Shown here piece after piece: positions 1 through 64,000 of a DNA stretch of 64,000 nt. Where the stretch lies: NCBI RefSeq assembly GCF_001485435.1, contig NZ_BCMS01000002.1, positions 88,426-152,425 on the forward strand, written 5' to 3'. The notes below the pieces were generated by a model that had not been told where the DNA came from, ran no database searches, and worked only from the letters and a program-made list of their open reading frames with translations. Made by a program: the position numbers and the translations under genes. How positions within the stretch are numbered: position 1 is the first letter of the stretch; the number at the start of each line of letters is the position of its first letter. Source of the stretch: Deinococcus grandis. Its GTDB lineage: Bacteria; Deinococcota; Deinococci; Deinococcales; Deinococcaceae.

Positions 1-62
1 GGTCGGTGTCCGCCTCGAACGGCGTGGCCTGCCCGTGGCGGATCAGGCGCAGTTCACTCACG
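1..62 (-). CDS. Histidine phosphatase (phosphoglycerate mutase family) protein, N-terminal fragment running off the window start
   Basis: Reverse complement of 1-62 reads GTG-SELRLIRHGQATPFEADTD; 'RHG' is the catalytic motif of the histidine phosphatase superfamily. The GTG start overlaps the stop of the downstream phosphotransferase (GTGAGTGA). Confidence 0.35.
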
Positions 63-1148
63 CGCGTCCTGCGTCCGGATCAGCTCCCAGGCGCGGCGCA
101 TCAGCCACGCGGCCTGCTTGGCCAGCGGCGCGAACCGCGGATCCTGCGTCTGCCCCAGGCGGTAGCGCGCGAAGATCTGAATGACGATCACCGCGAGCTT
201 GAAGTGCCCCAGCACCTCGAACCACGGCAGGGCGTCCGCCACGCGCCGCCCGCTGCGGGCCTCGTAGCGGGCCACGAGCGCGTCGCGGTCCGGGAAGCCC
301 GGCGCGGCCGCCCCGACGCGGTTGGGCGCGCCGCCGGGCAGTTCCGGCATCGTCCAGTACGTCAGGGTCAGGCCCAGGTCCACCAGCGGGTCGCCCAGCG
401 TGGTCATCTCCCAGTCCAGCAGCGCCACCACGCGGCCCGGGTCACGGGGGTCGAGCATCAGGTTGTCCAGCTTGAAGTCGTTGTGCACCAGCGCATGCGC
501 CGTCTCATTGGGCGTGTGCGCCTCCAGCCACGCGATCACCAGTTCGTCGCGCAGCTCGGCGGGCGGGGGCAGGTCCCCGGTGTCTTTCAGCGCTTCGCGC
601 GCGCGGCGCCAGCGGCCCGCCCAGCCGTCCACCTGACGGCGGTTGAAGCCCTCGGGTTTCCCCAGGTCGCGCAGGCCCGCCGCGTCGATATCCACCGCGT
701 GCAGGTCGGCCAGCGTGTCGATCAAGGCTGCGCCCAGCCGCTCCGGGGCGCCGGGCAGCTCGCGGTACTCGGGCGGGAGGCTGGTCCGCACGACCGTCCC
801 GCGCCGCCGCTCCATCAGGTAGAACGGGCTGCCGATCACGCCCGCGTCCTCCACGACCAGCAGCGGCTCCGGGGCCACCGGCAGCACCGGATGGATGCGC
901 GAGAGCAGGTTCGCCTCGCGGGTCATGTCGTGCGCGCCCTTCGGGAGTGGCCCCAGCGGCGCGCGGCGCAGCACGTACTCCTGCTCGCCCAGCCGCAGCA
1001 GGTAAGTGAGGTTCGAGAAGCCGCCGGGGAACTGCAACACCTCCAGTGCGTCCACGTCGCCGGGCACCCGGCCCCGCAGAGCCTCCCGCAGCGCCTCCAG
1101 TGGCAGTTCCTCGCCGGGGCGGACAGGCGCGGCGTCCGGCGCGGTCAA
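54..1148 (-). CDS. Phosphotransferase-family kinase (APH-like; ACAD10/11 or LvaA-type kinase domain)
   Basis: ORF 54..1418 minus. The conserved phosphotransferase core (GGFSNLTYLL..., HNDFKLDNLML, VALLDWEMTTLGDP) begins about aa 95, and the N-terminal 90 aa of the ORF is low-complexity. The likely TTG start at 1148 overlaps the TGA of the upstream SDR. Confidence 0.7.
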   Translation of the reverse strand: MTAPDAAPVRPGEELPLEALREALRGRVPGDVDALEVLQFPGGFSNLTYLLRLGEQEYVLRRAPLGPLPKGAHDMTREANLLSRIHPVLPVAPEPLLVVEDAGVIGSPFYLMERRRGTVVRTSLPPEYRELPGAPERLGAALIDTLADLHAVDIDAAGLRDLGKPEGFNRRQVDGWAGRWRRAREALKDTGDLPPPAELRDELVIAWLEAHTPNETAHALVHNDFKLDNLMLDPRDPGRVVALLDWEMTTLGDPLVDLGLTLTYWTMPELPGGAPNRVGAAAPGFPDRDALVARYEARSGRRVADALPWFEVLGHFKLAVIVIQIFARYRLGQTQDPRFAPLAKQAAWLMRRAWELIRTQDARE

Positions 1149-1945
1149 CGGCTCGCCTCCCCCGCCTCTGCCCCGCCTTGCTGGACGTGCAGCAGCGCCA
1201 TGGCCTTGCCGCGCAGGTGTCGCATCTTCCCGATCCAGCCGTCGTAATCGGCGGCCTTGAGCTGAAATCCTTTCAGGGTGCTGGGGTGCGTGGTGATCAG
1301 GAACCCGCCTTCGCGCAGCACCTCCAGCGTCCTCGCGACCAGTTCGTCCGTCGTGATGGCCGTCTGCTGCAGCAGCGGCGCGTTCTGGATCATGGGCGTC
1401 CAGACACCTTCCGGGCACAGCGCGGCGACCTTGATGCCCCGGTCACCGTACGTGATGCTCAGCCACTCCGCGAACGCCAGCGCCGCGTGCTTGGTCACGG
1501 CGTACGGCGCGGAGTGCAGTTCCGTCAGCAGGCCCGCCGCCGACGCGGTGTTCAGCAGATACCCGTCGCCGCGTTCGAGCATGTGCGGCAGCACGTGCCG
1601 GGCCGCCCAGACGTGACTCATCACGTTCACGCGCTGGATCAGGTCCCACACGCGGTCCGGGGTGTCCGGCCCCTCGCCCACCGCGATGCCCGCGTTCGAG
1701 CAGAAGAGGTCGATACGGCCTTCATGCGCCAGCACGTCGTCGATCAGGCTCTTCACGCCCGCCTCCTGGCCCACGTCCGCCGGGATGAAGCGCGCGCCGA
1801 TCGCGGCCGCCTCCTGCGCGCCCAGCTCCGCGTTGCGGTCCGACGCCACCACCGTCGCGCCCTCCTGCACGAACGCCGCCGCCAGCGCCTTCCCGATCCC
1901 CGACGCCGCGCCCGTCACCACGATCACCTTGCGTTCAAACTCCAT
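1145..1945 (-). CDS. Short-chain dehydrogenase/reductase (SDR)
   Basis: MEFERKVIVVTGAASGIGKA is a Rossmann TGxxxGIG motif, and there is an SDR catalytic region. The ATG is at 1945 (internal Met33 of ORF 1145..2041). Confidence 0.8.
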   Translation of the reverse strand: MEFERKVIVVTGAASGIGKALAAAFVQEGATVVASDRNAELGAQEAAAIGARFIPADVGQEAGVKSLIDDVLAHEGRIDLFCSNAGIAVGEGPDTPDRVWDLIQRVNVMSHVWAARHVLPHMLERGDGYLLNTASAAGLLTELHSAPYAVTKHAALAFAEWLSITYGDRGIKVAALCPEGVWTPMIQNAPLLQQTAITTDELVARTLEVLREGGFLITTHPSTLKGFQLKAADYDGWIGKMRHLRGKAMALLHVQQGGAEAGEASR

Positions 1946-1946
1946 G

Positions 1947-2741
1947 TCAGCCCTCCAGTGAATCCGGGAACGCGTGGCCCCCGGCAAGTTGTTCGGTCGT
2001 CTGCCGCGACAGGGCCCGCACGCGGCCCAGCCAGCGGTCATGCGAATTCGCGCGCGCCTGGAACGCCCGTACGGTCATCGGATGCGTCGTGATCAGGAAC
2101 TGCCCCGACAGCAGGCCATTCACGGCCGCCTCCGCGACCTCCTCGGGCGTGATCGCCCCGGCCTGCAGGTGCGGCGCGCCCGCGATCAGGGGCGTCTGCA
2201 CCCACTCCGGGCACAGCGCCGCCACGCCGATCCCCCGTTCGCCATACGTGATTGCCAGCCACTCCGCGAAGGCCAGCGCCTCATGCTTCGTCACCGCGTA
2301 CGGCGCGGAATGCACCTCGGTCAGCAGGCCCGCCGCCGACACCGTCTGCAGCAGCGTGCCGCTCCCGCGCGCGAGCATGTGCGGCAGGACGTGCCGCGCG
2401 CCCCACACGTGACTCAGGACATTCACGCGCCACGACACGTCCCACAGCGCGTCGTCCGGCTCCAGGCCGTTCCCGACCGCCAGACCCGCGTTCGAGCACA
2501 GCAGGTCGACGCGGCCCTCGCGCGCCAGCACGTCGTCGATCAGGGCCTTCACCCCGGCCTCCTGCCCCACGTCAGCGGGCACGAACCGCGCACCGATCGC
2601 CGCCGCCTCACGCGCCCCGGCCTCCGCGTTCCGGTCGGACGCCACCACGACCGCGCCCTCCTGCACCAGACGCGCCGCCAGCGCCCGACCGATCCCGGAC
2701 GCCGACCCCGTCACCACCGCCACCGCCTGATTCAAGTCCAT
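1947..2741 (-). CDS. Short-chain dehydrogenase/reductase, tandem paralog of the preceding SDR
   Basis: MDLNQAVAVVTGSASGIGRA; about 70% identical to the neighbouring SDR over its full length. ATG at 2741 (Met14 of ORF 1947..2780), 1-nt gap to the next gene. Confidence 0.8.
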   Translation of the reverse strand: MDLNQAVAVVTGSASGIGRALAARLVQEGAVVVASDRNAEAGAREAAAIGARFVPADVGQEAGVKALIDDVLAREGRVDLLCSNAGLAVGNGLEPDDALWDVSWRVNVLSHVWGARHVLPHMLARGSGTLLQTVSAAGLLTEVHSAPYAVTKHEALAFAEWLAITYGERGIGVAALCPEWVQTPLIAGAPHLQAGAITPEEVAEAAVNGLLSGQFLITTHPMTVRAFQARANSHDRWLGRVRALSRQTTEQLAGGHAFPDSLEG

Positions 2742-2757
2742 GTGTACGCTCCTCGGT

Positions 2758-3156
2758 TCATCCCTCGGCCATCGGCACAACGAGTTGAGCCAGTCGAACC
2801 TCGACCTCGCGCGGATCGCTCAGTCTGCCCTGCGCCGTGTCCAGCACCAGGGTGAAGACGTCATCGTCTGAACCGCCCAGCAGCCAACCATTCATCGCCA
2901 GGAAGGTGTACGCCGCTGCGTACGCGGTGCGTTTGTTCCCGTCGACGAAGGCGTGATTGCGGGACAGGAAGTACAGGTACGCGGCCGCCTTGTCGGTCAG
3001 GCCGGGGTACAGTTCGACCCCGAACGCTTCCATCGCCGGTTGAGCGACCGCCGAGGCCAGCGCGCCCGCGTCCCGCAGGCCGGGCGTCCCGCCGAAATCG
3101 GCCAGTGCCTCGTCATGCAGGTCGGTGACGTCCTCCACCCTCAGATATGTCGTCAC
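2758..3156 (-). CDS. doc: Doc (death-on-curing) / Fic-family toxin
   Basis: Fic/Doc motif HAFVDGNKRTA (HxFx[DE]GNKR). 132 aa. The GTG start overlaps the antitoxin stop (GTGA). Local GC is lower than in the flanks. Confidence 0.8.
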   Translation of the reverse strand: MTTYLRVEDVTDLHDEALADFGGTPGLRDAGALASAVAQPAMEAFGVELYPGLTDKAAAYLYFLSRNHAFVDGNKRTAYAAAYTFLAMNGWLLGGSDDDVFTLVLDTAQGRLSDPREVEVRLAQLVVPMAEG

Positions 3157-3368
3157 GCGTCACTCAATCGGGCCAGCAGCGCACGTTTCTCGGTCAGCAG
3201 CTTCGCCTTCGCCTCCTGAAAGAACAGCCCCCGGGCGGCGGGTTTGATGATCAGGCCGCCAGCGGACGGTTCGATCTCGATCTCGTCGCCGAATCCGTAC
3301 AGTTCAAGGAGTTCCTTCGGGATGATCAGCGCCCTGGAGTTGCCGATGGTCGTGAGCTTCTTTCGCAT
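3153..3368 (-). CDS. phd: Phd / AbrB-MazE-type antitoxin (SpoVT/AbrB-like DNA-binding domain)
   Basis: 71 aa, MRKKLTTIGNSRALIIPKELLE is the swapped-hairpin AbrB/MazE fold signature. It lies upstream of Doc and overlaps it by 4 nt. Alternative TTG start at 3374. Confidence 0.7.
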   Translation of the reverse strand: MRKKLTTIGNSRALIIPKELLELYGFGDEIEIEPSAGGLIIKPAARGLFFQEAKAKLLTEKRALLARLSDA

Positions 3369-3374
3369 GATCAA

Positions 3375-3391
3375 TTATAACGGCGTTATAA
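3375..3391 (-). promoter_or_regulatory. Palindromic operator/promoter of the Phd-Doc cassette (TTATAACGGCGTTATAA)
   Basis: 17-bp inverted repeat TTATAAC-GGC-GTTATAA immediately upstream of the antitoxin ATG. On the coding strand TTATAAT sits 6 nt before the ATG, indicating a leaderless promoter overlapping the autoregulation site. Confidence 0.5.
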
Positions 3392-3393
3392 TC

Positions 3394-4629
3394 TCAGCGG
3401 CGTCCGCTGACGCCGTGGCGGCGCAGTTCTTCCTTGGCGACCGTCTCGGCGTGCACGATGTCCGGGCCGTCCGCGAGGCGCAGGGTGCGCGCCTGGGCGT
3501 ACATCATCGCCAGGGGCGTGTCCTGGCTGACGCCCGCCCCGCCGAACACCTGGATGGCGCGGTCGATGACGCGCAGCGCGACGTTCGGCGCGACGACCTT
3601 GATCGCCGCGATCGGCCCGCGCGCCTCCTTGTTGCCGACGGTGTCCATCATGTGCGCGGCGTGCAGGGTCAGGAGTCGGGCCTGGTCGATCTCCATGCGG
3701 CTCGCGGCGATGGCCTCGCGGACGTGCTGGTGCCCGGTGAGGGGCTTGCCGAAGGCGGTGCGGGACGCGGCGCGCTGCACCATGAGGTCCAGGGCGCGTT
3801 CGGCCTGCCCGATCAGGCGCATGCAGTGGTGGATGCGGCCCGGCCCGAGGCGGCCCTGAGCGATCTCGAAGCCGCGCCCCTCGCCGAGCAGGAGGTTCGC
3901 GGCGGGCACGCGCACGTCCCGGAACGTCATCTGCGCGTGGCCGTGCGGCGCGTCGTCGTACCCGAACACGGTCAGCATGCGTTCCTTCGTGACGCCCGGC
4001 GCGTCCAGGGGAACGAGGATCATGCTCTGCTGGCGGTGCCGTTCGGCGTTCGGGTCAGTTTTGCCCATGAAGATGCTGATCTTGCAGCGGGGATCCCCCG
4101 CGCCGCTCGTCCACCACTTGTCGCCGTTCACGACGTACTCGTCCCCGTCGCGGGTGATGCTGGACTGGATGTTCGTCGCGTCGCTTGAGGCGACGTCGGG
4201 TTCGGTCATGGAGAACGCGCTGCGGATCTCGCCGTTCAGCAGCGGGATCAGCCACTGCTCCTGCTGCTCGGGCGTGCCGTAACGGGCCAGGACCTCCATG
4301 TTCCCGGTGTCGGGCGCGGAGCAGTTGAACACCTCGGGTGCCCACCACACGCGGCCCATGACCTCGCACAGGCCCGCGTACTCCAGGTTCGACAGGCCCG
4401 GCCCGAACGTGCCGTCCGGATCACTGGCGGGCGGCAGGAACAGGTTCCACAGGCCCTCGGCGCGCGCTTTGGGCTTCAGCTCGTCGATGATCGGGAGGTG
4501 CTCCCAGCGGTTCCCCGCGTCGATCTGCCGGGCGACCTCGGCCTCGTTGGGGTAGATGTGGGCGTCCATGAACGCGGTGAGGCGCGCGTGCAGGTCACGG
4601 GCGCGGGGGGACACGTCGAACATCGTCAT
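3394..4629 (-). CDS. Acyl-CoA dehydrogenase family protein
   Basis: 411 aa with ACAD N-terminal, middle and C-terminal signatures (e.g. [23 protein letters not shown]). The start overlaps the upstream ORF (ATGA). Confidence 0.85.
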
Positions 4630-4976
4630 AGGGGGACCTCCTCGGGGGTCAGGGGGCGGAAGCTGGCCTCGTCACCGTCGATGCCCAGCAGGAAGTCTCG
4701 GTAGCCCCGCCCGGACTCGCCGCGCAGGATCAGGCCCAGCGACATCAGACCGTCCAGGACCGCCTCGGCGCGCTCCAGCAGCTCCGGGTCGGGGTCCTCG
4801 GCGAGTTGCCGGGCCAGCCGGGCGTCCTCGTCGAACAGTGGGCGGTACGGGTCGAAGGCGGGCGAGGCGACGAAGGTGCCCGCCACGGCGAACATCTCCG
4901 TGTCGGTGACGGTCAGGGTGCCGAGCACCTCGCCCGTCGTGGGGCGTTCCAGGGTGTAGCGGCTGCCGATCTTCAT
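4626..4976 (-). CDS. Hypothetical small protein (116 aa) translationally coupled between the thioesterase and the ACAD
   Basis: ATGA overlaps at both ends place it in the operon. No recognisable motif. Its position and size resemble the small LvaB-type partner of the kinase in 4-hydroxyacid operons (inference). Confidence 0.45.
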
Positions 4977-5398
4977 GGCACGTCCGCGCGGACGATGGTG
5001 CCCAGCGCCGTGGCAACGAGTTTCTCCTGGCCGTCCTGCGCGGCGTAGAGGTCGCAGCGGGTCACAGCCTGCCGTTTCCCGGCGCTCAGGACGCTGCCGC
5101 GCCCGATCAGGGTGTCGCCCTGCGCGGGCCGCAGAAAGTTGATCTTGAACTCGCTCGTCAGGACGCTGGGACCCAGCGCGGCGGCCCCCATGAACGTCAG
5201 GGTGATATCCGCCAGGGTCGCCTGGAGGCCACCGTGCGCGAAGCCGTGATGCTGCGTCAGGTCGGGCCGCAGCGCGAGGCTCACCTCGACCCCTTCGGGC
5301 GTGAAGCGGGTCGCGCGGGCGCCCACGAGGGTGCTGAACGGCTGGGCGTCCAGCACACCCTGCGCCATGGCGAGCATGTCGGCGGGGGCAGTCGTCAC
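4973..5398 (-). CDS. PaaI/YbgC-like hotdog-fold thioesterase
   Basis: 141 aa, HGG motif (FAHGGLQATLADI) typical of PaaI-family thioesterases. Confidence 0.75.
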   Translation of the reverse strand: MTTAPADMLAMAQGVLDAQPFSTLVGARATRFTPEGVEVSLALRPDLTQHHGFAHGGLQATLADITLTFMGAAALGPSVLTSEFKINFLRPAQGDTLIGRGSVLSAGKRQAVTRCDLYAAQDGQEKLVATALGTIVRADVP

Positions 5399-5858
5399 AG
5401 GTACACCCGGAAGACGCTCTCGGCGGTGCAGGCGGGCTTGTCGGCCCCTTCGATCTCGATGGTGTTGGCGACCGTGATCTGCACGAACCCCTGGCCCGGC
5501 TCGGCGGACTGGAGGACGGCGCGGTTGCGCAGGCGTGACCCGGCGCGGACGGGCGTGATGAAGCGCACGCGGTTCAGGCCGTAGTTGACAGTCAGGCGCG
5601 CGCCGTCGATGTGTGGGGCACCGCCGTGGGTCATGAACTCCCCGGCCAGCAGCGACAGGGTCAGGAAGCCGTGGGCGATGGTGCCGCCGAACGGTCCCTG
5701 CGCGGCCTTCTCCTGGTCCACGTGAATGAACTGGTGGTCGCCGGTGGCGTGCGCGAAGGCGTCGATGCGGGTCTGGTCGACGGTGATCCAGTCGGACAGC
5801 GCGACTTCCTGCCCGACGTGCGCGGCCAGCTCGTCAGGCCGGATTCCGGCGGGCGCGG

Positions 5859-5862
<4 letters not shown>
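5395..5862 (-). CDS. MaoC-like (R)-specific enoyl-CoA hydratase/dehydratase
   Basis: 155 aa, MaoC dehydratase hotdog signature (DHQFIHVDQEKAAQGPFGGTIAHG). Confidence 0.8.
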
Positions 5863-6635
<773 letters not shown>

Positions 6636-6649
6636 GCGGGGTGAACCTC

Positions 6650-6712
6650 CGGGTGAGGGGACGTGCGGGGGGGGTTGAGGCCACCAGCATAGGCAGAAAT
6701 GTACGTGAACGT
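6650..6712 (-). promoter_or_regulatory. Candidate sigma70-type promoter and leader of the catabolic operon
   Basis: On the minus strand: TTGACG, 18 bp, TATGCT, then a leader containing a C8 tract and GGAGGT. Upstream is an imperfect repeat region TGAACGTCAA-TT-TTGAACGCGA, a possible operator. Confidence 0.3.
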
Positions 6713-6765
6713 CAATTTTGAACGCGAACGGACGCTGTGGGCGGGAGCGGTGTCACGGCCGGGGG

Positions 6766-7560
6766 TCAGGGCCGCCAGTCCAGCGTCGCCTCACGCGCGG
6801 CCCGCAGGCCCGCCACGTCCAGTTCCGCCCGCAGGCGGTAGCGTCCCGCCGGGAGGCCGTCCAGCACCGGCAGGAACGGCGCGGCGAGCAAGACCTCGCC
6901 CGGCCACAGGATGACTGGCGGACCGCCCGCGCACGCCTCGTCGTCCCGCAGGACCGTCACGTCCCGCCCCCGCGCATCCAGCACCCGCAACCGCACCACG
7001 AAGCAGTCCCAGTCGAGACGCAGCGGCCAGCGTCCGGTGTTCACGACGCGCACGTCGGCCGCCAGTGCCCCCCGCGCCGGGGAGGTGGGGCGCACGAAGA
7101 CACTCAAGCGGGACTCGCGGGCCACCTCCCCGGCCGTGACCGTGACCCCGTCCGGACCGACCGCCGCTGACCCGGGCGACACCACCACCCGGTTCAGGAG
7201 GGGGTCGAGCCGCCCAGCGCCGTTCAGAGTGCGCTGGGCGTCCAGCAGCCGCTCCAGCGTGAACGCCGCCGGACGGACCTGGGTGACACCGGTCCGCGCG
7301 GCCTCGCGGGCCTCCCCACCTAGAGCCCCGCCCAGCGCGTCGGCCAGGGCACGCACGGGGGGCTGCCCCGGCCCGGCCCACAGCAGCGTCAGGCGCAGGC
7401 GGCCCGCGTGCACGTCCACGGCCGCGCCTGCGAACCCCGGAAAGCGGGACGCGAGGGCCGCCCAGTCCGGCGGCACGTCACTCCGGGCCTGCGCGCCCGG
7501 GTCAGTCGGGAGACACAGGCCGGTCAGGAGGATCAGGGCGTGCAGACGTCGCATGGTCAC
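6766..7560 (-). CDS. Secreted hypothetical protein with an N-terminal signal peptide
   Basis: MTMRRLHALILLTGLCLP is a signal-like N-terminus. No known motif. Confidence 0.5.
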   Translation of the reverse strand: MTMRRLHALILLTGLCLPTDPGAQARSDVPPDWAALASRFPGFAGAAVDVHAGRLRLTLLWAGPGQPPVRALADALGGALGGEAREAARTGVTQVRPAAFTLERLLDAQRTLNGAGRLDPLLNRVVVSPGSAAVGPDGVTVTAGEVARESRLSVFVRPTSPARGALAADVRVVNTGRWPLRLDWDCFVVRLRVLDARGRDVTVLRDDEACAGGPPVILWPGEVLLAAPFLPVLDGLPAGRYRLRAELDVAGLRAAREATLDWRP

Positions 7561-7751
7561 AGTGTCTCCGATCCGGCGTCCGGGGAAGTGCAGAGGTGCC
7601 CAGACCCGGCGCTCTGTTCTCTGTCAGAAGTCCCGCTCCGTGGACCGCATCCAAGGTTAAGGCATCTCTCATTTCGCGTCCCAGACGACTTTCCACCTGC
7701 ATACCACCTCGTGAAAGCTCCCGGTGATGACCGGCGCGGCAGCATGAACAC

Positions 7752-8945
7752 GTGAACGGACGCCGTGAATCCACGCAGGGCCTGCTGACGGTGGCGGCCA
7801 TTCTGCTCAGCAGCGCGCTGAACTACGCGTTCACGCTGCTGCTGGGCCGCTGGCTGGACGCCGCGCAGTACGGGGCGTTCGCGTCGTTCACGTCGCTGTT
7901 CATGCTGTCGGCGGCGCTGCCGATCGCGTTCCAGCAGGCCACGTCCCGCCGCGCGCAGGGCGCGAACACCGCCGCGGCGCTGCGCGCCGGTGGGCTACTG
8001 GGCGCGGCGCTGCTGCTGCTCTCGCCACTGGCGGGCCTGCTGGGGTTGCAGCCCGCGTGGGTGGCCGCGTTCGCGCTGACCGTGCCACCGCTGGCGCTGC
8101 TGGGCGCGTGGCGCGGCGCGGCCCAGCGGGACGGCCGGGCCGCCGCGTTCGGCCTGAGCCTGCTGGCCGAGCACGGCCTGAAGATCGCGCTGACGGCGCC
8201 GCTGCTGCTGGTCCTGCCGGGCGCGGCGGCGGCGGTCGCGGCGACACTGCTGGGCATGCTGCTGGCGCTGCCGCTGGTCCGGCCCCGCCCGGCCCCTGGC
8301 GCGGCGGCCCCGGCCGCGGGGGCGGAAGGCAAGCGGCTGCTGGCGCTGGTCGCCGCCGCGCAGAGCGGGCTGCTGTACGGGGACGTGCTGCTGGCCGGGG
8401 CGCTGCTCGCCCCCGGTGACGCCGGGGCGTTCGCGGCGGCGGCGACCCTGGCGCGCGTGGTGTTCTTCGCCGGGTGGGCGGTGCAGGTCGCGGCGTTCCC
8501 GCTCGTGGCCCGCCGCGCCGCCGCCGGGGAGCCGCTGCGGCCCCTGCTGCTGGGTGCGCTGGGCGCGACGCTGCTCGTGGCGGGCGTCCCGGCGGCGCTG
8601 CTGGCGCTCGCGCCGGAGCTGTGCGCCCGCGTGGCGTTCGGCGGGGCGCTGCCGGGCGCGGCGGCGCTGCTGCCCGGCGCGGCGCTGGGCACCCTGGCGC
8701 TGACGGTGGCGGGCACGGCGCTCAATCATCTGCTCGCGTCGGGCGGGCGCGGCGCGCAGCTGCTGGCGGCGCGGGCGTACCTGCTGTCCGGCGCGGCGCT
8801 GATGCTGCTGGCCCTGGCGTCCGGTCATCAGGCCGCGCATCTGACGTTTCTCGCGGCGGTCGGCAAGGGTACGCTCCTGCTGAGCGCCGCGTCTCTCCTC
8901 ATCCCTCACCCCTGGAGGTTCACCCGTGTCGTACCCCGCGTTTGA
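7752..8945 (+). CDS. Polysaccharide biosynthesis / oligosaccharide flippase-like polytopic membrane protein (Wzx/MOP-type)
   Basis: 397 aa, about 12 hydrophobic segments, Ala/Leu-rich. GTG start. It overlaps the downstream glycosyltransferase by 20 nt. Confidence 0.55.
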   Translation: MNGRRESTQGLLTVAAILLSSALNYAFTLLLGRWLDAAQYGAFASFTSLFMLSAALPIAFQQATSRRAQGANTAAALRAGGLLGAALLLLSPLAGLLGLQPAWVAAFALTVPPLALLGAWRGAAQRDGRAAAFGLSLLAEHGLKIALTAPLLLVLPGAAAAVAATLLGMLLALPLVRPRPAPGAAAPAAGAEGKRLLALVAAAQSGLLYGDVLLAGALLAPGDAGAFAAAATLARVVFFAGWAVQVAAFPLVARRAAAGEPLRPLLLGALGATLLVAGVPAALLALAPELCARVAFGGALPGAAALLPGAALGTLALTVAGTALNHLLASGGRGAQLLAARAYLLSGAALMLLALASGHQAAHLTFLAAVGKGTLLLSAASLLIPHPWRFTRVVPRV

Positions 8946-10878
8946 GCAGTGGCGTGACGTGCCACTGCCCCGAGTCACCCTGAGTATCGTCGTGCCCGCC
9001 TACAACGAGTCCGAGCGGATCCTGCCGACCGTGGCGGCGTTCGCGGTGGCGGTCAGCGCTACCGGCGAGCCGTGGGAACTGATCGTCAGTGACGACGGCA
9101 GCCGCGACGGGACCGCCGATCTGGTCGGGGCGCTGCCGTGGGCGAACCTGCGGGTGCTGCGGCACACGAACACCGGTAAGGGCGGCGCGGTGCGCCGGGG
9201 CGTCCGCGCGGCGCGCGGGGACCTGATCCTGTTCGCGGACGCGGACAACAGCACGCCCATCGAGGAACTGCCGCGCCTGATCGCGGCGGTCCGCGCCGGG
9301 GCGCACGTCGCGATCGGGTCGCGGGCCGCCGAGGGCGCCGAGGAGGTCGGCAAGAGCCCCCTGCGGCGCCTGGTGTCGGGGGGCCTGCGGCGCGTGACGC
9401 GGCTGCTGACCGGCGTGACGGCCGAGGACACCCAGTGCGGCTTCAAGCTGTTCCGGGGCGAGGTGGCCCGCGACCTGTTCCGGCGCGGGGTGCTCGACGG
9501 GTTCTCCTTCGACCTGGAACTGCTGTACCTCGCGGCGCGTGACGGTCTGCGGGTCGTGGAGGTCCCGGTCCGCTGGGTGGACGCCCCGGACAGCAAGGTG
9601 GACCCCGTGAAGGATTCCGTGAAGTTCCTCAAGGACGTGCTGATGCTGCGCCGCCTGCATGGCAGCGGCCACCCGCGCGCGGACGGGCTGCACCTGGCGG
9701 TCGTCACGGCGTACCCGCCGGGGCGGCGCAGCCTGAACGAGTACGGCCTGCACCTGTCGCGGGTCCTGGCGGACAAGCCCGAGGTGGGGCACATGACCAT
9801 CCTGGCCGACCGGCTGCCAGATGGGCAGGAGGCCGCCGACGCCCCGAACGTGCGGCGCGTGTGGGACTTCAACGATCCCCTGTCGGCGCTGCGGGTGCTG
9901 CTGGCGCTGCGCCGCGCGCGGCCCGACGCGGTGATCTTCAACCTGCAGATGGCGAGCTTCGGGGACCGGCGCGTCCCGGCGGCGCTGGGGTTGCTGACGC
10001 CCGCCCTGGCGCGCGCGTTCGGGACGCCCAGCGTGACGCTGCTGCACAACCTGTTCGAGACGGTGGACCTGGACCGCGCGGGTTTCGGCGGGAACGCGCT
10101 GAAGGTGAAGGTGACGCGGGCGTTCGGGCGGCTGTTCACGCGGGCGCTGCTCGGCTCGAATCTCGTGGCGACGACCCTGCCGCGCTACGTGAAGCTGCTG
10201 CGCGACGAGTATGGCGCGCAGAACGTGTTCCTGGCGCCGCACGGGACGTTCCAGCTGCCCCTGCCGCCGCAGCCGTTCCCGGAGGTGCCGACCGTGATGA
10301 CCTTCGGGAAGTTCGGGACGTACAAGCGCGTGGAGGTGCTCATCGAGGCGCACCGGGAGCTGCTCACGCGGGATCCGCGCGCGCGGCTGGTGATCGCCGG
10401 GAGCGACACGCCGAACGCGCCGGGGTACCTGGCGGGCGTGCAGGCGCAGTTCGCGGACGTGCCGAACATCACCTTCACCGGCTACGTGGCCGAGGAGGAC
10501 GTGCCGCGCGTGTTCAGTGACTGCACGGTGGTGGCCTTCCCGTACAACGCCACGACCGGCAGCAGCGGCGTGCTGCATCAGGCCGGGGAATTCGGGCGTG
10601 GGGCGGTCATGCCGAACATCGGGGACCTCGCGGACCTGATCCAGGACGAGGGCTACCGCGCCGAATTCTTCGAACCCGAGGACCCGCAGTCCCTGGCGGA
10701 CGCGCTGTGGCGGGTGCTGAGCGACCCGCGTCAGGCGGCGGCCCTGGGCGACGCGAACTGGCGGGTGGCGTCCAGCCTGCCCCTCTCCGACGTGGCAGAC
10801 TGGTATCTGCTTCATATTGAAGACCTCACGGGCACCGCGCCCGGTCCCTCACCCCGCGCCCAGGAGGCCCAGGCATGA
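8926..10878 (+). CDS. Bifunctional glycosyltransferase: N-terminal GT2 (Dpm1/polyprenol-phosphate sugar transferase-like) fused to C-terminal GT4 (glycos_transf_1)
   Basis: GT2 signature: SIVVPAYNESERI, DADNSTP (DxD), QCGFKLFR. GT4 C-terminal domain signature: RLVIAGSD...VAFPY...EFGRGAVMP. 650 aa. Confidence 0.75.
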   Translation: MSYPAFEQWRDVPLPRVTLSIVVPAYNESERILPTVAAFAVAVSATGEPWELIVSDDGSRDGTADLVGALPWANLRVLRHTNTGKGGAVRRGVRAARGDLILFADADNSTPIEELPRLIAAVRAGAHVAIGSRAAEGAEEVGKSPLRRLVSGGLRRVTRLLTGVTAEDTQCGFKLFRGEVARDLFRRGVLDGFSFDLELLYLAARDGLRVVEVPVRWVDAPDSKVDPVKDSVKFLKDVLMLRRLHGSGHPRADGLHLAVVTAYPPGRRSLNEYGLHLSRVLADKPEVGHMTILADRLPDGQEAADAPNVRRVWDFNDPLSALRVLLALRRARPDAVIFNLQMASFGDRRVPAALGLLTPALARAFGTPSVTLLHNLFETVDLDRAGFGGNALKVKVTRAFGRLFTRALLGSNLVATTLPRYVKLLRDEYGAQNVFLAPHGTFQLPLPPQPFPEVPTVMTFGKFGTYKRVEVLIEAHRELLTRDPRARLVIAGSDTPNAPGYLAGVQAQFADVPNITFTGYVAEEDVPRVFSDCTVVAFPYNATTGSSGVLHQAGEFGRGAVMPNIGDLADLIQDEGYRAEFFEPEDPQSLADALWRVLSDPRQAAALGDANWRVASSLPLSDVADWYLLHIEDLTGTAPGPSPRAQEAQA

Positions 10879-11186
10879 CCCGTCCCCCCACCACCCTCGA
10901 CATCCTGGTGCGCCGCGACGCGGACGACCTGCACCTGTCGCTCAGCGGTCGCCTGGACGCGCATCAGGTGCCCGGGTTCCTCGCGGCGGCCGAACCGCTC
11001 GCGGCGCGCACGACCCTGGACCTGGGCGGCGTGACGTTCATGGATTCCAGCGGGCTGGCGGCGCTGGTGCGGCTGGTCCGCACGGCGCGCGCCGCCGGGC
11101 AGGACCTCGGGATCGTGAACATTCAGGACGGCGTGCGGCTGGCCATGGAGATCACGGGCCTGTACGCCGTGCTGCCGATCCGCTGA
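10875..11186 (+). CDS. STAS-domain anti-sigma-factor antagonist (SpoIIAA/RsbV-like)
   Basis: 103 aa. DSSGLAALV carries the conserved phosphorylatable Ser. ATGA overlap with the glycosyltransferase. Confidence 0.8.
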   Translation: MTRPPTTLDILVRRDADDLHLSLSGRLDAHQVPGFLAAAEPLAARTTLDLGGVTFMDSSGLAALVRLVRTARAAGQDLGIVNIQDGVRLAMEITGLYAVLPIR

Positions 11187-11194
11187 GCGCGGCC

Positions 11195-12742
11195 ATGGAC
11201 GTGACTGCGCCCGACCCGTTCACAGAACTCCTCGATCAGGTCGCGGACCTGAGTGACCAGCTGGTGTTCCTGCAGCGCCTGATCCCGCAGGCGCTGGCCC
11301 TGACCGACGAGGCGCAGGCGACCGGACTGGTGCAGCAGGCGGCGGCGCTGATCAACACGCCGGGCGCCGCGCTGCACGTGCGGGGCGAGTGGCTGGGCGA
11401 GACGCCGGGCTGGCTGCGGGGCGTGCAGCCGCCCGGTCACGCGGCGGTCCTCCCGGCGGGCGCGGTGCATACCGGCGCGCCGTTCTGCGGGGCGTGGCGG
11501 CTGACGGCCGTGCTGGCGGTGCCGCTGGAGCAGGGGTGGCTGGCGCTGTGGGGCAAGCGGGACTTCCAGGCGGGCGAGCGGGAGCTGATCAGCACGCTGG
11601 CGCAGCTACTCGACGCGGCGCTGCGGGCCATGCAGGGGCGGCGCGAGGCGGCCCGGTACGCGATGCAGGAACGCGACCGGCGGCAGGCGCAGGCGGTGTG
11701 GCGCGCGGTGACGCCCGAGGCGCTGAGCACGCCGCCCGGGTATCACCTGCACCTGCATTCGCAGCCGGCCAGTGATTTCGGCGGGGATTTCCAGTTTCAG
11801 GAGGCCGAGTGGATCGTGGCGGGCGACGTGAGCGGCAAGGGCCTGCCGGCGGCGATCATCACGGCGATGTTCGCGTCGGCGTTCACGGTCGCGGCGCGGT
11901 CGGCGTCGCTGAACAGCACGCTGGGCGAGGCCCTGCACGATCACCTGGAACGCTCGGGGGCGTTCTGCACGCTCGCGGCGATGCAGGTGCGGCCCGACGG
12001 GCAGCTGCGCGTGCTGAACATCGGGCATCCGCCGGTGCTGCTGCGCCGCGCCGACGGGCGCCTGGAGGAGGTGCGGGCGTCGGCGCCGCCGCTGGGGACC
12101 TTCCCGCTGCTGCACGTGGACGTCGAGCGGGTGTGGCTGCATCCGGGCGACGCGCTGCTGGTGTACAGCGACGGTCTGTTCGAGGCCGAGGACGCCTCGG
12201 GCGTGCCGTTCGGCCTGGAGCGCACGCGGCAGCTCGCGTCGGAGGTGGCGCCCACCGCGTTCATCCGGCAGGCGGTGGCGGGCCTGCGCGGCTTCGAGGT
12301 GGGCGACGACCTGACGCTGCTCGTGCTGCAGCGGGACCCGGCGGCGCGCGGGGTGCAGCGGCGCCTGCCGGGCGACCTGCAGGCCCTGGCGACCCTCAGC
12401 GAGGCGCTGCGCGAGGCGGTGCCGCCGGACCACCCGGCGCTGATGCCGGCGGAACTGGCGATCACGGAACTGTTCGTGAACGCGGTGCGGCACGGCGGGG
12501 CGCGCGAGGTGACGCTGCGGGCGCACACCTCCGGCGCGGACATTCTGGTGACCCTGATGGACGACGGGTCACCGTTCGATCCACGCAGCGCCGCGCCGCA
12601 GGAGGGCGGGGAGCTGCGCGAGCACGGGTACGGGCTGCTGATCGCGCAGCGCTGCGCGCGGGAATGGCATTATGCTCGCAAGGCACAGTTCAACCGCCAG
12701 ACGCTGCGACTGCGCGCACCCGACCTCTCCGCCCTCATCTGA
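11195..12742 (+). CDS. PP2C-type phosphatase (RsbU/SpoIIE-like) fused to an anti-sigma-factor-type serine kinase (RsbW/HATPase_c) domain, with an N-terminal sensor region
   Basis: PP2C motifs GDVSGKGLPAAIITAM and DGLFEAED. The C-terminus has ELFVNAVRHG (N-box) and HGYGLLIAQR (G2 box). ATG at 11195 lies 8 nt after the STAS gene. The long ORF 10817..12742 overlapping the STAS gene is rejected as upstream read-through. Confidence 0.75.
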   Translation: MDVTAPDPFTELLDQVADLSDQLVFLQRLIPQALALTDEAQATGLVQQAAALINTPGAALHVRGEWLGETPGWLRGVQPPGHAAVLPAGAVHTGAPFCGAWRLTAVLAVPLEQGWLALWGKRDFQAGERELISTLAQLLDAALRAMQGRREAARYAMQERDRRQAQAVWRAVTPEALSTPPGYHLHLHSQPASDFGGDFQFQEAEWIVAGDVSGKGLPAAIITAMFASAFTVAARSASLNSTLGEALHDHLERSGAFCTLAAMQVRPDGQLRVLNIGHPPVLLRRADGRLEEVRASAPPLGTFPLLHVDVERVWLHPGDALLVYSDGLFEAEDASGVPFGLERTRQLASEVAPTAFIRQAVAGLRGFEVGDDLTLLVLQRDPAARGVQRRLPGDLQALATLSEALREAVPPDHPALMPAELAITELFVNAVRHGGAREVTLRAHTSGADILVTLMDDGSPFDPRSAAPQEGGELREHGYGLLIAQRCAREWHYARKAQFNRQTLRLRAPDLSALI

Positions 12743-12768
12743 CCACGCCTGAAAGGATGCTGCCCCCG

Positions 12769-13071
12769 ATGCCCCTGACCTACACCGTGAACGGCCCTGA
12801 ACTGATCCTCTCCGGACGCCTGGACGCCCAGAACGCCCTGGATTTACGCGCCGCGCTCGCGGAGCACGCCGGGCAGACCGGTGACCTGCGCGTGGACATG
12901 GCGGACGTGCCGTTCATGGACAGCAGCGCCCTCGCGGCGCTGGTCAGCGCCCTGAAGGACCGGCGCCGCGAGGGCCGGTCGCTGCGCCTGACCCGCGCGA
13001 GTCCGGCGGTGCATGAACTGATGTCCCTGACCATGCTGGGCCGGGTCTTCGGTCTGGAGGATCCCAGGTGA
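12769..13071 (+). CDS. Second STAS-domain anti-sigma-factor antagonist
   Basis: MPLTYTVNGPELILSGRLDAQNA...FMDSSALAALV. Alternative ATG at 12757. Its stop overlaps the next gene (GTGA). Confidence 0.75.
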   Translation: MPLTYTVNGPELILSGRLDAQNALDLRAALAEHAGQTGDLRVDMADVPFMDSSALAALVSALKDRRREGRSLRLTRASPAVHELMSLTMLGRVFGLEDPR

Positions 13072-13478
13072 CGCGGCACCTGCCGGCGAACGTGACCCTG
13101 TTCGGGCACGTGCCGTCCAAGCACGTCCTGATCGTGGAGGACGCGCCGGGCATGCGGCTGCTGGTGCGGCACATCCTGCAGCAGGGTGGGCACAAGCCGC
13201 TGGAGGCCGAATCGGTCGAGGCGGCCTTCGGTGAGCTGTCGCGCGGCCCGGTGGACGTGATCGTCACGGACCTGATGCTGCCGGGCCGCTCCGGGCTGGA
13301 CCTGCTGCGGGACCTGCGGGACCTGCCGGACGCGCCGCCGGTGATCGTCCTGACCGGCAGCGGCGAGGAGGTGCTGCGCGAGCAGGCCCTGAGCCTGGGG
13401 GCGCGCAGCGTCCTGTTCAAACCCTTCAGCCGGTACGAGCTGCTGGACGCCGTGTTCGCCGCCGGGATGGGCGGCTGA
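13068..13478 (+). CDS. Stand-alone response-regulator receiver (CheY-like)
   Basis: VLIVEDAPGMR...DVIVTDLMLPGRSGLDLL...VIVLTGSG...FKPF gives the receiver Asp pocket and the conserved Lys. Confidence 0.8.
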   Translation: MTRHLPANVTLFGHVPSKHVLIVEDAPGMRLLVRHILQQGGHKPLEAESVEAAFGELSRGPVDVIVTDLMLPGRSGLDLLRDLRDLPDAPPVIVLTGSGEEVLREQALSLGARSVLFKPFSRYELLDAVFAAGMGG

Positions 13479-13600
13479 CCGGAAGGCGGGTCGCCTTGAC
13501 CCTGACGGGTCGGCTGACCCGGCTCCTGCGGCCGCGCCCCGGCTGGGCGCGTTCCGCTTGGCCGCCGCTCGTCTGGTCGCGGCCTGACGTCGCGCCGCCC

Positions 13601-13641
13601 GGGTCACCGGCTGGACCACCCGGTGGTCCAGCCGGTGACCC
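13601..13641. repeat. Perfect 41-bp palindrome (20-bp arms, 1-nt centre)
   Basis: GGGTCACCGGCTGGACCACC-C-GGTGGTCCAGCCGGTGACCC, between the receiver gene and the large membrane-protein gene. Both strands translate to a Pro/Gly-rich string, so ORF finders extend the downstream gene across it. Confidence 0.7.
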
Positions 13642-13654
13642 GGCGGGCGGGCCG

Positions 13655-16600
13655 GTGGAGCCACATCCCGGCGCGCGGCCCAGCCTGACCCTGCCGGGCG
13701 CGCTGCTGCCGCCGGGCGAGGACGAGCGGGCCGGGGGGCGGCTGCTGGCCTTCGCGCTGCTGCTGATGCTGGTCCTGCACGGCACGCAACTGATCAGCGG
13801 GTCGTTCACCCGCACCTACGACGCGCTGATTCACGTGTACTTCGGCGCGCACTACGCGAAGTCGTTCTTCGACCCGTGGGAGGCCGGGTGGTACACCGGG
13901 TTCTCGCTGACGTCGTACCCGCCGCTCAGTCACTACCTGATCGCGCTGCTGAGTGTCCCGCTGGGCCTGATGGGCGCGTTCGCCGCCACGCAGATCCTGG
14001 CGCTGACGGGCCTGACGGTCGGCATGTACCGCTTCGGGAAGGTGTTTGTCACGGCCCGCGCGGCCGGGTACGGCGCGGTACTGCTGGTCCTGTCGAGCGC
14101 CATCGCGGAGACCGTGCAGGTCTTCGGGCAGCTGCCCACCACCCTCAGCCTGGGGCTGCTGCTGAACGCCATTCCGTTCGCGGTGCGCTGGGTGCGGACC
14201 GGGCAGAAGACGTACCTGATCCGCGCGGCCATGTGGACGGCTGCGACCACCGCGGCGCACCACGTCACCACGCTGTTCGGCAGCGTGTTCTTCATCGCGC
14301 CGGTGCTGCTGGCCGTGGTGCTCGAGAGTGCCTCGCGGCCCCGCCCGGCCGAGGGCACGGGCAGCTGGTGGCGGGTCTGGCGGCGCCTCTACCGGGTGGC
14401 GCCGCGCGTGTACCGCGGCGGCCTGTACGGCGTGTCCGCCATCATGGCGCTGGTGCTGGTCGTGCTGCCCTACTGGCTCTGGAGCCGCGCCGATCCGATC
14501 ACGCAGGTCCCGATCCCGCACGGCAGCCGCGCGAACTTCCTGGAACGGCGCGACTTCGGGTTCATGTTCTGGCTGGTGCCGTGGGCGACGCTGCTGCCCA
14601 TCTACTGGGACGCGGTGCGGCGCGGCCTGTTCACGCACCGGGGGCTGCCCCGCTGGCCGATCATGGCCAGCATCCTGCTGCTGAGCCTGCTGGGTACCGG
14701 CGGCACGACGCCCATCCCGAAGGCGCTGCTGCGCGGCGCGTTCGACATCCTGACGCTGGACCGCTTCACGTTCTGGGCCTGCATGCTGATCCTGCCGCTG
14801 GCCGGTCTGGTCATCGAGTCGTGGCGGCACGGGGCGTGGCGGGTGTTCGTGCAGGCCCGCCTCGGCGCGCGGGTGCATCACGCGCTGGGCCTGCTGTTCG
14901 TGGCGGCCGCGCTGGCCCTGTCAGTGGGCGTGAGTTCCCTGACGTACTACCGCAAGTTCCAGCCGGACCGGATCGACGTGCGGCCCATCGTGCAGTTCCT
15001 GGAATCCGGCGGACGGGACCGCTACCGGTACATGGTGCTGGGCTTCGGGGATCAGATGGCGTGGCTCAGCGCGAACACCCGCGCGACCACCCCGGACGGG
15101 AACTACCACAGCGCGCGGCGCCTGCCGGAACTGACCGCCACGCCCGTGGAGCGCCTGGAGGGCGCCAAGTACACCGGCGTGCCGGGCCTGGGCAGCCTGC
15201 GGCAGTTCATGACGACCCCCGCGAAGTACAACCTGCGCTTCATGCTCAGCAACGACGCGTTCTACGACCCGGCGCTGCACATGCTCGGCTGGGTGCGGCT
15301 GGGGACCCTGCCGGGCGGGATCATGGTGTGGGAACGCCCGGACATCCCCGAGGTGCAGCCCCGCCTGCCCCGGCGGGAACTGCCGGTCTGGCAGCGGCTG
15401 ATGTGGGCGCTGCTGCCGTCCGGCGCGCCGGTCCTGGCGCTGCTGTCGCTGCTGCTGCCGGTCCGCGCGCCGCGGGGCCGCTCGCGCTGGCCGTGGGTGC
15501 GGCTGCTGGCCGAGGACAGCCTGGACCCGCCGCCGCAGCAGGGGGCGTGGTGGCACTCCTGGGTGCGGCGACTGCCGTTCCGGTCGTGGCGTACGGCCCG
15601 GCTGCGCGCCCGGCGGCGCCCCCTGGCCCAGCGGCTGCTGAACACGGGGCTGCTGCTGACGCTGGTCCTGGGCGGCGCGGCGTTCACGTACCGCAGCCTC
15701 CAGCCGCCCGAGACGCCGCAGCGGGCCGTGCTGGGCTACTGGGACGACCTGGACTTCAAACGTTTCGGCGCGGCCTACAGCTGGATTGACCCGCAGGATG
15801 GCCTGACCGAGGAACGCTGGCGGCTGGACCTGTCGGTGGTGGGGGGCCTGCGCAGCGGGTACGCGAAACTCGATTCGCTGCGCATCCTGGACGTGACGTA
15901 CAGCGGTCCGCCGGAGGCGCCGGACACGGTCGCCACCGTCCGGTCGCGCCTGACGTGGTTCACGTCCCTTGGCGACGTGACCGAGGAGGTCAGTCAGGAC
16001 CTGCGCCGCACCGCGCGCGGCTGGCGACTGCTGGTCTCCCCCACCCTGAATGTCCGGCCGCCGCTGCGCTTCCAGGCGGTGCCGGGCGTGCAGCTGGCCG
16101 CGCCCCCCGCCCTGGACATGCCGGTGCCGCTGCGGGTGATCAGTCGGCGGCTGGTCGCGTTCCGCGCCGCGCCGGGCGCGCCGGAGCAGGTGGCGGTGGT
16201 GGGCGAGGTGCAGAACGCGGGCCGGACCGGGGCGTCGCTGACCATCTCGGCCAGTGTCACGGACGCCAGCGGGCAGGAACTCGCCCGGAACGACGCGACC
16301 GAGACGTTCCTGCCGTGGCTGAATCCCGGCGAGCGCACCCCGTTCCTGATCACCTTCGACGGACCCGGCATGACCGTGGACGTCCGGGACGTGGCGAGCT
16401 TCGCCGTGCGGGCCAGCGGCGTGGCGACCAGCCGGAACCTCGCGCGGGACCTGAACCTGTGGCGGCGCGGCGGGGCCGTGCGGGTGGAGAACACCGGTCC
16501 CGCCGAGGCGACCCTGACGAACGTGATCGGCACGCTCGACGACGCGGGCGGCGTGGCGTGGGTGACCCGCACCTACCTGATGGAGGCGGTGCCGCCCATG

Positions 16601-16726
16601 CAGTCGCGCGAGGCGACCCTGCCCCTGGCGCGGCCCGGCGGGTACCGCGTGCTGCTCGGCGCGGGCGGGGGGCGCGTGACGGCCTCGCGGCTGTTCGCGC
16701 ACGCCTTCCACCGGGAGGAACCGTGA
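13655..16726 (+). CDS. Large polytopic membrane protein (~1020 aa) with a ~430-aa C-terminal extracytoplasmic domain; candidate GT-C-fold (polyprenyl-phosphate-dependent) glycosyltransferase
   Basis: More than 12 hydrophobic helices in the first ~640 aa, with a conserved-looking first loop (TYDALIHVYFGAHYAKSFFDPWE). The start is uncertain: the ORF opens at 13496, but the in-frame GTG at 13655 lies beyond the palindrome. Confidence 0.5.
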   Translation: MEPHPGARPSLTLPGALLPPGEDERAGGRLLAFALLLMLVLHGTQLISGSFTRTYDALIHVYFGAHYAKSFFDPWEAGWYTGFSLTSYPPLSHYLIALLSVPLGLMGAFAATQILALTGLTVGMYRFGKVFVTARAAGYGAVLLVLSSAIAETVQVFGQLPTTLSLGLLLNAIPFAVRWVRTGQKTYLIRAAMWTAATTAAHHVTTLFGSVFFIAPVLLAVVLESASRPRPAEGTGSWWRVWRRLYRVAPRVYRGGLYGVSAIMALVLVVLPYWLWSRADPITQVPIPHGSRANFLERRDFGFMFWLVPWATLLPIYWDAVRRGLFTHRGLPRWPIMASILLLSLLGTGGTTPIPKALLRGAFDILTLDRFTFWACMLILPLAGLVIESWRHGAWRVFVQARLGARVHHALGLLFVAAALALSVGVSSLTYYRKFQPDRIDVRPIVQFLESGGRDRYRYMVLGFGDQMAWLSANTRATTPDGNYHSARRLPELTATPVERLEGAKYTGVPGLGSLRQFMTTPAKYNLRFMLSNDAFYDPALHMLGWVRLGTLPGGIMVWERPDIPEVQPRLPRRELPVWQRLMWALLPSGAPVLALLSLLLPVRAPRGRSRWPWVRLLAEDSLDPPPQQGAWWHSWVRRLPFRSWRTARLRARRRPLAQRLLNTGLLLTLVLGGAAFTYRSLQPPETPQRAVLGYWDDLDFKRFGAAYSWIDPQDGLTEERWRLDLSVVGGLRSGYAKLDSLRILDVTYSGPPEAPDTVATVRSRLTWFTSLGDVTEEVSQDLRRTARGWRLLVSPTLNVRPPLRFQAVPGVQLAAPPALDMPVPLRVISRRLVAFRAAPGAPEQVAVVGEVQNAGRTGASLTISASVTDASGQELARNDATETFLPWLNPGERTPFLITFDGPGMTVDVRDVASFAVRASGVATSRNLARDLNLWRRGGAVRVENTGPAEATLTNVIGTLDDAGGVAWVTRTYLMEAVPPMQSREATLPLARPGGYRVLLGAGGGRVTASRLFAHAFHREEP

Positions 16727-17685
16727 GAGGCTCCCGCAGCAGGAAGTGGGGCGCGCTGCTGGCCGTGCCGGGCAGCAGGAGGCTGACCGGGCTGGTACTG
16801 GGCAGGCTGGTGCTGGCCGGACTGGTGCTGGGCGGGCTGCTGGGCGGCTGCGCGCGGCCGCCGCAGGACGACCTGCGCCTCACACCCCTGCCGACGCTGA
16901 CCCTTCAGGAAGGTCGGCTGCGTGTGACGGGCGAGGGACCGCTGCGCTTGGCCTGCGACACCCCGGCCGGGCCGGTCGTGCACATGCTGGCACGGGCGGG
17001 GCAGGTGCCGGTCCCACCCGGCGCGCTGGCCTGCGAGGCGTCCCGGCCCGGTCACGCCGAGGGCCGGGTGACCGTGGCCCTCACGCCCACGCCGACACCA
17101 TCAACGCCCCCGTCAGCGCCGACACCTCTGCCCCCCATCCCTGCGGCGCGCGGCACCCTGCGCGTCACCCCTGTCACCCTGCGACTGGGACAGCGCGAGG
17201 TGTGGACAGTCACCGCCGACCTGCGCGGCCCGGACGGTCGCGTGGCACCCGACGGCACGCCGGTCACGCTGAGCGCCGCCTCCGGCGCCGAGCGGCTCAG
17301 CGCGGTGCGCCTGACCGTCAACGGCGTCGCCCGCTGGCAGCTCACGCCCGGCGCGCCCGGCCCGTTCACGTTCACCGCCCGGAGTGGCGACTGGCAGGGC
17401 CGCGCCGCCGCCGTCGCCGCCACCGGGGTGCTCGGCGGGCGGCCGCGCGCGGTGTTCACCGGGCAGGTCCTGACCCTCGGGCCGCTGCGCTGGCAGGACG
17501 GCGCCCTCCCGGACGACGGAACCCCGGTGCGGCTGCGCGCCCTGACCCGCGCGGGGACCGTGGTGTGGTCCGCGGACGTGACGGTCGCCGCCGGGCAGGT
17601 CCGCGCCAAGGTGCCCCGGGTGCGCGGCGCCGTGACCCTCAGCGCGGAACTCGCGGGCAGCGAGGTGAGGTTCGCGTGGCCCTGA
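16723..17685 (+). CDS. Lipoprotein with Pro/Thr-rich linker and beta-rich repeats
   Basis: The GTG start overlaps the upstream stop (GTGA). The signal peptide and lipobox are LVLGGLLGG-C. The 15955 frame is chosen over the Arg-rich 16746 frame. Confidence 0.55.
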   Translation: MRGSRSRKWGALLAVPGSRRLTGLVLGRLVLAGLVLGGLLGGCARPPQDDLRLTPLPTLTLQEGRLRVTGEGPLRLACDTPAGPVVHMLARAGQVPVPPGALACEASRPGHAEGRVTVALTPTPTPSTPPSAPTPLPPIPAARGTLRVTPVTLRLGQREVWTVTADLRGPDGRVAPDGTPVTLSAASGAERLSAVRLTVNGVARWQLTPGAPGPFTFTARSGDWQGRAAAVAATGVLGGRPRAVFTGQVLTLGPLRWQDGALPDDGTPVRLRALTRAGTVVWSADVTVAAGQVRAKVPRVRGAVTLSAELAGSEVRFAWP

Positions 17686-17822
17686 TACGGATTCCGTTTG
17701 TTTCGCCAACAATCCGGAACTTCACCGGATTGTTGGCTCCACGTCCGGAACCCGTTTTTCTCCTTCTCGCATCCGCTCGGATTGAACGGGCTGTGCAGCC
17801 CATTCAATCGGAGTCCGTATGA
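17683..17822. mobile_element. MITE-like small non-coding repeat, copy A (subfamily 1), flanked by TGA/TGA
   Basis: Core 17686-17819: TACGGATTCCGTTTGTTTCG...CATTCAATCGGAGTCCGTA, with terminal inverted repeats and the internal IR CCAACAATCCGG/CCGGATTGTTGG. The left TGA is the stop of the lipoprotein gene. The right junction TA+TGA creates the ATG of the next gene. Confidence 0.8.
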
Positions 17823-19075
17823 GACCCAGACCGCGCGCCGGTCGGGCCACGCGCCTCAAACGGCTGGCGTTCGTGCTGCTCGTGCTGGGCAGCGTGGGCG
17901 GCGCGCTCGGCGCCCTGCTGCTGTCCGCGCAGGTCTTCGACCGCCTGAGCCGCGCCTCCGCGCAGGTGGACGCCCTGAGCCTCGCGCGGCGCCCCGCGTC
18001 GAGCGCGACCCTGAGCTGGCAGGCGCCGCCGCCCGGCACGCGCCAGCCGGACGGCGTGACGCTCGAGGACCTGCGACAGGCGTACCTGCTGGCCTTCAGT
18101 GAACTGACGTACGCGCATGGCAGCGGAGACACCACCGGCCTGCCGGGCCGTTTCGGTGGCCGCGCCTTGCAGGAGGCGGTGGCGGCCACCACGCCACGCA
18201 CCGGGGCGCTCGTACTCGACTGGGGGCACCGCGCCACGCCGCTGGGGCTGCTGGACGACCGGACCTTCCAGCTGCGGGACGACCTGTGGACGCTGCGCGC
18301 CCTGCCCGGCCCGGACGGCTGGCAGGAGCCGGTGGTGCGGCGGGAGACCCGCTCGGTGACCCTCCAGCAGAGCGGCGGGGTGTGGCGGGTCACGCACTGG
18401 CGCGTCACCGACTGGCGCGCCCCGCAGGCGCGTCCCGCGACGCCGCTCGCGCTGCGCGGCTGGCGCGCCGTGACCTTCCAGGACTGGAGCGACTGGACGC
18501 GGGACGAGTGGACGGCCACGCTGCGGCGCGTCCGGCAGGCCGGGCTGGGCCCGGTGGCGCTGGCCATGCCGGACGCGCCGACGCTGAACACCGGACGCGC
18601 CCTGGGCCTGGGCGTGCGGCTGGCCCGGCAGTCCGGGCTGGACGTCGTCGTGACCTTCGACACGCCCCTGACGCTGGCGTCCCTGCCGTCCCGGGTCACG
18701 GCGGCGGCGCAGGCGCGCGGCGCGCTCGCCCTGCTGCCCGGCCCGCTGCCAGACAGCTCGCTGAACACTGCCCGGGCGCTCGGGATCCTGCGGGCCGCGC
18801 AGCCCCTGCCGCTCGTCACGGGGGGCGCACCCGTCCGGACCGACGTCGCGGCGCTGATCGCCGGGACGCTCACCGACGCCCCCCCGGTCGGCCCGTCCGC
18901 GCCCGGCGTGGCGTTCCGCCTCCCGGCGCCCCCACGGCTGCCATGGAAGCAGGCCGCGTTCCTGGAGGCCGCGTCGGCCCTGCCCGACCGGGGCTGGCTC
19001 GCGCCCAGCCTGGACGCCCTGACCGACACCAGCGGGACGCTCACGCCGCTGGGCCGCGCGCTCCTGCGACGCTGA
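17819..19075 (+). CDS. Membrane-anchored hypothetical protein (N-terminal TM helix, ~390-aa extracytoplasmic region)
   Basis: MRPRPRAGRATRLKRLAFVLLVLGSVGG is the N-terminal anchor. The ATG is formed at the repeat junction, so the true start may lie further downstream. Confidence 0.5.
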   Translation: MRPRPRAGRATRLKRLAFVLLVLGSVGGALGALLLSAQVFDRLSRASAQVDALSLARRPASSATLSWQAPPPGTRQPDGVTLEDLRQAYLLAFSELTYAHGSGDTTGLPGRFGGRALQEAVAATTPRTGALVLDWGHRATPLGLLDDRTFQLRDDLWTLRALPGPDGWQEPVVRRETRSVTLQQSGGVWRVTHWRVTDWRAPQARPATPLALRGWRAVTFQDWSDWTRDEWTATLRRVRQAGLGPVALAMPDAPTLNTGRALGLGVRLARQSGLDVVVTFDTPLTLASLPSRVTAAAQARGALALLPGPLPDSSLNTARALGILRAAQPLPLVTGGAPVRTDVAALIAGTLTDAPPVGPSAPGVAFRLPAPPRLPWKQAAFLEAASALPDRGWLAPSLDALTDTSGTLTPLGRALLRR

Positions 19076-19391
19076 ACGCGGGAGCGCGCGGCCGCTCAGA
19101 GCAGCATGCATACAGGATGAAAATGACTCGCCTGCGACTTGGACACGTTCCGTTGTCCCCTCTCCCCTGTGGGACTCGTAGAGCTGCGCAGCAGAGAGGG
19201 AGGGAGGAGCGAAGCGACGGAAGGGTGAGGGGGCCACCGGGCGACTCCGAACGCTGTAGAATCACTTGAATCCCGTATGAACGGACCGTCACTCCGCCTG
19301 GACGTGCAGAGCGAGCACCTCACCACACCAGCGGTTGGAAGTCGAATGGAGGGGCCGACATCACGCCCTTCCATGGAACTGGACCCCGCTG

Positions 19392-21932
19392 TCAGAGCGG
19401 GTCGGTGCGGGGCAGGGTGAAGGAGAAGGTGGCGCCCTGGTCGGGTTCGCTCTCGGCGTGGACCTGCCCGCCGTGGCGCTGGATGATGCGGCGGACGTTC
19501 GCGAGGCCGACGCCGGTCCCGCCGAAGTCCTCGGCGCGGTGCAGCCGCTGGAAGACGCCGAACAGCTTGTGGGCGTATGCGGGGTCGAAGCCCACGCCGT
19601 TGTCCCGGACGTTCACGCGCCACTCGCCGGGCAGCGCGTCGGCCCACACCTCGATCAGGGGTGCGGTGCGGGTCGCGGAGTACTTCACGGCGTTGGACAG
19701 CAGGTTGGTCATGACCTGGCGTAGCAGCGCGGCGTCGGCCTGCACGGTCGGGAGGGGCGAGACGCGCAGGGTGACGTCGCGGCCCTCGAGTTCGGGGGCG
19801 AGGCTGACCTGCACGCTGCCGACCAGGGCGCCGAGGTCCACGTCGCGCAGGTGCAGTTCCTGGCGGGTGACGCGGGACAGGAGCAGCATGGCGTCGATCA
19901 GGGCGTTCATCTGCGTGGCGGAGTCGCCGATGATGTTCAGGTACCGTTCGGCCTTGGGTTGGCCGCTCAGGTCGCCGAGGGTGCGGCGCAGCAGGTCGGT
20001 GAAGCCCGCGATGTGCCGCACGGGGGCGCGCAGGTCGTGGCTGACGGAGTACGCGAAGGCCTCGAGTTCCTCGTTGGCGACCTGCAGCGCGGCGTTGCTG
20101 CGGGCGGTGTCCTGCGAGGTGCGGCGCAGTTCGGTGACGCTCGCGGCGCGGTCCAGGGCGAGTTGCAGGCTGCGGGTGACGCCCTCGATCAGCGCGCGTT
20201 CGGAGGTCGTCCACTGCCGCGCCTCGTACTGGACGACGGCGAACACGCCGATCAGTTCACCGGCCTGCCGCAGGGGGACGGTGGCGGTGGCGCCCACGAC
20301 GCGCGCGGCGGGTTCCAGGCGGTCGGTGTCCGGGTCGTAGCTGTCCTGGTAGTACGGCTGGCCGCTCTGCCAGGGAATCAGGAGGTTGCGGGTGTCCTCG
20401 AGGGGCAGGCCTCGGTCGACGGCGGCCTGCAGGTCCGGGTCGCGCAGGCTGCCCACCTGGGCGCGCAGGCGCCAGAGGTCCCCTTCGGGTTCGTAGTACA
20501 CCGCGAAGCCTGCCGGGAGGAGGCTCAGGGTGATCTCCTGCGCGCGGCGGATCAGGGCGTAGCGGTCTTCCTGGGCGCCCAGGTCGCGGCTGAGCTGCGC
20601 GAAGGCCTGCAGGGAGCGGGCCTGCACCTGCAGTTCGGCGTGCTGGCTGGCCAGTCGGCGCTCGCGGGTGTCGCGGTCCACCGCCTGCGCGAGGCTGCGG
20701 CCCACGGCGCGGAACACGCTGCGTTCCCGCGCGGTCCAGTCCGGGGCGCGGCGGGTGCCCATGGCGAGCACGCCGACCGGGTGGCCCTGGTCCATGACGG
20801 GGTACAGGGCGAGGGCGCCGAACGCGTCGGCGCCGCCGACACCGGTGGTGAGTTCGCTGACGTTCGGGATGAAGTGCGGCTGGCCCTGCGCGAACGCGGC
20901 GTTCAGGCCGTCGCCGGTCAGGGTGACGCCGGTCCGCAGGTGCTGCGCGAGCCGGGCCGGGAGTTCGCCCTGGGTGACCTCGGCGCGCCAGGTGTCGCCC
21001 TGCGGGACGAGGTACGCGACCGTGAGACGCTCGAAGGTGTCGCGCAGGACCTGCGCGGCCTGCCCGGCGATGTCGGCGACGTTTCTGGAGTGCGCGGCGC
21101 GTTCCTTGAAGTCCACGAGGGCCAGCAGGGTGGCGCGTTCCACGGCCAGCTGGTGCGCGCGGGCCACGCGTTCGAGCGCCTGGCCGTAGGCGAGTGCCGC
21201 GCCGGTGAAGGCGCCGCGTTCGCTGGCGGTCCAGTGCAGGCGGTCGCGGCAGCCGACACTCAGGACCGTGATGGGCCATTCCGGGACGTGGAAGGCCTGC
21301 AGGGCCGCCACGCGGTAGTCGGCGCTGGCGGGAATGTGCTGATCGGCGGCGTTCCAGTCGTCGATGAACAGCGGGCCTGGGTGCGCCTCGGCGGCGCGCA
21401 GCGCCGGGGAGTCCCCGAGCAGACCGTCGGGGAGGGGGGCCTGGACGGCGCTGGTGGCGTTGTCCGACACGAACCGGACGGCCCCGCGGACACCGGCGCA
21501 TTCGAGGACGCTGACGGTCACGTCGGGCAGCAGGGCGCGCAGGATGTCGGCCGCGCGGCGGTTGAGGTCACCGACCTCCAGGGCGGACCCGAGGCGCTCG
21601 GTGACCTGCAGGAACGCGCTGACCGCGCCGTCCGCGCCGAGGCTGGGGGGCAGCGCGCCGACGATGCGGGTGAGGCTCTGGTCGAGCAGGTCCGTCAGGG
21701 CCGCGCGGGCCGGGCCCGGGCCCGTGACCTGCAGGGTGGCGACCGGGGTGCCCTGCGTGGGCAGCGGCTGCCCCGGCTGGCCAGGGGCCCAGGGGCTGAG
21801 ATGGGCGTGCAGGCCCGCCTCGCGGGTGCGGGGGTGGTCGAGGACTGACTGGAGGTCGTCCAGCGTCGCGGCCCGGGTGAGGGCCAGGATCAGATCTGGC
21901 CAGGGATCGGCGGGGCCGCGGGCGGTACTCAT
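19392..21932 (-). CDS. Multi-GAF-domain sensor histidine kinase (HisKA + HATPase_c)
   Basis: The H-box is AFAYSVSHDLRAPVRHI. The ATPase G-boxes are VRDNGVGFDP and GGTGVGLANVRR. Several GAF-like repeats occupy the N-terminal 550 aa. No cognate regulator is adjacent. Confidence 0.85.
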   Translation of the reverse strand: MSTARGPADPWPDLILALTRAATLDDLQSVLDHPRTREAGLHAHLSPWAPGQPGQPLPTQGTPVATLQVTGPGPARAALTDLLDQSLTRIVGALPPSLGADGAVSAFLQVTERLGSALEVGDLNRRAADILRALLPDVTVSVLECAGVRGAVRFVSDNATSAVQAPLPDGLLGDSPALRAAEAHPGPLFIDDWNAADQHIPASADYRVAALQAFHVPEWPITVLSVGCRDRLHWTASERGAFTGAALAYGQALERVARAHQLAVERATLLALVDFKERAAHSRNVADIAGQAAQVLRDTFERLTVAYLVPQGDTWRAEVTQGELPARLAQHLRTGVTLTGDGLNAAFAQGQPHFIPNVSELTTGVGGADAFGALALYPVMDQGHPVGVLAMGTRRAPDWTARERSVFRAVGRSLAQAVDRDTRERRLASQHAELQVQARSLQAFAQLSRDLGAQEDRYALIRRAQEITLSLLPAGFAVYYEPEGDLWRLRAQVGSLRDPDLQAAVDRGLPLEDTRNLLIPWQSGQPYYQDSYDPDTDRLEPAARVVGATATVPLRQAGELIGVFAVVQYEARQWTTSERALIEGVTRSLQLALDRAASVTELRRTSQDTARSNAALQVANEELEAFAYSVSHDLRAPVRHIAGFTDLLRRTLGDLSGQPKAERYLNIIGDSATQMNALIDAMLLLSRVTRQELHLRDVDLGALVGSVQVSLAPELEGRDVTLRVSPLPTVQADAALLRQVMTNLLSNAVKYSATRTAPLIEVWADALPGEWRVNVRDNGVGFDPAYAHKLFGVFQRLHRAEDFGGTGVGLANVRRIIQRHGGQVHAESEPDQGATFSFTLPRTDPL

Positions 21933-22202
21933 CTCCGTTCACGATACCGCGTGGGTGGGCGGCCGGGGCGCTGCGTGGCGGACAGGTGAAGGGTCGGGGG
22001 CGGGGTGGTCGCGCGCTCCGGTCCGGGCAACGGGCCGTCCCCGCACCTTCACACTGGTCCGTGGGTGAGTGTGGCGTGGCGTGCGGAGGGCGCCTCATTC
22101 CGTCCGGCGCGAAGCCTGACCGGGTCGGCCCTGCGGCGGGGTGGGCGTGCGGTGCGCTATGGTGTGCCAGGAACACACCATCCGCTCTGTTCAGGGCAGA
22201 AT

Positions 22203-23072
22203 ATGAACACTATGGCCAGAACCAAGACCAGAACCGAGACCACCCCCGCCCCCAGCCTGCACCTCAGCTTCGACGCGCTGATGGCCACCGCGGCCGTCGA
22301 CAGCCAGATCGGCGCGCTGGTCGAGAGTGGCGCCGACGTCCAGACCATCGATCAGGCCCTGACCGGGGCGCTCGTCACCGCGCAGGGCCGCTGGGGTCTG
22401 GGCCTGCATCACCTGCGACACGAGGCCCGCCAGGACGGCGAGGACATCGTGTTTCTGGTGGACGGCCGCCCCGCCGCGCGCCTCAGTGAAGGGTCCGCCG
22501 CCCTGGCCGCCGCGTACGAGGCGATGCGCGCCACGGACGAGCGCGGCCTGAGCCTGTGGGGCGCGCTCGGCGACGGCTGGCGCGTGCCGGGCGACGCGCC
22601 CGCCGCCCGCCTGAAGGTCCTGATCGAGGACGCCCGCGATTTCGAGACCCACTGGACGGCCGCCCGCGGCGACGCCCACCACCGCACGTGGCGTCACGGC
22701 GACACGTTGACCGTCGAGGTCGCGCGGCCCGCCAGCGCCGAGGCGGCCCTGTCGGACGCGGCGTGGGACGTCATCACGAGCATCAAGGACCGGACCTTCC
22801 AGCGGGAACTGATGCGCCGCAGCGAGGAACTGGGCATGCTGGGCGCGCTGCTGGGCGCGCGGCACGCCGGGGCGCGCGGGAACCTGAACCTGATGCCGGA
22901 CGCGCACTTCACCGTGCAGGCGGCCGTGCACAGCGTCACCGGCCCCGACGGCCGCAACGCCGAGACGCACCGGACCCTGCTGCGCGCCGCGACCGCCGAA
23001 CTCGACGAGTTGCAGTCGCACACGACGCGTCAGCTGGCCGAGGTGCTGCGTCACGGCCTGAACAACCGCTGA
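22203..23072 (+). CDS. Hypothetical protein (289 aa)
   Basis: ATG at 22203 (Met67 of ORF 22005..23072), preceded by a lower-GC promoter region. No motif recognised. Confidence 0.45.
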
Positions 23073-23330
23073 CCGCGCCCGTGACCGCAGAGGCGCGCAG
23101 GGAATCCCCCTGCGCCTCCGCTGCCGCTCTCCGGCGCTGAACCCGGTGGATCCGCTGGCCGGTGGGCGGTGTGGACCACCGGTCCGGGCCGTGGGGGGGC
23201 GCGGATGCCAGAATGCGCGCGTGATGCGGTGTCCGTCTGGTCTGTTGAGGTCTGTGCCGGGCCCTGGGTGCCCGTCTCCCCGGCCCGCCGGGGTCCGGTG
23301 CCGGTCGTGCGGCGCGCTCCGGGGGCGCGT

Positions 23331-24260
23331 GTGACCCCGCTGGTCGTGGGGTTGGACCTGGGGGGCAGCAGCAGCAAGTGGCAGGTACGCCGGGGCGCAG
23401 AGGTGCTCGGGGCGGGGGCGGGGCCGCCCGTGACGGCCACGCTGCTGGCCACGGAGGCCGGGCGCGTGAACCTGCGGGCGCTGCGGGAGGCGCTCCCGGC
23501 GGGGATCGGGGCGGTGTGGGCGGGCCTGCCGGGGTTCGGGGGGTCACGGCCGGACGCGGCGGCCCTGCACGCGCAGCTGGCGGCGGGCCTCGGGGTAGAG
23601 GCCGGGCGGCTGCATCTGGAGAGTGATCTGGATCTGGCGTTCCGCGCGCACCTGCGTCCGGGCGGGGGCGTGCTGGTGTATGCCGGGACCGGGAGCGTGG
23701 CGTATCACGTCGCGGTGGGGGGGCAGGTGCTGCGCGCGGGTGGGCACGGGTTCCACATCGATGACGACGGCGCGGGGTACGCGCTGGGCCGGGCGGCGCT
23801 GCGCCGGGTGACCGGGCAGCTCGACCGGGGGGACGCGCCGGGTGGGGCGCTGGCGCTGGAGGTGCGGGCCGTGACGGGCGGGCTGGACTGGGACGCGTTG
23901 CGGCAGTTCACGTACGGGCAGCCGGGCGCGGCGGCGGTGGCGCGGCTGGCGCCGGCGGTGGGTCGCGCGGCGGACGCGGGTGACGTGGTGGCGCGCGCGA
24001 TTCTGCGGGACGCGGCGCAGGCGCTGGCGGCGCTGGCGGTGACGGTGCAGCGGCGCCTGCCGGAGGCGGTGCCGGTGGTGGCGACCGGGGGGGCGCTGCG
24101 GGTCAGTCCGCTGTTCGGGGCCGAGGTGCGCCGCGCGTGTCCGGGGGTGGTGATCCAGCAGCGGGATCACGCGGCGATGGCGGCCCTGGCGGCCGCGCAG
24201 CTGGTGCCCGAGGCGTGGGGCGGCGCCGCGATGCCCCCGGGCTTCACCCCTGGATCATGA
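23331..24260 (+). CDS. BadF/BadG/BcrA/BcrD-type ATPase (N-acetylglucosamine kinase-like, ASKHA fold)
   Basis: VVGLDLGGSSSKW is the phosphate-1 motif, and VYAGTGSVAY and HIDDDGAGYALG are the second ASKHA motifs. The start is uncertain (in-frame GTG at 23331; the ORF opens at 23169). Confidence 0.55.
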   Translation: MTPLVVGLDLGGSSSKWQVRRGAEVLGAGAGPPVTATLLATEAGRVNLRALREALPAGIGAVWAGLPGFGGSRPDAAALHAQLAAGLGVEAGRLHLESDLDLAFRAHLRPGGGVLVYAGTGSVAYHVAVGGQVLRAGGHGFHIDDDGAGYALGRAALRRVTGQLDRGDAPGGALALEVRAVTGGLDWDALRQFTYGQPGAAAVARLAPAVGRAADAGDVVARAILRDAAQALAALAVTVQRRLPEAVPVVATGGALRVSPLFGAEVRRACPGVVIQQRDHAAMAALAAAQLVPEAWGGAAMPPGFTPGS

Positions 24261-24447
24261 AGGTCTCATGGGGGGAGTGGTCTTCACCAGAGCGTCATGT
24301 GCGCGAAATGTGTGAGATCGCCGCGCAGACTCCTGATACAACTGACGGTGTTCAGTCGGCTGGACCCTTCATCCGGATATCCGCGTTTATGAAGGTTCGC
24401 TCAAGCGTGTATACTCAGGACCACCCCCATTTCCGAAGGAGATCACC

Positions 24448-25674
24448 ATGCGTAGAACCCTCACCTGCGCCGCCCTCACCCTGAGCCTTCTCGCCGCCTG
24501 CGGCACCACCTCCACGCCCGGCGTGCAGGCCGCGCGCCCCAGCACCCTCCTGACCGTCAGCGTGGACGCCAGCGTCAGCGACGCCACGCTGGCCCGGAAG
24601 TACGGCGGCACCGTGCAGCTGCGCACCGAGACCTTCGCCGTGATCGGCAACCCCCGCAGCCTCAGCGCCAGCGACCTGGGCGGCCAGACCGAGCAGAACG
24701 CCCAGGTCGTGCACGACCCCAGCAGCCTGTCCGCCGTCGCCAAGGCCATCTGGCCCGTGGCCATCAACGACTGGGCGGCCGTGAACGGCTACGCCGCCAG
24801 CGACTTCCACGACATGGCCGGTCAGACCGCGCAGCTCTGGAGCGGCGGCACCTTCCTGCCCTTCAGCGGCAACAGCCTCGCTTTCGGGAACGTCGCGCTG
24901 GACCACGCGCACCGCGCCGTCAGCGGCGGGCGCGAGGCCACCATCGCCATCATTGACGGACCGATGGACCTGGACCACAGCGCGCTGCGCGACTCCCTGA
25001 CCGGCCAGAGCGACTGGCGTGACTTCGCGGGCAACGACAGCCTGCCCGGCCTGACCGGCGCGGAGAGCGGCGCCATCTACGGCCACGCGACGGCCGTCGC
25101 GGGCATGGCCCTGCAGGTCGCGCCCTTCGCGAAGATCATGCCCGTGCAGGTGCTCGACAGCGCGGGCAGCGGCGACCTGCTGAACCTCGCGTCCGGCATC
25201 GTCTGGGCCGTCAACCGCGGCGCGGACGTCATCAACCTCAGCCTGGGCACCACCGGCCAGTCTCCGGCCGTGAAGCAGGCGTTGCAGTACGCCAACCAGA
25301 AGGGCGTCATGGTCGTCGCCGCGTCCGGCAACGACGGCGCGAGCAGCATGCTCTACCCCGCGTCCCTGCTGGCGCAGGACAGCCTGGGCGTCGCGGTGGG
25401 CAGCGTCACCGCCGGTGGTCAGATCAGCAGCTTCAGCTCGACCGGCCCGCAGGCGATGACCTTCGCGCCCGGCGAGGACGTCTTCACGCTGTTCCCCGGC
25501 AACCGCGCCGCGCAGTGGTCCGGCACGTCCCTGGCCGCCCCGGTCGTCGCCGGGCAGCTGGCGTACCTGAGTGCCGGTGGCGTCAGCGTGAACAGCGCCT
25601 ACGCGGCGGTGCGCAGCGCCGGGACCCCGCTGTCCGGTGCGTGGGGTACGGTCAACTTCGGCACAATTGAGTAA
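24448..25674 (+). CDS. Subtilisin-like serine peptidase (S8 family) lipoprotein
   Basis: Catalytic triad contexts: IIDGPMDLDHSAL (Asp), HATAVAGMA (His), GTSLAAPVVAG (Ser). Lipobox LSLLAA-C. GGAG RBS, with a TATACT -10 in the lower-GC upstream region. Confidence 0.85.
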   Translation: MRRTLTCAALTLSLLAACGTTSTPGVQAARPSTLLTVSVDASVSDATLARKYGGTVQLRTETFAVIGNPRSLSASDLGGQTEQNAQVVHDPSSLSAVAKAIWPVAINDWAAVNGYAASDFHDMAGQTAQLWSGGTFLPFSGNSLAFGNVALDHAHRAVSGGREATIAIIDGPMDLDHSALRDSLTGQSDWRDFAGNDSLPGLTGAESGAIYGHATAVAGMALQVAPFAKIMPVQVLDSAGSGDLLNLASGIVWAVNRGADVINLSLGTTGQSPAVKQALQYANQKGVMVVAASGNDGASSMLYPASLLAQDSLGVAVGSVTAGGQISSFSSTGPQAMTFAPGEDVFTLFPGNRAAQWSGTSLAAPVVAGQLAYLSAGGVSVNSAYAAVRSAGTPLSGAWGTVNFGTIE

Positions 25675-25683
25675 GCTCTTCTC

Positions 25684-28107
25684 ATGCTCGACCCCGCGGC
25701 AGACTTCGGGCAGCTGATCCGCATCATCCAGTCCGGCGATCCGGACGCAGCTGCTCAGGCCATCCAGCATTACGACTTCTCCCGCCAGGGTCAGGAACAC
25801 CGGTTCTACGCCCACGCTCTGCTGCATTACTACGCTCACCGCCACCAGCTGGCGGCCAGGGAGGCCGAACAGGCGGTCTCCCTGGCCCTCATTGCGCAGG
25901 ATCACGAGCTGTACGCCAGCGCGCTGATCCTGCAAGGCACCTGCAGCGCCATCCTGTTCGCGACGGACGCCGCCACCGAGTCCTTCCACCGGGCGCTGGA
26001 GGTCTTCGACCGCAGTGACGATCAGGCGGGCCGGGCGCGGGCGCTGGTCAGCCTGGCGAACATCCACGCGGTGCGGGGCGAGAATCACAGCGCGCTGAAT
26101 TTCGCCCAGCAGGCCCTGAGTGCCCTGAGTACCCCGAGGACCGGCGACCCCGGTTCTGGGCTGGCGATCACGATCAACAACGTGCTGGGCATGGTGTACT
26201 CGAACCTCGAGGCTTTCGAGACGGCCGAGCGGTACTTCCGGACCTGCGCGGCGCTGACGCTGGAGCAGGGTCACGCCTCGGCGTTCGTGACCGCCTCGGT
26301 GAACCTGCTGGAGTGCCTGTCCCGCGGCGGACGCAACGACGAGGCCTGCCGCGAGATCGAGCGGCTGATCGCCCACCCGGACTACCGGACGCTCATCACG
26401 CCGCACGTGCTGAACACCGCCGGGGAGATCGCGCTGCGGGCCGGGCGGCAGGCGCAGGCCGTGGCGCACCTGCAGGCGGCCCGGCAGGCGAGCGCGGCCA
26501 CGCAGGACTACGAGGAGTACTGCCGGTCGATCATCACGCTCGCGCAGGTGGACGGGCAGCTGATCAGCGGGGAGGACATCCGGGAGGTCATCCGGATCAG
26601 CGAGACCGATTCGCGCGCCGATCTGCTCGAGCAGGGCCTGCAGGCCGCGGTGGGCTTCGGGGGCTTCAGTGACGACGAGAAGGTCCGCCGCTTCTACCCG
26701 CAGCTCGTGCGGGCGCTGCACCACCGCGCCGTGACGCTGCGAGAGCAGACCATCGGGGACCTGACGAAGAAGGCCGAGCTGGACAACGCCCGGCACCTCG
26801 CCGGGTACGAGCAGCAGCTGCGCGTCGCGGCCGAGGAGACCATCCAGCGGCAGGTGGAGGAACTCGAACGTGGGCGCCTGTCGGACGTGCTGACCGGCCT
26901 GCCCAACCGGATCATGCTCATGGCGCAGATGCTGGGCCAGACGCGGGAGGACGCGCCGTTCCTGCTCGTGACGCTGGACGTCAACCGCTTCCAGCTCGTG
27001 AACGACATGTACGGGCACGATCTCGCGGACGAGCTGCTGCGGGTGCTGGCGCAGCGCCTGAGCGGCAGCCTGCGTTCCGGCGAGCTGGTCGCGCGGGTGG
27101 GCGGGGACGAGTTTGCGCTGCTGCTCGAGCCGGGCGCGAACGCGCGCGCGCAGGTGGACCGGGTGCTGGCGGTCGTCACGCAGCCTGTCTCGCTGGGCGG
27201 GCAGTCGGTGCGGGTGTCGGTCTCGGCGGGGGCGGCGCTGTGGCCGCAGGACGCCAGGAGTGCCGAGGCGCTGCGCCGCGCGTCGGAACTGGCGCTGCTG
27301 GACGCCAAGGCGAACGCGGACGCCGTGCGGTTCTTCGACGCGCGCGCGCACGCCCACGCGGGGCTGGAGAGCGCCCTGGCGCACGCCCTGACCCGCGGGG
27401 AGTACGTGCTGCACTACCAGCCGCTGGTCGACACCCGGCACCGGCGGGTGGTGAGTGCCGAGGCGCTGCTGCGCTGGGAGAGCCCCGAGCACGGCCTGCA
27501 GTCACCGGCCGCGTTCATGCCGATCCTGGAACGCGGTGATCACATCATCGAGGTGGGCGCCTGGGTGCTGCGTGAGGCCTGCCGCGCCGCGCAGTCGTGG
27601 GGTGGGACGGACGTGCGCGTGGCAGTGAACCTGTCCGCGCGGCAGTTCACGAGCCCGGGGCTGCTCGACACGGTCCGGCAGGCGCTGCGGGAGACCGGTC
27701 TGCCGCCGCACCGGCTGGAACTGGAGATCACCGAGACGCTCATGATGCTCAACCCTGAACGCACCGAACGCGTCCTGCGGGACCTGCGCTCGGACGGCGT
27801 GCGGGTCATGCTGGACGACTTCGGGACCGGGTACAGCAGCCTGGGGTACCTGGCGCGCTTTCCGCTGAGCGGCCTGAAGATCGACCGGTCGTTCGTGCGG
27901 CAGATGATGCAGGACCCGCAGGGCAAGAGTGCCGCGATCGTCCGGGCGATGGTCAGCCTGAGCCGCGACCTGAACCTGGAACTGGTCGCCGAGGGCATCG
28001 AGAGCCTTCAGGATCTGGATGTGGTCATGGCCGAGGGAATCTGCGTCGTGCAGGGCTACCACTTCGCGCGGCCCGCGCCGGACTGGCGGCCGCCCGGCGC
28101 CGGGTGA
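25684..28107 (+). CDS. Diguanylate cyclase/phosphodiesterase (GGDEF + EAL) with an N-terminal TPR-like helical domain
   Basis: RVGGDEF (GGDEF), EALLRWESPEHG (EAL), DDFGTGYSSL, and an EGIE-type EAL C-terminus. It lies 9 nt after the protease gene. Confidence 0.85.
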   Translation: MLDPAADFGQLIRIIQSGDPDAAAQAIQHYDFSRQGQEHRFYAHALLHYYAHRHQLAAREAEQAVSLALIAQDHELYASALILQGTCSAILFATDAATESFHRALEVFDRSDDQAGRARALVSLANIHAVRGENHSALNFAQQALSALSTPRTGDPGSGLAITINNVLGMVYSNLEAFETAERYFRTCAALTLEQGHASAFVTASVNLLECLSRGGRNDEACREIERLIAHPDYRTLITPHVLNTAGEIALRAGRQAQAVAHLQAARQASAATQDYEEYCRSIITLAQVDGQLISGEDIREVIRISETDSRADLLEQGLQAAVGFGGFSDDEKVRRFYPQLVRALHHRAVTLREQTIGDLTKKAELDNARHLAGYEQQLRVAAEETIQRQVEELERGRLSDVLTGLPNRIMLMAQMLGQTREDAPFLLVTLDVNRFQLVNDMYGHDLADELLRVLAQRLSGSLRSGELVARVGGDEFALLLEPGANARAQVDRVLAVVTQPVSLGGQSVRVSVSAGAALWPQDARSAEALRRASELALLDAKANADAVRFFDARAHAHAGLESALAHALTRGEYVLHYQPLVDTRHRRVVSAEALLRWESPEHGLQSPAAFMPILERGDHIIEVGAWVLREACRAAQSWGGTDVRVAVNLSARQFTSPGLLDTVRQALRETGLPPHRLELEITETLMMLNPERTERVLRDLRSDGVRVMLDDFGTGYSSLGYLARFPLSGLKIDRSFVRQMMQDPQGKSAAIVRAMVSLSRDLNLELVAEGIESLQDLDVVMAEGICVVQGYHFARPAPDWRPPGAG

Positions 28108-28140
28108 CGGCAGGCCCGCACTGGCGGGGTCCGGTGGCGG

Positions 28141-29124
28141 TCAGGGGCCGGGGGCGAGGAGGGTCCGGGCGGTGACCTCGTCGATCACGAGGGTGGTCAT
28201 GAGTTCCCCGGCCAGCGCGGCGCGCAGCGCCTGCACCTTGCCCAGGCCGCTGACGACGCAGATGGCGTGCTGGGCGCGGCGGGTCAGGCCCAGGTCCGGG
28301 CCGCTGCTGCGGGCGTTGATGGGCAGGCCCGCGTGGCTGCCGTCCCCGCGGAAGAACACGGTGGCGATGTCCCCGGCGACGCCCTGGTCGCGCAGCGCGT
28401 GCAGGTCCGCGTCGTCGAGGTACCCGGCGGCGTACACGTGGCTGGGCACCTGCGCGCTGGCCGCGCCGACGGAGTACAGCAGCACGTCGGCGTGGTCCTG
28501 CAGGTCCAGGACGTGGCGCACGCTGCGTTCGCGCCACATGGCGGCGCGCGTGGCGGGGTCGTCGAAGAAGGTGGGGACCGGGAACAGGTGGGCGCGGGCG
28601 CCGTAGTTCGCGGCGAAGCGGGTGATGGTGTCGGTCACGAAGCCGCTCATGAAGTCCAGGGCGTTGGCGCTGCCGTTGAGCTGCACGAACTGGAGGTTGG
28701 TGACCGGGCGGGGCGTGAGGGCGCGGGAGACGGCGTCGAGGGTGGTGCCCCAGGCGAGGCCCACGATCTGCCCGGGGCGCAGGACCTGCCCGAGCAGGCG
28801 GGCGGCGGCCACCGCGACCCGTTCGAGCCAGACGTTCTCGGGGCTGCCGGGGGGGACGCTGACGACCTGGGGGTGCAGGAAGGGGTAGCGGGCGCGCAGC
28901 TGGGCCTCGAGGCTCTGCGGCTGGGCCTGGGGGTCGTGGATGCGGATCTCGACGAGGCCGGTGCGGCGGGCCAGGGTGAGCAGGCGGCTGACCTTGGGGC
29001 GGGACAGGCCGAGTTCGCGGGCGATGGCGTCGGTGGTGAGGCCCTGGTGGTAGTAGAGGCGGGCGACCTGCACGGCCTGCGCGGCGGTGTCGTCCGGGGT
29101 GGGGTCGGTCACGCGCCTGAGCAT
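28141..29124 (-). CDS. SorC/DeoR-type sugar-phosphate-binding transcriptional regulator (candidate glycerol-3-phosphate regulon repressor)
   Basis: HTH VARLYYHQGLTTDAIARELGLSRPKVSRLL followed by a SorC sugar-binding domain. ATG at 29124 (Met67 of the long ORF). Divergent from glpF. Confidence 0.75.
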   Translation of the reverse strand: MLRRVTDPTPDDTAAQAVQVARLYYHQGLTTDAIARELGLSRPKVSRLLTLARRTGLVEIRIHDPQAQPQSLEAQLRARYPFLHPQVVSVPPGSPENVWLERVAVAAARLLGQVLRPGQIVGLAWGTTLDAVSRALTPRPVTNLQFVQLNGSANALDFMSGFVTDTITRFAANYGARAHLFPVPTFFDDPATRAAMWRERSVRHVLDLQDHADVLLYSVGAASAQVPSHVYAAGYLDDADLHALRDQGVAGDIATVFFRGDGSHAGLPINARSSGPDLGLTRRAQHAICVVSGLGKVQALRAALAGELMTTLVIDEVTARTLLAPGP

Positions 29125-29185
29125 ACCCCTGGCGGGCCGGGGCGGCGCGGCCGGGTGGGCCGGGGGGCGCGCTTCACACCGGGCG

Positions 29186-29203
29186 TCGAACAAATGTTCA
29201 CGC
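29186..29203. promoter_or_regulatory. GlpR-like operator CGAACA-AA-TGTTCA in the regulator/glpF intergenic region
   Basis: Palindrome GAACA-N2-TGTTC at 29188-29199, matching the half-site type of DeoR/GlpR operators. An adjacent TTGACA lies at 29208-29213, and a second half-site TTCGTTCA follows. Confidence 0.5.
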
Positions 29204-29352
29204 TTGCTTGACATTCGTTCATAGCTTGGTGATGATACCCGTATCGACAACCCGATCCGCGCGGCGTCCGGCCGCGCCCACCCCACGTCCGGCCTCCAGC
29301 CGCCCCGCGCGCTGGCAGCCACCCCTGCAGGCGCACCGCCCGGAGGTCTAGC

Positions 29353-30183
<831 letters not shown>

Positions 30184-30228
30184 GCCCAGCTCCCCCGTCC
30201 CCGCCCCCCACCCATCCGGAGGTACCGC

Positions 30229-31728
<1,500 letters not shown>

Positions 31729-31854
31729 ATCTGCTCCCCTGACAGGACGGATGCGGCCGGGACGGGCACAGTGGTGCGTTCCGGCCGTTCCTGTCCCGGC
31801 CAAAATCTCGCGCCTTCAGGCGCCTGAATGAACCGTCGATGTAGTCGAGCCCAC

Positions 31855-31888
31855 TGAACATCCGTTCACAACATGCGAACATGTGTTC
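31855..31888. promoter_or_regulatory. Two GlpR-like operators upstream of glpD (TGAAC-ATCC-GTTCA and GAACA-TG-TGTTC)
   Basis: Palindromes at 31855-31868 and 31877-31888. The second has the same GAACA-N2-TGTTC architecture as the glpF operator. Confidence 0.5.
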
Positions 31889-31928
31889 ATCCGGTGGACG
31901 CTCTCTCACCGCAAGGAAGGTTGACACC

Positions 31929-33479
31929 ATGACCACAGACCCCCGCCAAGCCGCCCTGACCGCCGCCACCACGCCCGAACCCTGGGACATCCTCGTCATC
32001 GGGGGCGGCGCTTCCGGCCTGGGCACCGCTGTGGAAGCCGCCACGCGCGGCTACCGCACCCTGCTGCTCGAAGCGCACGACTACGCCAAGGGCACCAGCA
32101 GCCGCTCGACCAAACTCGTGCACGGCGGCGTGCGCTACCTCGCACAGGGCAACGTGTCCCTGGTGCGCGAGGCGCTGCACGAACGCGGCCTCTTGAAGCG
32201 CAACGCCCCGCACCTCGTGCGCGACCTGGGCTTCCTGATCGCCGCGTACAAGTGGTGGGCCGCGCCCTTCTACGGCATCGGCCTGAAGATGTACGACCTG
32301 CTCGCCGGGAAACTGAACCTCCAGGCCAGCCGCTACGTGAACAAGGCCCAGGCGCTGGCCCGCACGCCCACCCTGAAACAGGCCGGGCTGAAGGGCGGCA
32401 TCCTCTACTTCGACGGGCAGTTCGACGACTCCCGGCTGGCGATCACGCTGATGCGCAGCCTCGAAGACCACGGCGGCGTCACCCTGAACCACGCGCCCGT
32501 CGTCGGCCTGATCAAGGAGGGCGGCCGCGTCGTCGGCGCCCGCTTCCGCGACGACGAGACCGGCCAGGAACACGAGGTGCGCGCCAAGGCCATCGTGAAT
32601 GCCACCGGGGTGTTCGTGGACGATATCCGCCGCATGGAACGCAGCGACGTCAAACCCATGCTCTCCCCCAGTCAGGGCGTGCACGTCGTCGTGGACCGCC
32701 GCTTCCTGCCCGGCGACAGCGCCATCATGGTGCCGCGCACCGACGACGGCCGCGTGCTGTTCGCCGTGCCCTGGCACGACCACGTCGTGATCGGCACCAC
32801 CGACACCCCCGTCCCCGAGACCAGCCTGGAACCCCGCGCGCTGCCCGAGGAGATCGACTTCATCCTGCGCACCGCCGCGCAGTACATGGACCCCGCCCCC
32901 ACCCGCGCGGACGTCCGCAGCGTGTACGTGGGCCTGCGCCCCCTGGTGAAGGCCGCCGAGGGGACGGATACCAAGAGCCTGTCGCGCGACCACGTGATCC
33001 GCATCAGCGACGGCGGGCTGATCACCCTGACCGGCGGCAAGTGGACCACCTACCGCCGCATGGGCGAGGATACCGTCAACCGCGCCGCCGCGCAGGCCGG
33101 ACTGCCCGAACGCCTGAGCCTCACGGCGGGCCTGAAACTGCACGGCGCGACCCAGGCGGACCTCCCGGACCACTGGAAGGTGTACGGCACGGACGCCGAG
33201 TGGGTGCAGACGCTGCCCGGCGCCAACCAGAAGATCCATCAGGCCCTCCCGTACACCGAGGCGGAGGTCCGCTGGGCCGCCCGCGCCGAGCAGGCCCGCA
33301 CCGTCGAGGACATCCTGTCCCGCCGCCTGCGCGCCCTGCTGCTGAACGCGCAGGCCAGCATCGAGGCCGCGCCCCGCGTCGCCGCGATCCTCGCGGAGGA
33401 ACTCGGCCGGGATCAGGCGTGGCAGGCCGGGCAGGTCCGCGCCTACACCGACGTCGCGCAGGGCTACGTGCTGCGCTGA
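31929..33479 (+). CDS. glpD: FAD-dependent glycerol-3-phosphate dehydrogenase
   Basis: ILVIGGGASGLGTAVEAATRGY is the FAD dinucleotide-binding fold, and there is a GlpD-type C-terminus. ATG at 31929 is preceded by GGAAGG. Confidence 0.85.
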   Translation: MTTDPRQAALTAATTPEPWDILVIGGGASGLGTAVEAATRGYRTLLLEAHDYAKGTSSRSTKLVHGGVRYLAQGNVSLVREALHERGLLKRNAPHLVRDLGFLIAAYKWWAAPFYGIGLKMYDLLAGKLNLQASRYVNKAQALARTPTLKQAGLKGGILYFDGQFDDSRLAITLMRSLEDHGGVTLNHAPVVGLIKEGGRVVGARFRDDETGQEHEVRAKAIVNATGVFVDDIRRMERSDVKPMLSPSQGVHVVVDRRFLPGDSAIMVPRTDDGRVLFAVPWHDHVVIGTTDTPVPETSLEPRALPEEIDFILRTAAQYMDPAPTRADVRSVYVGLRPLVKAAEGTDTKSLSRDHVIRISDGGLITLTGGKWTTYRRMGEDTVNRAAAQAGLPERLSLTAGLKLHGATQADLPDHWKVYGTDAEWVQTLPGANQKIHQALPYTEAEVRWAARAEQARTVEDILSRRLRALLLNAQASIEAAPRVAAILAEELGRDQAWQAGQVRAYTDVAQGYVLR

Positions 33480-33487
33480 CCGCTTTC

Positions 33488-33527
33488 GCAGGAGGGGCCG
33501 CCCAGTGTGCCGGGCGGCCCCTCCTGC
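33488..33527 (+). terminator. Stem-loop terminator candidate after glpD
   Basis: Perfect 16-bp stem GCAGGAGGGGCCGCCC / GGGCGGCCCCTCCTGC with an 8-nt loop. There is no U-tract. Confidence 0.5.
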
Positions 33528-33545
33528 GGTCCCCTGCCCCGCCGT

Positions 33546-33683
33546 TCATACGGATTCCGTTTGTTTCGTTGACAGCTCGGAACACCACCGATCTGTCAAC
33601 GACACGTCCGGAACCCGTTCTGCTCCTACTCGCTCCGCTCGGATTGAACGGCTTTGCAAGCCATTCAACCGGAGTCCGTCTCA
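33546..33683. mobile_element. MITE-like repeat, copy B1 (subfamily 2), flanked by TCA/TCA
   Basis: Core 33549-33680 with the subfamily-2 internal IR GTTGACAGCTCGG/CCGATCTGTCAAC. It shares its right TCA with copy B2. Confidence 0.8.
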
Positions 33684-33818
33684 TACGGATTCCGTTTATT
33701 TCGTTGACAGATCGGAACGCCACCGATCTGTCAACTCCACGTCCGGAATCCGTTTCTCTCCCACTCGCTCCGCTCGGATTGAACGGCTTTGTAAGCCATT
33801 CAATCGGAGTCCGTATCA
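33681..33818. mobile_element. MITE-like repeat, copy B2 (subfamily 2), in tandem with B1, flanked by TCA/TCA
   Basis: Core 33684-33815. The right TCA (33816-33818) is the stop codon of the P-type ATPase gene on the minus strand. Confidence 0.8.
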
Positions 33819-35942
33819 GTCCTGTTCACTTCCCCGGAAGCGCAGCAGGCGCAGCGCGTTCGCAGTGACGAGGGCCGTGGCGCCGGTATCGGACAGCACC
33901 GCGGGCCACAGGCCGGTGAGGCCCAGCAGTGTGGTGATCAGGAACACCAGTTTCAGTCCCACCGCGAACGCGACGTTCTGGCGGATGACGCGCATGGTGG
34001 CGCGCGACAGGCGGATCAGGTCGGCTGCGGCGCGCACCTGCGGGCGCAGCAGGGCCACGTGCGCGGTCTCCAGCGCCACGTCGGTGCCGCCCCCCATGGC
34101 CACGCCGACGTCCGCGGCGGCCAGGGCGGGCGCGTCGTTGATGCCGTCGCCGATCATGACCACCCCGCCCTGGCGTTGCAGGTCGCGGATCAGGCGCAGT
34201 TTGTCTTCCGGCAGCAGCTGCGCGTGGACCTCCAGCCCGAGGGTCCGGGCGACCGCCTGCCCGGTCCGGGTGTTGTCCCCGGTCAGCATGACGGGCGTGA
34301 CGCCCAGCGCGCGCAGGTCCTGGATGGCGGCCTGCGCGTCGGGGCGCGGTTCGTCCCGCAGGGCGATCAGGCCCCGGACGGCGCCGTCCACGAGGAGCAC
34401 CACGACCGTCTTGCCCTGGTCTTCCAGCTGCGCGACGCGGGCCTCGGCGGCGCTCAGGTCGGCGTGCTCGCGGGCGTAGCGGGGCGAGCCGACGGCGACG
34501 TCGGTGCCGTCCACGCGGGCCAGGGCGGCCTGACCCGGGAGGGCGCGGGCGTCCTGCGCGGCGGGCAGCGGAGTGCCCAGGGCAGCGTGCGCGGCCAGCA
34601 GCGCGCGCCCCAGTGGGTGGCTGCTGCCCTGCTCGGCGGCGGCGGCCAGCGTAAGCACCCCGGCGTCGTCCAGGCCGATGCCGGTCACGTCGGTGACCTG
34701 CGGGTGCCCGGCGGTCAGGGTGCCGGTCTTGTCGAACGCGGCGGTGCGGACGTTGCCGAGCGCCTCCAGGGCGGCGCCGCCCTTGATGAGCAGGCCGCGC
34801 CGGGCGCCGGCGCTGACGGCGCTGGTGATGGCCGCCGGGACGCTCAGGACCAGCGCGCAGGGGCAGCCGATGAGCAGCAGGGCGACGCCTTTGTACACCC
34901 ACTCGGTCAGCGGGGCGCCCAGCAGGGGCGGGATGAACGCGGTGGCCGCCGCGACGAGCACCACCAGGGGGGTGTACACGCGGGAGAAGCGGTCGATGAA
35001 GCGCGCGACGGGCGCGCGGCTGGCCTCGGCCTGCTCGACGAGGTGGATGATCTGCGCGATGGTGTTGTCCTGCGCGGCGCGGTCCACCCGGACGCGCAGC
35101 ACGCCGCCCGCGTTGATGCTGCCCGCGTACACCGTGTCGCCGGGCCCCTTGCCCACGGGGACGCTCTCGCCGGTGACGGGCGAGTCGTCGAGGCTGGACT
35201 GGCCGTCCAGAATGGTGCCGTCGGCGGGAACCCGGCCGCCGGGCTGGACCTGCACGGTCTGCCCGACCTTCAGCGCGTCGGCGGGGACATCCAGGACGCG
35301 GTCGCCGCGCAGCAGCAGCGCGGTCTTCGGGGCCAGCGCCGCGAGCGCCTGGATGCCGCTGCGGGCGCGGCCCACCGCGACGCCCTCGAGCAGTTCCCCG
35401 ACGGCGAACAGGAACACGACGACGGCGGCCTCGGCCTGCTCGCCGATGAGCAGTGCGCCCGCGGCGGCCAGCGTGACCAGGGTGTTGATGCTGAAGGGAT
35501 CACCGGCGCGCGCGGCGGCGAGGGCCTTGCGGGCCAGCGGGGCGGCGCCGAGCAGCGTGGCGGCGCCGTACAGCCACGGCGCGAGGGTCGGGAGGAGCTG
35601 CCCGAGAAGCACCGCGGCGCCGAGCAGCGCGCCGGTCGTGAGGACCAGTCGGCCCTGCGCCGCCCGGTACCACGCGGGGGGCGCGGGGGGCGCGGCGCCG
35701 GGACCGCCGAGGGCGTGGGCGGGGTGGCCCAGGTCGCGCAGGGTGGCTTCCAGGGTGCTGCGGCTGGTGCGGGTCTCGTCGAGGGTCAGGGTCAGCGACT
35801 GGCGGGTGAGGTTGGTGCGTGCGCCGTGTGCGCCGGGCAGGCGGTCCAGGGCGCCCTCGATGCGGCGCACGCAGGAGGGGCAGTCCATGCCCTCGACGAA
35901 GTAGTCGAGTTCGGTGGGCGTGGCGGGCCGGGCGCTGGTCAT
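33816..35942 (-). CDS. Heavy-metal-translocating P1B-type ATPase, Zn/Cd/Pb-type (ZntA/CadA-like)
   Basis: N-terminal HMA GMDCPSC; TM6 CPC (IGCPCALV); DKTGTLT; GDGINDAPAL. The TM8 region LSDTGATALVTANALRLL carries the Asp typical of Zn/Cd pumps rather than the MxxSS of Cu pumps. Confidence 0.85.
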   Translation of the reverse strand: MTSARPATPTELDYFVEGMDCPSCVRRIEGALDRLPGAHGARTNLTRQSLTLTLDETRTSRSTLEATLRDLGHPAHALGGPGAAPPAPPAWYRAAQGRLVLTTGALLGAAVLLGQLLPTLAPWLYGAATLLGAAPLARKALAAARAGDPFSINTLVTLAAAGALLIGEQAEAAVVVFLFAVGELLEGVAVGRARSGIQALAALAPKTALLLRGDRVLDVPADALKVGQTVQVQPGGRVPADGTILDGQSSLDDSPVTGESVPVGKGPGDTVYAGSINAGGVLRVRVDRAAQDNTIAQIIHLVEQAEASRAPVARFIDRFSRVYTPLVVLVAAATAFIPPLLGAPLTEWVYKGVALLLIGCPCALVLSVPAAITSAVSAGARRGLLIKGGAALEALGNVRTAAFDKTGTLTAGHPQVTDVTGIGLDDAGVLTLAAAAEQGSSHPLGRALLAAHAALGTPLPAAQDARALPGQAALARVDGTDVAVGSPRYAREHADLSAAEARVAQLEDQGKTVVVLLVDGAVRGLIALRDEPRPDAQAAIQDLRALGVTPVMLTGDNTRTGQAVARTLGLEVHAQLLPEDKLRLIRDLQRQGGVVMIGDGINDAPALAAADVGVAMGGGTDVALETAHVALLRPQVRAAADLIRLSRATMRVIRQNVAFAVGLKLVFLITTLLGLTGLWPAVLSDTGATALVTANALRLLRFRGSEQD

Positions 35943-35952
35943 GCCTCACCAT

Positions 35953-35972
35953 ATCTGAGCAGATGCTCAGAT
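35953..35972. promoter_or_regulatory. ArsR/SmtB-type operator-like inverted repeat ATCTGAGCA-GA-TGCTCAGAT, 11 bp upstream of the ATPase start codon
   Basis: 9-2-9 perfect inverted repeat in the divergent ATPase/PAAR intergenic region, resembling metalloregulator (CadC/CzrA/SmtB) boxes. Confidence 0.45.
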
Positions 35973-36065
35973 GTCCATCCGGGCTGGAACCCACCCTCCC
36001 GCCCTTACCGCGCCTGCGCCACACCTGCGCCGCGCCCGGGCCGCCCGCCCCGTTACACTGCCCGC

Positions 36066-36353
36066 ATGCCCCCAGCCGCCCGCGTCGGTGACCACCACAC
36101 CTGCCCGCTGTACGACGGCAAGTCGCCGCACGTGGGCGGCCCCGTCAGCGCCGGCAGTCCCACCGTCCTGATCGGCGGCAGGCCCGCCGCGCGGGTGGGC
36201 GACCAGTGCGTGTGCGCCGGACCGCCCGACACGATCGCGCGCGGCAGCGCCACCGTCCGCATCGGCGGGAAACCCGCCGCGCGACTGGGCGACACCACCG
36301 CGCACGGGGGGCAGATCGTCGCCGGGGCGCCCACGGTCAACATCGGCGGCTGA
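36066..36353 (+). CDS. Small stand-alone PAAR-repeat protein (95 aa)
   Basis: Three PAAR motifs (PAARVGD twice, PAARLGD once) with conserved Cys/His (HHTCP, QCVCAGPPD, TAHGG). There are no T6SS or phage-tail genes in the window. Confidence 0.7.
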   Translation: MPPAARVGDHHTCPLYDGKSPHVGGPVSAGSPTVLIGGRPAARVGDQCVCAGPPDTIARGSATVRIGGKPAARLGDTTAHGGQIVAGAPTVNIGG

Positions 36354-36386
36354 CCCGCTCCCGTCGGCCCGAACCCGCAGAGGTGA

Positions 36387-36527
36387 TCATACGGACTCCG
36401 TCTGTTTCGCCAACAATCCGGAACCTCACCGGATTGCCGGCTCCACGTCCGGAGGGGTGTTTCTCTCCTTCTCGCATCCGCTCGGACCCAGCGGGCTTTG
36501 CAGCCCATTCAATCGGAATCCGCATCA
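36387..36527. mobile_element. MITE-like repeat, copy C (subfamily 1), flanked by TCA/TCA
   Basis: Core 36390-36524 (TACGGACTCCGTCTGTTTCGCCAACAATCCGG...ATCGGAATCCGCA). The right TCA is the stop codon of the minus-strand GAF-GGDEF gene. Confidence 0.8.
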
Positions 36528-38012
36528 GAGGCGGTGGACCGCGCGGCGGCGTTTGCTGTCGTACATGCGGGCGTCGGCCAGCTCCAGCAGTGCCGCGCGG
36601 TCGGCCTCGCTGCTGTGGGCGACGCCGACGCTCACGCCGACCAGCGGACTCAGCTGCCGGGTGGCCAGCACGGCGGCGTCCACGTATTCGAGCAGGTGAT
36701 CGTCGCTGAGCGGATCTGCGATCACGACGAACTCGTCCCCGCCATAGCGGTACGCGGCGCCGCTGCGGCCCAGTTCGGCGGCCAGCGCGGCCGCGAAGAT
36801 CCGCAGCAGCTTGTCGCCCTGCGCGTGACCCTGCGTGTCGTTCAGCTGTTTCAGGCCGTCCAGGTCCAGCAGGGCCAGCGTGAACGGCACCTCGGTCAGC
36901 GCGGCGTAGTCCTCGTCGAAGGCGCGGCGGTTCAAGATGCCGGTCAGGGCGTCACGGCGGGCCCAGGCGCGCGCCTGGTGGTGGTCTAGGGTCTGCTGCG
37001 CGGCGCGCCCCGCCGCCTCGAGCAGGCTGCGGTCGGCGGGCCGCCACTCGGGGACGGGGTGGTCGCGGCGGCGCGTGACGATCAGGTGCGTGACGCCCTG
37101 CGGGTCCTGCCCGGCGGGAATGACGGCCACCTGCGTGATGTCGCCGCTGACCGGCACGCCCTCCCGCGCGGCCAGCGCCGGAAGGTCATGGATGTAGAGC
37201 GGTGCGGGCGCGCGGTTGAGCCCCAGGGCGCTGATCGCGGCGGGCGCGCCGGGCGCGGCGGGCTGGTGCTGCGCGGGCAGGTCGGGGCGGACGTGGCTGA
37301 CCTGCACCTCCACGTCGTCGCCCTGCGTGCGGCAGATGCCCGCCTGATCGGCGTCCAGGGCGTCGCCGAGGAGTGCGGCGACGGCCAGCAGCGCGTCGCG
37401 GGGTTCGAGTTCCAGGTCCAGCAGCTGGTGCACGCCGCTGAGCGCCTGCGCCTGCTCGAGGCTGCGCTGCAGTTCGGCGCTGTGTTCCCGCTGGGCGTGC
37501 AAGGAGAGGCTCAGGCGCTGCTGGTACGCGCGCAGTTCCAGTTCGGTCACGACGATCGCCGCGAGGTCCTGCAGGGCCTGCAGGTCGTCGGCGCTGAGCG
37601 GGTGGGGCTGGTGGTCGCTGACGCACAGCGTGCCGATCCGCTGCCCGCTGGGCATGACCAGCGGCGCGCCGGCGTACATGTGGATGTGGGGGTCGCCGGT
37701 CACCATGGGGTTGCGGGCGAAGCGCGGGTCGGCGGGTGCGTTCTCGATGACGGTGGGGTGGTCGTGCAGGATCGTCCAGGCGCAGAAGGAGTCCTGCCGA
37801 TGCACGGCGCCGTCGACCAGGCCGACGCTGGCCTTGCTCCACTGGCGGGTCTGGTCGACGAAGTTGATGGTCGCGACCGGGGTGCGCAGCAGGTGCGCGG
37901 CGAGCCGCACGATCCGGTCGAACTGCGCCTCGCGGGGCGTGTCGAGGATGCCGTAGTACGAGAGCGCCATCAGGCGCTGGGCCTCGTCGGGTGGGAGTGG
38001 TGCACCGCTCAT
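36525..38012 (-). CDS. GAF-domain diguanylate cyclase (GAF + GGDEF)
   Basis: RYGGDEF is the A-site, and the I-site-like RxxD lies upstream. The GAF region is ...FCAWTILHDHPTVIENAPADPRF. The probable ATG at 38012 is Met23 of the ORF; the Arg-rich N-terminal 22 aa are doubtful. Confidence 0.8.
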   Translation of the reverse strand: MSGAPLPPDEAQRLMALSYYGILDTPREAQFDRIVRLAAHLLRTPVATINFVDQTRQWSKASVGLVDGAVHRQDSFCAWTILHDHPTVIENAPADPRFARNPMVTGDPHIHMYAGAPLVMPSGQRIGTLCVSDHQPHPLSADDLQALQDLAAIVVTELELRAYQQRLSLSLHAQREHSAELQRSLEQAQALSGVHQLLDLELEPRDALLAVAALLGDALDADQAGICRTQGDDVEVQVSHVRPDLPAQHQPAAPGAPAAISALGLNRAPAPLYIHDLPALAAREGVPVSGDITQVAVIPAGQDPQGVTHLIVTRRRDHPVPEWRPADRSLLEAAGRAAQQTLDHHQARAWARRDALTGILNRRAFDEDYAALTEVPFTLALLDLDGLKQLNDTQGHAQGDKLLRIFAAALAAELGRSGAAYRYGGDEFVVIADPLSDDHLLEYVDAAVLATRQLSPLVGVSVGVAHSSEADRAALLELADARMYDSKRRRAVHRL

Positions 38013-38071
38013 GCCGTCCCACTCTATGCGCTGCGCGCGGCGGATGCCACGGCGCCCGCCGTCACGTCCGG

Positions 38072-38106
38072 TTGACATGCTGTCACGTGAGCTTTACGCT
38101 CGGGGC
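38072..38106 (+). promoter_or_regulatory. Leaderless-type promoter TTGACA-17-TACGCT-6-ATG of the XRE/PBP regulator gene
   Basis: Spacing counted directly: TTGACA at 38072-38077, TACGCT at 38095-38100, ATG at 38107. Confidence 0.45.
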
Positions 38107-39216
38107 ATGAGCGACGCAGCGCACGGCCCGGGAATCGGCCCCCCGCGCAGCGGGGTCGCGGTGCGCTGCGCCGTGCGGGAGCGGCGCGAGGCGGCAGGCC
38201 TGAGCGTCTCGGCGCTCGCGGCGCAGGTGGGCCTCTCGCGGCAGGCGCTCAGCCGCGTCGAGTCGGGCGCGGCCGTGCCGGGCACGCGGCAGGCGCTGCT
38301 GCTGGCGCGCGCGCTGCGCTGCCGGGTGGAGGACCTGTTCAGTCTGGGCGCGGCGCACGTGCCGGCGCGCGTGCCGCCCGGCACCCCGTCCGGCACGCGG
38401 GTGCGGCTGGCCGACGTGGACGGCGCGTGGCAGGCGCTGCCGCTGTCGGGCGAGGCCGGGCTGCGCCTGACAGCGGACGGTGTGCTGCTGGCGTCCGGCG
38501 CGGTGGAGGTCCCGGGATCCCTGGACGACGCGCGGCGCACGGCGCTCGTGGCGGGCTGCGATCCGGCGCTGGGTCTGCTGTGCACGGCGCTGGGTGCGGA
38601 GGCCCGCGCGGCGTGGGTGCCGCGCGCCAGCCTGGACGCCGTGCAGGCCGCCGCCCGTGGCGAGGTGCACGCGGCGGGCCTGCACCTGGGCAGCCTGGCG
38701 CGGCACCGCGAGGTCGTGGCGCGTGACCTGCCGGGCGCGCGGCTGCTGCGGCTGTGGCACGCCGAGCAGGGACTGATCGTCGCGGCGGGCAATCCGCTGG
38801 GGGTGCGCGGCCCGGCGGACCTCAGGCGCGCGCGGCTGGTGACCCGCCCGGCGGGCGCGGGAGGCCGGGCGCTGCTGGACGGCTGGCTGCGCGAGGCCGG
38901 TCTGGACACGGCGGCGCGTGAGGCGCGGCACGCCCAGTCACGCCTGGCCGCCTCACCGCTGGAGGCGGCGGCGGCTGTGGCGCGCGGCGAGGCGGACGTC
39001 GCGCCCGGGCCGCGCTCCGCGGCGGGCGCGCACGGCCTGTCGTTCATTCCGCTGGTCGTGGAGGCCTTCGATCTGGCCATTCCTGAGCGGCACCTCGCGC
39101 ATCCGGGCGTGCAGGTGCTGATCGCCGCGGCGGGCAGCGCGGCGTTCCAGGCAGACCTGCGCAGCCTGGGCGGGTACGACCCGGCCGATCCCACCCACCC
39201 CCTGGAGACCCCATGA
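38107..39216 (+). CDS. XRE-family HTH regulator fused to a periplasmic-binding-protein-like (ModA-type) ligand domain; candidate molybdate/tungstate-responsive regulator
   Basis: HTH is LSVSALAAQVGLSRQALSRVESG. The C-terminal ~250 aa is PBP-like. The stop overlaps the modA start (ATGA). Confidence 0.6.
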   Translation: MSDAAHGPGIGPPRSGVAVRCAVRERREAAGLSVSALAAQVGLSRQALSRVESGAAVPGTRQALLLARALRCRVEDLFSLGAAHVPARVPPGTPSGTRVRLADVDGAWQALPLSGEAGLRLTADGVLLASGAVEVPGSLDDARRTALVAGCDPALGLLCTALGAEARAAWVPRASLDAVQAAARGEVHAAGLHLGSLARHREVVARDLPGARLLRLWHAEQGLIVAAGNPLGVRGPADLRRARLVTRPAGAGGRALLDGWLREAGLDTAAREARHAQSRLAASPLEAAAAVARGEADVAPGPRSAAGAHGLSFIPLVVEAFDLAIPERHLAHPGVQVLIAAAGSAAFQADLRSLGGYDPADPTHPLETP

Positions 39217-40013
39217 ACGTCACCCCGACCCGACCCGCATCCCGTCCTCGTTCCCGGAGTCATACCCGGCTGGCACTGCTGGCCGCGCTGCTGCTCGCGC
39301 CACCGGCGGGCGCGGCGTCCCTGACGGTGTTCGCCGCGTCGTCCCTGACCGACGCCTTCACCGAGATCGGCCGGGCCTTCGACGCGCGGACCGGGCACCG
39401 CACGACCTTCCAGTTCGCGGGGTCGCAGGTGCTGCGCGCGCAGCTGGAGGGCGGCGCCCGGGCGGACGTGTTCGCCAGCGCGAACGACGCGCAGTTCACG
39501 CCGCTGCTGGGGTCGGTGGTCGCGGCGCGTGAGGTGTTCGCCCGCAACCGCCTGACCGTGATCGCCCCGGCGGGCAGCGCCCGGGTGCGGTCCCTGCGTG
39601 ACCTGACGGGCCCGGGGGTGCGACTGGTGCTGGCCGCGCCGAACGTCCCGGTCGGGGACTACACCCGGCGGATGCTCGCGGCGGTGGACCGCTCGGGCAC
39701 GTACGGGAAGGACTTCGCGGCGCGCGCCCTGCGGAACGTCGTCAGCGAGGAGGGGAACGTGCGGCAGGTGGCGCTGAAGGTCAGTCTGGGCGAGGCGGAC
39801 GCGGCGGTCGTGTATGCCAGCGACGTGACCCCCGCCCTGAAGAAGACCGTGCGGGTGGTGCCGCTGCCCACCCGCTTCAACCAGACGGCGGCGTACCCGC
39901 TGGGCGTGGTGCGGGGCAGCGCGAATGCCGACGCGGCGCGGTCCTTCGCGGCCTTCGTACAGGGGAAGGAGGGACAGGCGATCCTGCGCCGCTGGGGGTT
40001 CCTGAGTCCGTGA
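39213..40013 (+). CDS. modA: Molybdate ABC transporter substrate-binding protein
   Basis: Signal peptide, SLTVFAASSLTDAF, and the ModA-type fold motifs (VFASAN, ADAAVVYASDV). Confidence 0.8.
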   Translation: MNVTPTRPASRPRSRSHTRLALLAALLLAPPAGAASLTVFAASSLTDAFTEIGRAFDARTGHRTTFQFAGSQVLRAQLEGGARADVFASANDAQFTPLLGSVVAAREVFARNRLTVIAPAGSARVRSLRDLTGPGVRLVLAAPNVPVGDYTRRMLAAVDRSGTYGKDFAARALRNVVSEEGNVRQVALKVSLGEADAAVVYASDVTPALKKTVRVVPLPTRFNQTAAYPLGVVRGSANADAARSFAAFVQGKEGQAILRRWGFLSP

Positions 40014-40096
40014 TGAGCCCGTCGTCCGTGTCCCCCGCCGCCGTGTCCACTGCCGCCCAGCTGAACCGGCGGCCCGTCCTTCGCCGGGACGTCAGG

Positions 40097-40236
40097 TGAG
40101 ACGGATTCCGTTTGTTTCGCCAACAATCCGGAACTTCACCGGATTGCCGGCTCCACGTCCGGAACCCGTTTCTCTCTTACTCGCCTCCGCTCGGACCCAG
40201 CGGGCTTTGCAGCCCATTCAACCGGAGTCCGTATGA
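40097..40236. mobile_element. MITE-like repeat, copy D (subfamily 1), between modA and modB, flanked by TGA/TGA
   Basis: Core 40100-40233. The first base is G instead of T. The right junction TA+TGA provides the ATG of modB at 40233. Confidence 0.75.
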
Positions 40237-41039
40237 GACGCGCGGGGCTGCCGTGGCCGGGCGTGCTGCTGGGGGCGCTGTTCGCGGCGTTCCTGCTGCT
40301 GCCCACGCTGGTGCTGCTCTCGCGCGGGCTGGGCGCGGATTTCTGGGTGACGCTGCGCAGCCCGGCGGTGCTGGACGCGCTGCGGGTGAGCCTGTGGACG
40401 ACCGGGGTGACGCTGCTCGTCACGGTGGTGACGGGCACGCCCCTGGCGTTCCTGCTGGCCCGGCGGGAGTTTCCCGGGCGGGCGCTGCTGGACGCGCTGC
40501 TGGACCTGCCGGTGGTGCTGCCGCCCGTCGTGGCGGGCCTGGGGCTGCTGCTGACCTTCGGGCGGGGCGGGCTGCTGGGCCCGGGGCTGGAACTGGCGGG
40601 CGTCAGTCTGGCGTTCTCCCCGGCGGCGGTGGTGCTCGCGCAGCTGTTCACGGCGGCGCCGTTCTACCTGCGCGCGGCGAAGGCGGGATTCGCGGCCGTA
40701 GACCGGGACGCCGAGGCGGCGGCCCTGACGGACGGCGCGGGCCGCTGGGCGGCGTTCCGGTTCATCACGTGGCCGCTGGCGTTCCCGTTCCTGCTGGAGG
40801 GGCTGGTCCTGACCTGGGCGCGGGCGCTGGGGGAGTTCGGCGCGACGATCCTGTTCGCCGGGTCGCTGCAGGGCCGCACGCGGACGGTGACGCTGGCGAT
40901 CTACGGGGCGCTGGACAGCGACCTGGGGCCCGCGCTGGTGCTGTCGGCGGTGATGGTGGTGGTGGCGTTCTCGGTGCTGCTCGCCGTGCGGGTGCTGGCG
41001 GCGCGGCGCGACCGGCTGGACACCAGCAGCCCAGGATGA
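40233..41039 (+). CDS. modB: Molybdate ABC transporter permease
   Basis: ModB/CysT-type permease with the EAA-like loop (ALGEFGATILFAGSLQGRTRTV) and five to six TM segments. Confidence 0.8.
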   Translation: MRRAGLPWPGVLLGALFAAFLLLPTLVLLSRGLGADFWVTLRSPAVLDALRVSLWTTGVTLLVTVVTGTPLAFLLARREFPGRALLDALLDLPVVLPPVVAGLGLLLTFGRGGLLGPGLELAGVSLAFSPAAVVLAQLFTAAPFYLRAAKAGFAAVDRDAEAAALTDGAGRWAAFRFITWPLAFPFLLEGLVLTWARALGEFGATILFAGSLQGRTRTVTLAIYGALDSDLGPALVLSAVMVVVAFSVLLAVRVLAARRDRLDTSSPG

Positions 41040-41134
41040 CCCACCCCCACGGCGGCGTGAAGGTGCTCCGGCCGCCACAGTCACCGCGGTTCTCCGGTGT
41101 GTCGAGGGGCTCCCTCGGGCCACCTGAAACGAGC

Positions 41135-41272
41135 TGATACGGATTCCGTTTGTTTCGTTGACAGATCGGAACACCACCGATCTGCCAACTCCACGTCCGG
41201 AACCCGTTTCTCTCCTGCTCGCTCCGCTCGGGTTGAAAGATTTTGCAAACCTTTCAACCGGAGTCCGTATGA
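41135..41272. mobile_element. MITE-like repeat, copy E (subfamily 2), downstream of modB, flanked by TGA/TGA
   Basis: Core 41138-41269. It occupies the position where modC would be expected. Confidence 0.8.
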
Positions 41273-41419
41273 GTCGCGGAGCTGCGGAGCAACGCGAGCA
41301 GCAGCGAACCGGGTCGCGGGTTCTGAACGGTGCCAGTGGAATCCGTATGCTCCCCCCCGACGCCCGGGGCGGAGTTTGCGCATGGCGTGGCCCGCGCGAG
41401 GGGCTACGATGTGGGCGGC

Positions 41420-43384
41420 ATGACCGACTCCTTCGCGCATGACCTCCTGCTGAGCACCACGCGGTTCCTGCTGGCCCGGTCGGACCCGGACAGCCTGTGC
41501 CGCGACGGCCTGAGCTTCCTGGCGGGACAGCTGGGCGCGGCGCTGGGCATGCTGTACCTGCGCGAGACGGACGTCACGTACCGCCTGCACAGCCGAGTCG
41601 GCACGCACCCGCTGCTGCACGTCCACGAGTTGCAGATCATGGAACCCGGCTGGGAGGACCTGTTGCAGGCTGGCACGTGGATCAGCACGCCGGTGCCCGC
41701 CCCGGACTGGACCGGGCCGGAGGACCGCAACTACGCGCGGCTGGGCGCGCGGCACCTCGTGAATTTCGGCCTGTACAGCGGGCCGCGCCTGATCGGTACC
41801 GTGAACCTGCTGTTCGGCGAGCCGCGCCCGGACCTGGCGGACCTGGAGGTGCTGGGCACGGTGGGGGCGCTGTGGGGAACGCTGCTGGCGCGGCTGCAGG
41901 CGCAGCGGGAACTCGCGGGCCGCGAGGCGATGCTGCGCATGATCACCGACCAGGGCAGCGACCTGCTGAGCGTCGTGGACGAGCAGGGGGTCATCACGTA
42001 CCAGGGGGCCGCCTCGGAGGCGCTGATCGGGTACCCGGCGGACTTCCTGATCGGCAGGCCCTATGACGGCGCGATCCACCGAGCGGACCTGCCGGGTGTC
42101 ACGGCGGCGCTGGAGAACCTGCGGCGCGTGCCGGGCAGTTCCGTGAGCCTCTCGTTCCGGATCCGGCACGCGCAGGGCAAGCTGGTGTGGCTGGAAGCGA
42201 ACGCCCGCAACCTCCTGCACGAACCGGCCGTGCGCGGCGTCGTGATCCACATGCGGGACGTGACGGCCGCGCAGGCCACGCAGCGGTACCTGGAGCGGCG
42301 CGTGCAGGACCTGACACTGATGCACGACACGGGGAGGCTGCTGCACCTGAGTCGCACGGTGCCCGAGGTGGCCGAGGGCCTGGTGGACCTGATCCAGGGG
42401 CGGCTGGGGTACCCGCACGTGCAGGTGGGCCGCGTGCTGGAGGACGGCAGTGTCGAGGCGGTCGCGCGGGAGCCCGGGGTGCGCGCCGCGCCGATCACCC
42501 GCCTCGGGCCCGGCGAGGGCCTGATCGGCGCGGCGGTGCAGGCCGGGCAGACGCTGTATGTCGCGGACGTGCGTCAGGACGCCCGCTACGCCGAACGGCA
42601 CGCGGGCATGCGCAGCGAGGTGATCGTGCCCATCCACGTCGGCGGGCAGCTGTGGGGCGTACTGAACGTCGAGGCGCCGCAGGTCAACGCCTTTGACCAC
42701 CGGGACATCCAGACGCTGGAGACGGTGGCCGGGCAGGCCGGCGCGGTCCTGGCGAACGTGTCTCTGCTGGACGACCTGCGCCGCAGCCGGGACGAACTGC
42801 GCGCCGCGTACGACGAGACGCTGGCCGGCTGGGCGCGCGCGCTGGACCTGCGTGACCGCGAGACCGAGGGCCACAGCCAGCGCGTGACGGACCTGACGCT
42901 GGCCCTGGCGCGGCGCCTGGGCGTCCCGCAGGAGGACCTGATCCACCTGTGGCGCGGCGCGCTGCTGCACGACATCGGCAAGGTCGGCATTCCCGACGCG
43001 ATCCTGCACAAGCCCGGCCCGCTGACCGACGAGGAGTGGCAGGTCATGCGTCAGCACCCGCAGATGGCCTTCGACGTGCTGCGGCCCATCCGGTTCCTGC
43101 ACCCGGCGCTGGACGTCCCGCTGGCGCACCACGAGCACTGGGACGGCGGCGGGTACCCGCACAGCCTGCGTGGCGAGCAGATCCCGCTGGCCGCGCGGAT
43201 CTTCTCGATCGTGGACGTCTGGGACGCGCTGCGCAGCGACCGGCCCTACCGCCGGGCCTGGACGGCCGAGCGGGCGCTCGCGCACCTGGAGGCGCAGTCC
43301 GGGCGGCAGTTCGACCCGCAGGTCGTGCGGGCCTTCATGGCGCTGCTGGCCGATCAGCAGCCCGTGGACGGGGAGAGCGCGTGA
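41420..43384 (+). CDS. GAF-domain HD-GYP-type c-di-GMP phosphodiesterase
   Basis: HD-GYP domain: GALLHDIGKVGIPDAIL, HHEHWDGGGYP. At least two GAF domains upstream. ATG at 41420 (Met31 of the ORF). Confidence 0.8.
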   Translation: MTDSFAHDLLLSTTRFLLARSDPDSLCRDGLSFLAGQLGAALGMLYLRETDVTYRLHSRVGTHPLLHVHELQIMEPGWEDLLQAGTWISTPVPAPDWTGPEDRNYARLGARHLVNFGLYSGPRLIGTVNLLFGEPRPDLADLEVLGTVGALWGTLLARLQAQRELAGREAMLRMITDQGSDLLSVVDEQGVITYQGAASEALIGYPADFLIGRPYDGAIHRADLPGVTAALENLRRVPGSSVSLSFRIRHAQGKLVWLEANARNLLHEPAVRGVVIHMRDVTAAQATQRYLERRVQDLTLMHDTGRLLHLSRTVPEVAEGLVDLIQGRLGYPHVQVGRVLEDGSVEAVAREPGVRAAPITRLGPGEGLIGAAVQAGQTLYVADVRQDARYAERHAGMRSEVIVPIHVGGQLWGVLNVEAPQVNAFDHRDIQTLETVAGQAGAVLANVSLLDDLRRSRDELRAAYDETLAGWARALDLRDRETEGHSQRVTDLTLALARRLGVPQEDLIHLWRGALLHDIGKVGIPDAILHKPGPLTDEEWQVMRQHPQMAFDVLRPIRFLHPALDVPLAHHEHWDGGGYPHSLRGEQIPLAARIFSIVDVWDALRSDRPYRRAWTAERALAHLEAQSGRQFDPQVVRAFMALLADQQPVDGESA

Positions 43385-44958
43385 GTGCCGTCACCGCCCA
43401 GGCCCTGCGGGAGGAACTCGAGGCGCTCGCGCGGGCCGCGCTGGACACCGACGACCTGGCCGAGCGGACCACGTACCTGCGGGACGCGGCGTACCTCGCG
43501 CTGGACCTGGGGGACGCGCCCCAGGCGATGACGCACGCCCTGGCGTGCCTGGACGCCGCGCGGCGCACGGCGGACCTGGCCCTTCAGGCGCGCGCGCACA
43601 TGACGATCGCCCTGGTGATGGGCGACGTGCACGACGACGTGGGCGCCGCCACGCACTTCCGCGAGGCGGAGGGCCTGGCGCGCAGCGCCCGCGACGCGCG
43701 GGGCGTGGCCGCCACGAACGTGAACGCCGCTCACTACGATCAGGAACGCGGGCATTTCGCGTCCAGCGTGCTGCGCCTGCTGACGCTGCGGCGCTCGCCG
43801 TACGCGGCGGCACTGGAACACGACGAGCAGGGCAAGGGGCTCGATCAGGTGTTCCACGTGAATTTCGTGCGGGGCGCGGCGAGCGCGCTGCTGGGCCTCG
43901 GCGTGGACGCCGAACTGCGCGCCTCGCTGGAGGCCCGCCGGGACGAGATGAACGCGCAACTGCAGGAATCGGCCGCGGCGCTGCGGCGCCTGCACCGCCG
44001 CGAGGTGCCGCTCACGAATTCCCGTTGGCTGACCGACGTGCTCGAGTCGCTGCTCATCCACGCCCGCCTGACGGGGGACCCGCCACTGGCGCGGCAGCTG
44101 GCCGACGAGTGGGTGCAGCTCGCCGGGGACTGGAACGTGACGGCGCAGCTGGGGCGGGCGCTATTGGGCCGCGCGGAACTGCGCGCGCAACTGGGCGAGT
44201 GGCCCGAGGTCCGCGTGGACGCGGCGCGCGCTGCCGAGCTGTTCGGGGATGACCATCCCAGCCGGGCGCTGTCGGCGCGGCAGCTGCTGGCGCGGGCGTT
44301 CGCGGCGCAGGGCGAGTGGCGTGCGGCGTTCGAGGTGCAGCAGGCCCTCTCGGCGCAGGCCGAGCGGATCTACCGGGCGTTCATGCAGCAGAGTGCGCGG
44401 CTGCGCATCATCGAGCGGCAGGCGATCGAGGCGGAGGTCCGCGCGGCGGCGTTCGCGGAGGCGGCGCTGCGCGACCCGCTGACCGGCATTCCCAACCGGG
44501 CGGGGGCGCTGCGGCGACTGGATCAGCTGGTCCGCGCGGCGCGGCGCGGCCGGCCGTGCGCGGTGGCGCTGCTGGACATCGATCATTTCAAGTCGGTGAA
44601 CGACCGGTTCGGTCACGCGGCGGGGGACGAGGCGCTGCGGCGCGTAGCGGCCACCGTGACCCGCTCGATCCGTGAGGTGGATCAGCTGGCCCGCTACGGC
44701 GGTGAGGAGTTCCTGCTGCTTCTGGACGGCCTGACCCTGCCGGAGGCGCGCCGCGCGTGCCGCCGCGTGGGGCAGCTGATCACCGAGATCGACTGGGAGG
44801 ACGTCGCGCCGGGCCTGCGCGTGACGGCCAGTATCGGCCTGGCGGCCCTCCGCCCGGGCCTGGACCGCGAGGTGATCCTGCGCGAGGCGGACGCCGCCAT
44901 GTACGCCGCGAAGGCCGCCGGGCGCAACACCGTGCGCCTCTCGGTCACGTCCGGCTGA
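43381..44958 (+). CDS. Diguanylate cyclase (GGDEF) with an N-terminal TPR-like helical sensor domain
   Basis: RYGGEEF; DPLTGIPNRAG. The GTG start overlaps the stop of the HD-GYP gene (GTGA). Confidence 0.8.
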   Translation: MSAVTAQALREELEALARAALDTDDLAERTTYLRDAAYLALDLGDAPQAMTHALACLDAARRTADLALQARAHMTIALVMGDVHDDVGAATHFREAEGLARSARDARGVAATNVNAAHYDQERGHFASSVLRLLTLRRSPYAAALEHDEQGKGLDQVFHVNFVRGAASALLGLGVDAELRASLEARRDEMNAQLQESAAALRRLHRREVPLTNSRWLTDVLESLLIHARLTGDPPLARQLADEWVQLAGDWNVTAQLGRALLGRAELRAQLGEWPEVRVDAARAAELFGDDHPSRALSARQLLARAFAAQGEWRAAFEVQQALSAQAERIYRAFMQQSARLRIIERQAIEAEVRAAAFAEAALRDPLTGIPNRAGALRRLDQLVRAARRGRPCAVALLDIDHFKSVNDRFGHAAGDEALRRVAATVTRSIREVDQLARYGGEEFLLLLDGLTLPEARRACRRVGQLITEIDWEDVAPGLRVTASIGLAALRPGLDREVILREADAAMYAAKAAGRNTVRLSVTSG

Positions 44959-44986
44959 GCCTCAGGCCGCGCGGGGGACCTGAACC

Positions 44987-45002
44987 GGGCCGCACGCCCG
45001 CG
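44987..45002. terminator. 16-bp perfect palindrome CACGCCCGCGGGCGTG between convergent genes (bidirectional terminator candidate)
   Basis: Lies in the 52-bp gap between the GGDEF gene (plus strand) and the ABC permease gene (minus strand). Confidence 0.4.
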
Positions 45003-45010
45003 GGCGTGGC

Positions 45011-46129
45011 TCAGCGGCTCTGGGTGTCGGCGGCGTCGCGCAGGGCGTCCCCGACGAAGTTGAAGGCCAGGACGCTGATCACGATCAGCACGCCGGGCAG
45101 CAGCAGCCAGGGGTGCTGGCTGAGCGTCTCGAAGTTCTGCGCGTCTTTCAGCAGCAGGCCCCAGCTCGTCATGGGTTCCTTGATGCCCAGGCCCAGGAAG
45201 CTCAGGGCGCTCTCGCCCAGGATGTAGCCGGGCAGGGCGAGGGTGGCGGTGACGATCAGGAAGGAGCTGAGGTTGGGCATGATGTGCCGCAGGATCACGC
45301 GCAGGTCCGGCGCGCCGATGGCCCGGGCGGCCTGCACGTAGTCCAGGCCGCGCGCGCCCATGACCTGACCGCGCACCACGCGCGCCAGTCCGGCCCAGCC
45401 GATCAGGGCGAGCACCGCCACGATGCCCAGGTACACCCAGGTACTGGGCCACCTGGCGGGAATGATGGTGCTCAGGGCGAGCAGGATGGGCAGGCGCGGG
45501 AACGACAGCAGCACCTCCACCAGCCGCTGGATGAGGTTGTCCACCCAGCCGCCGAAGTACCCGCTGACGCCGCCCAGCACGATCCCGATGGTGAAGCTGA
45601 TCAGGATGCCGATCAGTCCGACCGTGAGGCTCACCTGCGAGCCGACCAGCATGCGCGAGAGCAGGTCGCGGCCGAACTTGTCGGTGCCCAGCGGGAAGTA
45701 GTACCCGTCCCGCACGCCGAACAGGTGCCACTGGCTCCTGAAGACGCCCAGCAGCGAGTGGCGGCTCTCGGCCGGATCGTCGCCCCGCACGAGGAACAGG
45801 ATGGGAATGGGCCGGGTGCGGTCCTCACTGAACGTGCTGGCGAAGGTCACGGGGTCGCGGGTTTTCCTGAATCCGTACACGAAGGGCCGCGTGAGCTGGC
45901 CGTCGTGCACGACGTGCACCGCCTGGGGCCGCTGGTAGGGGTACTCCTCGTGCTGGGCGGTGATGGAGTACGGCGCCAGGAAGCCGGAGAGCAGGGCCAT
46001 CAGGTACAGCGCGGCGAGCACCCAGGCGCTGAGCACGCCAGCGCGGGAGCGGCGGAAGCGGCGCAGGGCCAGCTGGGCGGGCGTGAGGCGGGCGGGCGCG
46101 CGGGTCGGTGCGGCGGGCAGGGCAGTCAT
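45011..46129 (-). CDS. ABC transporter permease, DppC/OppC-type
   Basis: Binding-protein-dependent transport signature (SALSFLGLGIKEPMTSWG). The ATG at 46129 overlaps the upstream permease stop (ATGA). The longer 505-aa ORF is rejected. Confidence 0.8.
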   Translation of the reverse strand: MTALPAAPTRAPARLTPAQLALRRFRRSRAGVLSAWVLAALYLMALLSGFLAPYSITAQHEEYPYQRPQAVHVVHDGQLTRPFVYGFRKTRDPVTFASTFSEDRTRPIPILFLVRGDDPAESRHSLLGVFRSQWHLFGVRDGYYFPLGTDKFGRDLLSRMLVGSQVSLTVGLIGILISFTIGIVLGGVSGYFGGWVDNLIQRLVEVLLSFPRLPILLALSTIIPARWPSTWVYLGIVAVLALIGWAGLARVVRGQVMGARGLDYVQAARAIGAPDLRVILRHIMPNLSSFLIVTATLALPGYILGESALSFLGLGIKEPMTSWGLLLKDAQNFETLSQHPWLLLPGVLIVISVLAFNFVGDALRDAADTQSR

Positions 46130-47097
46130 TCGAACCTCACGCGCGGGTCGGCCCAGGCCAGGGCCAGGTCGCTCAGGAGGTTGCCGATCAGGAGCAGCAG
46201 GGCGCTGAACATCAGCAGGGTCATGGCCACGAACTGGTCCTTGTTCAGCAGGGCGTCGTACAGGTACGGGCCGATGGTCGGGAGGTTCAGGACGATGCTG
46301 GCGATGATCGTGCCACTGATCAGGCTGGGCAGGCTCAGGCCCGCGAGGCTGATCAGGGGGTTCACGGCGTTGCGGACCGCGTGCCCCCACAGGACCCGCC
46401 GGCCGCCAGCGCCCTTGGCGCGCGCGGTGCGGATGAAGTCCTGCGACAGGACGTCCAGCATGGAGGCGCGCATCTGCCGCATCAGGCCCGCCACGCCTTC
46501 CAGGCCGATGGCGATCATGGGAATCCACAGGTGCGCGAGCAGATCCAGCACGCGGGCGACACTCCAGGGCGCGTCGATCATGTCCGGGCTGAACAGGCCG
46601 CCCACGTTCGTGCCGCCCAGGGCGAGCACCAGCGCGATCAGGAGCAGCGCCACCAGGAAGTCCGGCGTGGCGAGGCTCAGGTACCCCAGGAAGTTCAGGG
46701 CGGCGCTGCGTTTGCGGTGGCGGTGCAGCGCGGTGTAGATACCTAGCGGGACCGCCACCACCCAGGAGACCAACAGGGTCAGCACGGCCAGGAAGACCGT
46801 CCAGCCCAGCCGTTCCCAGATCAGGCTGCTCACGGGGCGGCTGTTGGCGAACGAGTACCCGAAGTCACCGTGGAGCACGATGCCCTTCACCCAGTTCAGG
46901 TACTGCATCCAGACCGGCTGATCCAGGCCCAGCTGCCGGGTCATGGCCTGCAGGGCCTCGGGAGTCACGCGCGGATCCTCGCGGTACTGGTCGAGGAAAC
47001 TGCCGGGTTGCAGCTGGATGACCGCGAAACACACCACGCTGATGAGCAGCAGCGTGGGAATCATGCCCAGCACGCGGCGGACGGTGTACGTCAGCAT
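46126..47097 (-). CDS. ABC transporter permease, DppB/OppB-type
   Basis: MLTYTVRRVLGMIPTLLLISVVCFAVIQL and an EAA motif region. 323 aa. Confidence 0.85.
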   Translation of the reverse strand: MLTYTVRRVLGMIPTLLLISVVCFAVIQLQPGSFLDQYREDPRVTPEALQAMTRQLGLDQPVWMQYLNWVKGIVLHGDFGYSFANSRPVSSLIWERLGWTVFLAVLTLLVSWVVAVPLGIYTALHRHRKRSAALNFLGYLSLATPDFLVALLLIALVLALGGTNVGGLFSPDMIDAPWSVARVLDLLAHLWIPMIAIGLEGVAGLMRQMRASMLDVLSQDFIRTARAKGAGGRRVLWGHAVRNAVNPLISLAGLSLPSLISGTIIASIVLNLPTIGPYLYDALLNKDQFVAMTLLMFSALLLLIGNLLSDLALAWADPRVRFE

Positions 47098-47224
47098 TGC
47101 GGGGGAGTGGGGAGTGGGATGTGGGGAGTGGGTCGCATGGAAACCTCCGGGAATTCAAAGCGAGGGGGTGGGTGCAGGTCTGGCCACTCACGGCCGGTCA
47201 CCCGCACGCCACCCCCCACACCCT

Positions 47225-48976
<1,752 letters not shown>

Positions 48977-49045
48977 AGGGAACCTCCGGGGGGCGGGGGT
49001 GGGCGCGTGGACATTGATTCCCGACAGCCTAAGACCAGTTGGCCG

Positions 49046-49095
49046 CCACTTGCAACCCTCTTGCAAAGTGGCATGGCAGTGGTACGCTGCGGGGG
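49046..49095 (+). promoter_or_regulatory. Promoter/operator of the GntR regulator gene
   Basis: Inverted repeat CCACTTGCAA-N5-TTGCAAAGTGG at 49046-49071 overlaps the -35. The leaderless promoter is TTGCAA-16-TACGCT-7-ATG, with TTGCAA at 49061-49066, TACGCT at 49083-49088 and ATG at 49096. Confidence 0.45.
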
Positions 49096-49869
49096 ATGCC
49101 GCCCACGTCCGTCCACTGGACCATCCCGCTCGACAGCGCCAGCGCCACACCCGTCTACGTGCAGGTGGCACAGGGCCTCACGCAGCGCATCGAGAGCGGC
49201 CAGCTGCGCCCCGGCAGCGCCCTGCCGGCCGAACGCGACCTCGCCGCGCACCTGGGCGTCTCGCGCGTCACCGTGCGGCAGGCACTCGGGCTGCTCGCGC
49301 AGCAGGGGCTGCTCACGCGGCGGCACGGCAGCGGCACCTTCGTCACGCCGCCGCCCCGCCCCGGCGACCTCCCGGCCCGCACGCTGGGCCTCCTGTCCTC
49401 GTTCTCCGAGGACGTCCGCTCGCGCGGGCAGCGGCCCGGGGCCCGCATCCTGAACTTCGAACGGACCCGCCCCACCGCGCAGGAAGCCATGAGTCTGGCC
49501 CTGTCCCCCAGCGAGGCCGTGTACCGCATCCGTCGCGTCCGCACCGCCGACGGGGAACCGCTGGCGGTCGAGGACTCCACCCTGCCCGCCGCGCTGGTCG
49601 GCCCGCTCAGCGAGGCCGACGTGCACGACGCCAGCCTGTACGCCCTGCTCGCCGCGCGCGGCCTGAGCCCGGCGCGCGCCATCCGCCACCTGCGCGCCGT
49701 GAACGCCGACCTGACGCTGGCGCCGCTGCTGAACGTCACGGTGGGCGCCGCCCTGCTGACCACCGACCGCGTCTCCTGGCTGCAGGGAGGCCGCCCCATC
49801 GAGTACGCCCGCGCCCACTACCGCGGCGACCGCTACGACTTCGTGATGGAACTCCAGGGCGGCGCGTGA
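49096..49869 (+). CDS. GntR/HutC-family transcriptional regulator (UTRA effector domain)
   Basis: [41 protein letters not shown] is the GntR HTH, followed by a UTRA-like C-terminus. Confidence 0.8.
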
Positions 49870-51032
49870 CCGCCCCGCGCGTGCTGGGCCTGATGAGCGG
49901 CACCAGCGCCGACGGCATCGACGCGGCCCTGCTGGAACTGCCCGGCTGGCCGGCGCTGGGCGGGGGCGCGCCCCTGAAGCTGCCCGGCGGCGCGCCCCGC
50001 GGCCGGGTGGTGGCGCACACCTTCACGCCGTACCCGCCGGACCTGCGCGCCGCCGTGCTGCGCGCCATGCGGGACGAGGGCACGCCGGGCGAACTGACCC
50101 AGCTGCACTGGGCACTGGGTGAGGCCTTCGCGCAGGCGGCCGCGCCGCTGGCCCGCGACGCCGACCTGATCGCCAGTCACGGCCAGACCGTACAGCACCA
50201 CCCCCGGCCGGACGCGGCGCGCGGCTGGCACCGCCCCGCCACGCTGCAACTGGGCGAGGCGGCCCTGATCGCGCAGGCCACCGGCCGGGCGGTCGTGAGC
50301 GACTTCCGCCCGGCCGACCTGGCCGCCGGGGGGGTGGGGGCGCCGCTGGTGCCGTTCGCGGACTGGGCGCTGTTCTCGCAGCCCGGCGTGACCCGGCTGC
50401 TGCTGAACCTGGGCGGGATCGCCAACCTGACCCTGCTGCCCGGCACCGATCCGGCGCGCGTGCAGGCCTTCGACACCGGCCCCGCCAACTGCCTGCTGGA
50501 CGAGATCGCCGCCCGGGCGGGCCTCCCCTGCGACGAGGGCGGCGCGCTGGCCCGCGCGGGCCAGGTGCATGAACCCACCCTGCGCGCGTGGCTGGCCCAC
50601 CCGGAACTCACCGCGCCCCCACCGAAAGCCACCGGGCGGGAGGTCTGGACGCTGCCGCGCCTGCCCGCCCCCGCCCCCCTGAGCACCGAGGATCTCGCCG
50701 CCACCGCCACCGAGTTCACGGCCCGGACGGTCACCGCCGCACTGCGCTGGCTGCCCGCCGCCCCGCATGAGGTGATCGTGGCGGGCGGCGGGGCGCGGAA
50801 CCCGGCGCTGCGCGCGGCTCTGACGCGCACCCTGGCCCCGGCCCCGCTGATCACGTTCGCGGACCTGGGCTGGGACGCCCGGGGCTTCACCGACGCCACC
50901 CGCGAGGCGGCCGCCTTCGCGTTCCTGGGCTACGCGCACGCGCAGGGCTGGCCCAGCACCCTCCCCCACACGACCGGAGCGGCGCACGCCGCCCGCACCG
51001 GCAAGTGGAGCCCTGCTCCCGGAGCGTCATGA
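49866..51032 (+). CDS. anmK: Anhydro-N-acetylmuramic acid kinase
   Basis: [18 protein letters not shown] is the AnmK N-terminal motif. 388 aa. The GTG start overlaps the regulator stop (GTGA). Confidence 0.8.
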
Positions 51033-51988
51033 CGCACCCGACGAACCCCGATGCCCGCCTGCCCAATCCCGGCCTGCCCGATCCTCACCTGCCCGGTCCC
51101 GCCAGCCTGCGGACCGAGGCCGTGAATGCCGCCCACCCGGACCTGGACCAGCTGGGCACCGCCGACCTCGTGCAGGCGCTGCTGGACGACCAGCGGCACG
51201 CCGTGGACGCCGCCCGCCGCGCCGGTCCGGCCCTGGGATCGGCCGCCGACGCCGCGCTGCCCCGGCTGCGCCGCGGGGGACGACTGCTGTACGCCGGGGC
51301 GGGCACCAGCGGCCGCCTGGGTGTCCTGGACGCCACCGAACTGACTCCCACCTTCTCCTGGCCGCCCGCGCGGGCCGTGCCGCTGATCGCCGGGGGTGAG
51401 CGCGCCATCCGCGAGGCGGTCGAGGGCGCCGAGGACGACCGCGAGGACGGGTACGCCGCCCTGCGGGGAGTCGGGGCGGGGCCGGACGACGTGCTGATCG
51501 CCGTGGCGGCCAGCGGCACCACGCCCTGGGTGCTGGGCGCCATGCAGGCCGCGCGGGAGTCCGGCACGCTCGTGATCGGCCTGGCGAACAACGCGGGCAC
51601 ACCCGTCCTGACCGGGGCCGACTGCGCGGTGCTGCTCGACACGGGACCGGAGATCATCAGCGGCTCGACCCGCCTGAAGGCCGGAACCGCGCAGAAGATC
51701 GCCCTGAATGCCCTCTCGAGCGCGCTGATGGTGCGGCTGGGCAAGGTGTACGGCAACCTGATGGTGGACCTGAAGGCCACGAACGCCAAGCTGGAGGCCC
51801 GCGCCGTGCGGCTGGTGCAGCACGCCACCGGCTGCGAGGAGCCCCGGGCCCGCGCCGCGCTGGTCGAGGCCGGTGGGCAGGTGAAGACCGCCATCGTCGC
51901 GCTGCGCCTGGGCATTCCCGCCGACGAGGCCCGCGCCCGCCTGGACGCCGCGGGTGGGCAGGCCCGCGCCGCCCTGGACGCCCGGTGA
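51029..51988 (+). CDS. murQ: N-acetylmuramic acid 6-phosphate etherase
   Basis: SIS domain with [13 protein letters not shown] and [19 protein letters not shown] overlap with anmK. Confidence 0.85.
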
Positions 51989-52992
51989 TCCCGGACCGCA
52001 CCGCGGCGCTGCTGCGCGCCGCCGTCGGGCCCGGCGGGCCCAGCGCGGCGGCCCTGGGGGTCGTCACGGCCAGCGGCGAGCGGGACACCCTGATCGTGGG
52101 CCACACCCGGCACGGCGGTCCGGCGCTGACCGGGGGCGAGTGGTGGGATCTGGCCAGCCTGACCAAACCGCTGTTCACCGCGCGCGAGGTGTTGCGTGCC
52201 GCCGAGGAGGGCCTGCTCGACCTGGACGATCCCCTATCGCGGCACCTGCCGGACCTGGGGTGGATGCAGGAGACGCCGCTGCGGGAGCGCACGCTGCGGC
52301 AGCTGCTCACCCACACCGCCGGGCTGCCGGCCTGGACACCGATGTACACCTGGGGCGACGCCGCGACCATCCGCGCCCGCTTCCTTCAGGAACCCTGGGC
52401 CATGACCGACCCCGGTTCCGTCCGGTACTCGGACCTGGGCTACGGCCTGCTGGGCCGCGTGCTGGAACGCGTCCGCACCTCCTCCCTGCGTGCCTTTCAC
52501 CTCGACCCCGGCCTGACCTTCACGCCGGACGCCGGGCAGACGGTATCCACGGAAGTCTGCGCGTGGCGCGAGCGGCTCCTGACCGGCGAGACCCACGACG
52601 AGAATGCCGCCGCGCTGGGCGGCGTGGCCGGGCACGCGGGCCTGTTCGGCACCCTGAACGGCACGCTGGCGCAGGCCGAGCGGCTCCTGCGTGGCGGGTG
52701 GCTGTCCCCGGCGGCTCAGCAGCTCGCCATGACGCCGCAGGTGCCGGAACGGACCCTGGCGTTCGTGCACGCCTGCCCCGGCTGGAGCGGCGGCAGCCTG
52801 TGCAGCCCGCAAGCGGCCGGGCACACGGGCTTCACCGGCACCGGCCTGTGGATCGATCCGACGCGTGGGCTGGCGTGGGTGCTGCTCACGAACCGCGTGC
52901 ACCCAACCCGCCATACCACGTTCGACATCCAGGGCCTGCGGCGCGCGGTGGGTAACACCCTGGCCGCGCAGGACACGCCCAGAGTCACGTGA
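51985..52992 (+). CDS. Serine hydrolase of the beta-lactamase / penicillin-binding-protein family (class-C-like)
   Basis: SxxK motif LASLTKPLF plus a downstream YSD/HTGFTG-type region. GTGA overlap with murQ. Its stop TGA is the first three bases of the hairpin repeat. Confidence 0.75.
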   Translation: MIPDRTAALLRAAVGPGGPSAAALGVVTASGERDTLIVGHTRHGGPALTGGEWWDLASLTKPLFTAREVLRAAEEGLLDLDDPLSRHLPDLGWMQETPLRERTLRQLLTHTAGLPAWTPMYTWGDAATIRARFLQEPWAMTDPGSVRYSDLGYGLLGRVLERVRTSSLRAFHLDPGLTFTPDAGQTVSTEVCAWRERLLTGETHDENAAALGGVAGHAGLFGTLNGTLAQAERLLRGGWLSPAAQQLAMTPQVPERTLAFVHACPGWSGGSLCSPQAAGHTGFTGTGLWIDPTRGLAWVLLTNRVHPTRHTTFDIQGLRRAVGNTLAAQDTPRVT

Positions 52993-53045
52993 TACGGACT
53001 CCGATTGAACGGACTTTGCAGCCCATTCAATCGGAGTCCGTATCA
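52990..53045. repeat. Minimal hairpin copy (F) of the MITE-like repeat: the two 23-bp terminal inverted repeats joined by a 10-nt loop
   Basis: TGATACGGACTCCGATTGAACGG-ACTTTGCAGC-CCATTCAATCGGAGTCCGTATCA, with one mismatch in the arms. It lies between convergent genes and is a likely bidirectional terminator. Confidence 0.75.
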
Positions 53046-53064
53046 GTCCCCCTGAAAACCGCTG

Positions 53065-53367
53065 TCAGGTGTACTTGAGGGCTTCCATGAGTTCCTCGAT
53101 GATCTCCTCGCTGTCGCCGCGCTGGGCGGCGGTGGCGACGTGGGCCTGCAGGTGCCCGCGCAGCACGACCTCACCCGCGCCGCTCAGGGCGCCCTGCACG
53201 GCCTTGATCTGACGCAGGACGTCCACGCAGTAGGCGTCCGGGTCGTCGAGCATCCGGATGATGCTCTCGAGGTGGCCGCGCGCGATGTTCAGTCGGCGTG
53301 CGGCGCGCTTGCGGGCGTCCTCGGGCATGCACAGGTGCTGGGGTTCGTGGCAGGCGGGCTGGGGCAT
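53065..53367 (-). CDS. csoR: CsoR/RcnR-family metal-sensing repressor
   Basis: 100 aa. RLNIARGHLESIIRML is the conserved alpha1 region. Cys/His residues at the CsoR positions (C...H...C) support the call. Confidence 0.75.
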   Translation of the reverse strand: MPQPACHEPQHLCMPEDARKRAARRLNIARGHLESIIRMLDDPDAYCVDVLRQIKAVQGALSGAGEVVLRGHLQAHVATAAQRGDSEEIIEELMEALKYT

Positions 53368-53368
53368 G

Positions 53369-53572
53369 TCAGGCGCGGACCTGCGCGGCGTAGCCTTCCT
53401 CGGTGACGGCGTGCACGAGGGCCTGCGGGTCGGCGTCGCCGGTGACGGTGGCGTGTCCGGCGGCGCGGTCGACCTGGACGGTCTGGACGCCGGGGACGTT
53501 CTGAAGTGCTTCGCGGACGGCTTTCTCGCAGTGGCCGCAGGTCATGCCGGTGACGGTCAGTTCAGTGGTCAT
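53369..53572 (-). CDS. copZ: Heavy-metal-associated copper chaperone
   Basis: MTCGHC metal-binding motif. 67 aa from the ATG at 53572 (Met13 of the ORF). 1-nt gap to csoR. Confidence 0.8.
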   Translation of the reverse strand: MTTELTVTGMTCGHCEKAVREALQNVPGVQTVQVDRAAGHATVTGDADPQALVHAVTEEGYAAQVRA

Positions 53573-53620
53573 GGCCGCATCGTAGGACCCCTGGGGGGGG
53601 GAGGTCAAGATGAGATGACG
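53573..53620 (-). promoter_or_regulatory. copZ-csoR leaderless promoter (TTGACC-18-TACGAT-6-ATG) with a C9/G4 tract (candidate CsoR operator) in the spacer
   Basis: Coding-strand sequence is CTTGACC-TCCCCCCCCCAGGGGTCC-TACGAT-GCGGCC-ATG. GC-rich pseudo-palindromic C/G runs are the known type of CsoR operator. Confidence 0.45.
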
Positions 53621-53867
53621 TCCGCTCGACTCGGTACAACATTGAACGTGTTTCAGATGGACTCGAGCCGGTGTCGCCCGGGCAGCGTGGCGACATCACC
53701 CGCCGGATCCCCCCTGGGGGGATTCGGGTTGAGTGGCCGTCTCCGTAGACTCACCCGCGACGGCCGGGCCGACCCCCCGGTTGCACGGGGACGTCGGGCC
53801 TGCCCGGCAGCGGGCCTCCGGGTACCCCCACGTCGGGGCGGCACGCCCCCTTCCGGCCTCGCGCCGT

Positions 53868-56800
53868 TCAGCGGTCCTCGCGCCGACCACCGGACGGGCC
53901 GGGGGCACTGACGGGCCGCGTCAGGTTCTGCCGCCGGCGGATGACCTCCGCGAGGTCCTGCACGGCGGCGTTCGTGGCCTGCTGCCCCTGCACGACGCTG
54001 GCCAGCGCGGTGAGCAGGGGCGTGACGACTCCGGTCAGCGGGTCGGAGTCGCCCGTAACGGGTGCGGGCGCCGGGCGGTCGCGCAGCGCGGCCAGGAGTG
54101 GGGCGAGCAGGGGTTCAAGTTGCGCGGCCAGCGGCTCGGCCGGAGCGGTGGGCGCCGCCGCCTGGGGAGCCGGAGCCGGTGCGGCTTGGGGCAGACTCAG
54201 GCGGTCCAGGCCGCCCGCGATGTCCGCGAGCTGCGCCACCATGCGCGCGCCGGTGTCTCCGTCGGCGGCGCCCATGCGGCGTTCGCGGGCGAAGTTCTCA
54301 CGGATCTGCGCCCAGCGCGCCGCCTGCTCGGGGGTCAGCGTGCCGCGCAGTTCGGCGAGTTTCAGGAGGTTCTCCTCGGCGCCGGTCGTGAGGAGCTGCG
54401 CCTCGCCGCGGTAGTGGTCGCCGATCACGCCGTCGAGTTCCGCGTCGTTCATGACGGGGCTGAGCTTCTCGGCGACCTTGTTCATGTTGCGGTAGCTGCC
54501 CTGGAGCTTGAAGGGCGGTTCGGTGCGGTCGCGGTCGGCCTGGGCGGCGCTGGTGATGTAAGCGGCGTTCACGCGGGCCAGCGTGTCGCGGGCGCGCAGC
54601 AGCAGGCGCAGCGTGGCGAGAATCTCGGTGAGTTCCGCCTCGCTGTACGGGTGCGACAGCTCGCCGGGATACTCGTGACCCTGGGCGCGGGCGACGAGTT
54701 TCGGGACGTCGCTCAGGTCCCGTCCGGCCAGCGGCGCGAGCACCGCGTTGCTGGTCAGGCTGTTCTCCACGTACGAGAGCAGGAAGGCGTCCTCCATGCC
54801 GCCGAGCACGTCACCGAGGTTGTAGACGTCGGCGCGGTTGGCGAGCATGTCGGGGATGCGGAACACCTCGCCGGTCTCGGTGTACGGGTTCCCGGCCATG
54901 ACGACCGCGAAGCGCCGCCCGCGCAGGTCGTAGGTGCGCGGCTCGCCGTTCCAGACGCCCTCGATGCGGCGGGTGCCGTCGGTCAGGGCGATGAACTTCT
55001 GCAGGAATTCCGGGTGGGTGTGCTGTATGTCGTCCACGTACAGCATGACGTTCCCGCCCATCTCCAGCGCGAGGTTGAGTTTCTCCAGTTCCTGCCGACT
55101 GGCCGCGTCCGGCGCCTGCGCCGGGTCCAGCGAGCGCACGGCGTGACCGAGGCTGGGGCCGTTCACGCGCACGAACACGAGGCCCAGGCGGTGCGCGACG
55201 TATTCCATCAGGGTGGTCTTGCCGTAGCCGGGCGGGGAGATGAGCAGCAGCAGGCCCATCAGGTCGCTGCGTTTGCCGTCCCCGGCCGCGCCGATCTGCT
55301 TGGCGAGGTTGTCCCCGATCAGGGGGAGGTACACGTCGGTGATCAGGCGGTTGCGCACGAAGGACGTCAGCGGGCGCGGCTGGAATTCCGCGAGGCGCAG
55401 CCGGGCCCGCTCGCGGGTCAGCACCGTCTGCCGCTGCGCCTGGAAGGCCTGCAGGCCGGGCAGGAACGTGCGGGCGTGCGCGGCGAGCCGCGCGAGCAGG
55501 TCGTCCGCCTGGAGGTGCAGCGTGCCGCCCTGGAGGCGCGGGTGGTCGCTCAGGAGGCCCGTGACGGTCGCGTCCAGCGTGACCGCGCGCGGCTGGGCGC
55601 GCAGGGCGTCCCCGGACAGGCGCAGGGCGACCGCCTCAGGCACGAAGCGAGCGTGGGCGTGCCACTCGGGCCGGGTGGTCAGGGCGTCCAGCCACGCGCA
55701 CGTGAGCGTCCAGGCCTGGACCGGGTCGTCCCGCAGGGCGTCCAGGCTGACGCGCAGGGCGTCGGGGTGCCCGGCGGCGCGCAGCTGCCCGTCCAGCGCG
55801 GCGTTCAGGTCGGCAGCGGCCTGCGTGAACGGGAACGCCCCGCCCACGTCCGGTGCGGCCTCAGTCAGGAACGCGGCGGCCTCCGGGATCACGGTGTCGG
55901 GAACGGGCAGCGGCACGCGGGTCAGGAAGTCACGCAGCGCGCCCTCCAGCGCCGTGCGGGCGTCCGCGAGGGCCGCGCCGCTGCCCAGCAGGGCCTGCAC
56001 CGCCCGCGCGGAGGTCAGGCGCGCCGTCCAGGTCGCGTCGGCCTGCGCCCAGAACGCGGCGCCCAGCGCGCGGGCCTCCGGCGGGGCGACGAGCGGCCCC
56101 GCGGCGTCCAGCAGCGGCAACAGCGCGTTCAGGATCAGCGCGGCGTCGTGATCGTGCACGCCCCGCTGGAACCCCTGGCGGTAGCGGGCAGCGGCGAAGG
56201 TGGCGACCAGTCCGGCCCGCGCGTCCGGCGTCAGGCCGCGCAGGGCGTCCAGGGTCAGGCCCTCCTGCCCCGCCCGCGCGGCGGCCAGGACCTCCCCGGC
56301 CAGGAATTCCGCGCGGGACAGGTCCGGGGATTCGCTCTCCACCGTCACGTCCCAGAACGCGCGGCCCGCGTCGAGCGCCGGGTCGCGCAGCGGCTCCATG
56401 AACTGCGTGCCGGTCAGGTGCAGCGCCAGGTGATCCCCGCGCGGCAGCAGCGTCAGGTCCAGCGCCTGGGTGTTCACGCTGAAGCGGTGGCGGCCCAGGC
56501 GGATCAGGGCGCCGCCGTCCCCTTCGAGGTCGGCGCGGTCGCGCAGGGTCCGCAGCGCCTGATCGCGCGCGGCCTTCAGGCGGGCCTCGATGTCCCCGGC
56601 GCGGACGCTGTCGCCCAGCTCGGTCAGTTTCAGGGTCAGGTCGCGCAGTTTCAGCACGAGCGCGTCCCCGGCGAAGAAGCCGTTCAGGGCGTCCTGATCG
56701 GTCAGGCGCGCCGCGCGCGCCGGGAGGCCTGCCAGGATGCGGTCGGCAGCGTCGGCGACGCCCTGCGCGCGGCGCTGCCGCTCGTCGAGCAGCGCCTGAC

Positions 56801-59090
56801 GGCGGGACTCGAAGGCCTCCACGGTCTCCTCGCGCCGGGCGAGGATGTCCGGCAGGAACGCCTCATGCTCCCCGAACTGCCCCTCGAGTTCCTCCAGGGC
56901 CAGCAGCGCGCGGGACAGGCCCTCCTCGGCCTTCTCGGGCGTGTCGGCGGTGCCCAGCGCGCCCGTGACGGTCTGCGCGAGCAGGGCCAGCTGCGCCGCG
57001 AAGCGCGCGGTGAGTTCCCCGCTTCCCAGGCTGCGGCGCTGTCCCTCGGCGCGGGCGCGCACGCCGTTCAGGCGGCCGTACAGCGCCGAGACCCCCTCGA
57101 CGACCTGGGTGCGCTGCACCGGGTCCTCGGCGGGCAGCGAGCCCAGCAGGTCCGACAGGACGTCCAGTTCGGTCGCCAGGGTGCCCAGCGCCTCCAGCGC
57201 CGCGGCGAGCTCGCGGGTGGTCCCTGCCGCCTCCACCTGCGTGTTCAGCGTGTCCAGCTGCGCGTGGAACGGGGCCAGGGCGGCCGGGTCGGCCAGGTAG
57301 CTGCCGGTCGCGCCGCCCACCCGCGCGTGCGCGGCCTGCACCTCCGCGAGCAGGGCGTCCACGGCGACCACGTCGATGGAACGGGTCTCGCGCACCGTCA
57401 GCAGCCGGGCGCGCAGCGCGGTCAGTTCCGCCAGGGCGGTCACGAACTCCGGCAGGCTGCGCCACCCCTCCGGGTCGAGGGTCGTCAGGCGGCGGCGGAC
57501 CGCGCCCTGCACGTCCGCGAGGGTCTGGGCCGCCTGGGCGCGCAGGGCCTGCACCTTCTCGAACTCGTCGAGCACCGCCTCGGCGGCGGCGGTGACGTCA
57601 CGCAGCAGCGTGCGCGCGCCGCCCGTGTGCTCGTCGTCGAGCCAGTGGTGCGTGTCCGGCAGGCGGCGGGCCTGCTCGGCCAGGGCGGCGTACTGGGCAG
57701 CGGTGACCTCCGGCGTCTGGGCGGCTCTCGCCAGGGCGAGGAGGTTCGACACGCCCCGCACGAGTTCCGCGTTCCCCAGCCGCCCCAGGAACGACGTGCC
57801 GGGCGGGCGCTGCGCGGCGAACACGTCACTCGTGAAGGGCGTCTGCCACACCTGCACCGCGTGCACCTGCGTGGGCTCGGCCTCGGCCTGGAACAGCACC
57901 ATCCGCCCGTCGGGCAGCGCGGCGTCCCCATGGGCGCTGATGGGCGTCTGCACCTCGCGGCGGATCAGGTTGTACACGAGAAACGCGCTGCGGCCCGAAT
58001 CCTGATCGTAGAAGACGAACAGCACGTCCTCCCCGTTCGGGCTGCGCACGACCCGGTCCAGGGCCATGCCGGGCGTGAAGCCCTCGAAGGCGCGGTGCTC
58101 GCCGCCCGGCAGGTAGTATCCGCCGGGGAAGACGATGCCGTGCTCCTCGGGCAGCTGCACGCAGCCGCGCGTGAGGGCGTCCTCGCGCGTGACCCGCCCG
58201 GTCAGCGTGTCGAAGATCAGGCCGCGCCACGTCTTCTCCCGGTACGGCAGGACGCGCAGCAGGATCAGGCGGCCCACCCGCGCGAACTCGAAGGTCGCGT
58301 CGTCCAGACCCTGGGTGCGCTCCTCGACCGGCTCGCTGTAGATGCCTTCACCGGTCTCGGTGTTGTTCTCGACCTTCACGGTCAGCGTGCCGCCCGCCGT
58401 CTCCACGAACAGCGTGTCCAGGATGTTCAGGTGCGGGAAGCGCCCACTGACCTCCTGGTCGCGCCCGGCGCGGGTCCACTCGAAATCGAAGGGCGGCAGC
58501 GGACTGAGGTCCCGTTCGCCGCGCGCATCGAGGTACCGCGCGCCCTCCCCGGTCAGGTCCCAGCGGAACACCCGCCGGTCGGTCAGGCGCTCCCCGATCT
58601 GGAACGACGCCAGCAGCCGCCCCGCGCGGATCTCCAGTTGCAGCAGCCGCGCGTGCCGGTAGTAGGCGTACAGTTCCTCGAAGTCCCGCACGAACGCCGA
58701 ATCGGTCAGGAACGACCCCTCCAGCGCGGCGGGCTGCACGTCGAACGCGCCCCCCTCATGCGTCAGGCGGTACAGCGCGAACACGTCCGCCAGTTCCGTG
58801 CGGGCCTTCAGGCCGTGCGTGACGTTGAAACCGAACAGCATCACGTCCCCGACCTGCACCAGATCCCGCCCGACGCTGGCCTGCGCGGTGCGGATGTGCG
58901 CCCGGCCCAGCAGACTCAGGCGACTGTCGCCGTACTCCGCGACGCGCGCGGCGTTCAGGCCCTCGGCGGCCGCGCGGACCTGCGCGCCCAGCGCGTCCAG
59001 GCGGCGGCGCAGCACCTCGAAACTGCCGCCCGTCTCGGTGCCGGGCGTGCCCGCTCCGGCCAGTGGTTCCTGCGTCATCCTCTCCCCCAT
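53868..59090 (-). CDS. Giant (1740 aa) multidomain protein with a single MoxR/AAA_5-like P-loop ATPase module near the C-terminus; function unknown
   Basis: Walker A is ISPPGYGKTTL at about aa 1285 (nt ~55230), Walker B is VMLYVDDIQ, followed by VVMAGNPYTE. The N-terminal ~450 aa is globular. About 700 aa of Ala/Leu/Arg/Glu-rich helical region follows. The C-terminal tail is Pro/Ala-rich. The protein is transcribed in the same direction as the flotillin gene, 120 bp downstream of it. Confidence 0.7.
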   Translation of the reverse strand: MGERMTQEPLAGAGTPGTETGGSFEVLRRRLDALGAQVRAAAEGLNAARVAEYGDSRLSLLGRAHIRTAQASVGRDLVQVGDVMLFGFNVTHGLKARTELADVFALYRLTHEGGAFDVQPAALEGSFLTDSAFVRDFEELYAYYRHARLLQLEIRAGRLLASFQIGERLTDRRVFRWDLTGEGARYLDARGERDLSPLPPFDFEWTRAGRDQEVSGRFPHLNILDTLFVETAGGTLTVKVENNTETGEGIYSEPVEERTQGLDDATFEFARVGRLILLRVLPYREKTWRGLIFDTLTGRVTREDALTRGCVQLPEEHGIVFPGGYYLPGGEHRAFEGFTPGMALDRVVRSPNGEDVLFVFYDQDSGRSAFLVYNLIRREVQTPISAHGDAALPDGRMVLFQAEAEPTQVHAVQVWQTPFTSDVFAAQRPPGTSFLGRLGNAELVRGVSNLLALARAAQTPEVTAAQYAALAEQARRLPDTHHWLDDEHTGGARTLLRDVTAAAEAVLDEFEKVQALRAQAAQTLADVQGAVRRRLTTLDPEGWRSLPEFVTALAELTALRARLLTVRETRSIDVVAVDALLAEVQAAHARVGGATGSYLADPAALAPFHAQLDTLNTQVEAAGTTRELAAALEALGTLATELDVLSDLLGSLPAEDPVQRTQVVEGVSALYGRLNGVRARAEGQRRSLGSGELTARFAAQLALLAQTVTGALGTADTPEKAEEGLSRALLALEELEGQFGEHEAFLPDILARREETVEAFESRRQALLDERQRRAQGVADAADRILAGLPARAARLTDQDALNGFFAGDALVLKLRDLTLKLTELGDSVRAGDIEARLKAARDQALRTLRDRADLEGDGGALIRLGRHRFSVNTQALDLTLLPRGDHLALHLTGTQFMEPLRDPALDAGRAFWDVTVESESPDLSRAEFLAGEVLAAARAGQEGLTLDALRGLTPDARAGLVATFAAARYRQGFQRGVHDHDAALILNALLPLLDAAGPLVAPPEARALGAAFWAQADATWTARLTSARAVQALLGSGAALADARTALEGALRDFLTRVPLPVPDTVIPEAAAFLTEAAPDVGGAFPFTQAAADLNAALDGQLRAAGHPDALRVSLDALRDDPVQAWTLTCAWLDALTTRPEWHAHARFVPEAVALRLSGDALRAQPRAVTLDATVTGLLSDHPRLQGGTLHLQADDLLARLAAHARTFLPGLQAFQAQRQTVLTRERARLRLAEFQPRPLTSFVRNRLITDVYLPLIGDNLAKQIGAAGDGKRSDLMGLLLLISPPGYGKTTLMEYVAHRLGLVFVRVNGPSLGHAVRSLDPAQAPDAASRQELEKLNLALEMGGNVMLYVDDIQHTHPEFLQKFIALTDGTRRIEGVWNGEPRTYDLRGRRFAVVMAGNPYTETGEVFRIPDMLANRADVYNLGDVLGGMEDAFLLSYVENSLTSNAVLAPLAGRDLSDVPKLVARAQGHEYPGELSHPYSEAELTEILATLRLLLRARDTLARVNAAYITSAAQADRDRTEPPFKLQGSYRNMNKVAEKLSPVMNDAELDGVIGDHYRGEAQLLTTGAEENLLKLAELRGTLTPEQAARWAQIRENFARERRMGAADGDTGARMVAQLADIAGGLDRLSLPQAAPAPAPQAAAPTAPAEPLAAQLEPLLAPLLAALRDRPAPAPVTGDSDPLTGVVTPLLTALASVVQGQQATNAAVQDLAEVIRRRQNLTRPVSAPGPSGGRREDR

Positions 59091-59213
59091 TCACTCCGGC
59101 GCGTTCGCCCCTCTCCCACGCCCGGTCTTCCGTGGGCGTGAGCCTGCCACGGTCCTCTCCTGCAGTCACTCAGCGGGGAGGTAGGCACCTGGCCCGCCCC
59201 CCGATCATCCGCC

Positions 59214-61172
59214 TCAGTTCGGGCGGTTCTCCCGCTGCACGTTCACGCCGAAGCGGCCCAGGACGCTCTGGAACAGCGGGCTCTTCTGCGTGAAGCCCTC
59301 CACGGCCTTGCCGAGGCTCAGGGCCCTGGTGAGGGCCTCGAACATGCCGCCCTCGCCGCCCACGAGGTCGATCCTGGCGTTCTTCAGGGCGGCGGCGATC
59401 ACCTCGGCGTTCTCGCGGCTGATCTCCTTGCCGGCCTCGATGGACGCCAGGGCCTGCTGGAGGCTGGTTTCGAGCGCCATGCGGTATTCCTCGTGGCTGC
59501 GGGCGTCGGCGCTCATGCGGTCCATCGCGCCGAACTTGGCGGTCAGGCCCTCGGCCTCGGCGTTCATGCGGTCGCGGGTGGCACTCGCCTCGGCGGCGCC
59601 CAGGGCCTCTGTGGCGGTGGCTTTCGCCTGACCGAGGCGGGTTTCGCCGTCGGCCTGCGCGCCCAGCCGCTCGGCGAGGACGCGGGCCTCGTTCTGCCCC
59701 AGCTTGAGGTTCGCGTCGGCCTTGACCTCGATCACGCGGGCTTCGGCCACGCCGGTCTTCTCCAGGGCGCTGGCGTTCGCTTCCTGCACCATGACCTGCG
59801 CGAGGCCCGGCGCGGCCTGCTCGACCTTGACGGCGTCCGCAAGGATCTTCTTCGCCTCGGCCTGCCGGGACGCGGCGTCGAATTCCGCCTGCGCGATGGT
59901 GGTCAGCTCCGCCGCGCGGTGACGGGCGGCGGTCTCGGCAGCCTCGGCGGCCTTGACCTCCTGCACGAGCTGTTCCTGCGCCTGCGCCTCGGCCTGCATG
60001 ACGCGCACCTGCTTGGCGCGGTCGGCGGCGCTCACCTCGCGCACCTCGTTGATGCGCTCCTCCTCGACAGCGACCGTCTTGTCGATGGCGATGCGCTCGC
60101 GGGTAATGTTCGCCACGTCCATGACGCCCTGCTCGACGTTCTTGTCGCGTTCGATCTCCTGGAGTTTCACCTCGCGGTCGGTGGTGACGGCTTCCATCTT
60201 CGCGGCGCGGGCGACGCGCTCGGCCTCGATGGCGATGGCGCGTAGCCTCGCCTGCTCGGCGATCTCGACCTGCCGCTGGCGTTCCTGCTCGCGGATCTCG
60301 ACCTGTTCGGTCGTCTGGATGCGGGCCTGCTCGGAGATGAGGCGCTGTTCCTCGCGTACGCGCTGCGTCTCGGCGTTCTCGCGGGCCTGGATGGTCTCGA
60401 TCTCGCGTTTCTGCCGCGCCTCGGCCTCGGCCTGCTGGCGCTCGAGGGCCAGGGTAGCCTCGCGGGTCTCGACGTTCTTCTTCGTGACGGCGAGGTGCTC
60501 GTTCTGCGAGAGTTCGTTCGTGACGACGTTCTGCGCGGCGGTCAGCTGCGTGATCTTGCGGATGCCCTCGGCGTCCATGATGTTGTTCTGGTCGAGCATG
60601 CTCTTGGGCGTCTGCTCCAGGTAGTCGATGGCGACGTCCTCGAGCACGTAGCCGTTCAGGTCGCGGCCGATCACGGCGACGACCGCGTCGCGGAACTCCT
60701 CGCGCTTCTCGAACAGTTCGATGAAGTCGAACTTCTTGCCGACCGTCTTCAGCGCCTCGCTGAACTTCGCGTTGAACAGTTCGTCCACGGCCTTGAGGTC
60801 GCTGGCGCGGTTGGCGCCGATGGATTTGGCGACCTTCAGGACGTCCTCGGTGGTCTCGTTGACGCGCAGGTAGTACGCGACGGTGATGTCCGCGCGGATG
60901 TTGTCCTTGCAGATCAGGCCTTCCTTGCCGCGCCGGTCGACCTGCAGGGTGATCAGGCTGATGCGCATGACCTCGGCCTTGTACAGCACGGGGATGACCA
61001 GCGCGCCGGTGAAGCGCACCTTGGGCCGCGCGGAGAGGTCGTTCACGATCAGCGCGGTGCCCTGCTCGACTTTCATGTAAAAGCCGCGCACGAGCGCCAC
61101 GAGCACCATCAGGGCGACGAGCACGACCGCCAGGCCGATCAGGAAGGGCAGAACTACGGAAAGGTCAGGCAT
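59214..61172 (-). CDS. Flotillin-family SPFH/band-7 protein (YqiK/FloT-like, 652 aa)
   Basis: N-terminal TM anchor plus SPFH domain (ALIVNDLSARPKVRFTGALVIPVLYKAEVMRISLITLQVD...), followed by a long EA/RQ-rich coiled-coil flotillin region. GGAGG RBS. Confidence 0.85.
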   Translation of the reverse strand: MPDLSVVLPFLIGLAVVLVALMVLVALVRGFYMKVEQGTALIVNDLSARPKVRFTGALVIPVLYKAEVMRISLITLQVDRRGKEGLICKDNIRADITVAYYLRVNETTEDVLKVAKSIGANRASDLKAVDELFNAKFSEALKTVGKKFDFIELFEKREEFRDAVVAVIGRDLNGYVLEDVAIDYLEQTPKSMLDQNNIMDAEGIRKITQLTAAQNVVTNELSQNEHLAVTKKNVETREATLALERQQAEAEARQKREIETIQARENAETQRVREEQRLISEQARIQTTEQVEIREQERQRQVEIAEQARLRAIAIEAERVARAAKMEAVTTDREVKLQEIERDKNVEQGVMDVANITRERIAIDKTVAVEEERINEVREVSAADRAKQVRVMQAEAQAQEQLVQEVKAAEAAETAARHRAAELTTIAQAEFDAASRQAEAKKILADAVKVEQAAPGLAQVMVQEANASALEKTGVAEARVIEVKADANLKLGQNEARVLAERLGAQADGETRLGQAKATATEALGAAEASATRDRMNAEAEGLTAKFGAMDRMSADARSHEEYRMALETSLQQALASIEAGKEISRENAEVIAAALKNARIDLVGGEGGMFEALTRALSLGKAVEGFTQKSPLFQSVLGRFGVNVQRENRPN

Positions 61173-61229
61173 ACGTCCTCCAGGCAGGAAAAGGGAAGTT
61201 CAGGGTCGGGAATCTAAGAGGTTGAGGGG

Positions 61230-61826
61230 TCAGGAATCGGTCGGGTCCGCGCGGCGGACGGTGAAGATGTGGGTGGCCGGGTCGTGCTCGACGAGGATCA
61301 CGCGTTCGCCGCGCCGCAGGGTGTCGCCGTCGCTGCGGGCGTCGAGCATCAGGCCCGCGCCGCCGTCCTGAACGCTCACGCGACCGGTCGAGGCGAGGGT
61401 GCCGGATTCGACGACCGCCACGCGGCCCAGCAGCTGCGTGCGGGCTAGGGCGTCCTGCCCCTGCACGAAGCGCCGCAGGGGACGGGCGACCGCCCGCGCG
61501 GCCAGCGCGCCGAGGGCCGCGGAACCGAACAGCAGCGCAACGGCCACAGGGCCGCGCCCCGCGGGGGCGACGAGCGGCAGGAGCAGCAGCTGGCCCAGGT
61601 AGCAGCTCAGCCAGCCGGTCAGGGTCAGGGCCAGCGCGACGGGCAGCAGCGGCACGCCGTTCAGGCCGACCCGCACGAGCAGACTGTCGAGCAGGCCCTC
61701 ACCCCCGCCGGAGATCCCGTCGATGGCGCCCAGCAGGGCCAGCAGCGCCGCCGCCGCGATCAGCGTCAGCAGGGCCGTCCAGGGCGCGGTCGGGAACGAC
61801 AGCGCCACGTGCAGGAACTCGGTCAC
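61230..61826 (-). CDS. NfeD-like membrane protein (YqiJ/YuaF-type, C-terminal OB-fold), the usual partner of flotillin
   Basis: 198 aa. Three to four TM helices, then RVAVVESGTLASTGRVSVQDGGAGLMLDAR...GERVILV, an OB-fold beta-rich C-terminus. GTG start. 57-bp gap to the flotillin gene. Confidence 0.7.
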   Translation of the reverse strand: MTEFLHVALSFPTAPWTALLTLIAAAALLALLGAIDGISGGGEGLLDSLLVRVGLNGVPLLPVALALTLTGWLSCYLGQLLLLPLVAPAGRGPVAVALLFGSAALGALAARAVARPLRRFVQGQDALARTQLLGRVAVVESGTLASTGRVSVQDGGAGLMLDARSDGDTLRRGERVILVEHDPATHIFTVRRADPTDS

Positions 61827-62036
61827 GCCGGGTCGCCAGGGGGAGCCATGCCGGGCACCCTAGCGTCCGGCGCGGCGCGGCGTTGCCTCATCTGAGCACC
61901 CACGGCAGGTGGGTCCGTGGCCAGGGAGGGCCAGAACTTCAGGAACCGCCACCGTGGGATGCTCATGCTCCTCAGTACGGTCTCATGTCCCCGGGGGTTC
62001 CCGGACTGCTCCGCCGAGCGGTGTCCTGCCCTGGGA

Positions 62037-63695
62037 TCAGAGGGCCGCCGCGTCCAGCGGGCGCAGCAGCCCCCCCAGGTCCGCGCCGGGCGCGGCCCCC
62101 GGCGTCAGCGGCCAGCGGCACACGCGGTTGCGGCCCGCGCGCTTGGCGGCGTACAGCGCCTCGTCCGCGCCGCGCAGCAGCGTCTCACCGGAGAGCTCCG
62201 CGGCGCGCGCCGCGCCGATCGAGACGGTCAGCGTCCACGGGACGTCCGGGAAGACGCTGCGTTCCACCGCCGCCCGGACTCGCTCGGCGACGCCGTCCAG
62301 CGCGTGCGGGGGCAGGCCGCGCAGGATCAGCGCGAATTCCTCGCCGCCGTAGCGGTACGCGCGGTCCTCGCCGCGGCTGGCGCTGGCCAGCAGCCGCCCC
62401 AGCTGCGCCAGCACGGCGTCCCCGGTGGGATGGCCCAGCGTGTCGTTCACGCGCTTGAAGTGATCGAGGTCCACCAGCAGCAGCGCGTCGTGACCCGTGA
62501 GGGTCTGGAGGTCCTCCTGGAACTGACGGCGGTTGCCCAGGCCCGTGAGGGGATCGGTCAGGCTCTGGCGCTGCGCCTGCGCGTGCAGGGTGCGCAGTTC
62601 GTTCAGGTGGCGTTCCAGCGCGGCGTTGCGGGCGCGGGTGTCGTCCATGCCGCGCAGGACGTCCATCAGGCGCGCGGCGTGACGGGTCTGCCCGGCGTGC
62701 GCGTGCCGCTCGTGCTGCCGCGCGAGTTTCAGGTGCCGCAGCGCCCCCCGGTCATCCCCGGTGGCCTCCAGCGCCCCCGAGAGCTGCTCGTGCAGCAGCC
62801 CGGCGCGGTAGTGGCTGCCCAGGTCGGCGCGGTCCAGGACGCCCCGCAGCAGCCCCGCGGCGTCCCCGGGCGGCAGGTGCAGGCTCAGCGCCGCGACGAC
62901 CTCCACCTGCACGTCCAGGTGCGGGGACGCCAGGAGCTCCCGCAGACGCGCGAGTTCCGCCTGCGGGGCCGGATAGCCGCCCAGCGCCGAGGCGCGCACG
63001 ACGCCGTGCAGCGTCCAAGCCTCGATGCTGGGATGCTGCGCGATCATCGGGTCGGCCTGCGCCGCGCGGTAGCGGGCCAGGGCCGAATCGAACTGCCCGG
63101 CCTCCCGGTCGAGATCGCCGAAGTTGCCGTTCACGAGCAGGTCCCCGATCGGGTACCGGCAGCGCCGGAAGGCGTCCTGCGCCTGCAGCAGCAGCTCACG
63201 CGACCGCGCGGGATTCAGCTCGCGCAGCTGCACGGCCAGGTCGTGAATGCCCGACGCCCACAGTTCCGTCAGGTCCAGCGCCTCGCACAGCTGGATCTGC
63301 TCGTCCAGCAGGGCCAGCGCGAGATCCGGTTCGTTCAGGTCCCCGGCCAGGCACGACAGGACGCTCGCGGCGCGCGCCTGCCACACGCTAGGCCCCTCGG
63401 TCCGCAGGGTGCTGAGCGCCGCGGCGAGGTTCAGCGACGCCCGCTCGAAGGTCCCACTGCGCCAGTCGAGGTACGCGAGCACGACCTGCGCCTCGAGAAC
63501 CGCGCGGCCCTCGGCGCTGCGGCAGGCCAGGTCGCGGGCCCGGTCGGGGTCCAGGTCGCGCAGGGTCCAGGCATGATCGGCGAGGTGCAGACTTGACGGC
63601 ACGGGGTCCTCCGGCGGGACGTGGGCGGCGGGTGAGGGCAGGTCCTGATCCGAGTGTGCCGCGCCGCGCCTCTCAGAGGCTGTCTGGAAAGTCAT
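62037..63695 (-). CDS. Diguanylate cyclase (GGDEF) with an N-terminal TPR-like helical domain
   Basis: RYGGEEF; DPLTGLGNRRQF. The annotated ATG at 63695 overlaps the stop of the transposase fragment (ATGA), so the N-terminus may have been altered by the IS insertion. Confidence 0.75.
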   Translation of the reverse strand: MTFQTASERRGAAHSDQDLPSPAAHVPPEDPVPSSLHLADHAWTLRDLDPDRARDLACRSAEGRAVLEAQVVLAYLDWRSGTFERASLNLAAALSTLRTEGPSVWQARAASVLSCLAGDLNEPDLALALLDEQIQLCEALDLTELWASGIHDLAVQLRELNPARSRELLLQAQDAFRRCRYPIGDLLVNGNFGDLDREAGQFDSALARYRAAQADPMIAQHPSIEAWTLHGVVRASALGGYPAPQAELARLRELLASPHLDVQVEVVAALSLHLPPGDAAGLLRGVLDRADLGSHYRAGLLHEQLSGALEATGDDRGALRHLKLARQHERHAHAGQTRHAARLMDVLRGMDDTRARNAALERHLNELRTLHAQAQRQSLTDPLTGLGNRRQFQEDLQTLTGHDALLLVDLDHFKRVNDTLGHPTGDAVLAQLGRLLASASRGEDRAYRYGGEEFALILRGLPPHALDGVAERVRAAVERSVFPDVPWTLTVSIGAARAAELSGETLLRGADEALYAAKRAGRNRVCRWPLTPGAAPGADLGGLLRPLDAAAL

Positions 63696-64000
63696 TTTCG
63701 AGCTGGTGACGGCTGTTCACCAGCGAACGCCGCGAGTCTGCGAATCATAAGCCGAACAAACGACACAACGATGAACGCCGCCGTTGTACTCGGCAGCAGG
63801 TCATACTCCCGGTTCAAGCGACGATCAAACGACAACCACGCGAAGCTCCGCTCCACCACCCACCGCTTGCGCAGCACCTTGAACGTCCGATACCCCCTGA
63901 ACGTCTTGATCTGTTCCTCCGTCAATTCCTGTCCCACAGGCAGCCAATACCTTCGGGTGTTGGCATCCGCACGCCGTACCACTTCCACGCTGAACCCCAG
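63692..64000 (-). mobile_element. 3' end of an IS5/IS4-type DDE transposase gene (partial IS element running off the window)
   Basis: C-terminal signature KRWVVERSFAWLSFDRRL (the R-W-x-V-E-R-x-F-A-W-L motif of IS5-family transposases). Local GC drops to about 50%. Confidence 0.6.

Follow-up and report, generated by a model that had tools for sequence, protein, structure and literature searches.

The nine tightly packed plus-strand genes at positions 7752-19075 of the window (the whole 64-kb stretch of Deinococcus grandis DNA that was analysed) probably form a glycan-assembly cassette with a built-in post-translational switch of that same machinery, and not a sigma-factor switch, which is how partner-switching modules are usually read. 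The switch-bearing cassette is not restricted to Deinococcus, but recurs in at least four phyla. Because this linkage recurs, because the phosphorylatable serine of the STAS proteins tracks the presence of the kinase, and because Flavobacteria fuse a receiver to a glycosyltransferase of the GT2 type, the cassette itself is, as judged from sequence comparison, the most likely target of the switch.

Genes were called by GC3 framing, in concordance with independent calls on identical contigs of other assemblies, and domains were assigned with Pfam (Table 1). On this basis the gene list of the first-pass annotation, with nine genes on the plus strand, is correct in both coordinates and domains. 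The intergenic distances from G1 to G9 are -20, -4, +8, +26, -4, up to +176, -4 and +133 nt, and since they are short or overlapping, a single operon fits. The start of G3 and the stop of G2 overlap by 4 nt, as do the stop of G5 and the start of G6, and the longest reading frame for G7 begins with a TTG at 13496. The histidine kinase gene that converges on the operon encodes the only HisKA protein among the scanned window genes, and is a possible candidate for the kinase that acts on receiver G6. Other Deinococcus loci do not keep it at the corresponding place, while in Acidimicrobiia and Anaerolineae genes for histidine kinases or hybrid kinases are found beside the cassette.

Table 1. Genes of the cassette and signalling genes elsewhere in the window.
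Feature	Product	Length (aa)	Position	Strand	Basis or remark
G1	Wzx/MOP-like polytopic flippase candidate	397	7752..8945	+	~12 hydrophobic segments
G2	Soluble GT2-GT4 fusion glycosyltransferase	650	8926..10878	+	Pfam
G3	STAS1, single domain	103	10875..11186	+	Pfam STAS_2, 1.1e-16
G4	GAF-like N-domain, PP2C phosphatase and RsbW-type serine kinase	515	11195..12742	+	Pfam
G5	STAS2	100	12769..13071	+	Pfam STAS_2, 2.2e-17; alternative start 12757 gives 104 aa
G6	Stand-alone CheY-like receiver	136	13068..13478	+	Pfam Response_reg, 8.6e-26
G7	GT-C-fold membrane glycosyltransferase	1023	13655..16726	+	Length as called in other assemblies
G8	Putative lipoprotein with Ig-like domain	320	16723..17685	+	N-terminal hydrophobic segment ending LLGGC
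G9	Membrane-anchored extracytoplasmic protein	418	17819..19075	+	Single N-terminal hydrophobic segment
Histidine kinase	GAF-HisKA-HATPase_c		19392..21932	-	Pfam; convergent with operon
c-di-GMP gene	TPR-GGDEF-EAL		25684-28104		
c-di-GMP gene	GAF-GGDEF		36528-38078		
c-di-GMP gene	PAS-GAF-HD-GYP		41330-43381		
c-di-GMP gene	GGDEF		62040-63695		

Four of the nine genes make up the switch module. Both STAS proteins score above the cut-off of TIGR00377 (60.8 bits for G3, with the cut-off at 53.45) and are 38% identical to each other. G3 carries the motif FMDSSG, in which the serine aligned to the motif's first Ser is presumably the counterpart of SpoIIAA Ser58, and G5 carries FMDSSA. The protein between them, G4, had been described previously as a fusion of PP2C and HATPase domains, and Pfam places both where expected (SpoIIE/PP2C at residues 206-380, 3.6e-34; HATPase_c_2 at residues 398-505, 1.6e-12), but that description missed an N-terminal GAF-like domain of about 170 residues that is evident in an AF2 model (pLDDT 85). 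Across 13 orthologs, with identities as low as 37%, no substitution is seen at the PP2C aspartates D198, D211, D326 and D371/D372, nor in the kinase N-box (E425/N429/H433), G1 box (D456xG458) or G2 box (G478xG480). Phosphatase and kinase thus both have intact catalytic motifs. One 633-aa relative of G4 (P0008) has a fused STAS domain as well. Receiver G6 has an acidic pocket (VEDA), a phospho-acceptor Asp (VTDLMLPG), and the Thr (VLTG) and Lys (FKPF) residues, and Pfam finds no output domain in it.

The remaining genes look like parts of an envelope glycan pathway. No Pfam family matches the window copy of G1, and an ortholog (L009:4642-5856) matches Polysacc_synt at 30.8 bits with a cut-off of 28.2. 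The N-terminal half of G2 is a Glycos_transf_2 domain (residues 20-185, 7.8e-29) and its C-terminal part is Glyco_trans_1_4, of the GT4 type (about residues 455-609); outside the genus Deinococcus, GT2 and GT4 are two genes. The GT2 half resembles polyprenyl-phosphate sugar transferases, in that its top NCBIfam matches are dolichyl-phosphate hexose transferase, PpgS, ArnC and AglJ, with all scores far under the cut-offs.

An earlier guess that the large membrane protein G7 is GT-C-like is now backed by fold searches. The protein has a multi-helix membrane module of GT-C fold, whose first outer loop bears a conserved acidic residue, followed at the C-terminus by NTF2-like and beta-sandwich domains. 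Its top structural neighbours are STT3B, AglB and PglB, at 8-14% identity. However, because ArnT, AftA, AftD and ALG12 score nearly as high, a role in protein glycosylation cannot be read from the fold. We considered G7 as an oligosaccharyltransferase of the STT3/AglB/PglB type and rejected this assignment, since none of the patterns WW[DE], W[WF]D[YWF]G, DxD, ExD and DxE occurs in its residues 1-620, which thus have neither a WWDYG-type motif nor a DxD/ExD. No specific support was found for the idea that the cluster serves S-layer glycosylation. Among named GT-C families in Pfam, only PTPS_related gives a match, which is marginal, and the relatives of G7, of which there are at least 2,796, are mostly unnamed.

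Downstream, G8 is poorly conserved, with a weak Big_1 match in Pfam (24 bits, under the cut-off), and in other loci its detection between G7 and G9 is patchy. G9 had been recorded simply as a membrane protein; it is indeed membrane-anchored, but it is mostly extracytoplasmic and not polytopic. Its relatives outside the genus are 500-600 residues long, belong to the GH-A barrel clan (Cellulase/GH5 or GH2_C matches), and show NEP and ExG as consensus motifs. Unlike these relatives, the copy in the window gives no clan GH-A match in Pfam, and so it may be degenerate. The putative clan GH-A glycanase in most G9 relatives points towards a polysaccharide as the product.

We gathered 82 loci using G7 alone as the query; they stem from the best 80 of more than 550 matches and are phylogenetically non-independent, and all counts below refer to this set. 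In Deinococcota, Chloroflexota, Actinomycetota, Bacteroidota and one gammaproteobacterium, G7 occurs in these loci with the flippase, GT2, GT4 and G9. G9 adjoins G7 in 72 of the 82 loci, and G1 and G7 are found together in 59. STAS and/or receiver genes lie inside the cassette in 71 of 82 loci, and STAS genes in 50, and the closest gene for GT2, GT4 or Wzx is a median of 110 bp away from a STAS gene. Even where the ortholog of G4 is only 37% identical, the order Wzx, GT2, GT4, STAS, PP2C-kinase, STAS, REC and G7 is the same. Gene order and strand vary between phyla, and yet the regulatory block always adjoins GT2, GT4 or Wzx. Deinococcota have it beside GT4 and G7, Actinomycetota beside GT2, and Bacteroidota beside Wzx. 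Hence, synteny singles out no one target in the cassette. Transcriptional control of the operon by the module would predict such linkage equally well. The cassette flanks differ between Deinococcus species, and therefore the cassette appears to move as a unit. Several loci in Chloroflexota and Actinomycetota have G7-G9 with no regulator or glycosyltransferase nearby.

Variants of the cassette range from the full module, through a kinase without a phosphatase and STAS alone without a phospho-site, to a receiver fused to GT2. The last of these, a REC-GT2 fusion, is found in 13 Flavobacteriaceae loci with few or no STAS genes, and 8 others have a plain GT2 and two STAS genes. Against a profile of the cassette receiver, the GT2-fused receivers score a median of 70 bits versus 78 for unrelated receivers, which marks them as recruited independently and not as G6-lineage receivers that became fused. 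Two further rearrangements are each seen in one locus only. In an Anaerolineae locus (L065), a REC-PP2C fusion replaces the N-domain-PP2C and separate receiver, and one Deinococcales metagenome-assembled genome (L061) has GT4 and STAS in a single reading frame, although this could be an assembly error because G7 is in pieces in the same genome.

The STAS phospho-site is distributed in step with the kinase. Where an RsbW-like kinase is present within the STAS block (29 loci), the D-S phospho-site is kept in 56 of 56 STAS copies, whereas in kinase-less loci 27 of 32 copies, confirmed as STAS domains by Pfam, have a different amino acid at this site (H, G, E, V, K, A, Q, I, N, R, T, L, P or Y). 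Three of the five kinase-less copies that keep the serine are in loci L038 and L039, which stop just past the STAS genes, the former at a contig end and the latter at the end of the fetched flank. Because the loci are phylogenetically non-independent, the contrast between 56/56 and 5/32 overstates the number of independent events. Nevertheless, the correlation suggests that both STAS proteins are substrates of the kinase. Moreover, STAS genes have been kept without kinase, phosphatase or phospho-Ser in five lineages, and so STAS would also have a kinase-independent role in the cassette. The original proposal that the module serves the glycan genes thereby gains strong comparative support from cross-phylum linkage, the serine-kinase correlation and the domain fusions.

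From these patterns we infer a flow of signal, a STAS target and a direction of regulation. The cassette would assemble a glycan on a polyprenyl-phosphate carrier and deliver it outside the cytoplasmic membrane, with GT2 and GT4 working at the cytoplasmic face, the Wzx-like G1 flipping the lipid-linked sugar, the GT-C protein G7 transferring or polymerising it outside, and G9, a predicted GH-A glycanase in most lineages, working on the product. A histidine kinase would phosphorylate receiver G6, which by analogy with HsbR would bias the bifunctional G4 towards its PP2C phosphatase or its RsbW-type kinase activity; a second input to G4 may come through its GAF-like N-domain. G4 would in this way set the phosphorylation state of the conserved serine in STAS1 and STAS2. 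One phospho-form, probably the unphosphorylated one as in SypA and All4160, would then bind a part of the cassette that faces the cytoplasm, GT2-GT4 or the flippase, and permit synthesis. We propose more tentatively, and with somewhat less than even confidence, that the STAS pair is an integral and ancestral subunit of an undescribed GT-C glycan machine, present in at least four phyla and gated directly by the PP2C-kinase or by a GT2-fused receiver.

Canonical partner switching would place the target elsewhere. The G4 kinase, or the STAS proteins by way of an anti-sigma factor such as FlgM, would control a sigma factor encoded at another site, which would transcribe the operon and perhaps a wider regulon, and the module would be located here for co-expression or autoregulation. 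The domain set is indeed that of classical RsbU/V/W systems, with STAS proteins above the TIGR00377 cut-off; regulators and their targets are commonly linked in operons, which predicts the same synteny; and unphosphorylated HsbA works through the anti-sigma factor FlgM (PMC5085249). Of the parts of an Rsb/SpoIIA-type system, the window has STAS proteins with a D-S serine (G3, G5), an RsbW-type kinase and a SpoIIE/RsbU-type PP2C (both in G4), and to this extent the first-pass annotation was right to call the module complete, but the anti-sigma target is absent. In line with that annotation, no sigma factor gene was found: Pfam gives no sigma-70-family domain for the window genes that were scanned, and neither among these genes nor among the annotated neighbours in loci L001-L009 is there a sigma or anti-sigma gene. 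A crude phmmer search of the 82 loci with SigF and RpoE queries returned nothing at E<=0.01, a weak test that had no positive control. Deinococcus genomes have few sigma factors and are not known to have one of the SigB/SigF type. The retention of STAS genes in five lineages that lack the kinase, the phosphatase or the phospho-Ser is hard to square with a role as antagonist only, and the fusion of kinase and phosphatase is the arrangement of HsbR and Rv1364c, in which STAS is the output. Hence, we regard control through a distant sigma factor as unlikely.

More unlikely still is that the STAS pair is a set of structural accessory subunits of the Wzx-like transporter, comparable to MlaB in MlaFEDB or STAS in SLC26, with phosphorylation as a lineage-specific addition, so that the switch gates flipping and not glycosyl transfer. 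In Bacteroidota the STAS pair adjoins Wzx in 14 of 15 blocks, and this adjacency is seen as well in some Chloroflexota and Actinomycetota and in the gammaproteobacterial locus, but in Deinococcota and Actinomycetota the block adjoins GT4 or GT2 and not Wzx. Both STAS proteins match MlaB (E 1.5e-9 and 5.4e-7) far under its 90-bit cut-off, and the survival of STAS without the kinase or the serine would fit a structural subunit. With its target inside the cassette, this is a variant of our main explanation and not a true alternative to it. The window is also rich in c-di-GMP genes (four GGDEF/EAL/HD-GYP genes at 25684-63695), and phosphorylated HsbA binds and activates the cyclase HsbD (PMC5085249), which could indicate that the STAS pair passes the signal on to a further signalling enzyme, such as a diguanylate cyclase, and that c-di-GMP or another messenger controls the glycan system. 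However, these genes lie outside the conserved cassette, whose flanks vary even within Deinococcus; no GGDEF, EAL or PilZ domain is found among called genes adjoining the cassette in L001-L009, and no c-di-GMP receptor domain was found in G1, G2, G7 or G9, making such a relay improbable. Chance or selfish co-localisation of a functionally unrelated module is barely credible, given that the association recurs in four phyla and one gammaproteobacterial locus despite reordered genes, and that start/stop overlaps join the glycosyltransferase, STAS, receiver and GT-C genes.

A switch that acts on the cassette itself would matter for several reasons. G7 represents a large, essentially unannotated GT-C family with hosts in Deinococcota, Chloroflexota, Actinomycetota and marine Bacteroidota and with conserved partners that include a glycanase-like protein, and the spread of cassette variants makes the question of the STAS partner testable with a handful of proteins. 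If a STAS-gated GT-C machine does exist, then 'orphan' STAS outputs such as SypA would gain a long-sought class of non-sigma targets, and the machine would found a new family among regulated systems of envelope glycosylation.

Control of polysaccharide by partner switching is not unprecedented, and to have called it an unusual output overstated the case, because SypA/SypE and All4160/HenR/Alr3423 are already published. [quoted passage not shown] Further cited cases of partner-switched polysaccharide are Nostoc Hmp and S. meliloti. The Deinococcus cassette is similar in having STAS, a bifunctional RsbW-kinase/PP2C and a receiver inside a glycan operon. Comparative patterns suggest that its STAS proteins may be the output. 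SypE is a single kinase-REC-PP2C polypeptide, unlike G4 with its order of GAF-like domain, PP2C and kinase, its receiver in a gene of its own, and its two STAS proteins. The biosynthetic genes also differ from those of syp (a GT-C enzyme, G9, Wzx-like, GT2 and GT4), as does the phylum.

In Anabaena PCC 7120, the RsbW-type kinase Alr3423 phosphorylates the STAS domain of All4160, a STAS-glycosyltransferase for envelope polysaccharide that is active in its non-phosphorylatable form, and HenR (REC-PP2C) dephosphorylates it. This system, like XssP of Synechocystis, ties STAS phosphorylation to a glycosyltransferase, and the REC-PP2C of L065 mirrors HenR just as the GT4-STAS of L061 mirrors All4160. 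However, in Anabaena STAS and enzyme form one protein, the genes for kinase, phosphatase and enzyme are scattered, and no GT-C partner of All4160 is described, whereas here STAS is free-standing, duplicated and operon-linked, with kinase and phosphatase fused. STAS1 of the window was considered as an All4160/XssP-type fusion and rejected, because it is a separate reading frame that overlaps the G2 stop by 4 nt.

The analogy with HptB-HsbR-HsbA in Pseudomonas aeruginosa holds in its logic, in that HsbR is a fused phosphatase-kinase switched by receiver phosphorylation, with STAS protein HsbA, which partners FlgM and HsbD, as output (PMC5085249). HsbR differs in having its own receiver domain, fed by an Hpt protein, one STAS, and a flagellar setting with FlgM and a diguanylate cyclase as outputs. 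G4 is not an HsbR-type REC-PP2C-kinase, since its N-terminus is GAF-like and the receiver is the separate G6, and Pfam finds no Hpt domain among the cassette genes. The comparison made earlier with Rv1364c of Mycobacterium tuberculosis is upheld by structure, as the best PDB match of the G4 model by Foldseek is 3KE6 (Rv1364c RsbU+RsbW, E 1.3e-21, 23-25% identity), ahead of SpoIIE, the RssB PP2C domain and SiaA, and both proteins have an RsbU-like PP2C followed by an RsbW-like kinase in one chain. Rv1364c has its sensor and STAS in the same polypeptide, is discussed together with SigF, and is not in a glycan cluster.

On the biosynthetic side, a cytoplasmic GT-A/GT2 enzyme charges polyprenyl phosphate, a flippase follows, and a GT-C enzyme transfers the sugar outside in GtrA/GtrB/GtrC, CsbB/GtcA/YfhO and ArnC/ArnEF/ArnT (PMC13390465). 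The cassette would share this logic of GT2, flippase and GT-C, with the GT-C fold of G7 confirmed, and differs in its Wzx/MOP-like flippase of about 12 segments where those systems have a small GtrA-type one, its extra GT4, its glycanase-like G9 and its built-in signalling. It is also like the pgl and agl gene sets in combining a Wzx-like flippase with GT2 and GT4, and in the weak matches of its GT2 half to AglJ and dolichyl-phosphate hexose transferase.

Nine co-directional genes, G1 to G9, were defined by third-position GC framing (the G+C content of the window is about 72%) and by Pfam, and these gene calls match those on contigs of other assemblies that carry an identical receiver protein. 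Four of the junctions are overlaps (20, 4, 4 and 4 nt) and two are gaps of less than 30 nt. The first-pass annotation had proposed a surface-glycan gene block with a partner-switching module embedded in it, and framing, Pfam matches and junctions uphold this arrangement with small corrections. A promoter and terminator scan of positions 7400-19500 gave no signal beyond shuffled expectation, with a tool that does not model Deinococcus promoters. The only sizeable gap among firmly called genes is the G8-G9 spacer, which by eye appears lower in G+C than its surroundings; the G6-G7 gap (at most 176 bp) varies with the choice of G7 start. This spacer contains a perfect 12-bp inverted repeat, CCAACAATCCGG-N7-CCGGATTGTTGG, found once in the window where chance would yield none. 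The repeat may serve as an operator, form an RNA hairpin, or mark a site of internal termination or processing.

Coordinates of genes and other features (window positions, except the last row, which refers to locus L007)
Feature	Position	Strand	Content
G1	7752-8945	+	about 12 hydrophobic segments
G2	8926-10878	+	GT2 + GT4
G3	10875-11186	+	STAS
G4	11195-12742	+	SpoIIE/PP2C + HATPase_c_2
G5	12769-13071	+	STAS
G6	13068-13478	+	receiver only
G7	13655-16726	+	membrane protein, 1023 aa
G8	16723-17685	+	lipoprotein-like
G8-G9 spacer	17686-17818		
Inverted repeat	17706-17736		
G9	17819-19075	+	single N-terminal membrane anchor
Histidine kinase	19392-21932		GAF-HisKA, convergent with the operon
c-di-GMP gene	25684-28104	+	TPR-GGDEF-EAL
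Glycerol block	28144-33476		SorC-type regulator, MIP-family facilitator (GlpF-like), FGGY kinase (GlpK-like), FAD glycerol-3-phosphate oxidase/dehydrogenase
c-di-GMP gene	36528-38078	-	GAF-GGDEF
c-di-GMP gene	41330-43381	+	PAS-GAF-HD-GYP
1740-aa protein	53871-59090	-	DUF3686, DUF7902, AAA domain
Neighbour 1	59217-61172	-	
Neighbour 2	61233-61826	-	
c-di-GMP gene	62040-63695	-	GGDEF
Second pair in L007	17841-19199; 19301-21611	-; +	divergent, G9-like and G7-like

Outside the conserved cassette, the window is dense in c-di-GMP signalling genes. It also holds an ordinary glycerol utilisation block and a 1740-aa protein whose DUF3686 match ('ATPase involved in DNA repair') scores 4e-175, and whose two same-strand neighbours have no Pfam match.

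The signalling parts of the module look functional, judged by their conserved residues. Both STAS proteins, G3 and G5, which are 38% identical to each other, carry the motif FMDSS(G/A), the serine of which probably aligns with Ser58, the phospho-site of SpoIIAA. When G4 is aligned with 12 orthologs, the most distant at 37% identity, the PP2C metal-binding aspartates (D198, D211, D326 and D371/372) and the kinase motifs (N-box E425/N429/H433, G1 box D456xG458 and G2 box G478xG480) are invariant, and G6 keeps the acidic pocket, phospho-acceptor Asp, Thr and Lys of a working receiver. The AlphaFold model of G4 (pLDDT 85.2) has the order N-terminal domain, PP2C, kinase; the first of these, two helices and five to six strands followed by a long helix, may be read as GAF-like by inspection of the model. 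Among solved structures, this model best matches the RsbU+RsbW part of Rv1364c from M. tuberculosis (3KE6, E 1.3e-21), which bears out the analogy to Rv1364c drawn in the first-pass annotation. A PP2C-kinase protein of Deinococcus sedimenti is 88% identical to G4. A 633-aa relative with 60% identity to G4 (P0008), whose source is a contig of only 2.4 kb, has a STAS domain fused onto the PP2C-kinase, an Rv1364c-like all-in-one architecture.

Sequence-profile searches of Pfam, NCBIfam and PDB with G7 returned just a marginal PTPS_related match and no PDB homolog, and this near-empty annotation made a fold search necessary. With a structural model derived from 33 homologs (pLDDT 81.4, pTM 0.79), all 21 Foldseek matches at E<=1e-3 are GT-C enzymes. 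By its modelled fold, G7 is a GT-C protein of a family without a name, and its enzymatic activity is predicted. At E<=1e-20 this family counts at least 2,796 members, almost all of them annotated as hypothetical, and D56 in the first outer loop of G7 is invariant. We considered G7 as an oligosaccharyltransferase and rejected this assignment because the signature motifs are absent. For its partner G9, a homolog search gave only seven close relatives, and the alignment was built from locus-derived sequences, with orthologs from loci L012, L023, L046, L062 and L065 compared with the window gene. Outside the genus Deinococcus, G9 runs to 500-600 aa and includes a barrel of clan GH-A (matches to Cellulase/GH5 or GH2_C; NEP and ExG motifs). 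Such a protein is typical of the glycanases found alongside polysaccharide synthesis systems. The 418-aa copies from Deinococcus, including that of the window, have no GH-A-type match in Pfam, which suggests a degenerate or truncated barrel.

To collect related loci, one genome per species was scanned with G7 alone as bait and the best 80 of more than 550 relatives were kept; window proteins were then mapped on six-frame ORFs, with phmmer first and then with profiles made from the first matches. The kept loci span Deinococcota, Chloroflexota, Actinomycetota (Acidimicrobiia, Actinoplanes and Microbacteriaceae), Bacteroidota (Flavobacteriaceae and Saprospiraceae) and one gammaproteobacterium. 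Among the 82 loci of this best-80 set, which are phylogenetically non-independent in all counts given here, G7 has G9 nearby in 72, GT4 in 64, GT2 in 60 and a Wzx-like gene in 59. At least one STAS gene is near G7 in 50 of the 82, an RsbW-type kinase in 31, PP2C in 26, and either a STAS or a receiver in 71. The order and strand of cassette genes vary by phylum, and the regulatory block always adjoins GT2, GT4 or Wzx (median distance 110 bp over the same 82 loci). A metagenome contig whose G4 ortholog is 37% identical has the same gene order, but its GT2 and GT4 are separate, and its G1 counterpart scores as Polysacc_synt. The cassette flanks vary among Deinococcus species, the G4 ortholog of D. 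aquaticus (P0005) is labelled plasmid-borne, and a Deinococcus sp. cassette (L013) lies on chromosome 2; these differing flanks and locations suggest that the whole cassette is horizontally mobile and moves as a unit. In some Deinococcus species (loci L007, L011 and L014) a second divergent G9-like and G7-like pair lies directly downstream of the cassette, at a position that is occupied in the window by the histidine kinase.

Where an RsbW-type kinase is present in the STAS block (29 loci), the D-S phospho-site is kept in 56/56 STAS copies, whereas kinase-less loci keep it in just 5/32, both within the best 80 of more than 550 relatives. Three of these five copies come from L038 and L039, loci that end right after the STAS genes. 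The replacements in kinase-less loci are H, G, E, V, K, A, Q, I, N, R, T, L, P and Y, in proteins that Pfam recognises as STAS domains. Our reading of these sequences is that both STAS proteins are probable substrates of the cassette kinase and that STAS is retained even where it is non-phosphorylatable, a retention that would make STAS the element closest to the machinery. The module is also lost by degrees: Trueperaceae-like loci keep STAS-kinase-STAS without PP2C, and further reduced loci have two STAS genes and a histidine kinase, or a single STAS. Alternative wiring is evident in the best-80 set, in which 13 Flavobacteriaceae loci have a receiver-GT2 fusion and no convincing STAS, and 8 others have a plain GT2 with two STAS genes. 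The Flavobacteriaceae loci L053-L089 share the same core in two near-exclusive versions, REC-GT2 versus plain GT2 with two Ser-less STAS, and the Ser-less pair usually adjoins the flippase gene. Elsewhere, one Anaerolineae locus has a receiver fused to PP2C, and the sole GT4-STAS fusion comes from a fragmented MAG.

The phospho-site pattern, the graded loss of the module and the alternative wiring favour a switch target within the cassette, and the REC-GT2 fusions are evidence, at the level of domain architecture, for GT2 as a control point. However, when compared with the cassette-receiver profile, the receivers of these fusions do not outscore unrelated ones; they are not demonstrably of the G6 lineage and hence do not serve as a Rosetta-stone link for G6. 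Synteny does not point to one STAS target, as the block adjoins different cassette genes in different phyla. As for a sigma factor, no such domain was found in the genes scanned within the 64-kb window, and SigF and RpoE queries matched nothing in the 82 loci, a result of low weight as it lacks a positive control. The neighbouring GAF-HisKA kinase is no more than a candidate cognate sensor, its position not being conserved within the genus. In Acidimicrobiia and Anaerolineae, histidine kinase or hybrid kinase genes flank the cassette.

With the target placed within the cassette, a histidine kinase, for which the convergent GAF-HisKA protein is a weak candidate, would phosphorylate G6. G6 would then toggle G4 between kinase and phosphatase, by analogy with HsbR, in which receiver phosphorylation toggles these activities (PMC5085249). 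G4 would in turn set the serine phosphorylation state of both STAS proteins, and one STAS phospho-form, probably the unphosphorylated one as for SypA and All4160, would bind GT2-GT4 or the flippase and license synthesis. GT2 and GT4 would build a lipid-linked sugar (the likeness of GT2 to polyprenyl-phosphate sugar transferases is weak) for flipping by the Wzx-like protein, after which G7 would transfer or polymerise it outside.

Literature searches on receiver/GT2 fusions, on STAS with GT-C or oligosaccharyltransferase proteins, and on Deinococcus partner switching turned up no account of this cassette, and the available passages of an Actinoplanes EPS-cluster paper, which concern other clusters, contain no mention of STAS or phosphatase. 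We found no description of a cassette that combines a GT-C family without a name, partnered by G9, with two duplicated STAS proteins that stand free, a PP2C-kinase fusion resembling Rv1364c whose receiver is encoded separately, and a series of regulatory variants across phyla. Control of glycan enzymes had been called an unusual output for partner switching, which is overstated given the published precedents. For example, SypA/SypE of V. fischeri, encoded in the syp locus, control polysaccharide production by partner switching (PMC8256260), and Nostoc Hmp and S. meliloti are cited in the literature as further cases. Moreover, All4160 of Anabaena is itself a STAS-glycosyltransferase, under the control of HenR (REC-PP2C) and the kinase Alr3423.

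Follow-up and report, generated by a model that had tools for sequence, protein, structure and literature searches.

In Deinococcus grandis, a repeat of 134 bp lies exactly between the stop codon of one gene and the start codon of the next, with the same triplet, TGA, on both of its sides. This raises the questions of what kind of element the repeat is, how such an element comes to sit at gene boundaries, and whether a start codon that begins in its terminus is genuine.

The repeat family in the window

The window, that is, the whole stretch of 64 kb that was analysed, is part of the D. grandis megaplasmid pDEGR-1. It contains six full MITE copies (132–135 bp, c1 to c6 all in the same orientation) and one 50-bp mini copy:

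c1: 17686..17819, plus strand, 134 bp, CCAACAATCCGG subfamily; TGA at 17683-17685 and 17820-17822
c2: 33549..33680, plus strand, 132 bp, GTTGACAG subfamily; TCA at 33546-33548 and 33681-33683
c3: 33684..33815, plus strand, 132 bp, head-to-tail with c2; right TCA at 33816-33818, the TCA at 33681-33683 being common to c2 and c3
c4: 36390..36524, plus strand, 135 bp; TCA at 36387-36389 and 36525-36527
c5: 40100..40233, plus strand, 134 bp; TGA at 40097-40099 and 40234-40236
c6: 41138..41269, plus strand, 132 bp, intergenic; TGA at 41135-41137 and 41270-41272
c7: 52993..53042, plus strand, 50-bp mini copy; TGA at 52990-52992, TCA at 53043-53045

The first-pass annotation had placed seven copies here and all were located again; a repeat search and nhmmer gave this identical set, with none additional in the window, and 28 places on pDEGR-1 are reported as matching the MITE. 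The motif TACGGAYTCCG, with at most one mismatch, occurs 18 times in the window versus 1.13 times expected from shuffles. The element is short, multi-copy and without coding capacity, its interior being made of two palindromic modules, and the mini copy c7 corresponds to module B alone (right-type terminus, hairpin, right terminus). The division into two internal subfamilies also holds, with three copies each in the window. Of the terminal inverted repeats, earlier put at about 23 bp, what stands is an 11-bp inverted repeat, TACGGAYTCCG at one end and CGGARTCCGTA at the other, with a single Y/R mismatch; pairs 1–11 are 85–99% complementary across 168 copies, except for this mismatch at position 7, and the longer repeat is imperfect, agreeing at about 16 of 23 positions. 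The window copies have nearest neighbours that are at most 90% identical and by this measure are old. In D. caeni, 34 of 78 copies have a nearest neighbour at least 97% identical, and these near-identical copies point to recent activity.

Target-site duplication and empty sites

Identical triplets flank six of the seven window copies, as had been noticed (TGA/TGA at c1, c5 and c6; TCA/TCA at c2, c3 and c4), while the flanks of c7, TGA and TCA, are palindromic and not direct. A census of at least 173 unique full-length copies in other Deinococcus genomes, sampled mostly from D. caeni and D. saxicola, gives identical TNA flanks in 132 of the 173 copies listed (TGA 57, TCA 51, TAA 12, TTA 12). 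Among the 152 listed pairs in which both flanks are TNA, 87% are identical versus about 35% expected if the middle bases were independent. Such direct, co-varying flanks bear out the proposed 3-bp target-site duplication; the reading that they are simply part of a palindromic terminal repeat is ruled out, with combinations of the TGA/TCA type in just 12 of the 173 copies listed. The target is wider than the TSA first suggested: the duplication is TNA, with TAA and TTA together making up 18% of duplications, not far from the 27% that they contribute to the available non-genic sites. No extended target motif beyond TNA was found, only a weak S-TNA-S bias and an avoidance of T at position −1. The same bias and avoidance are also given by GC-rich third codon positions. 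Pattern matches in Verrucomicrobiota, Clostridia, Uhrbacteria, Methylacidiphilales and Haloarculaceae were set aside as chance, with no full element among them; a full copy does occur on a 629-bp contig binned as Hyphomonas, which is probably mis-binned.

Orthologous sites without the element confirm insertion polymorphism, a single TGA standing at empty sites of D. actinosclerus, D. aquaticus and a Deinococcus MAG. At the c1 site, D. actinosclerus reads ...cGTGGCCCTGAcccgg... where D. grandis has GTGGCCCTGA-MITE-TGAgaccc, the empty site being cGTGGCCCTGAccc, and D. aquaticus likewise has the c1 locus without the element. Filled sites L102 and L088 (D. caeni or MAG) match empty site L062. Partial empty sites exist for c4 and c5. 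For c4, the orthologue in D. actinosclerus has a TCA stop at the corresponding position, without the element; for c5, modA overlaps modB by GTGA in both D. actinosclerus and D. taeanensis, and what lies to the right of the TGA in this GTGA is homologous to the right flank of c5. Because the empty sites hold TGA and no TA (...CCCTGAccc...), the duplication is 3 bp, and the classical IS630 reading of CGGA...TCCG flanked by TA is ruled out.

An IS630-family element with matching ends

An IS5/Harbinger-type partner had been anticipated, and a 3-bp TNA duplication is characteristic of PIF/Harbinger and, within the IS5 family, of the IS1031 group. The MITE, which has this duplication, would on that account be a Tourist-like derivative of an IS5 or PIF-Harbinger-type transposon, and pDEGR-1 does carry an IS5-family transposase, DEGR_32170. 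However, the one IS5-family element examined on pDEGR-1 (AP021850.1 12277-13227) has ends, TAAAGTGCGTCTGAAAA, that are unrelated to those of the MITE, and no IS5-type (DDE_Tnp_1/4) partner with matching ends came to light. The ends of the 1,275-bp and 1,075-bp two-ORF ISs of the same megaplasmid are unrelated as well. Matching ends together with TNA flanks occur in just one kind of element, a 1,107-bp IS that encodes an IS630-family transposase and is present in two copies, one each on pDEGR-1 and pDEGR-2 of the same strain:

AP021850.1 35193-36299: 1,107-bp IS copy with TCA/TCA flanks
AP021851.1 about 70350-71456: 1,107-bp IS copy with TGA/TGA flanks

The two copies are 99.6% identical and have the same terminus as the MITE, TACGGACTCCGATTAA.... 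Their joined ORFs match NF033545 (IS630 family transposase) at 195.5 bits with a cut-off of 100, over positions 7–293 of 299, and the transposase gives Pfam HTH_33 and DDE_3 matches. Furthermore, the same terminal repeat, together with 3-nt direct repeats of TGA, TAA or TCA, has been published for ISDrpg7/8 of the IS630 family in D. radiopugnans DY59 (PMC10017437). The likeness to the IS5 (IS1031-group) and Tourist/PIF-Harbinger MITEs thus lies in the 3-bp TNA, and the transposase family is an unrelated one; we give almost no credence to an origin from that side.

The kinship with the IS630 elements is close at the ends. The published ISDrpg7/8 repeat is matched at 16/16 positions by the D. 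grandis IS and at 15/16 by the right end of the MITE, and the ends of IS and MITE are identical at 18/20 and 22/27 nt in the same relative orientation. The duplications of the MITE include the TGA, TCA and TAA of ISDrpg7/8 and also TTA. On the other hand, the MITE is about 133 bp long with no ORF, and past the 20–27 terminal nt its interior shows no recognisable derivation from the 1,107-bp IS. A search of 120 loci for a partner, by orphan termini, by terminal-repeat pairs 0.5–3.5 kb apart with matching TNA and by multi-copy ORFs, returned only pairs of separate MITEs. The D. grandis transposase is split over two ORFs that show no evident slippage site of the A-run type described for ISDra3/6; the split may be programmed, or the IS may be defective.

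Stop codons at the insertion sites

In the window, the flanking triplet is an annotated stop codon at four copies, one fewer than first counted. The left TGA of c1 is the stop of DEGR_35180 and that of c7 the stop of the esterase DEGR_34910; on the minus strand, the right TCA of c3 is the stop (TGA) of the P-type ATPase DEGR_35060 and that of c4 the stop of the diguanylate cyclase DEGR_35040. c6 has no genuine stop or start codon at either flank. As for the ORF 40112-41137, whose stop is the TGA to the left of c6, it is a modB shadow frame and not a gene, its GC at codon positions 1/2/3 being 0.89/0.74/0.57 versus 0.77/0.53/0.96 for modB.

Across the copies listed, the suggested preference for stop codons is well above chance. 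Of the 101 non-genic MITE sites listed, 50 are stops, versus 12.5% for non-genic TNA as a whole (odds ratio 6.9, p about 1e-19). This and the following stop-codon figures depend on a crude gene test by GC at codon positions, with an 'intergenic' null class that may include unrecognised genes. Overall, a genuine stop adjoins about 40–50% of the copies listed, about four times the expectation for non-genic TNA sites. The duplication is the in-frame stop of an inward-reading gene at 67 of 166 eligible ends, and TCA ends fall in frame 56 times versus 5 and 3 times in the two shifted frames, again among the copies listed. Although genes hold 80% of TNA triplets, just 6 of 129 MITE sites listed lie inside continuous coding sequence. 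Among the non-genic copies listed, about half are located away from stops.

The association could have arisen through selection among insertions, or else through active targeting of gene ends by the transposase or a host factor, which would favour their DNA or transcription context beyond the bare TNA. The fourfold enrichment of stops over other non-genic TNA in the copies listed is what targeting would give, and head-to-tail pairs with one common duplication recur, hinting at local site preference. However, the target shows no motif beyond the weak bias around TNA described above, and the listed non-genic copies away from stops argue in the same direction. In a genome of 70% GC, moreover, intergenic TNA occurs chiefly in promoters and regulatory sequences, from which insertions would be eliminated. 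We therefore regard active targeting as unlikely and favour selection.

Start codons at the right junction

The right junction, ...GGAGTCCGTA followed directly by TGA, consists of a Shine-Dalgarno sequence (GGAG), 5 nt and an ATG. Such junction ATGs had been taken as the starts of ORFs at 17819, 40233 and 41269, and at the same time as suspect. The first two are annotated starts, 17819-17821 of DEGR_35170 (c1) and 40233-40235 of modB, DEGR_35010 (c5), in each case with no earlier start codon between it and the preceding in-frame stop. The ATG at 41269 begins an ORF of just 57 codons that lacks coding composition, and the next annotated gene runs from 41387 in another frame. The suspicion falls away for 17819 and 40233, both of which are in frame with the ancestral N-termini of relatives and have GGAG 5 nt before them. 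In D. actinosclerus, for example, the start GTG GCC CTG A.. is in frame with ATG A.. at 17819 of D. grandis. Judged by frame, position and orthologues, the junction ATG is likely the real start of both genes.

Plausible N-termini, signal peptides and an epimerase (MTTGPKNILLTGSAGFVGSH) among them, follow 12 junction ATGs in the copies listed; of these ATGs, 10 belong to the GGAG end and 2 to the opposite end. Of the elements listed, eight combine a left-hand stop with a right-hand start, and the opposite arrangement does not occur (binomial p about 0.008); the GGAG end points towards the downstream gene in 8/8 operon-internal insertions listed. Since the element ends in GGAGTCCGTA and duplicates TGA, one insertion in a stop/start overlap of coupled genes would regenerate both the upstream stop and a downstream Shine-Dalgarno-N5-ATG, and the element could thus live inside operons without polar damage. 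We suggest, tentatively, that the right terminus could be a portable translation-initiation module, with the orientation bias as a footprint of selection, and that this might be general to the IS630 subgroup with TA...TA ends and TNA duplications.

Folding and a possible role in RNA

The structure of the element brings up a different reading: its main function would be regulatory, as a structured RNA or DNA module comparable to REP/BIME or ERIC sequences (for instance a palindrome bound by a protein or a stabiliser of 3' UTRs), with its spread secondary and its flanking triplets belonging to the palindrome. Copies fold strongly (z about −7 to −8), and many of them lie in 3' UTRs. RNAalifold drew only a poor consensus for the forward strand from the raw alignment of 168 copies, so pairs were counted on a hand-specified structure; on this structure, the pairing of hairpin 1 is kept through double changes at at least six pairs (CG/TA, GC/AT, TA/AT). 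A.C mismatches, which are G.U on the opposite strand, number 270 versus 25 G.T, and the reverse strand folds better. The wobble asymmetry, however, reflects few inherited changes and not 270 independent events, and the strand transcribed from the adjacent gene shows no significant bias (40 versus 27 among the copies listed). No Rfam family matched at the gathering score, with just chance hairpin matches at E above 0.3. A terminator role is ruled out, with no U tract after either hairpin on either strand, and the only terminator-like match is at the c2/c3 junction. The flanks, furthermore, are direct and co-varying, not palindromic, and both empty sites and a matching IS exist. We consider a primarily regulatory module highly improbable; the MITE may have a secondary role at the RNA level.

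Proposed mechanism and relation to known elements

We consider it very probable that these MITEs are moved in trans by IS630 elements of the ISDrpg7/8 type, insert at TNA and are sorted by selection, their junctions rebuilding stop codons as well as ribosome-binding site and ATG. First of all, the DDE transposase of such a Deinococcus IS would bind the common termini TACGGAYTCCG... and integrate at any T-N-A with a 3-nt stagger, the repair of which would double the triplet. Second, every TNA offers a stop on one strand or the other, TGA and TAA directly and TCA and TTA as complements. Third, selection would purge insertions within genes or promoters, so that survivors would gather exactly at stop codons, the stop being kept intact by the duplication. 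Finally, with a TGA duplication the right junction reads GGAG-N5-ATG-A, and a TGA insertion overlapping or just inside the next start would thus rebuild a ribosome-binding site and an in-frame ATG.

Within IS630-Tc1-mariner, the Stowaway/Tc1-mariner and classical IS630 elements belong to the same superfamily (DDE_3). They duplicate the dinucleotide TA, whereas the MITE duplicates 3-bp TNA. Closer parallels are found in cyanobacteria, where ISAva6 (TGA flanks) and a Stanieria IS630 homologue (TAA flanks) have TA...TA ends and TNA flanks as in the MITE, with transposases 33–40% identical to that of D. grandis. Nezha and other cyanobacterial IS630-related MITEs share terminal repeats and direct repeats with IS630-type ISs and have filled and empty sites between species (PMC3184786). 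These are elements of another phylum with unrelated DNA sequence. Neisseria REP2, Correia elements and Borrelia inverted-repeat sequences are likewise dispersed repeats, from which a neighbouring gene obtains a promoter, a ribosome-binding site and/or an ATG (PMC3184786); the MITE differs in that its start codon is a hybrid of the element's last A and the TG of the target duplication, and in that the same duplication preserves the stop of the upstream gene.

Within the genus, a decayed copy lies beside a TAA stop in D. radiodurans, where copies are about 78% identical and degenerate. SNR1-9 of that species were reportedly described by Makarova in 1999/2001, and a MITE is said to have been found transposing into thyA by Mennecier in 2006. 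The D. radiodurans SNRs are 60–215 bp long, mosaic and intergenic and are regarded as mobile (PMC1978522; PMC11276467), and the MITE is also short, mosaic and intergenic. Given the decayed copy, a resemblance to the SNRs is plausible, the comparison being with their description. We found no paper in the open literature describing this MITE.

Implications

An IS630-derived MITE is a kind of element already known, and the present family is a well-supported addition that leaves the understanding of MITEs unchanged in kind. Through this family, a class of small Deinococcus repeats is linked to an IS630 subgroup that makes 3-bp and not 2-bp duplications. Target choice, in which TNA is a stop on one strand, would together with selection place a mobile element exactly at gene boundaries, and where a ribosome-binding site and start codon have been lost, the terminus of an element can take their place. 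Gene-calling software and comparative work need to take the MITE into account, so as neither to dismiss its junction ATGs as errors nor to count its shadow ORFs as genes. In Deinococcus genomes, host and transposon each contribute half of many stop codons, and of some start codons too.

The repeat family and its copies in the window

The ~133-bp repeat is a MITE in the full sense, as the first-pass annotation had suggested, with all of the testable defining features found. The element is built from two palindromic modules with a spacer between them. All seven copies reported in the window were recovered where that annotation had placed them, and repeat finding and a profile search, which both recover the same copies, yielded no further ones in the window; the terminal motif occurs there 18 times, against 1.1 expected.

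Window copies of the MITE family (c1-c6 are 132-135 bp and share one common orientation) and the modules of the element
c1, 17686-17819, flanks TGA/TGA
c2, 33549-33680, flanks TCA/TCA
c3, 33684-33815, flanks TCA/TCA
c4, 36390-36524, flanks TCA/TCA
c5, 40100-40233, flanks TGA/TGA
c6, 41138-41269, flanks TGA/TGA
c7, 52993-53042, mini copy of 50 bp consisting of module B only, flanks TGA/TCA
Module A, element positions ~1-73, left terminus, hairpin 1 and an internal inverted copy of the terminus
Module B, element positions ~91-134, internal terminus-like arm, loop and right terminus

In BLAST, a 140-bp stretch containing c1 is 100% identical to megaplasmid pDEGR-1 of D. grandis ATCC 43672 (AP021850.1, reverse strand), and this query has 28 matching places on pDEGR-1 plus matches on 14 other Deinococcus plasmids. 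The window (GC ~72%) differs from AP021850.1 only in a few G-run lengths, by single bases, and in one 25-nt stretch (window ~23540-23720 and ~50650-50680), and therefore represents the same replicon in another assembly or version; the gene context of the copies follows the annotation of AP021850.1. The DNA repair gene pprA lies at 22212-23072, ~4.4 kb downstream of c1, and pDEGR-1 also has genes whose annotation is phage-tail or type VI-like (baseplate, tail protein, Rhs).

Target-site duplication and empty sites

A left-end pattern scan of species-representative genomes gave at least 120 stretches, of which almost every one is Deinococcus sequence (D. caeni, D. saxicola, D. marmoris, two genomes that are isolates or MAGs, and a MAG with the label D. 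hopiensis), and a profile search of these gave at least 173 unique full-length copies. Among the matches listed, 132 of 173 carry the identical triplet on both sides (TGA 57, TCA 51, TAA 12, TTA 12), pairs with TNA on both flanks are identical in 87% of cases versus ~35% expected under independence, and only 12 of 173 show the palindromic combinations that a triplet belonging to the inverted repeat would give. The duplication is therefore TNA: the direct 3-bp duplication proposed at first is upheld, while its restriction to TSA is not. The middle base is G or C in 82% of duplications, close to the 73% available in non-genic DNA of the same genomes.

Comparison with relatives reveals insertion polymorphism. 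First, at the c1 site D. actinosclerus reads ...cGTGGCCCTGAcccggcc... where D. grandis has ...GTGGCCCTGA, the element and TGAgaccc..., and D. aquaticus also lacks the element. Second, at the c4 site the D. actinosclerus diguanylate cyclase has its stop TCA at exactly the same position, the sequence beyond being unrelated. Third, at the c5 site modA and modB overlap as GTGA in D. actinosclerus and D. taeanensis, and the right flank of c5 is homologous to the sequence right of that TGA. Finally, the fetched loci hold two further clean pairs (L102 and L088 filled, L062 empty). A 2-bp TA duplication is excluded, because TA occurs in none of the empty sites.

Between the modA stop (GTGA, 40010-40013) and c5 lie 86 nt (40014-40099) that start and end with TGA, are missing in D. 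actinosclerus and D. taeanensis and are unique within all fetched sequence; they may be what is left of an earlier insertion that duplicated a TNA. Reverse-complementary flanks, TGA on one side and TCA on the other, occur in 12 of 173 full copies among the matches listed and in c7, the pattern that recombination between two copies in opposite orientation would leave after inverting the DNA between them. A single TCA is common to c2 and c3, arranged head-to-tail (33681-33683), and pairs sharing one TNA, head-to-tail or end-to-end, recur in several genomes (AP021850.1 ~46275-46289; locus L084 ~3423), as if a later element had gone into the triplet already duplicated by an earlier one. Nesting is also seen in a D. 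saxicola copy within another of the family (L035, 2132-2304), and a D. marmoris copy is broken after position 63 by an unrelated insertion (L013, 332-394).

An IS630-family partner

No autonomous partner was found within the at least 120 scanned loci, and the search was then extended to the first 200 kb of pDEGR-1. There, the ends of an IS5-family element and of two other IS types are unrelated to the MITE. An IS with matching ends, 1,107 bp long (AP021850.1, 35193-36299), is bounded by two orphan termini and the same triplet on both flanks, and belongs to the IS630 family rather than to the IS5/Harbinger type first guessed. When its two ORFs (130 and 169 aa) are joined through a -1 shift, the NCBIfam IS630-family transposase model gives 195.5 bits (cut-off 100), and Pfam HTH_33/HTH_32 and DDE_3 also match. 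Its ends, TACGGACTCCGATTAAAAGG and TACGGATTCCGATTAATTCG, have 18/20 nt in common with the MITE right end and 22/27 nt with the left end. pDEGR-2 carries a second copy at 99.6% identity (AP021851.1, ~70350-71456); one copy is flanked by TCA/TCA, the other by TGA/TGA. Both have the identical transposase split, around ...TTCAAATCAAAGTCCTGA, which may reflect programmed frameshifting or a shared defect; a long A run is described at the split in ISDra3/6, whereas the D. grandis IS has no such run.

ISDrpg7/8 of D. radiopugnans (IS630 family) have the TIR TACGGACTCCGATTAA and 3-nt direct repeats TGA/TAA/TCA (PMC10017437). More distant homologues, with transposases 33-40% identical to that of D. grandis, also have TA...TA ends: ISAva6 on Trichormus variabilis plasmid A (L135, 153-1317) with TGA/TGA flanks, and a Stanieria plasmid element (L136, 182-1329) with TAA/TAA flanks. 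Duplication of a 3-bp TNA thus characterises a subgroup of IS630, and may define one that crosses phyla.

Folding of the element

Compared with shuffled sequences, the copies fold much more strongly (z -3.7 to -7.9), and in 168 distinct copies among the matches listed the pairing of hairpin 1 is kept via double changes at at least six pairs. The two internal subfamilies described earlier do exist, as two compensated versions of this stem. The same alignment, again among the matches listed, contains 270 A.C mismatches (G.U on the other strand) versus 25 G.T, with A.C columns at 23-24/48-49 and 102/117. The MITE strand as written is antisense to the transposase, and its reverse strand folds better; the stems would be intact as RNA only on the transposase-sense strand. 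Since the counts probably reflect a few inherited changes, we treat this asymmetry as a lead and not as a result. The hairpins have no terminator-like U tract, and the MITE has no Rfam match.

Insertion at stop codons

Read on one strand or the other, any TNA is a stop codon. We used a crude coding test (an open frame >150 nt with GC3 > GC1 > GC2, which is not real annotation), by which, among the matches listed, the duplication is the in-frame stop of a gene that runs toward the element at 67 of 166 eligible ends, TCA ends being in frame in 56 cases versus 5 and 3 in the shifted frames. With the elements removed in silico, stops by this crude test make up 50 of 101 non-genic insertion sites among the matches listed, versus 12.5% of all non-genic TNA (OR 6.9, p ~1e-19), which bears out the proposed association with stops; just 6 of 129 sites lie inside continuous coding sequence, though genic positions account for 80% of TNA triplets. 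Active targeting of gene ends would also place copies at stops, and we consider it unlikely. Around the census sites there is no strong wider target motif, just a weak S-TNA-S bias and a shortage of T at -1, and target specificity combined with purifying selection is thus the simplest reading of the excess: insertion at a stop codon would keep the stop intact and spare promoters. A decayed D. radiodurans copy adjoins a TAA stop. In the window, the flank is a stop codon in four of the five cases first listed; in the fifth, the ORF ending at c6 (40112-41137) is a shadow frame of modB, with GC of 0.89/0.74/0.57 at codon positions 1/2/3.

Start codons at the junction

A right junction with a TGA duplication, ...CGGAGTCCGTA|TGA, supplies GGAG, 5 nt and ATG. 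Such an ATG had been assigned to three ORFs and, as lying in a repeat terminus, called suspect. The assignment holds at 17819 (DEGR_35170) and 40233 (modB) and fails at 41269, which opens only a 57-codon ORF without coding composition, the next gene beginning at 41387 in another frame. For DEGR_35170 and modB, the starts look genuine rather than suspect, because no other start codon lies between an in-frame stop and the junction ATG, because this ATG is in frame with the orthologue N-terminus (GTG GCC CTG A.. in D. actinosclerus for DEGR_35170; the modA/modB GTGA overlap for modB), and because junction ATGs in the census lie mostly at the GGAG end, with one orientation favoured. Among the matches listed, 12 junction ATGs have plausible N-termini, 10 at the GGAG end and 2 at the other, usually GGAA, and eight elements combine an upstream stop at the left end with a downstream start at the right end, versus none in reverse (p ~0.008). 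On the minus strand at 36386-36413, pointing outward from the left end of c4, is a promoter-like TTGGCG-16 nt-TATGAT whose -10 hexamer combines the TA at the element's end with the duplicated TGA and a single host base, a possible junction promoter.

Activity, range and what is known

Among the matches listed, 34 of 78 D. caeni copies have a neighbour at least 97% identical, which indicates recent amplification; the window copies, with nearest neighbours at most 90% identical, are older by this measure. Full copies among the matches listed are confined to Deinococcus, bar one 629-bp contig that is probably mis-binned. The small non-coding repeats of D. radiodurans have long been known and considered mobile (PMC1978522; PMC11276467), Neisseria REP2 is one known case of repeats that donate an RBS and ATG (PMC3184786), and for Deinococcus IS630 elements the literature already has the partner family, the termini and the duplication of 3 nt (PMC10017437). 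This MITE family beyond D. radiodurans, a quantified excess at stop codons, and the hybrid start codon formed by element and duplication, with its orientation bias, appear to be undescribed.

Follow-up and report, generated by a model that had tools for sequence, protein, structure and literature searches.

Three consecutive genes on plasmid pDEGR-1 of Deinococcus grandis, all annotated as 'hypothetical protein', are best explained as an 'abbreviated' form of the PspA-associated flotillin operon that has no PspA of its own, and constitute a real, strictly conserved membrane module rather than a chance adjacency. They encode a short NfeD-like membrane protein of the YqiJ/YuaF type, a YqiK-type flotillin and a giant AAA+ ATPase. 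A sequence-only reading of this DNA had put them forward as a candidate undescribed system, a suggestion that does not stand since the operon has been described (Ravi et al. 2024, mSystems, PMC11237479) and the orthologues in Pseudomonas aeruginosa are bacC, bacD and bacE of the bacABCDEF cluster. As the system is already in the literature, the value of assigning the three pDEGR-1 proteins to a known operon type is mainly corrective; what is added here beyond Ravi et al. are two-way linkage counts, structure models and the tie to P. aeruginosa PA3728.

In the window, i.e. the whole 64-kb stretch of DNA that was analysed, the three genes lie on the minus strand in the order NfeD-like gene (61230..61826, 198 aa, GTG start), flotillin gene (59214..61172, 652 aa) and giant ATPase gene (53868..59090, 1740 aa from the first ATG), and their coordinates and translations bear out the gaps of 57 and 123 bp initially reported between them. 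GC3 is 0.94 in each of the three. An antisense ORF of 1802 aa on the plus strand (53733-59141) is marked as a high-GC shadow ORF by its GC3 of 0.78 and GC1 of 0.94. The flotillin ATG is preceded by a GGAGGA Shine-Dalgarno sequence. For the giant, the true start is probably the second ATG at 59078 (MTQEP...), because GGGGAGAGG precedes that codon and the GenBank record uses the same start, giving a protein of 1736 aa. A consensus scan revealed no terminator or promoter between the three genes.

The giant, which the sequence-only reading could not place in a named family, matches PF12458 (DUF3686) with E = 4e-175 over positions 3-448 of the 448 in the profile, and PF25472 (DUF7902) with E = 4.2e-22. 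With at least 4498 homologues, and a query coverage of 92-100% among the 120 matches listed, it is a full-length member of this family, which is named 'DNA repair ATPase' at NCBI and some members of which are called 'MoxR-like ATPase' at JGI. Its computed mass is ~188 kDa, slightly below the >190 kDa originally stated, and apart from one weak hydrophobic stretch it has no transmembrane segment. In a search of 1.84 billion cluster representatives, the DUF3686 domain was N-terminal in nearly all matches listed, among which the long proteins were mostly 1600-2000 aa; many of the shorter ones are probably fragments. In the giant, the DUF3686 region covers aa 39-482 (57645..58976). The AlphaFold2 model of the N-terminal part (mean pLDDT 80) has a helix at aa 23-53, ~26 β-strands at aa 59-416 and the first stalk helices, and the strands are predicted to form a β-propeller. 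The PDB matches found for this part with Foldseek are likewise β-propellers (pseudaminidase, Elp1, prolyl oligopeptidase and the clathrin terminal domain, E = 1e-6 to 1e-4). What had been seen as a helical region of ~700 aa is helical in its first portion, a stalk at aa 434-855 (56526..57791) that includes DUF7902 (aa 604-687) and has, according to DSSP on the model, helices up to ~50 residues long. The region is not uniform, the stalk being followed by a separate middle domain at aa 862-1240 (55371..56507), in which a small β unit (aa 862-901) leads into a mostly helical domain reaching to ~aa 1240. This middle domain, predicted with pLDDT mostly above 90, has a GxHDHD motif (aa 977-982) that is invariant, and no PDB structure resembles it convincingly. 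The Pro/Ala-rich tail noted earlier is also present (20% Ala and 15% Pro over aa 1626-1740). It comprises a linker and a C-terminal helix at aa 1631-1740 (53871..54200) and is poorly conserved across the family, the consensus being mostly 'x'; in model-segment numbering, pLDDT falls below 50 at 793-812 and 833-843, and the helix occupies 845-884.

Between the middle domain and the tail lies the AAA+ module with its lid and C-terminal helical domain, aa 1245-1630 (54201..55358). It scores 24.2 bits against Pfam AAA_5 (cut-off 22), and its structural neighbours, all weak, are NorQ, CbbQ, MoxR (2r44), BchI, MCM, RuvB and ClpB, in keeping with the single AAA_5/MoxR-like P-loop module first recognized. 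The three motifs on which that recognition was based are placed at aa 1288-1293 (Walker A, GYGKTT, with K1291), aa 1348 (VMLYVDD, with the Walker B residues DD at aa 1353-1354, vs the usual DE) and aa 1396 (VVMAGNPY). By analogy, N1401 (in AGNPY) would be sensor-1, R1419 (LANRAD) a candidate arginine finger and R1534 (GSYRNM) a candidate sensor-2, the first two motifs resembling those of MoxR proteins. In 56 sequences, K1291, D1353/D1354, N1401, R1419 and R1534 do not vary, and conservation of the key residues stays at 90% or more with Actinomycetota and Myxococcota included. The invariance of the Walker motifs and of the sensor and arginine-finger candidates makes it likely that the giant is an active enzyme. 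NorQ, CbbQ and 2r44 are among the closest structural neighbours of the module, and it may lie near the MoxR family, to which RavA also belongs. MoxR proteins have ~300-500 aa and are usually paired with a VWA protein, whereas the module of the giant ends a chain of 1740 aa, and no VWA protein is found among the recurring neighbour families across 81 loci.

The flotillin consists of a hydrophobic membrane anchor (aa 1-36), an SPFH domain, a long Ala/Glu/Arg/Gln-rich coiled coil (21% Ala, 15% Glu and 11% Arg over aa 231-560) and a conserved C-terminus. Against Pfam, with E up to 10, it matches no family except an unrelated DUF, thus neither Band_7 (PF01145) nor Flot (PF15975), and among 21 orthologues Band_7 was matched in a single one (E = 1.4e-7) and Flot weakly in two. 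This is divergence from the profiles and is compatible with homology: the protein is a true YqiK-type flotillin, as had been proposed, with E = 1e-41 and 28% identity over 472 aa to Escherichia coli YqiK in BLASTP and a probability of 99.9% (E = 3e-32, 400 columns) in hhalign. The identification of the first gene product as YqiJ/NfeD-like also holds, with more moderate support. Hydropathy indicates 3-4 hydrophobic segments within aa 11-114 followed by a soluble C-terminal domain of ~80 aa, and the gene lies directly upstream of the flotillin gene. The match to Pfam NfeD (PF01957; E = 0.0024, 18.5 bits) is under the curated cut-off of 29.1 bits, and this profile recognizes only one of 25 orthologues; hhalign to E. 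coli YqiJ gives a probability of 88.8% (E = 2.5e-6, 136 columns), and the profile of the protein reaches E = 0.97 against the structure of Bacillus subtilis YuaF (2k14). The first two genes resemble E. coli yqiJ-yqiK, where a homologous flotillin and its YqiJ-like partner are encoded in the same order. The E. coli locus has no ATPase gene, whereas the subfamily of the window flotillin (≥ ~50% identity) is always accompanied by one. They also resemble the NfeD-flotillin pair yuaF-floT of B. subtilis, an operon that is not known to contain an ATPase gene either.

The linkage of the giant to this flotillin subfamily is strict in both directions. Starting from the ATPase, flotillin was found upstream in 77 of 80 genome loci, the three misses being contig ends (77/77 with usable upstream sequence), and the NfeD-like gene was upstream of flotillin in 71-73 of the genome loci. 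Starting from flotillin, all of the metagenome loci with sufficient room had the giant downstream (73/73) and NfeD upstream (73/73). Gene order was NfeD, flotillin, giant in every related locus with enough sequence. The view that the giant is an obligatory partner and that the adjacency is not fortuitous is therefore upheld. An end-to-end match to a characterized family of unrelated function combined with an unconserved trio, which would have refuted the initial reading, is not what was found: DUF3686 is a named family without characterized function, and the trio is conserved. The genomes concerned belong to Gamma- and Betaproteobacteria, Myxococcota, Actinomycetota, Zetaproteobacteria and one Clostridia MAG. 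Distance matrices of giant and flotillin are correlated (r = 0.90, a value that none of 999 permutations reached). Since 0.5-3.4 kb of unrelated genes separate flotillin and giant in some loci, tight translational coupling is not required. Only four neighbour families recur across 81 loci, namely DUF2170, PspA, TelA and PLD. A DUF2170 (CesT/Tir-like) and PspA/IM30 pair is directly upstream in 40/81 genome loci and in 40/60 metagenome loci with room, TelA is downstream in 17 loci, and 13-14 genome loci, as well as P. aeruginosa, have a PLD (HKD) gene next after the giant. The trio of plasmid pQBR103 is preceded by a yjfJKLMC-like PspA/polyamine operon.

In P. aeruginosa the gene order is DUF2170, PspA, 213 aa, 688 aa, 1746 aa, PLD, YaeQ, RecJ and LasB, which fixes the 1746-aa giant as PA3728 and the cluster as bacABCDEF (PA3732-PA3727, 'biofilm-associated cluster'). 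The three core genes are in the same order, the NfeD-like protein being the orthologue of PA3730 (BacC; 36% identity), the flotillin that of PA3729 (BacD, PaFlo3; 60%) and the giant that of PA3728 (BacE; 55% over 1686 aa). The window differs from this cluster by the lack of bacA (DUF2170), bacB (PspA) and bacF (PLD), by a location downstream of a GGDEF gene on a megaplasmid of Deinococcus and in that no σ54-type site was found near the trio. Co-transcription and co-induction of the operon have been shown in the literature for P. aeruginosa only: bacABCDEF is co-transcribed, with a predicted σ54 site, and mutation of bacA raises BacB to BacF 6- to 13-fold (PMC10948618). Levels of the PspA-like BacB increase in biofilm and in response to osmotic shock (PMC2587700). 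Deletion of PaFlo3 lowers biofilm by ~20%, and no stress phenotype was seen in the conditions examined (PMC13086221). The operon of Ravi et al. (CesT/Tir-PspA, band-7-flotillin, AAA+ β-propeller ATPase and YqiJ-YuaF), for which a role in sub-membrane dynamics was proposed, shares with the window its three core proteins and the descriptions of their domains, and occurs with and without the upstream CesT/Tir-PspA pair (PMC11237479). The window has the core of that operon, a flotillin, a YqiJ/YuaF protein and a β-propeller/coiled-coil AAA+ ATPase, with no homologue of the CesT/Tir (DUF2170)-PspA pair, and is a further instance of its abbreviated forms, with nothing essential different. As no PspA, DUF2170, TelA or PLD gene is present within the 64 kb, a link to PspA in Deinococcus would hold only by analogy.

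As for function, the most likely role, to which we are inclined if only slightly, is in an envelope-stress module whose ATPase would remodel the scaffold made of flotillin (and PspA). The linkage to PspA and TelA, the yjfJKLMC-like operon on pQBR103 and the responses of the P. aeruginosa cluster, phage induction among them, speak for such a role; the small effect of the PaFlo3 deletion, the missing PspA, DUF2170, TelA and PLD genes in the window, the Walker B DD and the loci with unrelated genes between flotillin and giant speak against it. What we infer, from the remodelling role to every physical interaction, the ATPase activity and the oligomeric state, might fit together as follows. The YqiJ-like protein would partner the flotillin, which, anchored by its N-terminus, would oligomerize via its long coiled coil, giving a large scaffold or cage at the cytoplasmic side of the membrane of the kind seen in solved SPFH assemblies. 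The ATPase, a soluble protein, would dock on this scaffold by its β-propeller and helical stalk, and its MoxR-like module would spend ATP on the assembly, disassembly or clearance of the flotillin lattice, and of PspA polymers where these are present, during envelope stress. Such an action would resemble that of Vps4 on ESCRT-III, and the arrangement would recall FtsH, which is paired with the HflK/C cage. The latter is a functional analogy, in which an SPFH-family scaffold is paired with an inner-membrane AAA+ machine; FtsH is an AAA protease of the classic clade that is anchored in the membrane, whereas the giant is soluble, has a MoxR-like module and no protease domain. PspA is a member of the ESCRT-III superfamily, and the analogy with Vps4 is that of a dedicated AAA+ enzyme linked to such a polymer, although no MIT domain was detected in the giant, its AAA+ clade is another one and its strictly linked partner is flotillin and not PspA. 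Ravi et al. (2024, PMC11237479) have likewise drawn this analogy, with regard to links between PspA and AAA+ proteins in general.

Other roles appear less probable. An unlikely one is anti-phage defence or abortive infection, where flotillin and NfeD would sense phage damage to the membrane and execution of the response would fall to the ATPase, joined by the PLD nuclease in loci that have one. Expression of PA3728-PA3732 does rise in every phage-infected sample of P. aeruginosa (PMC12041424), the distribution is patchy, with copies on large plasmids and closest relatives that cross phylum boundaries, and the PLD gene after the giant resembles DrmC, MkoB/C and DpdK of known defence systems (E = 3.6e-9). 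However, this gene is missing from most loci and from the window, phage-induced PspA is a classic envelope-stress response and no evidence of immunity, and, for a defence gene, the sequences are highly conserved (mean pairwise identity across phyla of 53% for the giant and 58% for flotillin). Furthermore, no copies were found in phage genomes or IMG/VR, and no PADLOC-DB 2.0 family matches the core proteins beyond noise (IetA, E = 0.005, P-loop; LmuB, E = 4e-4, coiled coil). We give little credence to a membrane coat or vesiculation machine, in which propeller and long helical region would shape or pinch the membrane at flotillin domains and the AAA+ module would recycle the coat. Foldseek of the N-terminal 1100 aa does match propeller-then-helical proteins such as clathrin heavy chain, IFT-A and nucleoporin scaffolds (E = 1e-5 to 1e-4), and PspA, to which there is linkage, is an ESCRT-III superfamily member, yet TM-scores are very low (0.06-0.14), a generic propeller and generic helices explain the matches, and the length of the helices is closer to a coiled-coil stalk than to a solenoid. 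PA3729 and PA3731 have been found in vesicle proteomes, although a proteome of hundreds of proteins is unspecific (PMC12893005).

The reading that takes the database name at its word, with the giant as a DNA repair ATPase and an adjacency to flotillin that is functionally irrelevant, seems highly improbable. Pfam describes DUF3686 as 'ATPase involved in DNA repair', recJ is nearby in P. aeruginosa, the genes come from a Deinococcus host and there are weak matches to RuvB. These matches span only ~50 residues at the P-loop (21.7 bits vs the curated 282), recJ is not among the conserved neighbours, and the linkage to membrane proteins is absolute, while no DNA-binding, nuclease or helicase domain was detected in the giant and no radiation/desiccation-response motif was found near or upstream of the operon. 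Neither DUF3686 nor PF12458 appears in the literature searched, so that no experimental basis was found for the name, which would be an inherited annotation and is probably misleading, drawing annotation away from the membrane.

Returning to scaffold remodelling, a bolder version, which we hold to be possible but doubtful, is that the giant is the founder of a distinct AAA+ class (β-propeller, stalk, middle domain without a detected structural relative, MoxR-like ring) and a dedicated ATP-driven remodeller of bacterial flotillin cages. We know of no dedicated ATP-driven partner for bacterial flotillin assemblies. If true, SPFH scaffolds would have in the giant the counterpart of what ESCRT-III has in Vps4, and the giant would provide the first energy-dependent step in the dynamics of bacterial flotillin microdomains. 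It is among the largest conserved proteins of many Proteobacteria (P. aeruginosa, Stenotrophomonas, Xanthomonas), strictly tied to one flotillin subfamily, often to PspA, and phage-induced in the case of PA3728; its enzymatic function, once shown, would shed light on a pathway of envelope stress with links to biofilm and virulence.

Finally, a gene for a GGDEF diguanylate cyclase (62037..63695, minus strand; PF00990, E = 4.7e-36) is directly upstream of the NfeD-like gene, on the same strand, with a gap of 210 bp. It is not among the neighbour families conserved across 80 genome loci and is possibly a lineage-specific neighbour outside the conserved core. The order GGDEF-NfeD-flotillin-giant is found again on a plasmid of Deinococcus actinosclerus.

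The three co-directional minus-strand genes that encode an NfeD-like membrane protein, a YqiK-type flotillin and a giant ATPase represent an operon type that is already known and widespread, in a new instance that lacks PspA and lies on a Deinococcus megaplasmid. ORF scanning and translation confirmed the layout described in the sequence-only reading, with an NfeD-like gene at 61230-61826 (198 aa, GTG start), a flotillin gene at 59214-61172 (652 aa) and the giant gene at 53868-59090 (1740 aa), separated by gaps of 57 and 123 bp. The flotillin ATG is preceded by GGAGGA and the second ATG of the giant gene, at 59078, by GGGGAGAGG; this second ATG, from which the gene starts in the public record, is most likely the true start. 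Scanning for consensus promoters and terminators found none between the trio genes, an uninformative result that is weak evidence; near the operon, a motif search found no sigma-54 motif and a pattern search no radiation/desiccation-response motif. When plasmid records were searched by tblastn, the giant matched pDEGR-1 of Deinococcus grandis ATCC 43672 (AP021850.1, 389.6 kb) at 100% over all 1740 residues, and the three genes appear there as DEGR_34860, DEGR_34870 and DEGR_34880, each annotated 'hypothetical protein'. An antisense ORF of 1802 aa (53733-59141, plus strand) was ruled out as a gene by codon-position GC: third-position GC is 0.94 in the minus-strand trio genes but 0.78 in the antisense frame (with a GC1 of 0.94), which identifies it as a high-GC shadow ORF in a window with a G+C content of 72%.

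The flotillin has no Pfam match and finds nothing significant among PDB sequences, even by profile search. Its homology became clear only by direct comparison with YqiK of E. coli MG1655 (BLASTP E = 1e-41; hhalign 99.9%), which upholds its identification as a flotillin despite these blanks. It has a membrane anchor at its N-terminus and an Ala/Glu-rich coiled coil. The NfeD-like protein, which combines three to four hydrophobic segments with a small domain at the C-terminus, scores below threshold for Pfam NfeD, a signal that is weak throughout 25 orthologues, while profile alignment with E. coli YqiJ gives a probability of 88.8%.

The sequence-only reading could not assign the giant to a named family, but such a family exists. 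Pfam DUF3686 ('ATPase involved in DNA repair') matches aa 39-482 with an E-value of 4e-175, DUF7902 matches aa 604-687 and AAA/AAA_5 about aa 1281-1408, and homologues named 'DNA repair ATPase' by NCBI number in the thousands. The protein thus belongs to a family that is named, and uncharacterised: searches of a paper library found no paper mentioning DUF3686 or PF12458, none joining flotillin with 'DNA repair ATPase', and no functional study under YqiK, AAA+ and propeller. Two AlphaFold2 models, built from 56-sequence alignments of relatives sharing about 45% identity or more (mean pLDDT of 80.1 for aa 1-1100 and 80.5 for aa 840-1740), predict a helix (aa 23-53), a β-propeller of about 26 strands (aa 59-416), a helical stalk with helices of up to about 50 residues (aa 434-855), a small β unit (aa 862-901), a mostly helical and very confidently modelled domain extending to about aa 1240, an AAA+ core with its lid and a C-terminal helical domain (about aa 1245-1630), and, from about aa 1630, a disordered Pro/Ala linker with a terminal helix. 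The Ala/Pro-rich composition of the tail agrees with the sequence-only reading, as do the three ATPase motifs, found at aa 1288, 1348 and 1396. Walker A K1291, Walker B D1353/D1354, N1401, R1419 and R1534 are invariant in the alignment, which suggests that the giant is an active enzyme; with MoxR motifs as a guide, N1401 would be sensor 1, R1419 the arginine finger and R1534 sensor 2.

The linkage of the three genes is strongly conserved. The giant alignment was scanned against genomes, one for each species, and yielded 567 relatives, from which 80 loci were kept. Among these loci, tblastn placed a flotillin directly upstream of the giant and on the same strand in 77, the other three being contig ends, and an NfeD-like gene upstream of the flotillin in 71 (73 by clustering). 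The taxa represented in this set are Xanthomonadales, Pseudomonas, Xenorhabdus, Gilliamella, Marinobacter and Comamonadaceae, as well as Myxococcota, Actinomycetota, Zetaproteobacteria and one Clostridia MAG, and matches to the giant protein also include Deinococcus and Longimicrobium. Conversely, when the flotillin served as the seed for 80 metagenome loci, the giant lay downstream in all 73 that had 600 nt or more of room, and NfeD upstream in 73/73. Counts in both directions rule out a fortuitous adjacency and make the ATPase an obligate partner within this flotillin subfamily, whereas the more distant YqiJ-YqiK pair of E. coli has no ATPase gene. Pairwise distances of giant and flotillin are correlated (r = 0.90, reached in none of 999 permutations), indicating that they are inherited as a unit. 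In a few loci, unrelated genes sit between flotillin and giant (L025 6546-9938, L028 7443-9887 and L044 7917-9950; also L033 and L065); ORF reading without a Pfam scan identified a nucleotidyltransferase/HEPN-like (toxin-antitoxin-like) pair and a hydrolase, membrane proteins, two copies of an Rpn-family nuclease and small zinc-ribbon proteins. When the window trio was compared with loci L028, L001 and L062, its nearest relatives in the fetched set, which is without Deinococcus, were from Lysobacteraceae (77% identity for the flotillin, 58% for the giant). This closeness and the presence of plasmid-borne copies in five phyla suggest transfer across phyla.

A member of this operon type occurs in P. 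aeruginosa, where the giant has 1746 aa (P0251, 3222 member sequences) and the gene order is thrC ... DUF2170, PspA, a 213-aa protein, a 688-aa protein, giant, PLD, YaeQ, RecJ and M4 peptidase. For PAO1 we take lasB to be PA3724, recJ PA3725 and thrC PA3735. Combined with the sizes reported for PA3729, PA3730 and PA3732 (PMC2587700), this numbering assigns the DUF2170 protein to PA3732 (BacA), the PspA-like protein to PA3731 (BacB), the NfeD-like protein to PA3730 (BacC), the flotillin to PA3729 (BacD or PaFlo3), the giant to PA3728 (BacE) and the PLD-type protein, at 13260-13952 of the fetched locus L081, to PA3727 (BacF). The window proteins are 55% identical to BacE, 60% to BacD and 36% to BacC. 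All six bac genes are co-transcribed according to RT-PCR, the cluster has a predicted sigma-54 site, and a mutant in bacA has 6- to 13-fold more BacB to BacF (PMC10948618). The PspA-like protein builds up in biofilm and upon osmotic shock, and its mutant has biofilm and virulence defects (PMC2587700); deletion of PaFlo3 has only a marginal effect on biofilm (PMC13086221). Phage infection is accompanied by up-regulation of PA3728-PA3732 (PMC12041424), which are also raised, alongside rtc, in a stressed proteome (PMC13637947), and PA3728 is listed as a gene with recurrent mutations in isolates from cystic fibrosis (PMC8190622). The idea that the trio might be an undescribed system is not supported: the operon was described explicitly from comparative genomics by Ravi et al. 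(2024), who also mentioned abbreviated operons without PspA (PMC11237479).

Clustering of flanking ORFs followed by Pfam identification revealed only four further recurrent neighbours. Of 81 genome loci, 40 have a DUF2170 and PspA/IM30 pair immediately upstream of the trio (36 in the same direction, four divergent), and the pair is found in 40 of the 60 metagenome loci with room; TelA is downstream in 17 loci (Xanthomonadales) and a PLD-type protein in 13-14. None of these genes occurs in the 64-kb window. On plasmid pQBR103 from P. fluorescens SBW25 (L165 1-12181), a block encoding PspA, rhomboid, DUF2491, DUF350, DUF1190 and a glutathionylspermidine-synthase-like protein immediately precedes the trio, an arrangement that unites two PspA operon classes described separately by Ravi et al.

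The best-supported interpretation is that the trio would be a module for envelope stress, with the flotillin scaffold, and any linked PspA, as the target of the ATPase. By analogy with HflK/C-FtsH and Vps4-ESCRT-III, docking on the scaffold, oligomerisation and remodelling powered by ATP hydrolysis are proposed. Linkage, homology and conserved catalytic residues come from the present analysis, co-transcription and stress induction from P. aeruginosa only. There are also hints of an anti-phage defence module, namely the phage induction in P. aeruginosa, the plasmid-borne copies and the resemblance of BacF to the PLD components of DISARM (DrmC), Mokosh and Dpd (E = 3.6e-9). However, PADLOC gave no meaningful match for any core protein, the sequence is strongly conserved, no viral copy was found in a phage collection or IMG/VR, and the window lacks the BacF-type PLD gene. 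For a DNA repair ATPase no support was found beyond the database name, the sole DNA-related signals, and the only NCBIfam matches of the giant, being RuvB hits confined to the P-loop and far below cut-offs. A coat-like machine might be imagined from fold matches of the models, its only pointers, but these have low TM values. No paper testing the ATPase itself was found in the literature search, and the question of its function has previously been raised in print.

A GGDEF diguanylate cyclase gene (62037-63695, minus strand) immediately precedes the trio in the same orientation. A D. actinosclerus plasmid also carries such a gene in this position (L164 1592-3073), and this neighbour may represent a Deinococcus-specific link to c-di-GMP signalling. 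Next to the GGDEF gene, on its upstream side, an ORF of 98 aa contains a DDE transposase domain (PF13586; 63692-63988, minus strand); it may be a remnant, but it shares its stop with a longer 160-aa CDS in GenBank. Downstream of the giant, on the same strand, are a CsoR-type metal-sensitive repressor (PF02583; 53065-53367, minus strand) and a gene that GenBank annotates as a copper chaperone, neither of which is conserved beside the giant elsewhere. A mechanically called ORF at 48903-51032 (plus strand; 709 aa) has an AnmK domain confined to aa 326-701, and probably either its listed start is too far upstream or it spans two genes. The sole match in the window to the radiation/desiccation-response pattern, TTATTTCGTTGACAGAT at 33696-33712 (plus strand), is remote from the operon and has two mismatches to the searched pattern, with 0.03 such matches expected by chance.
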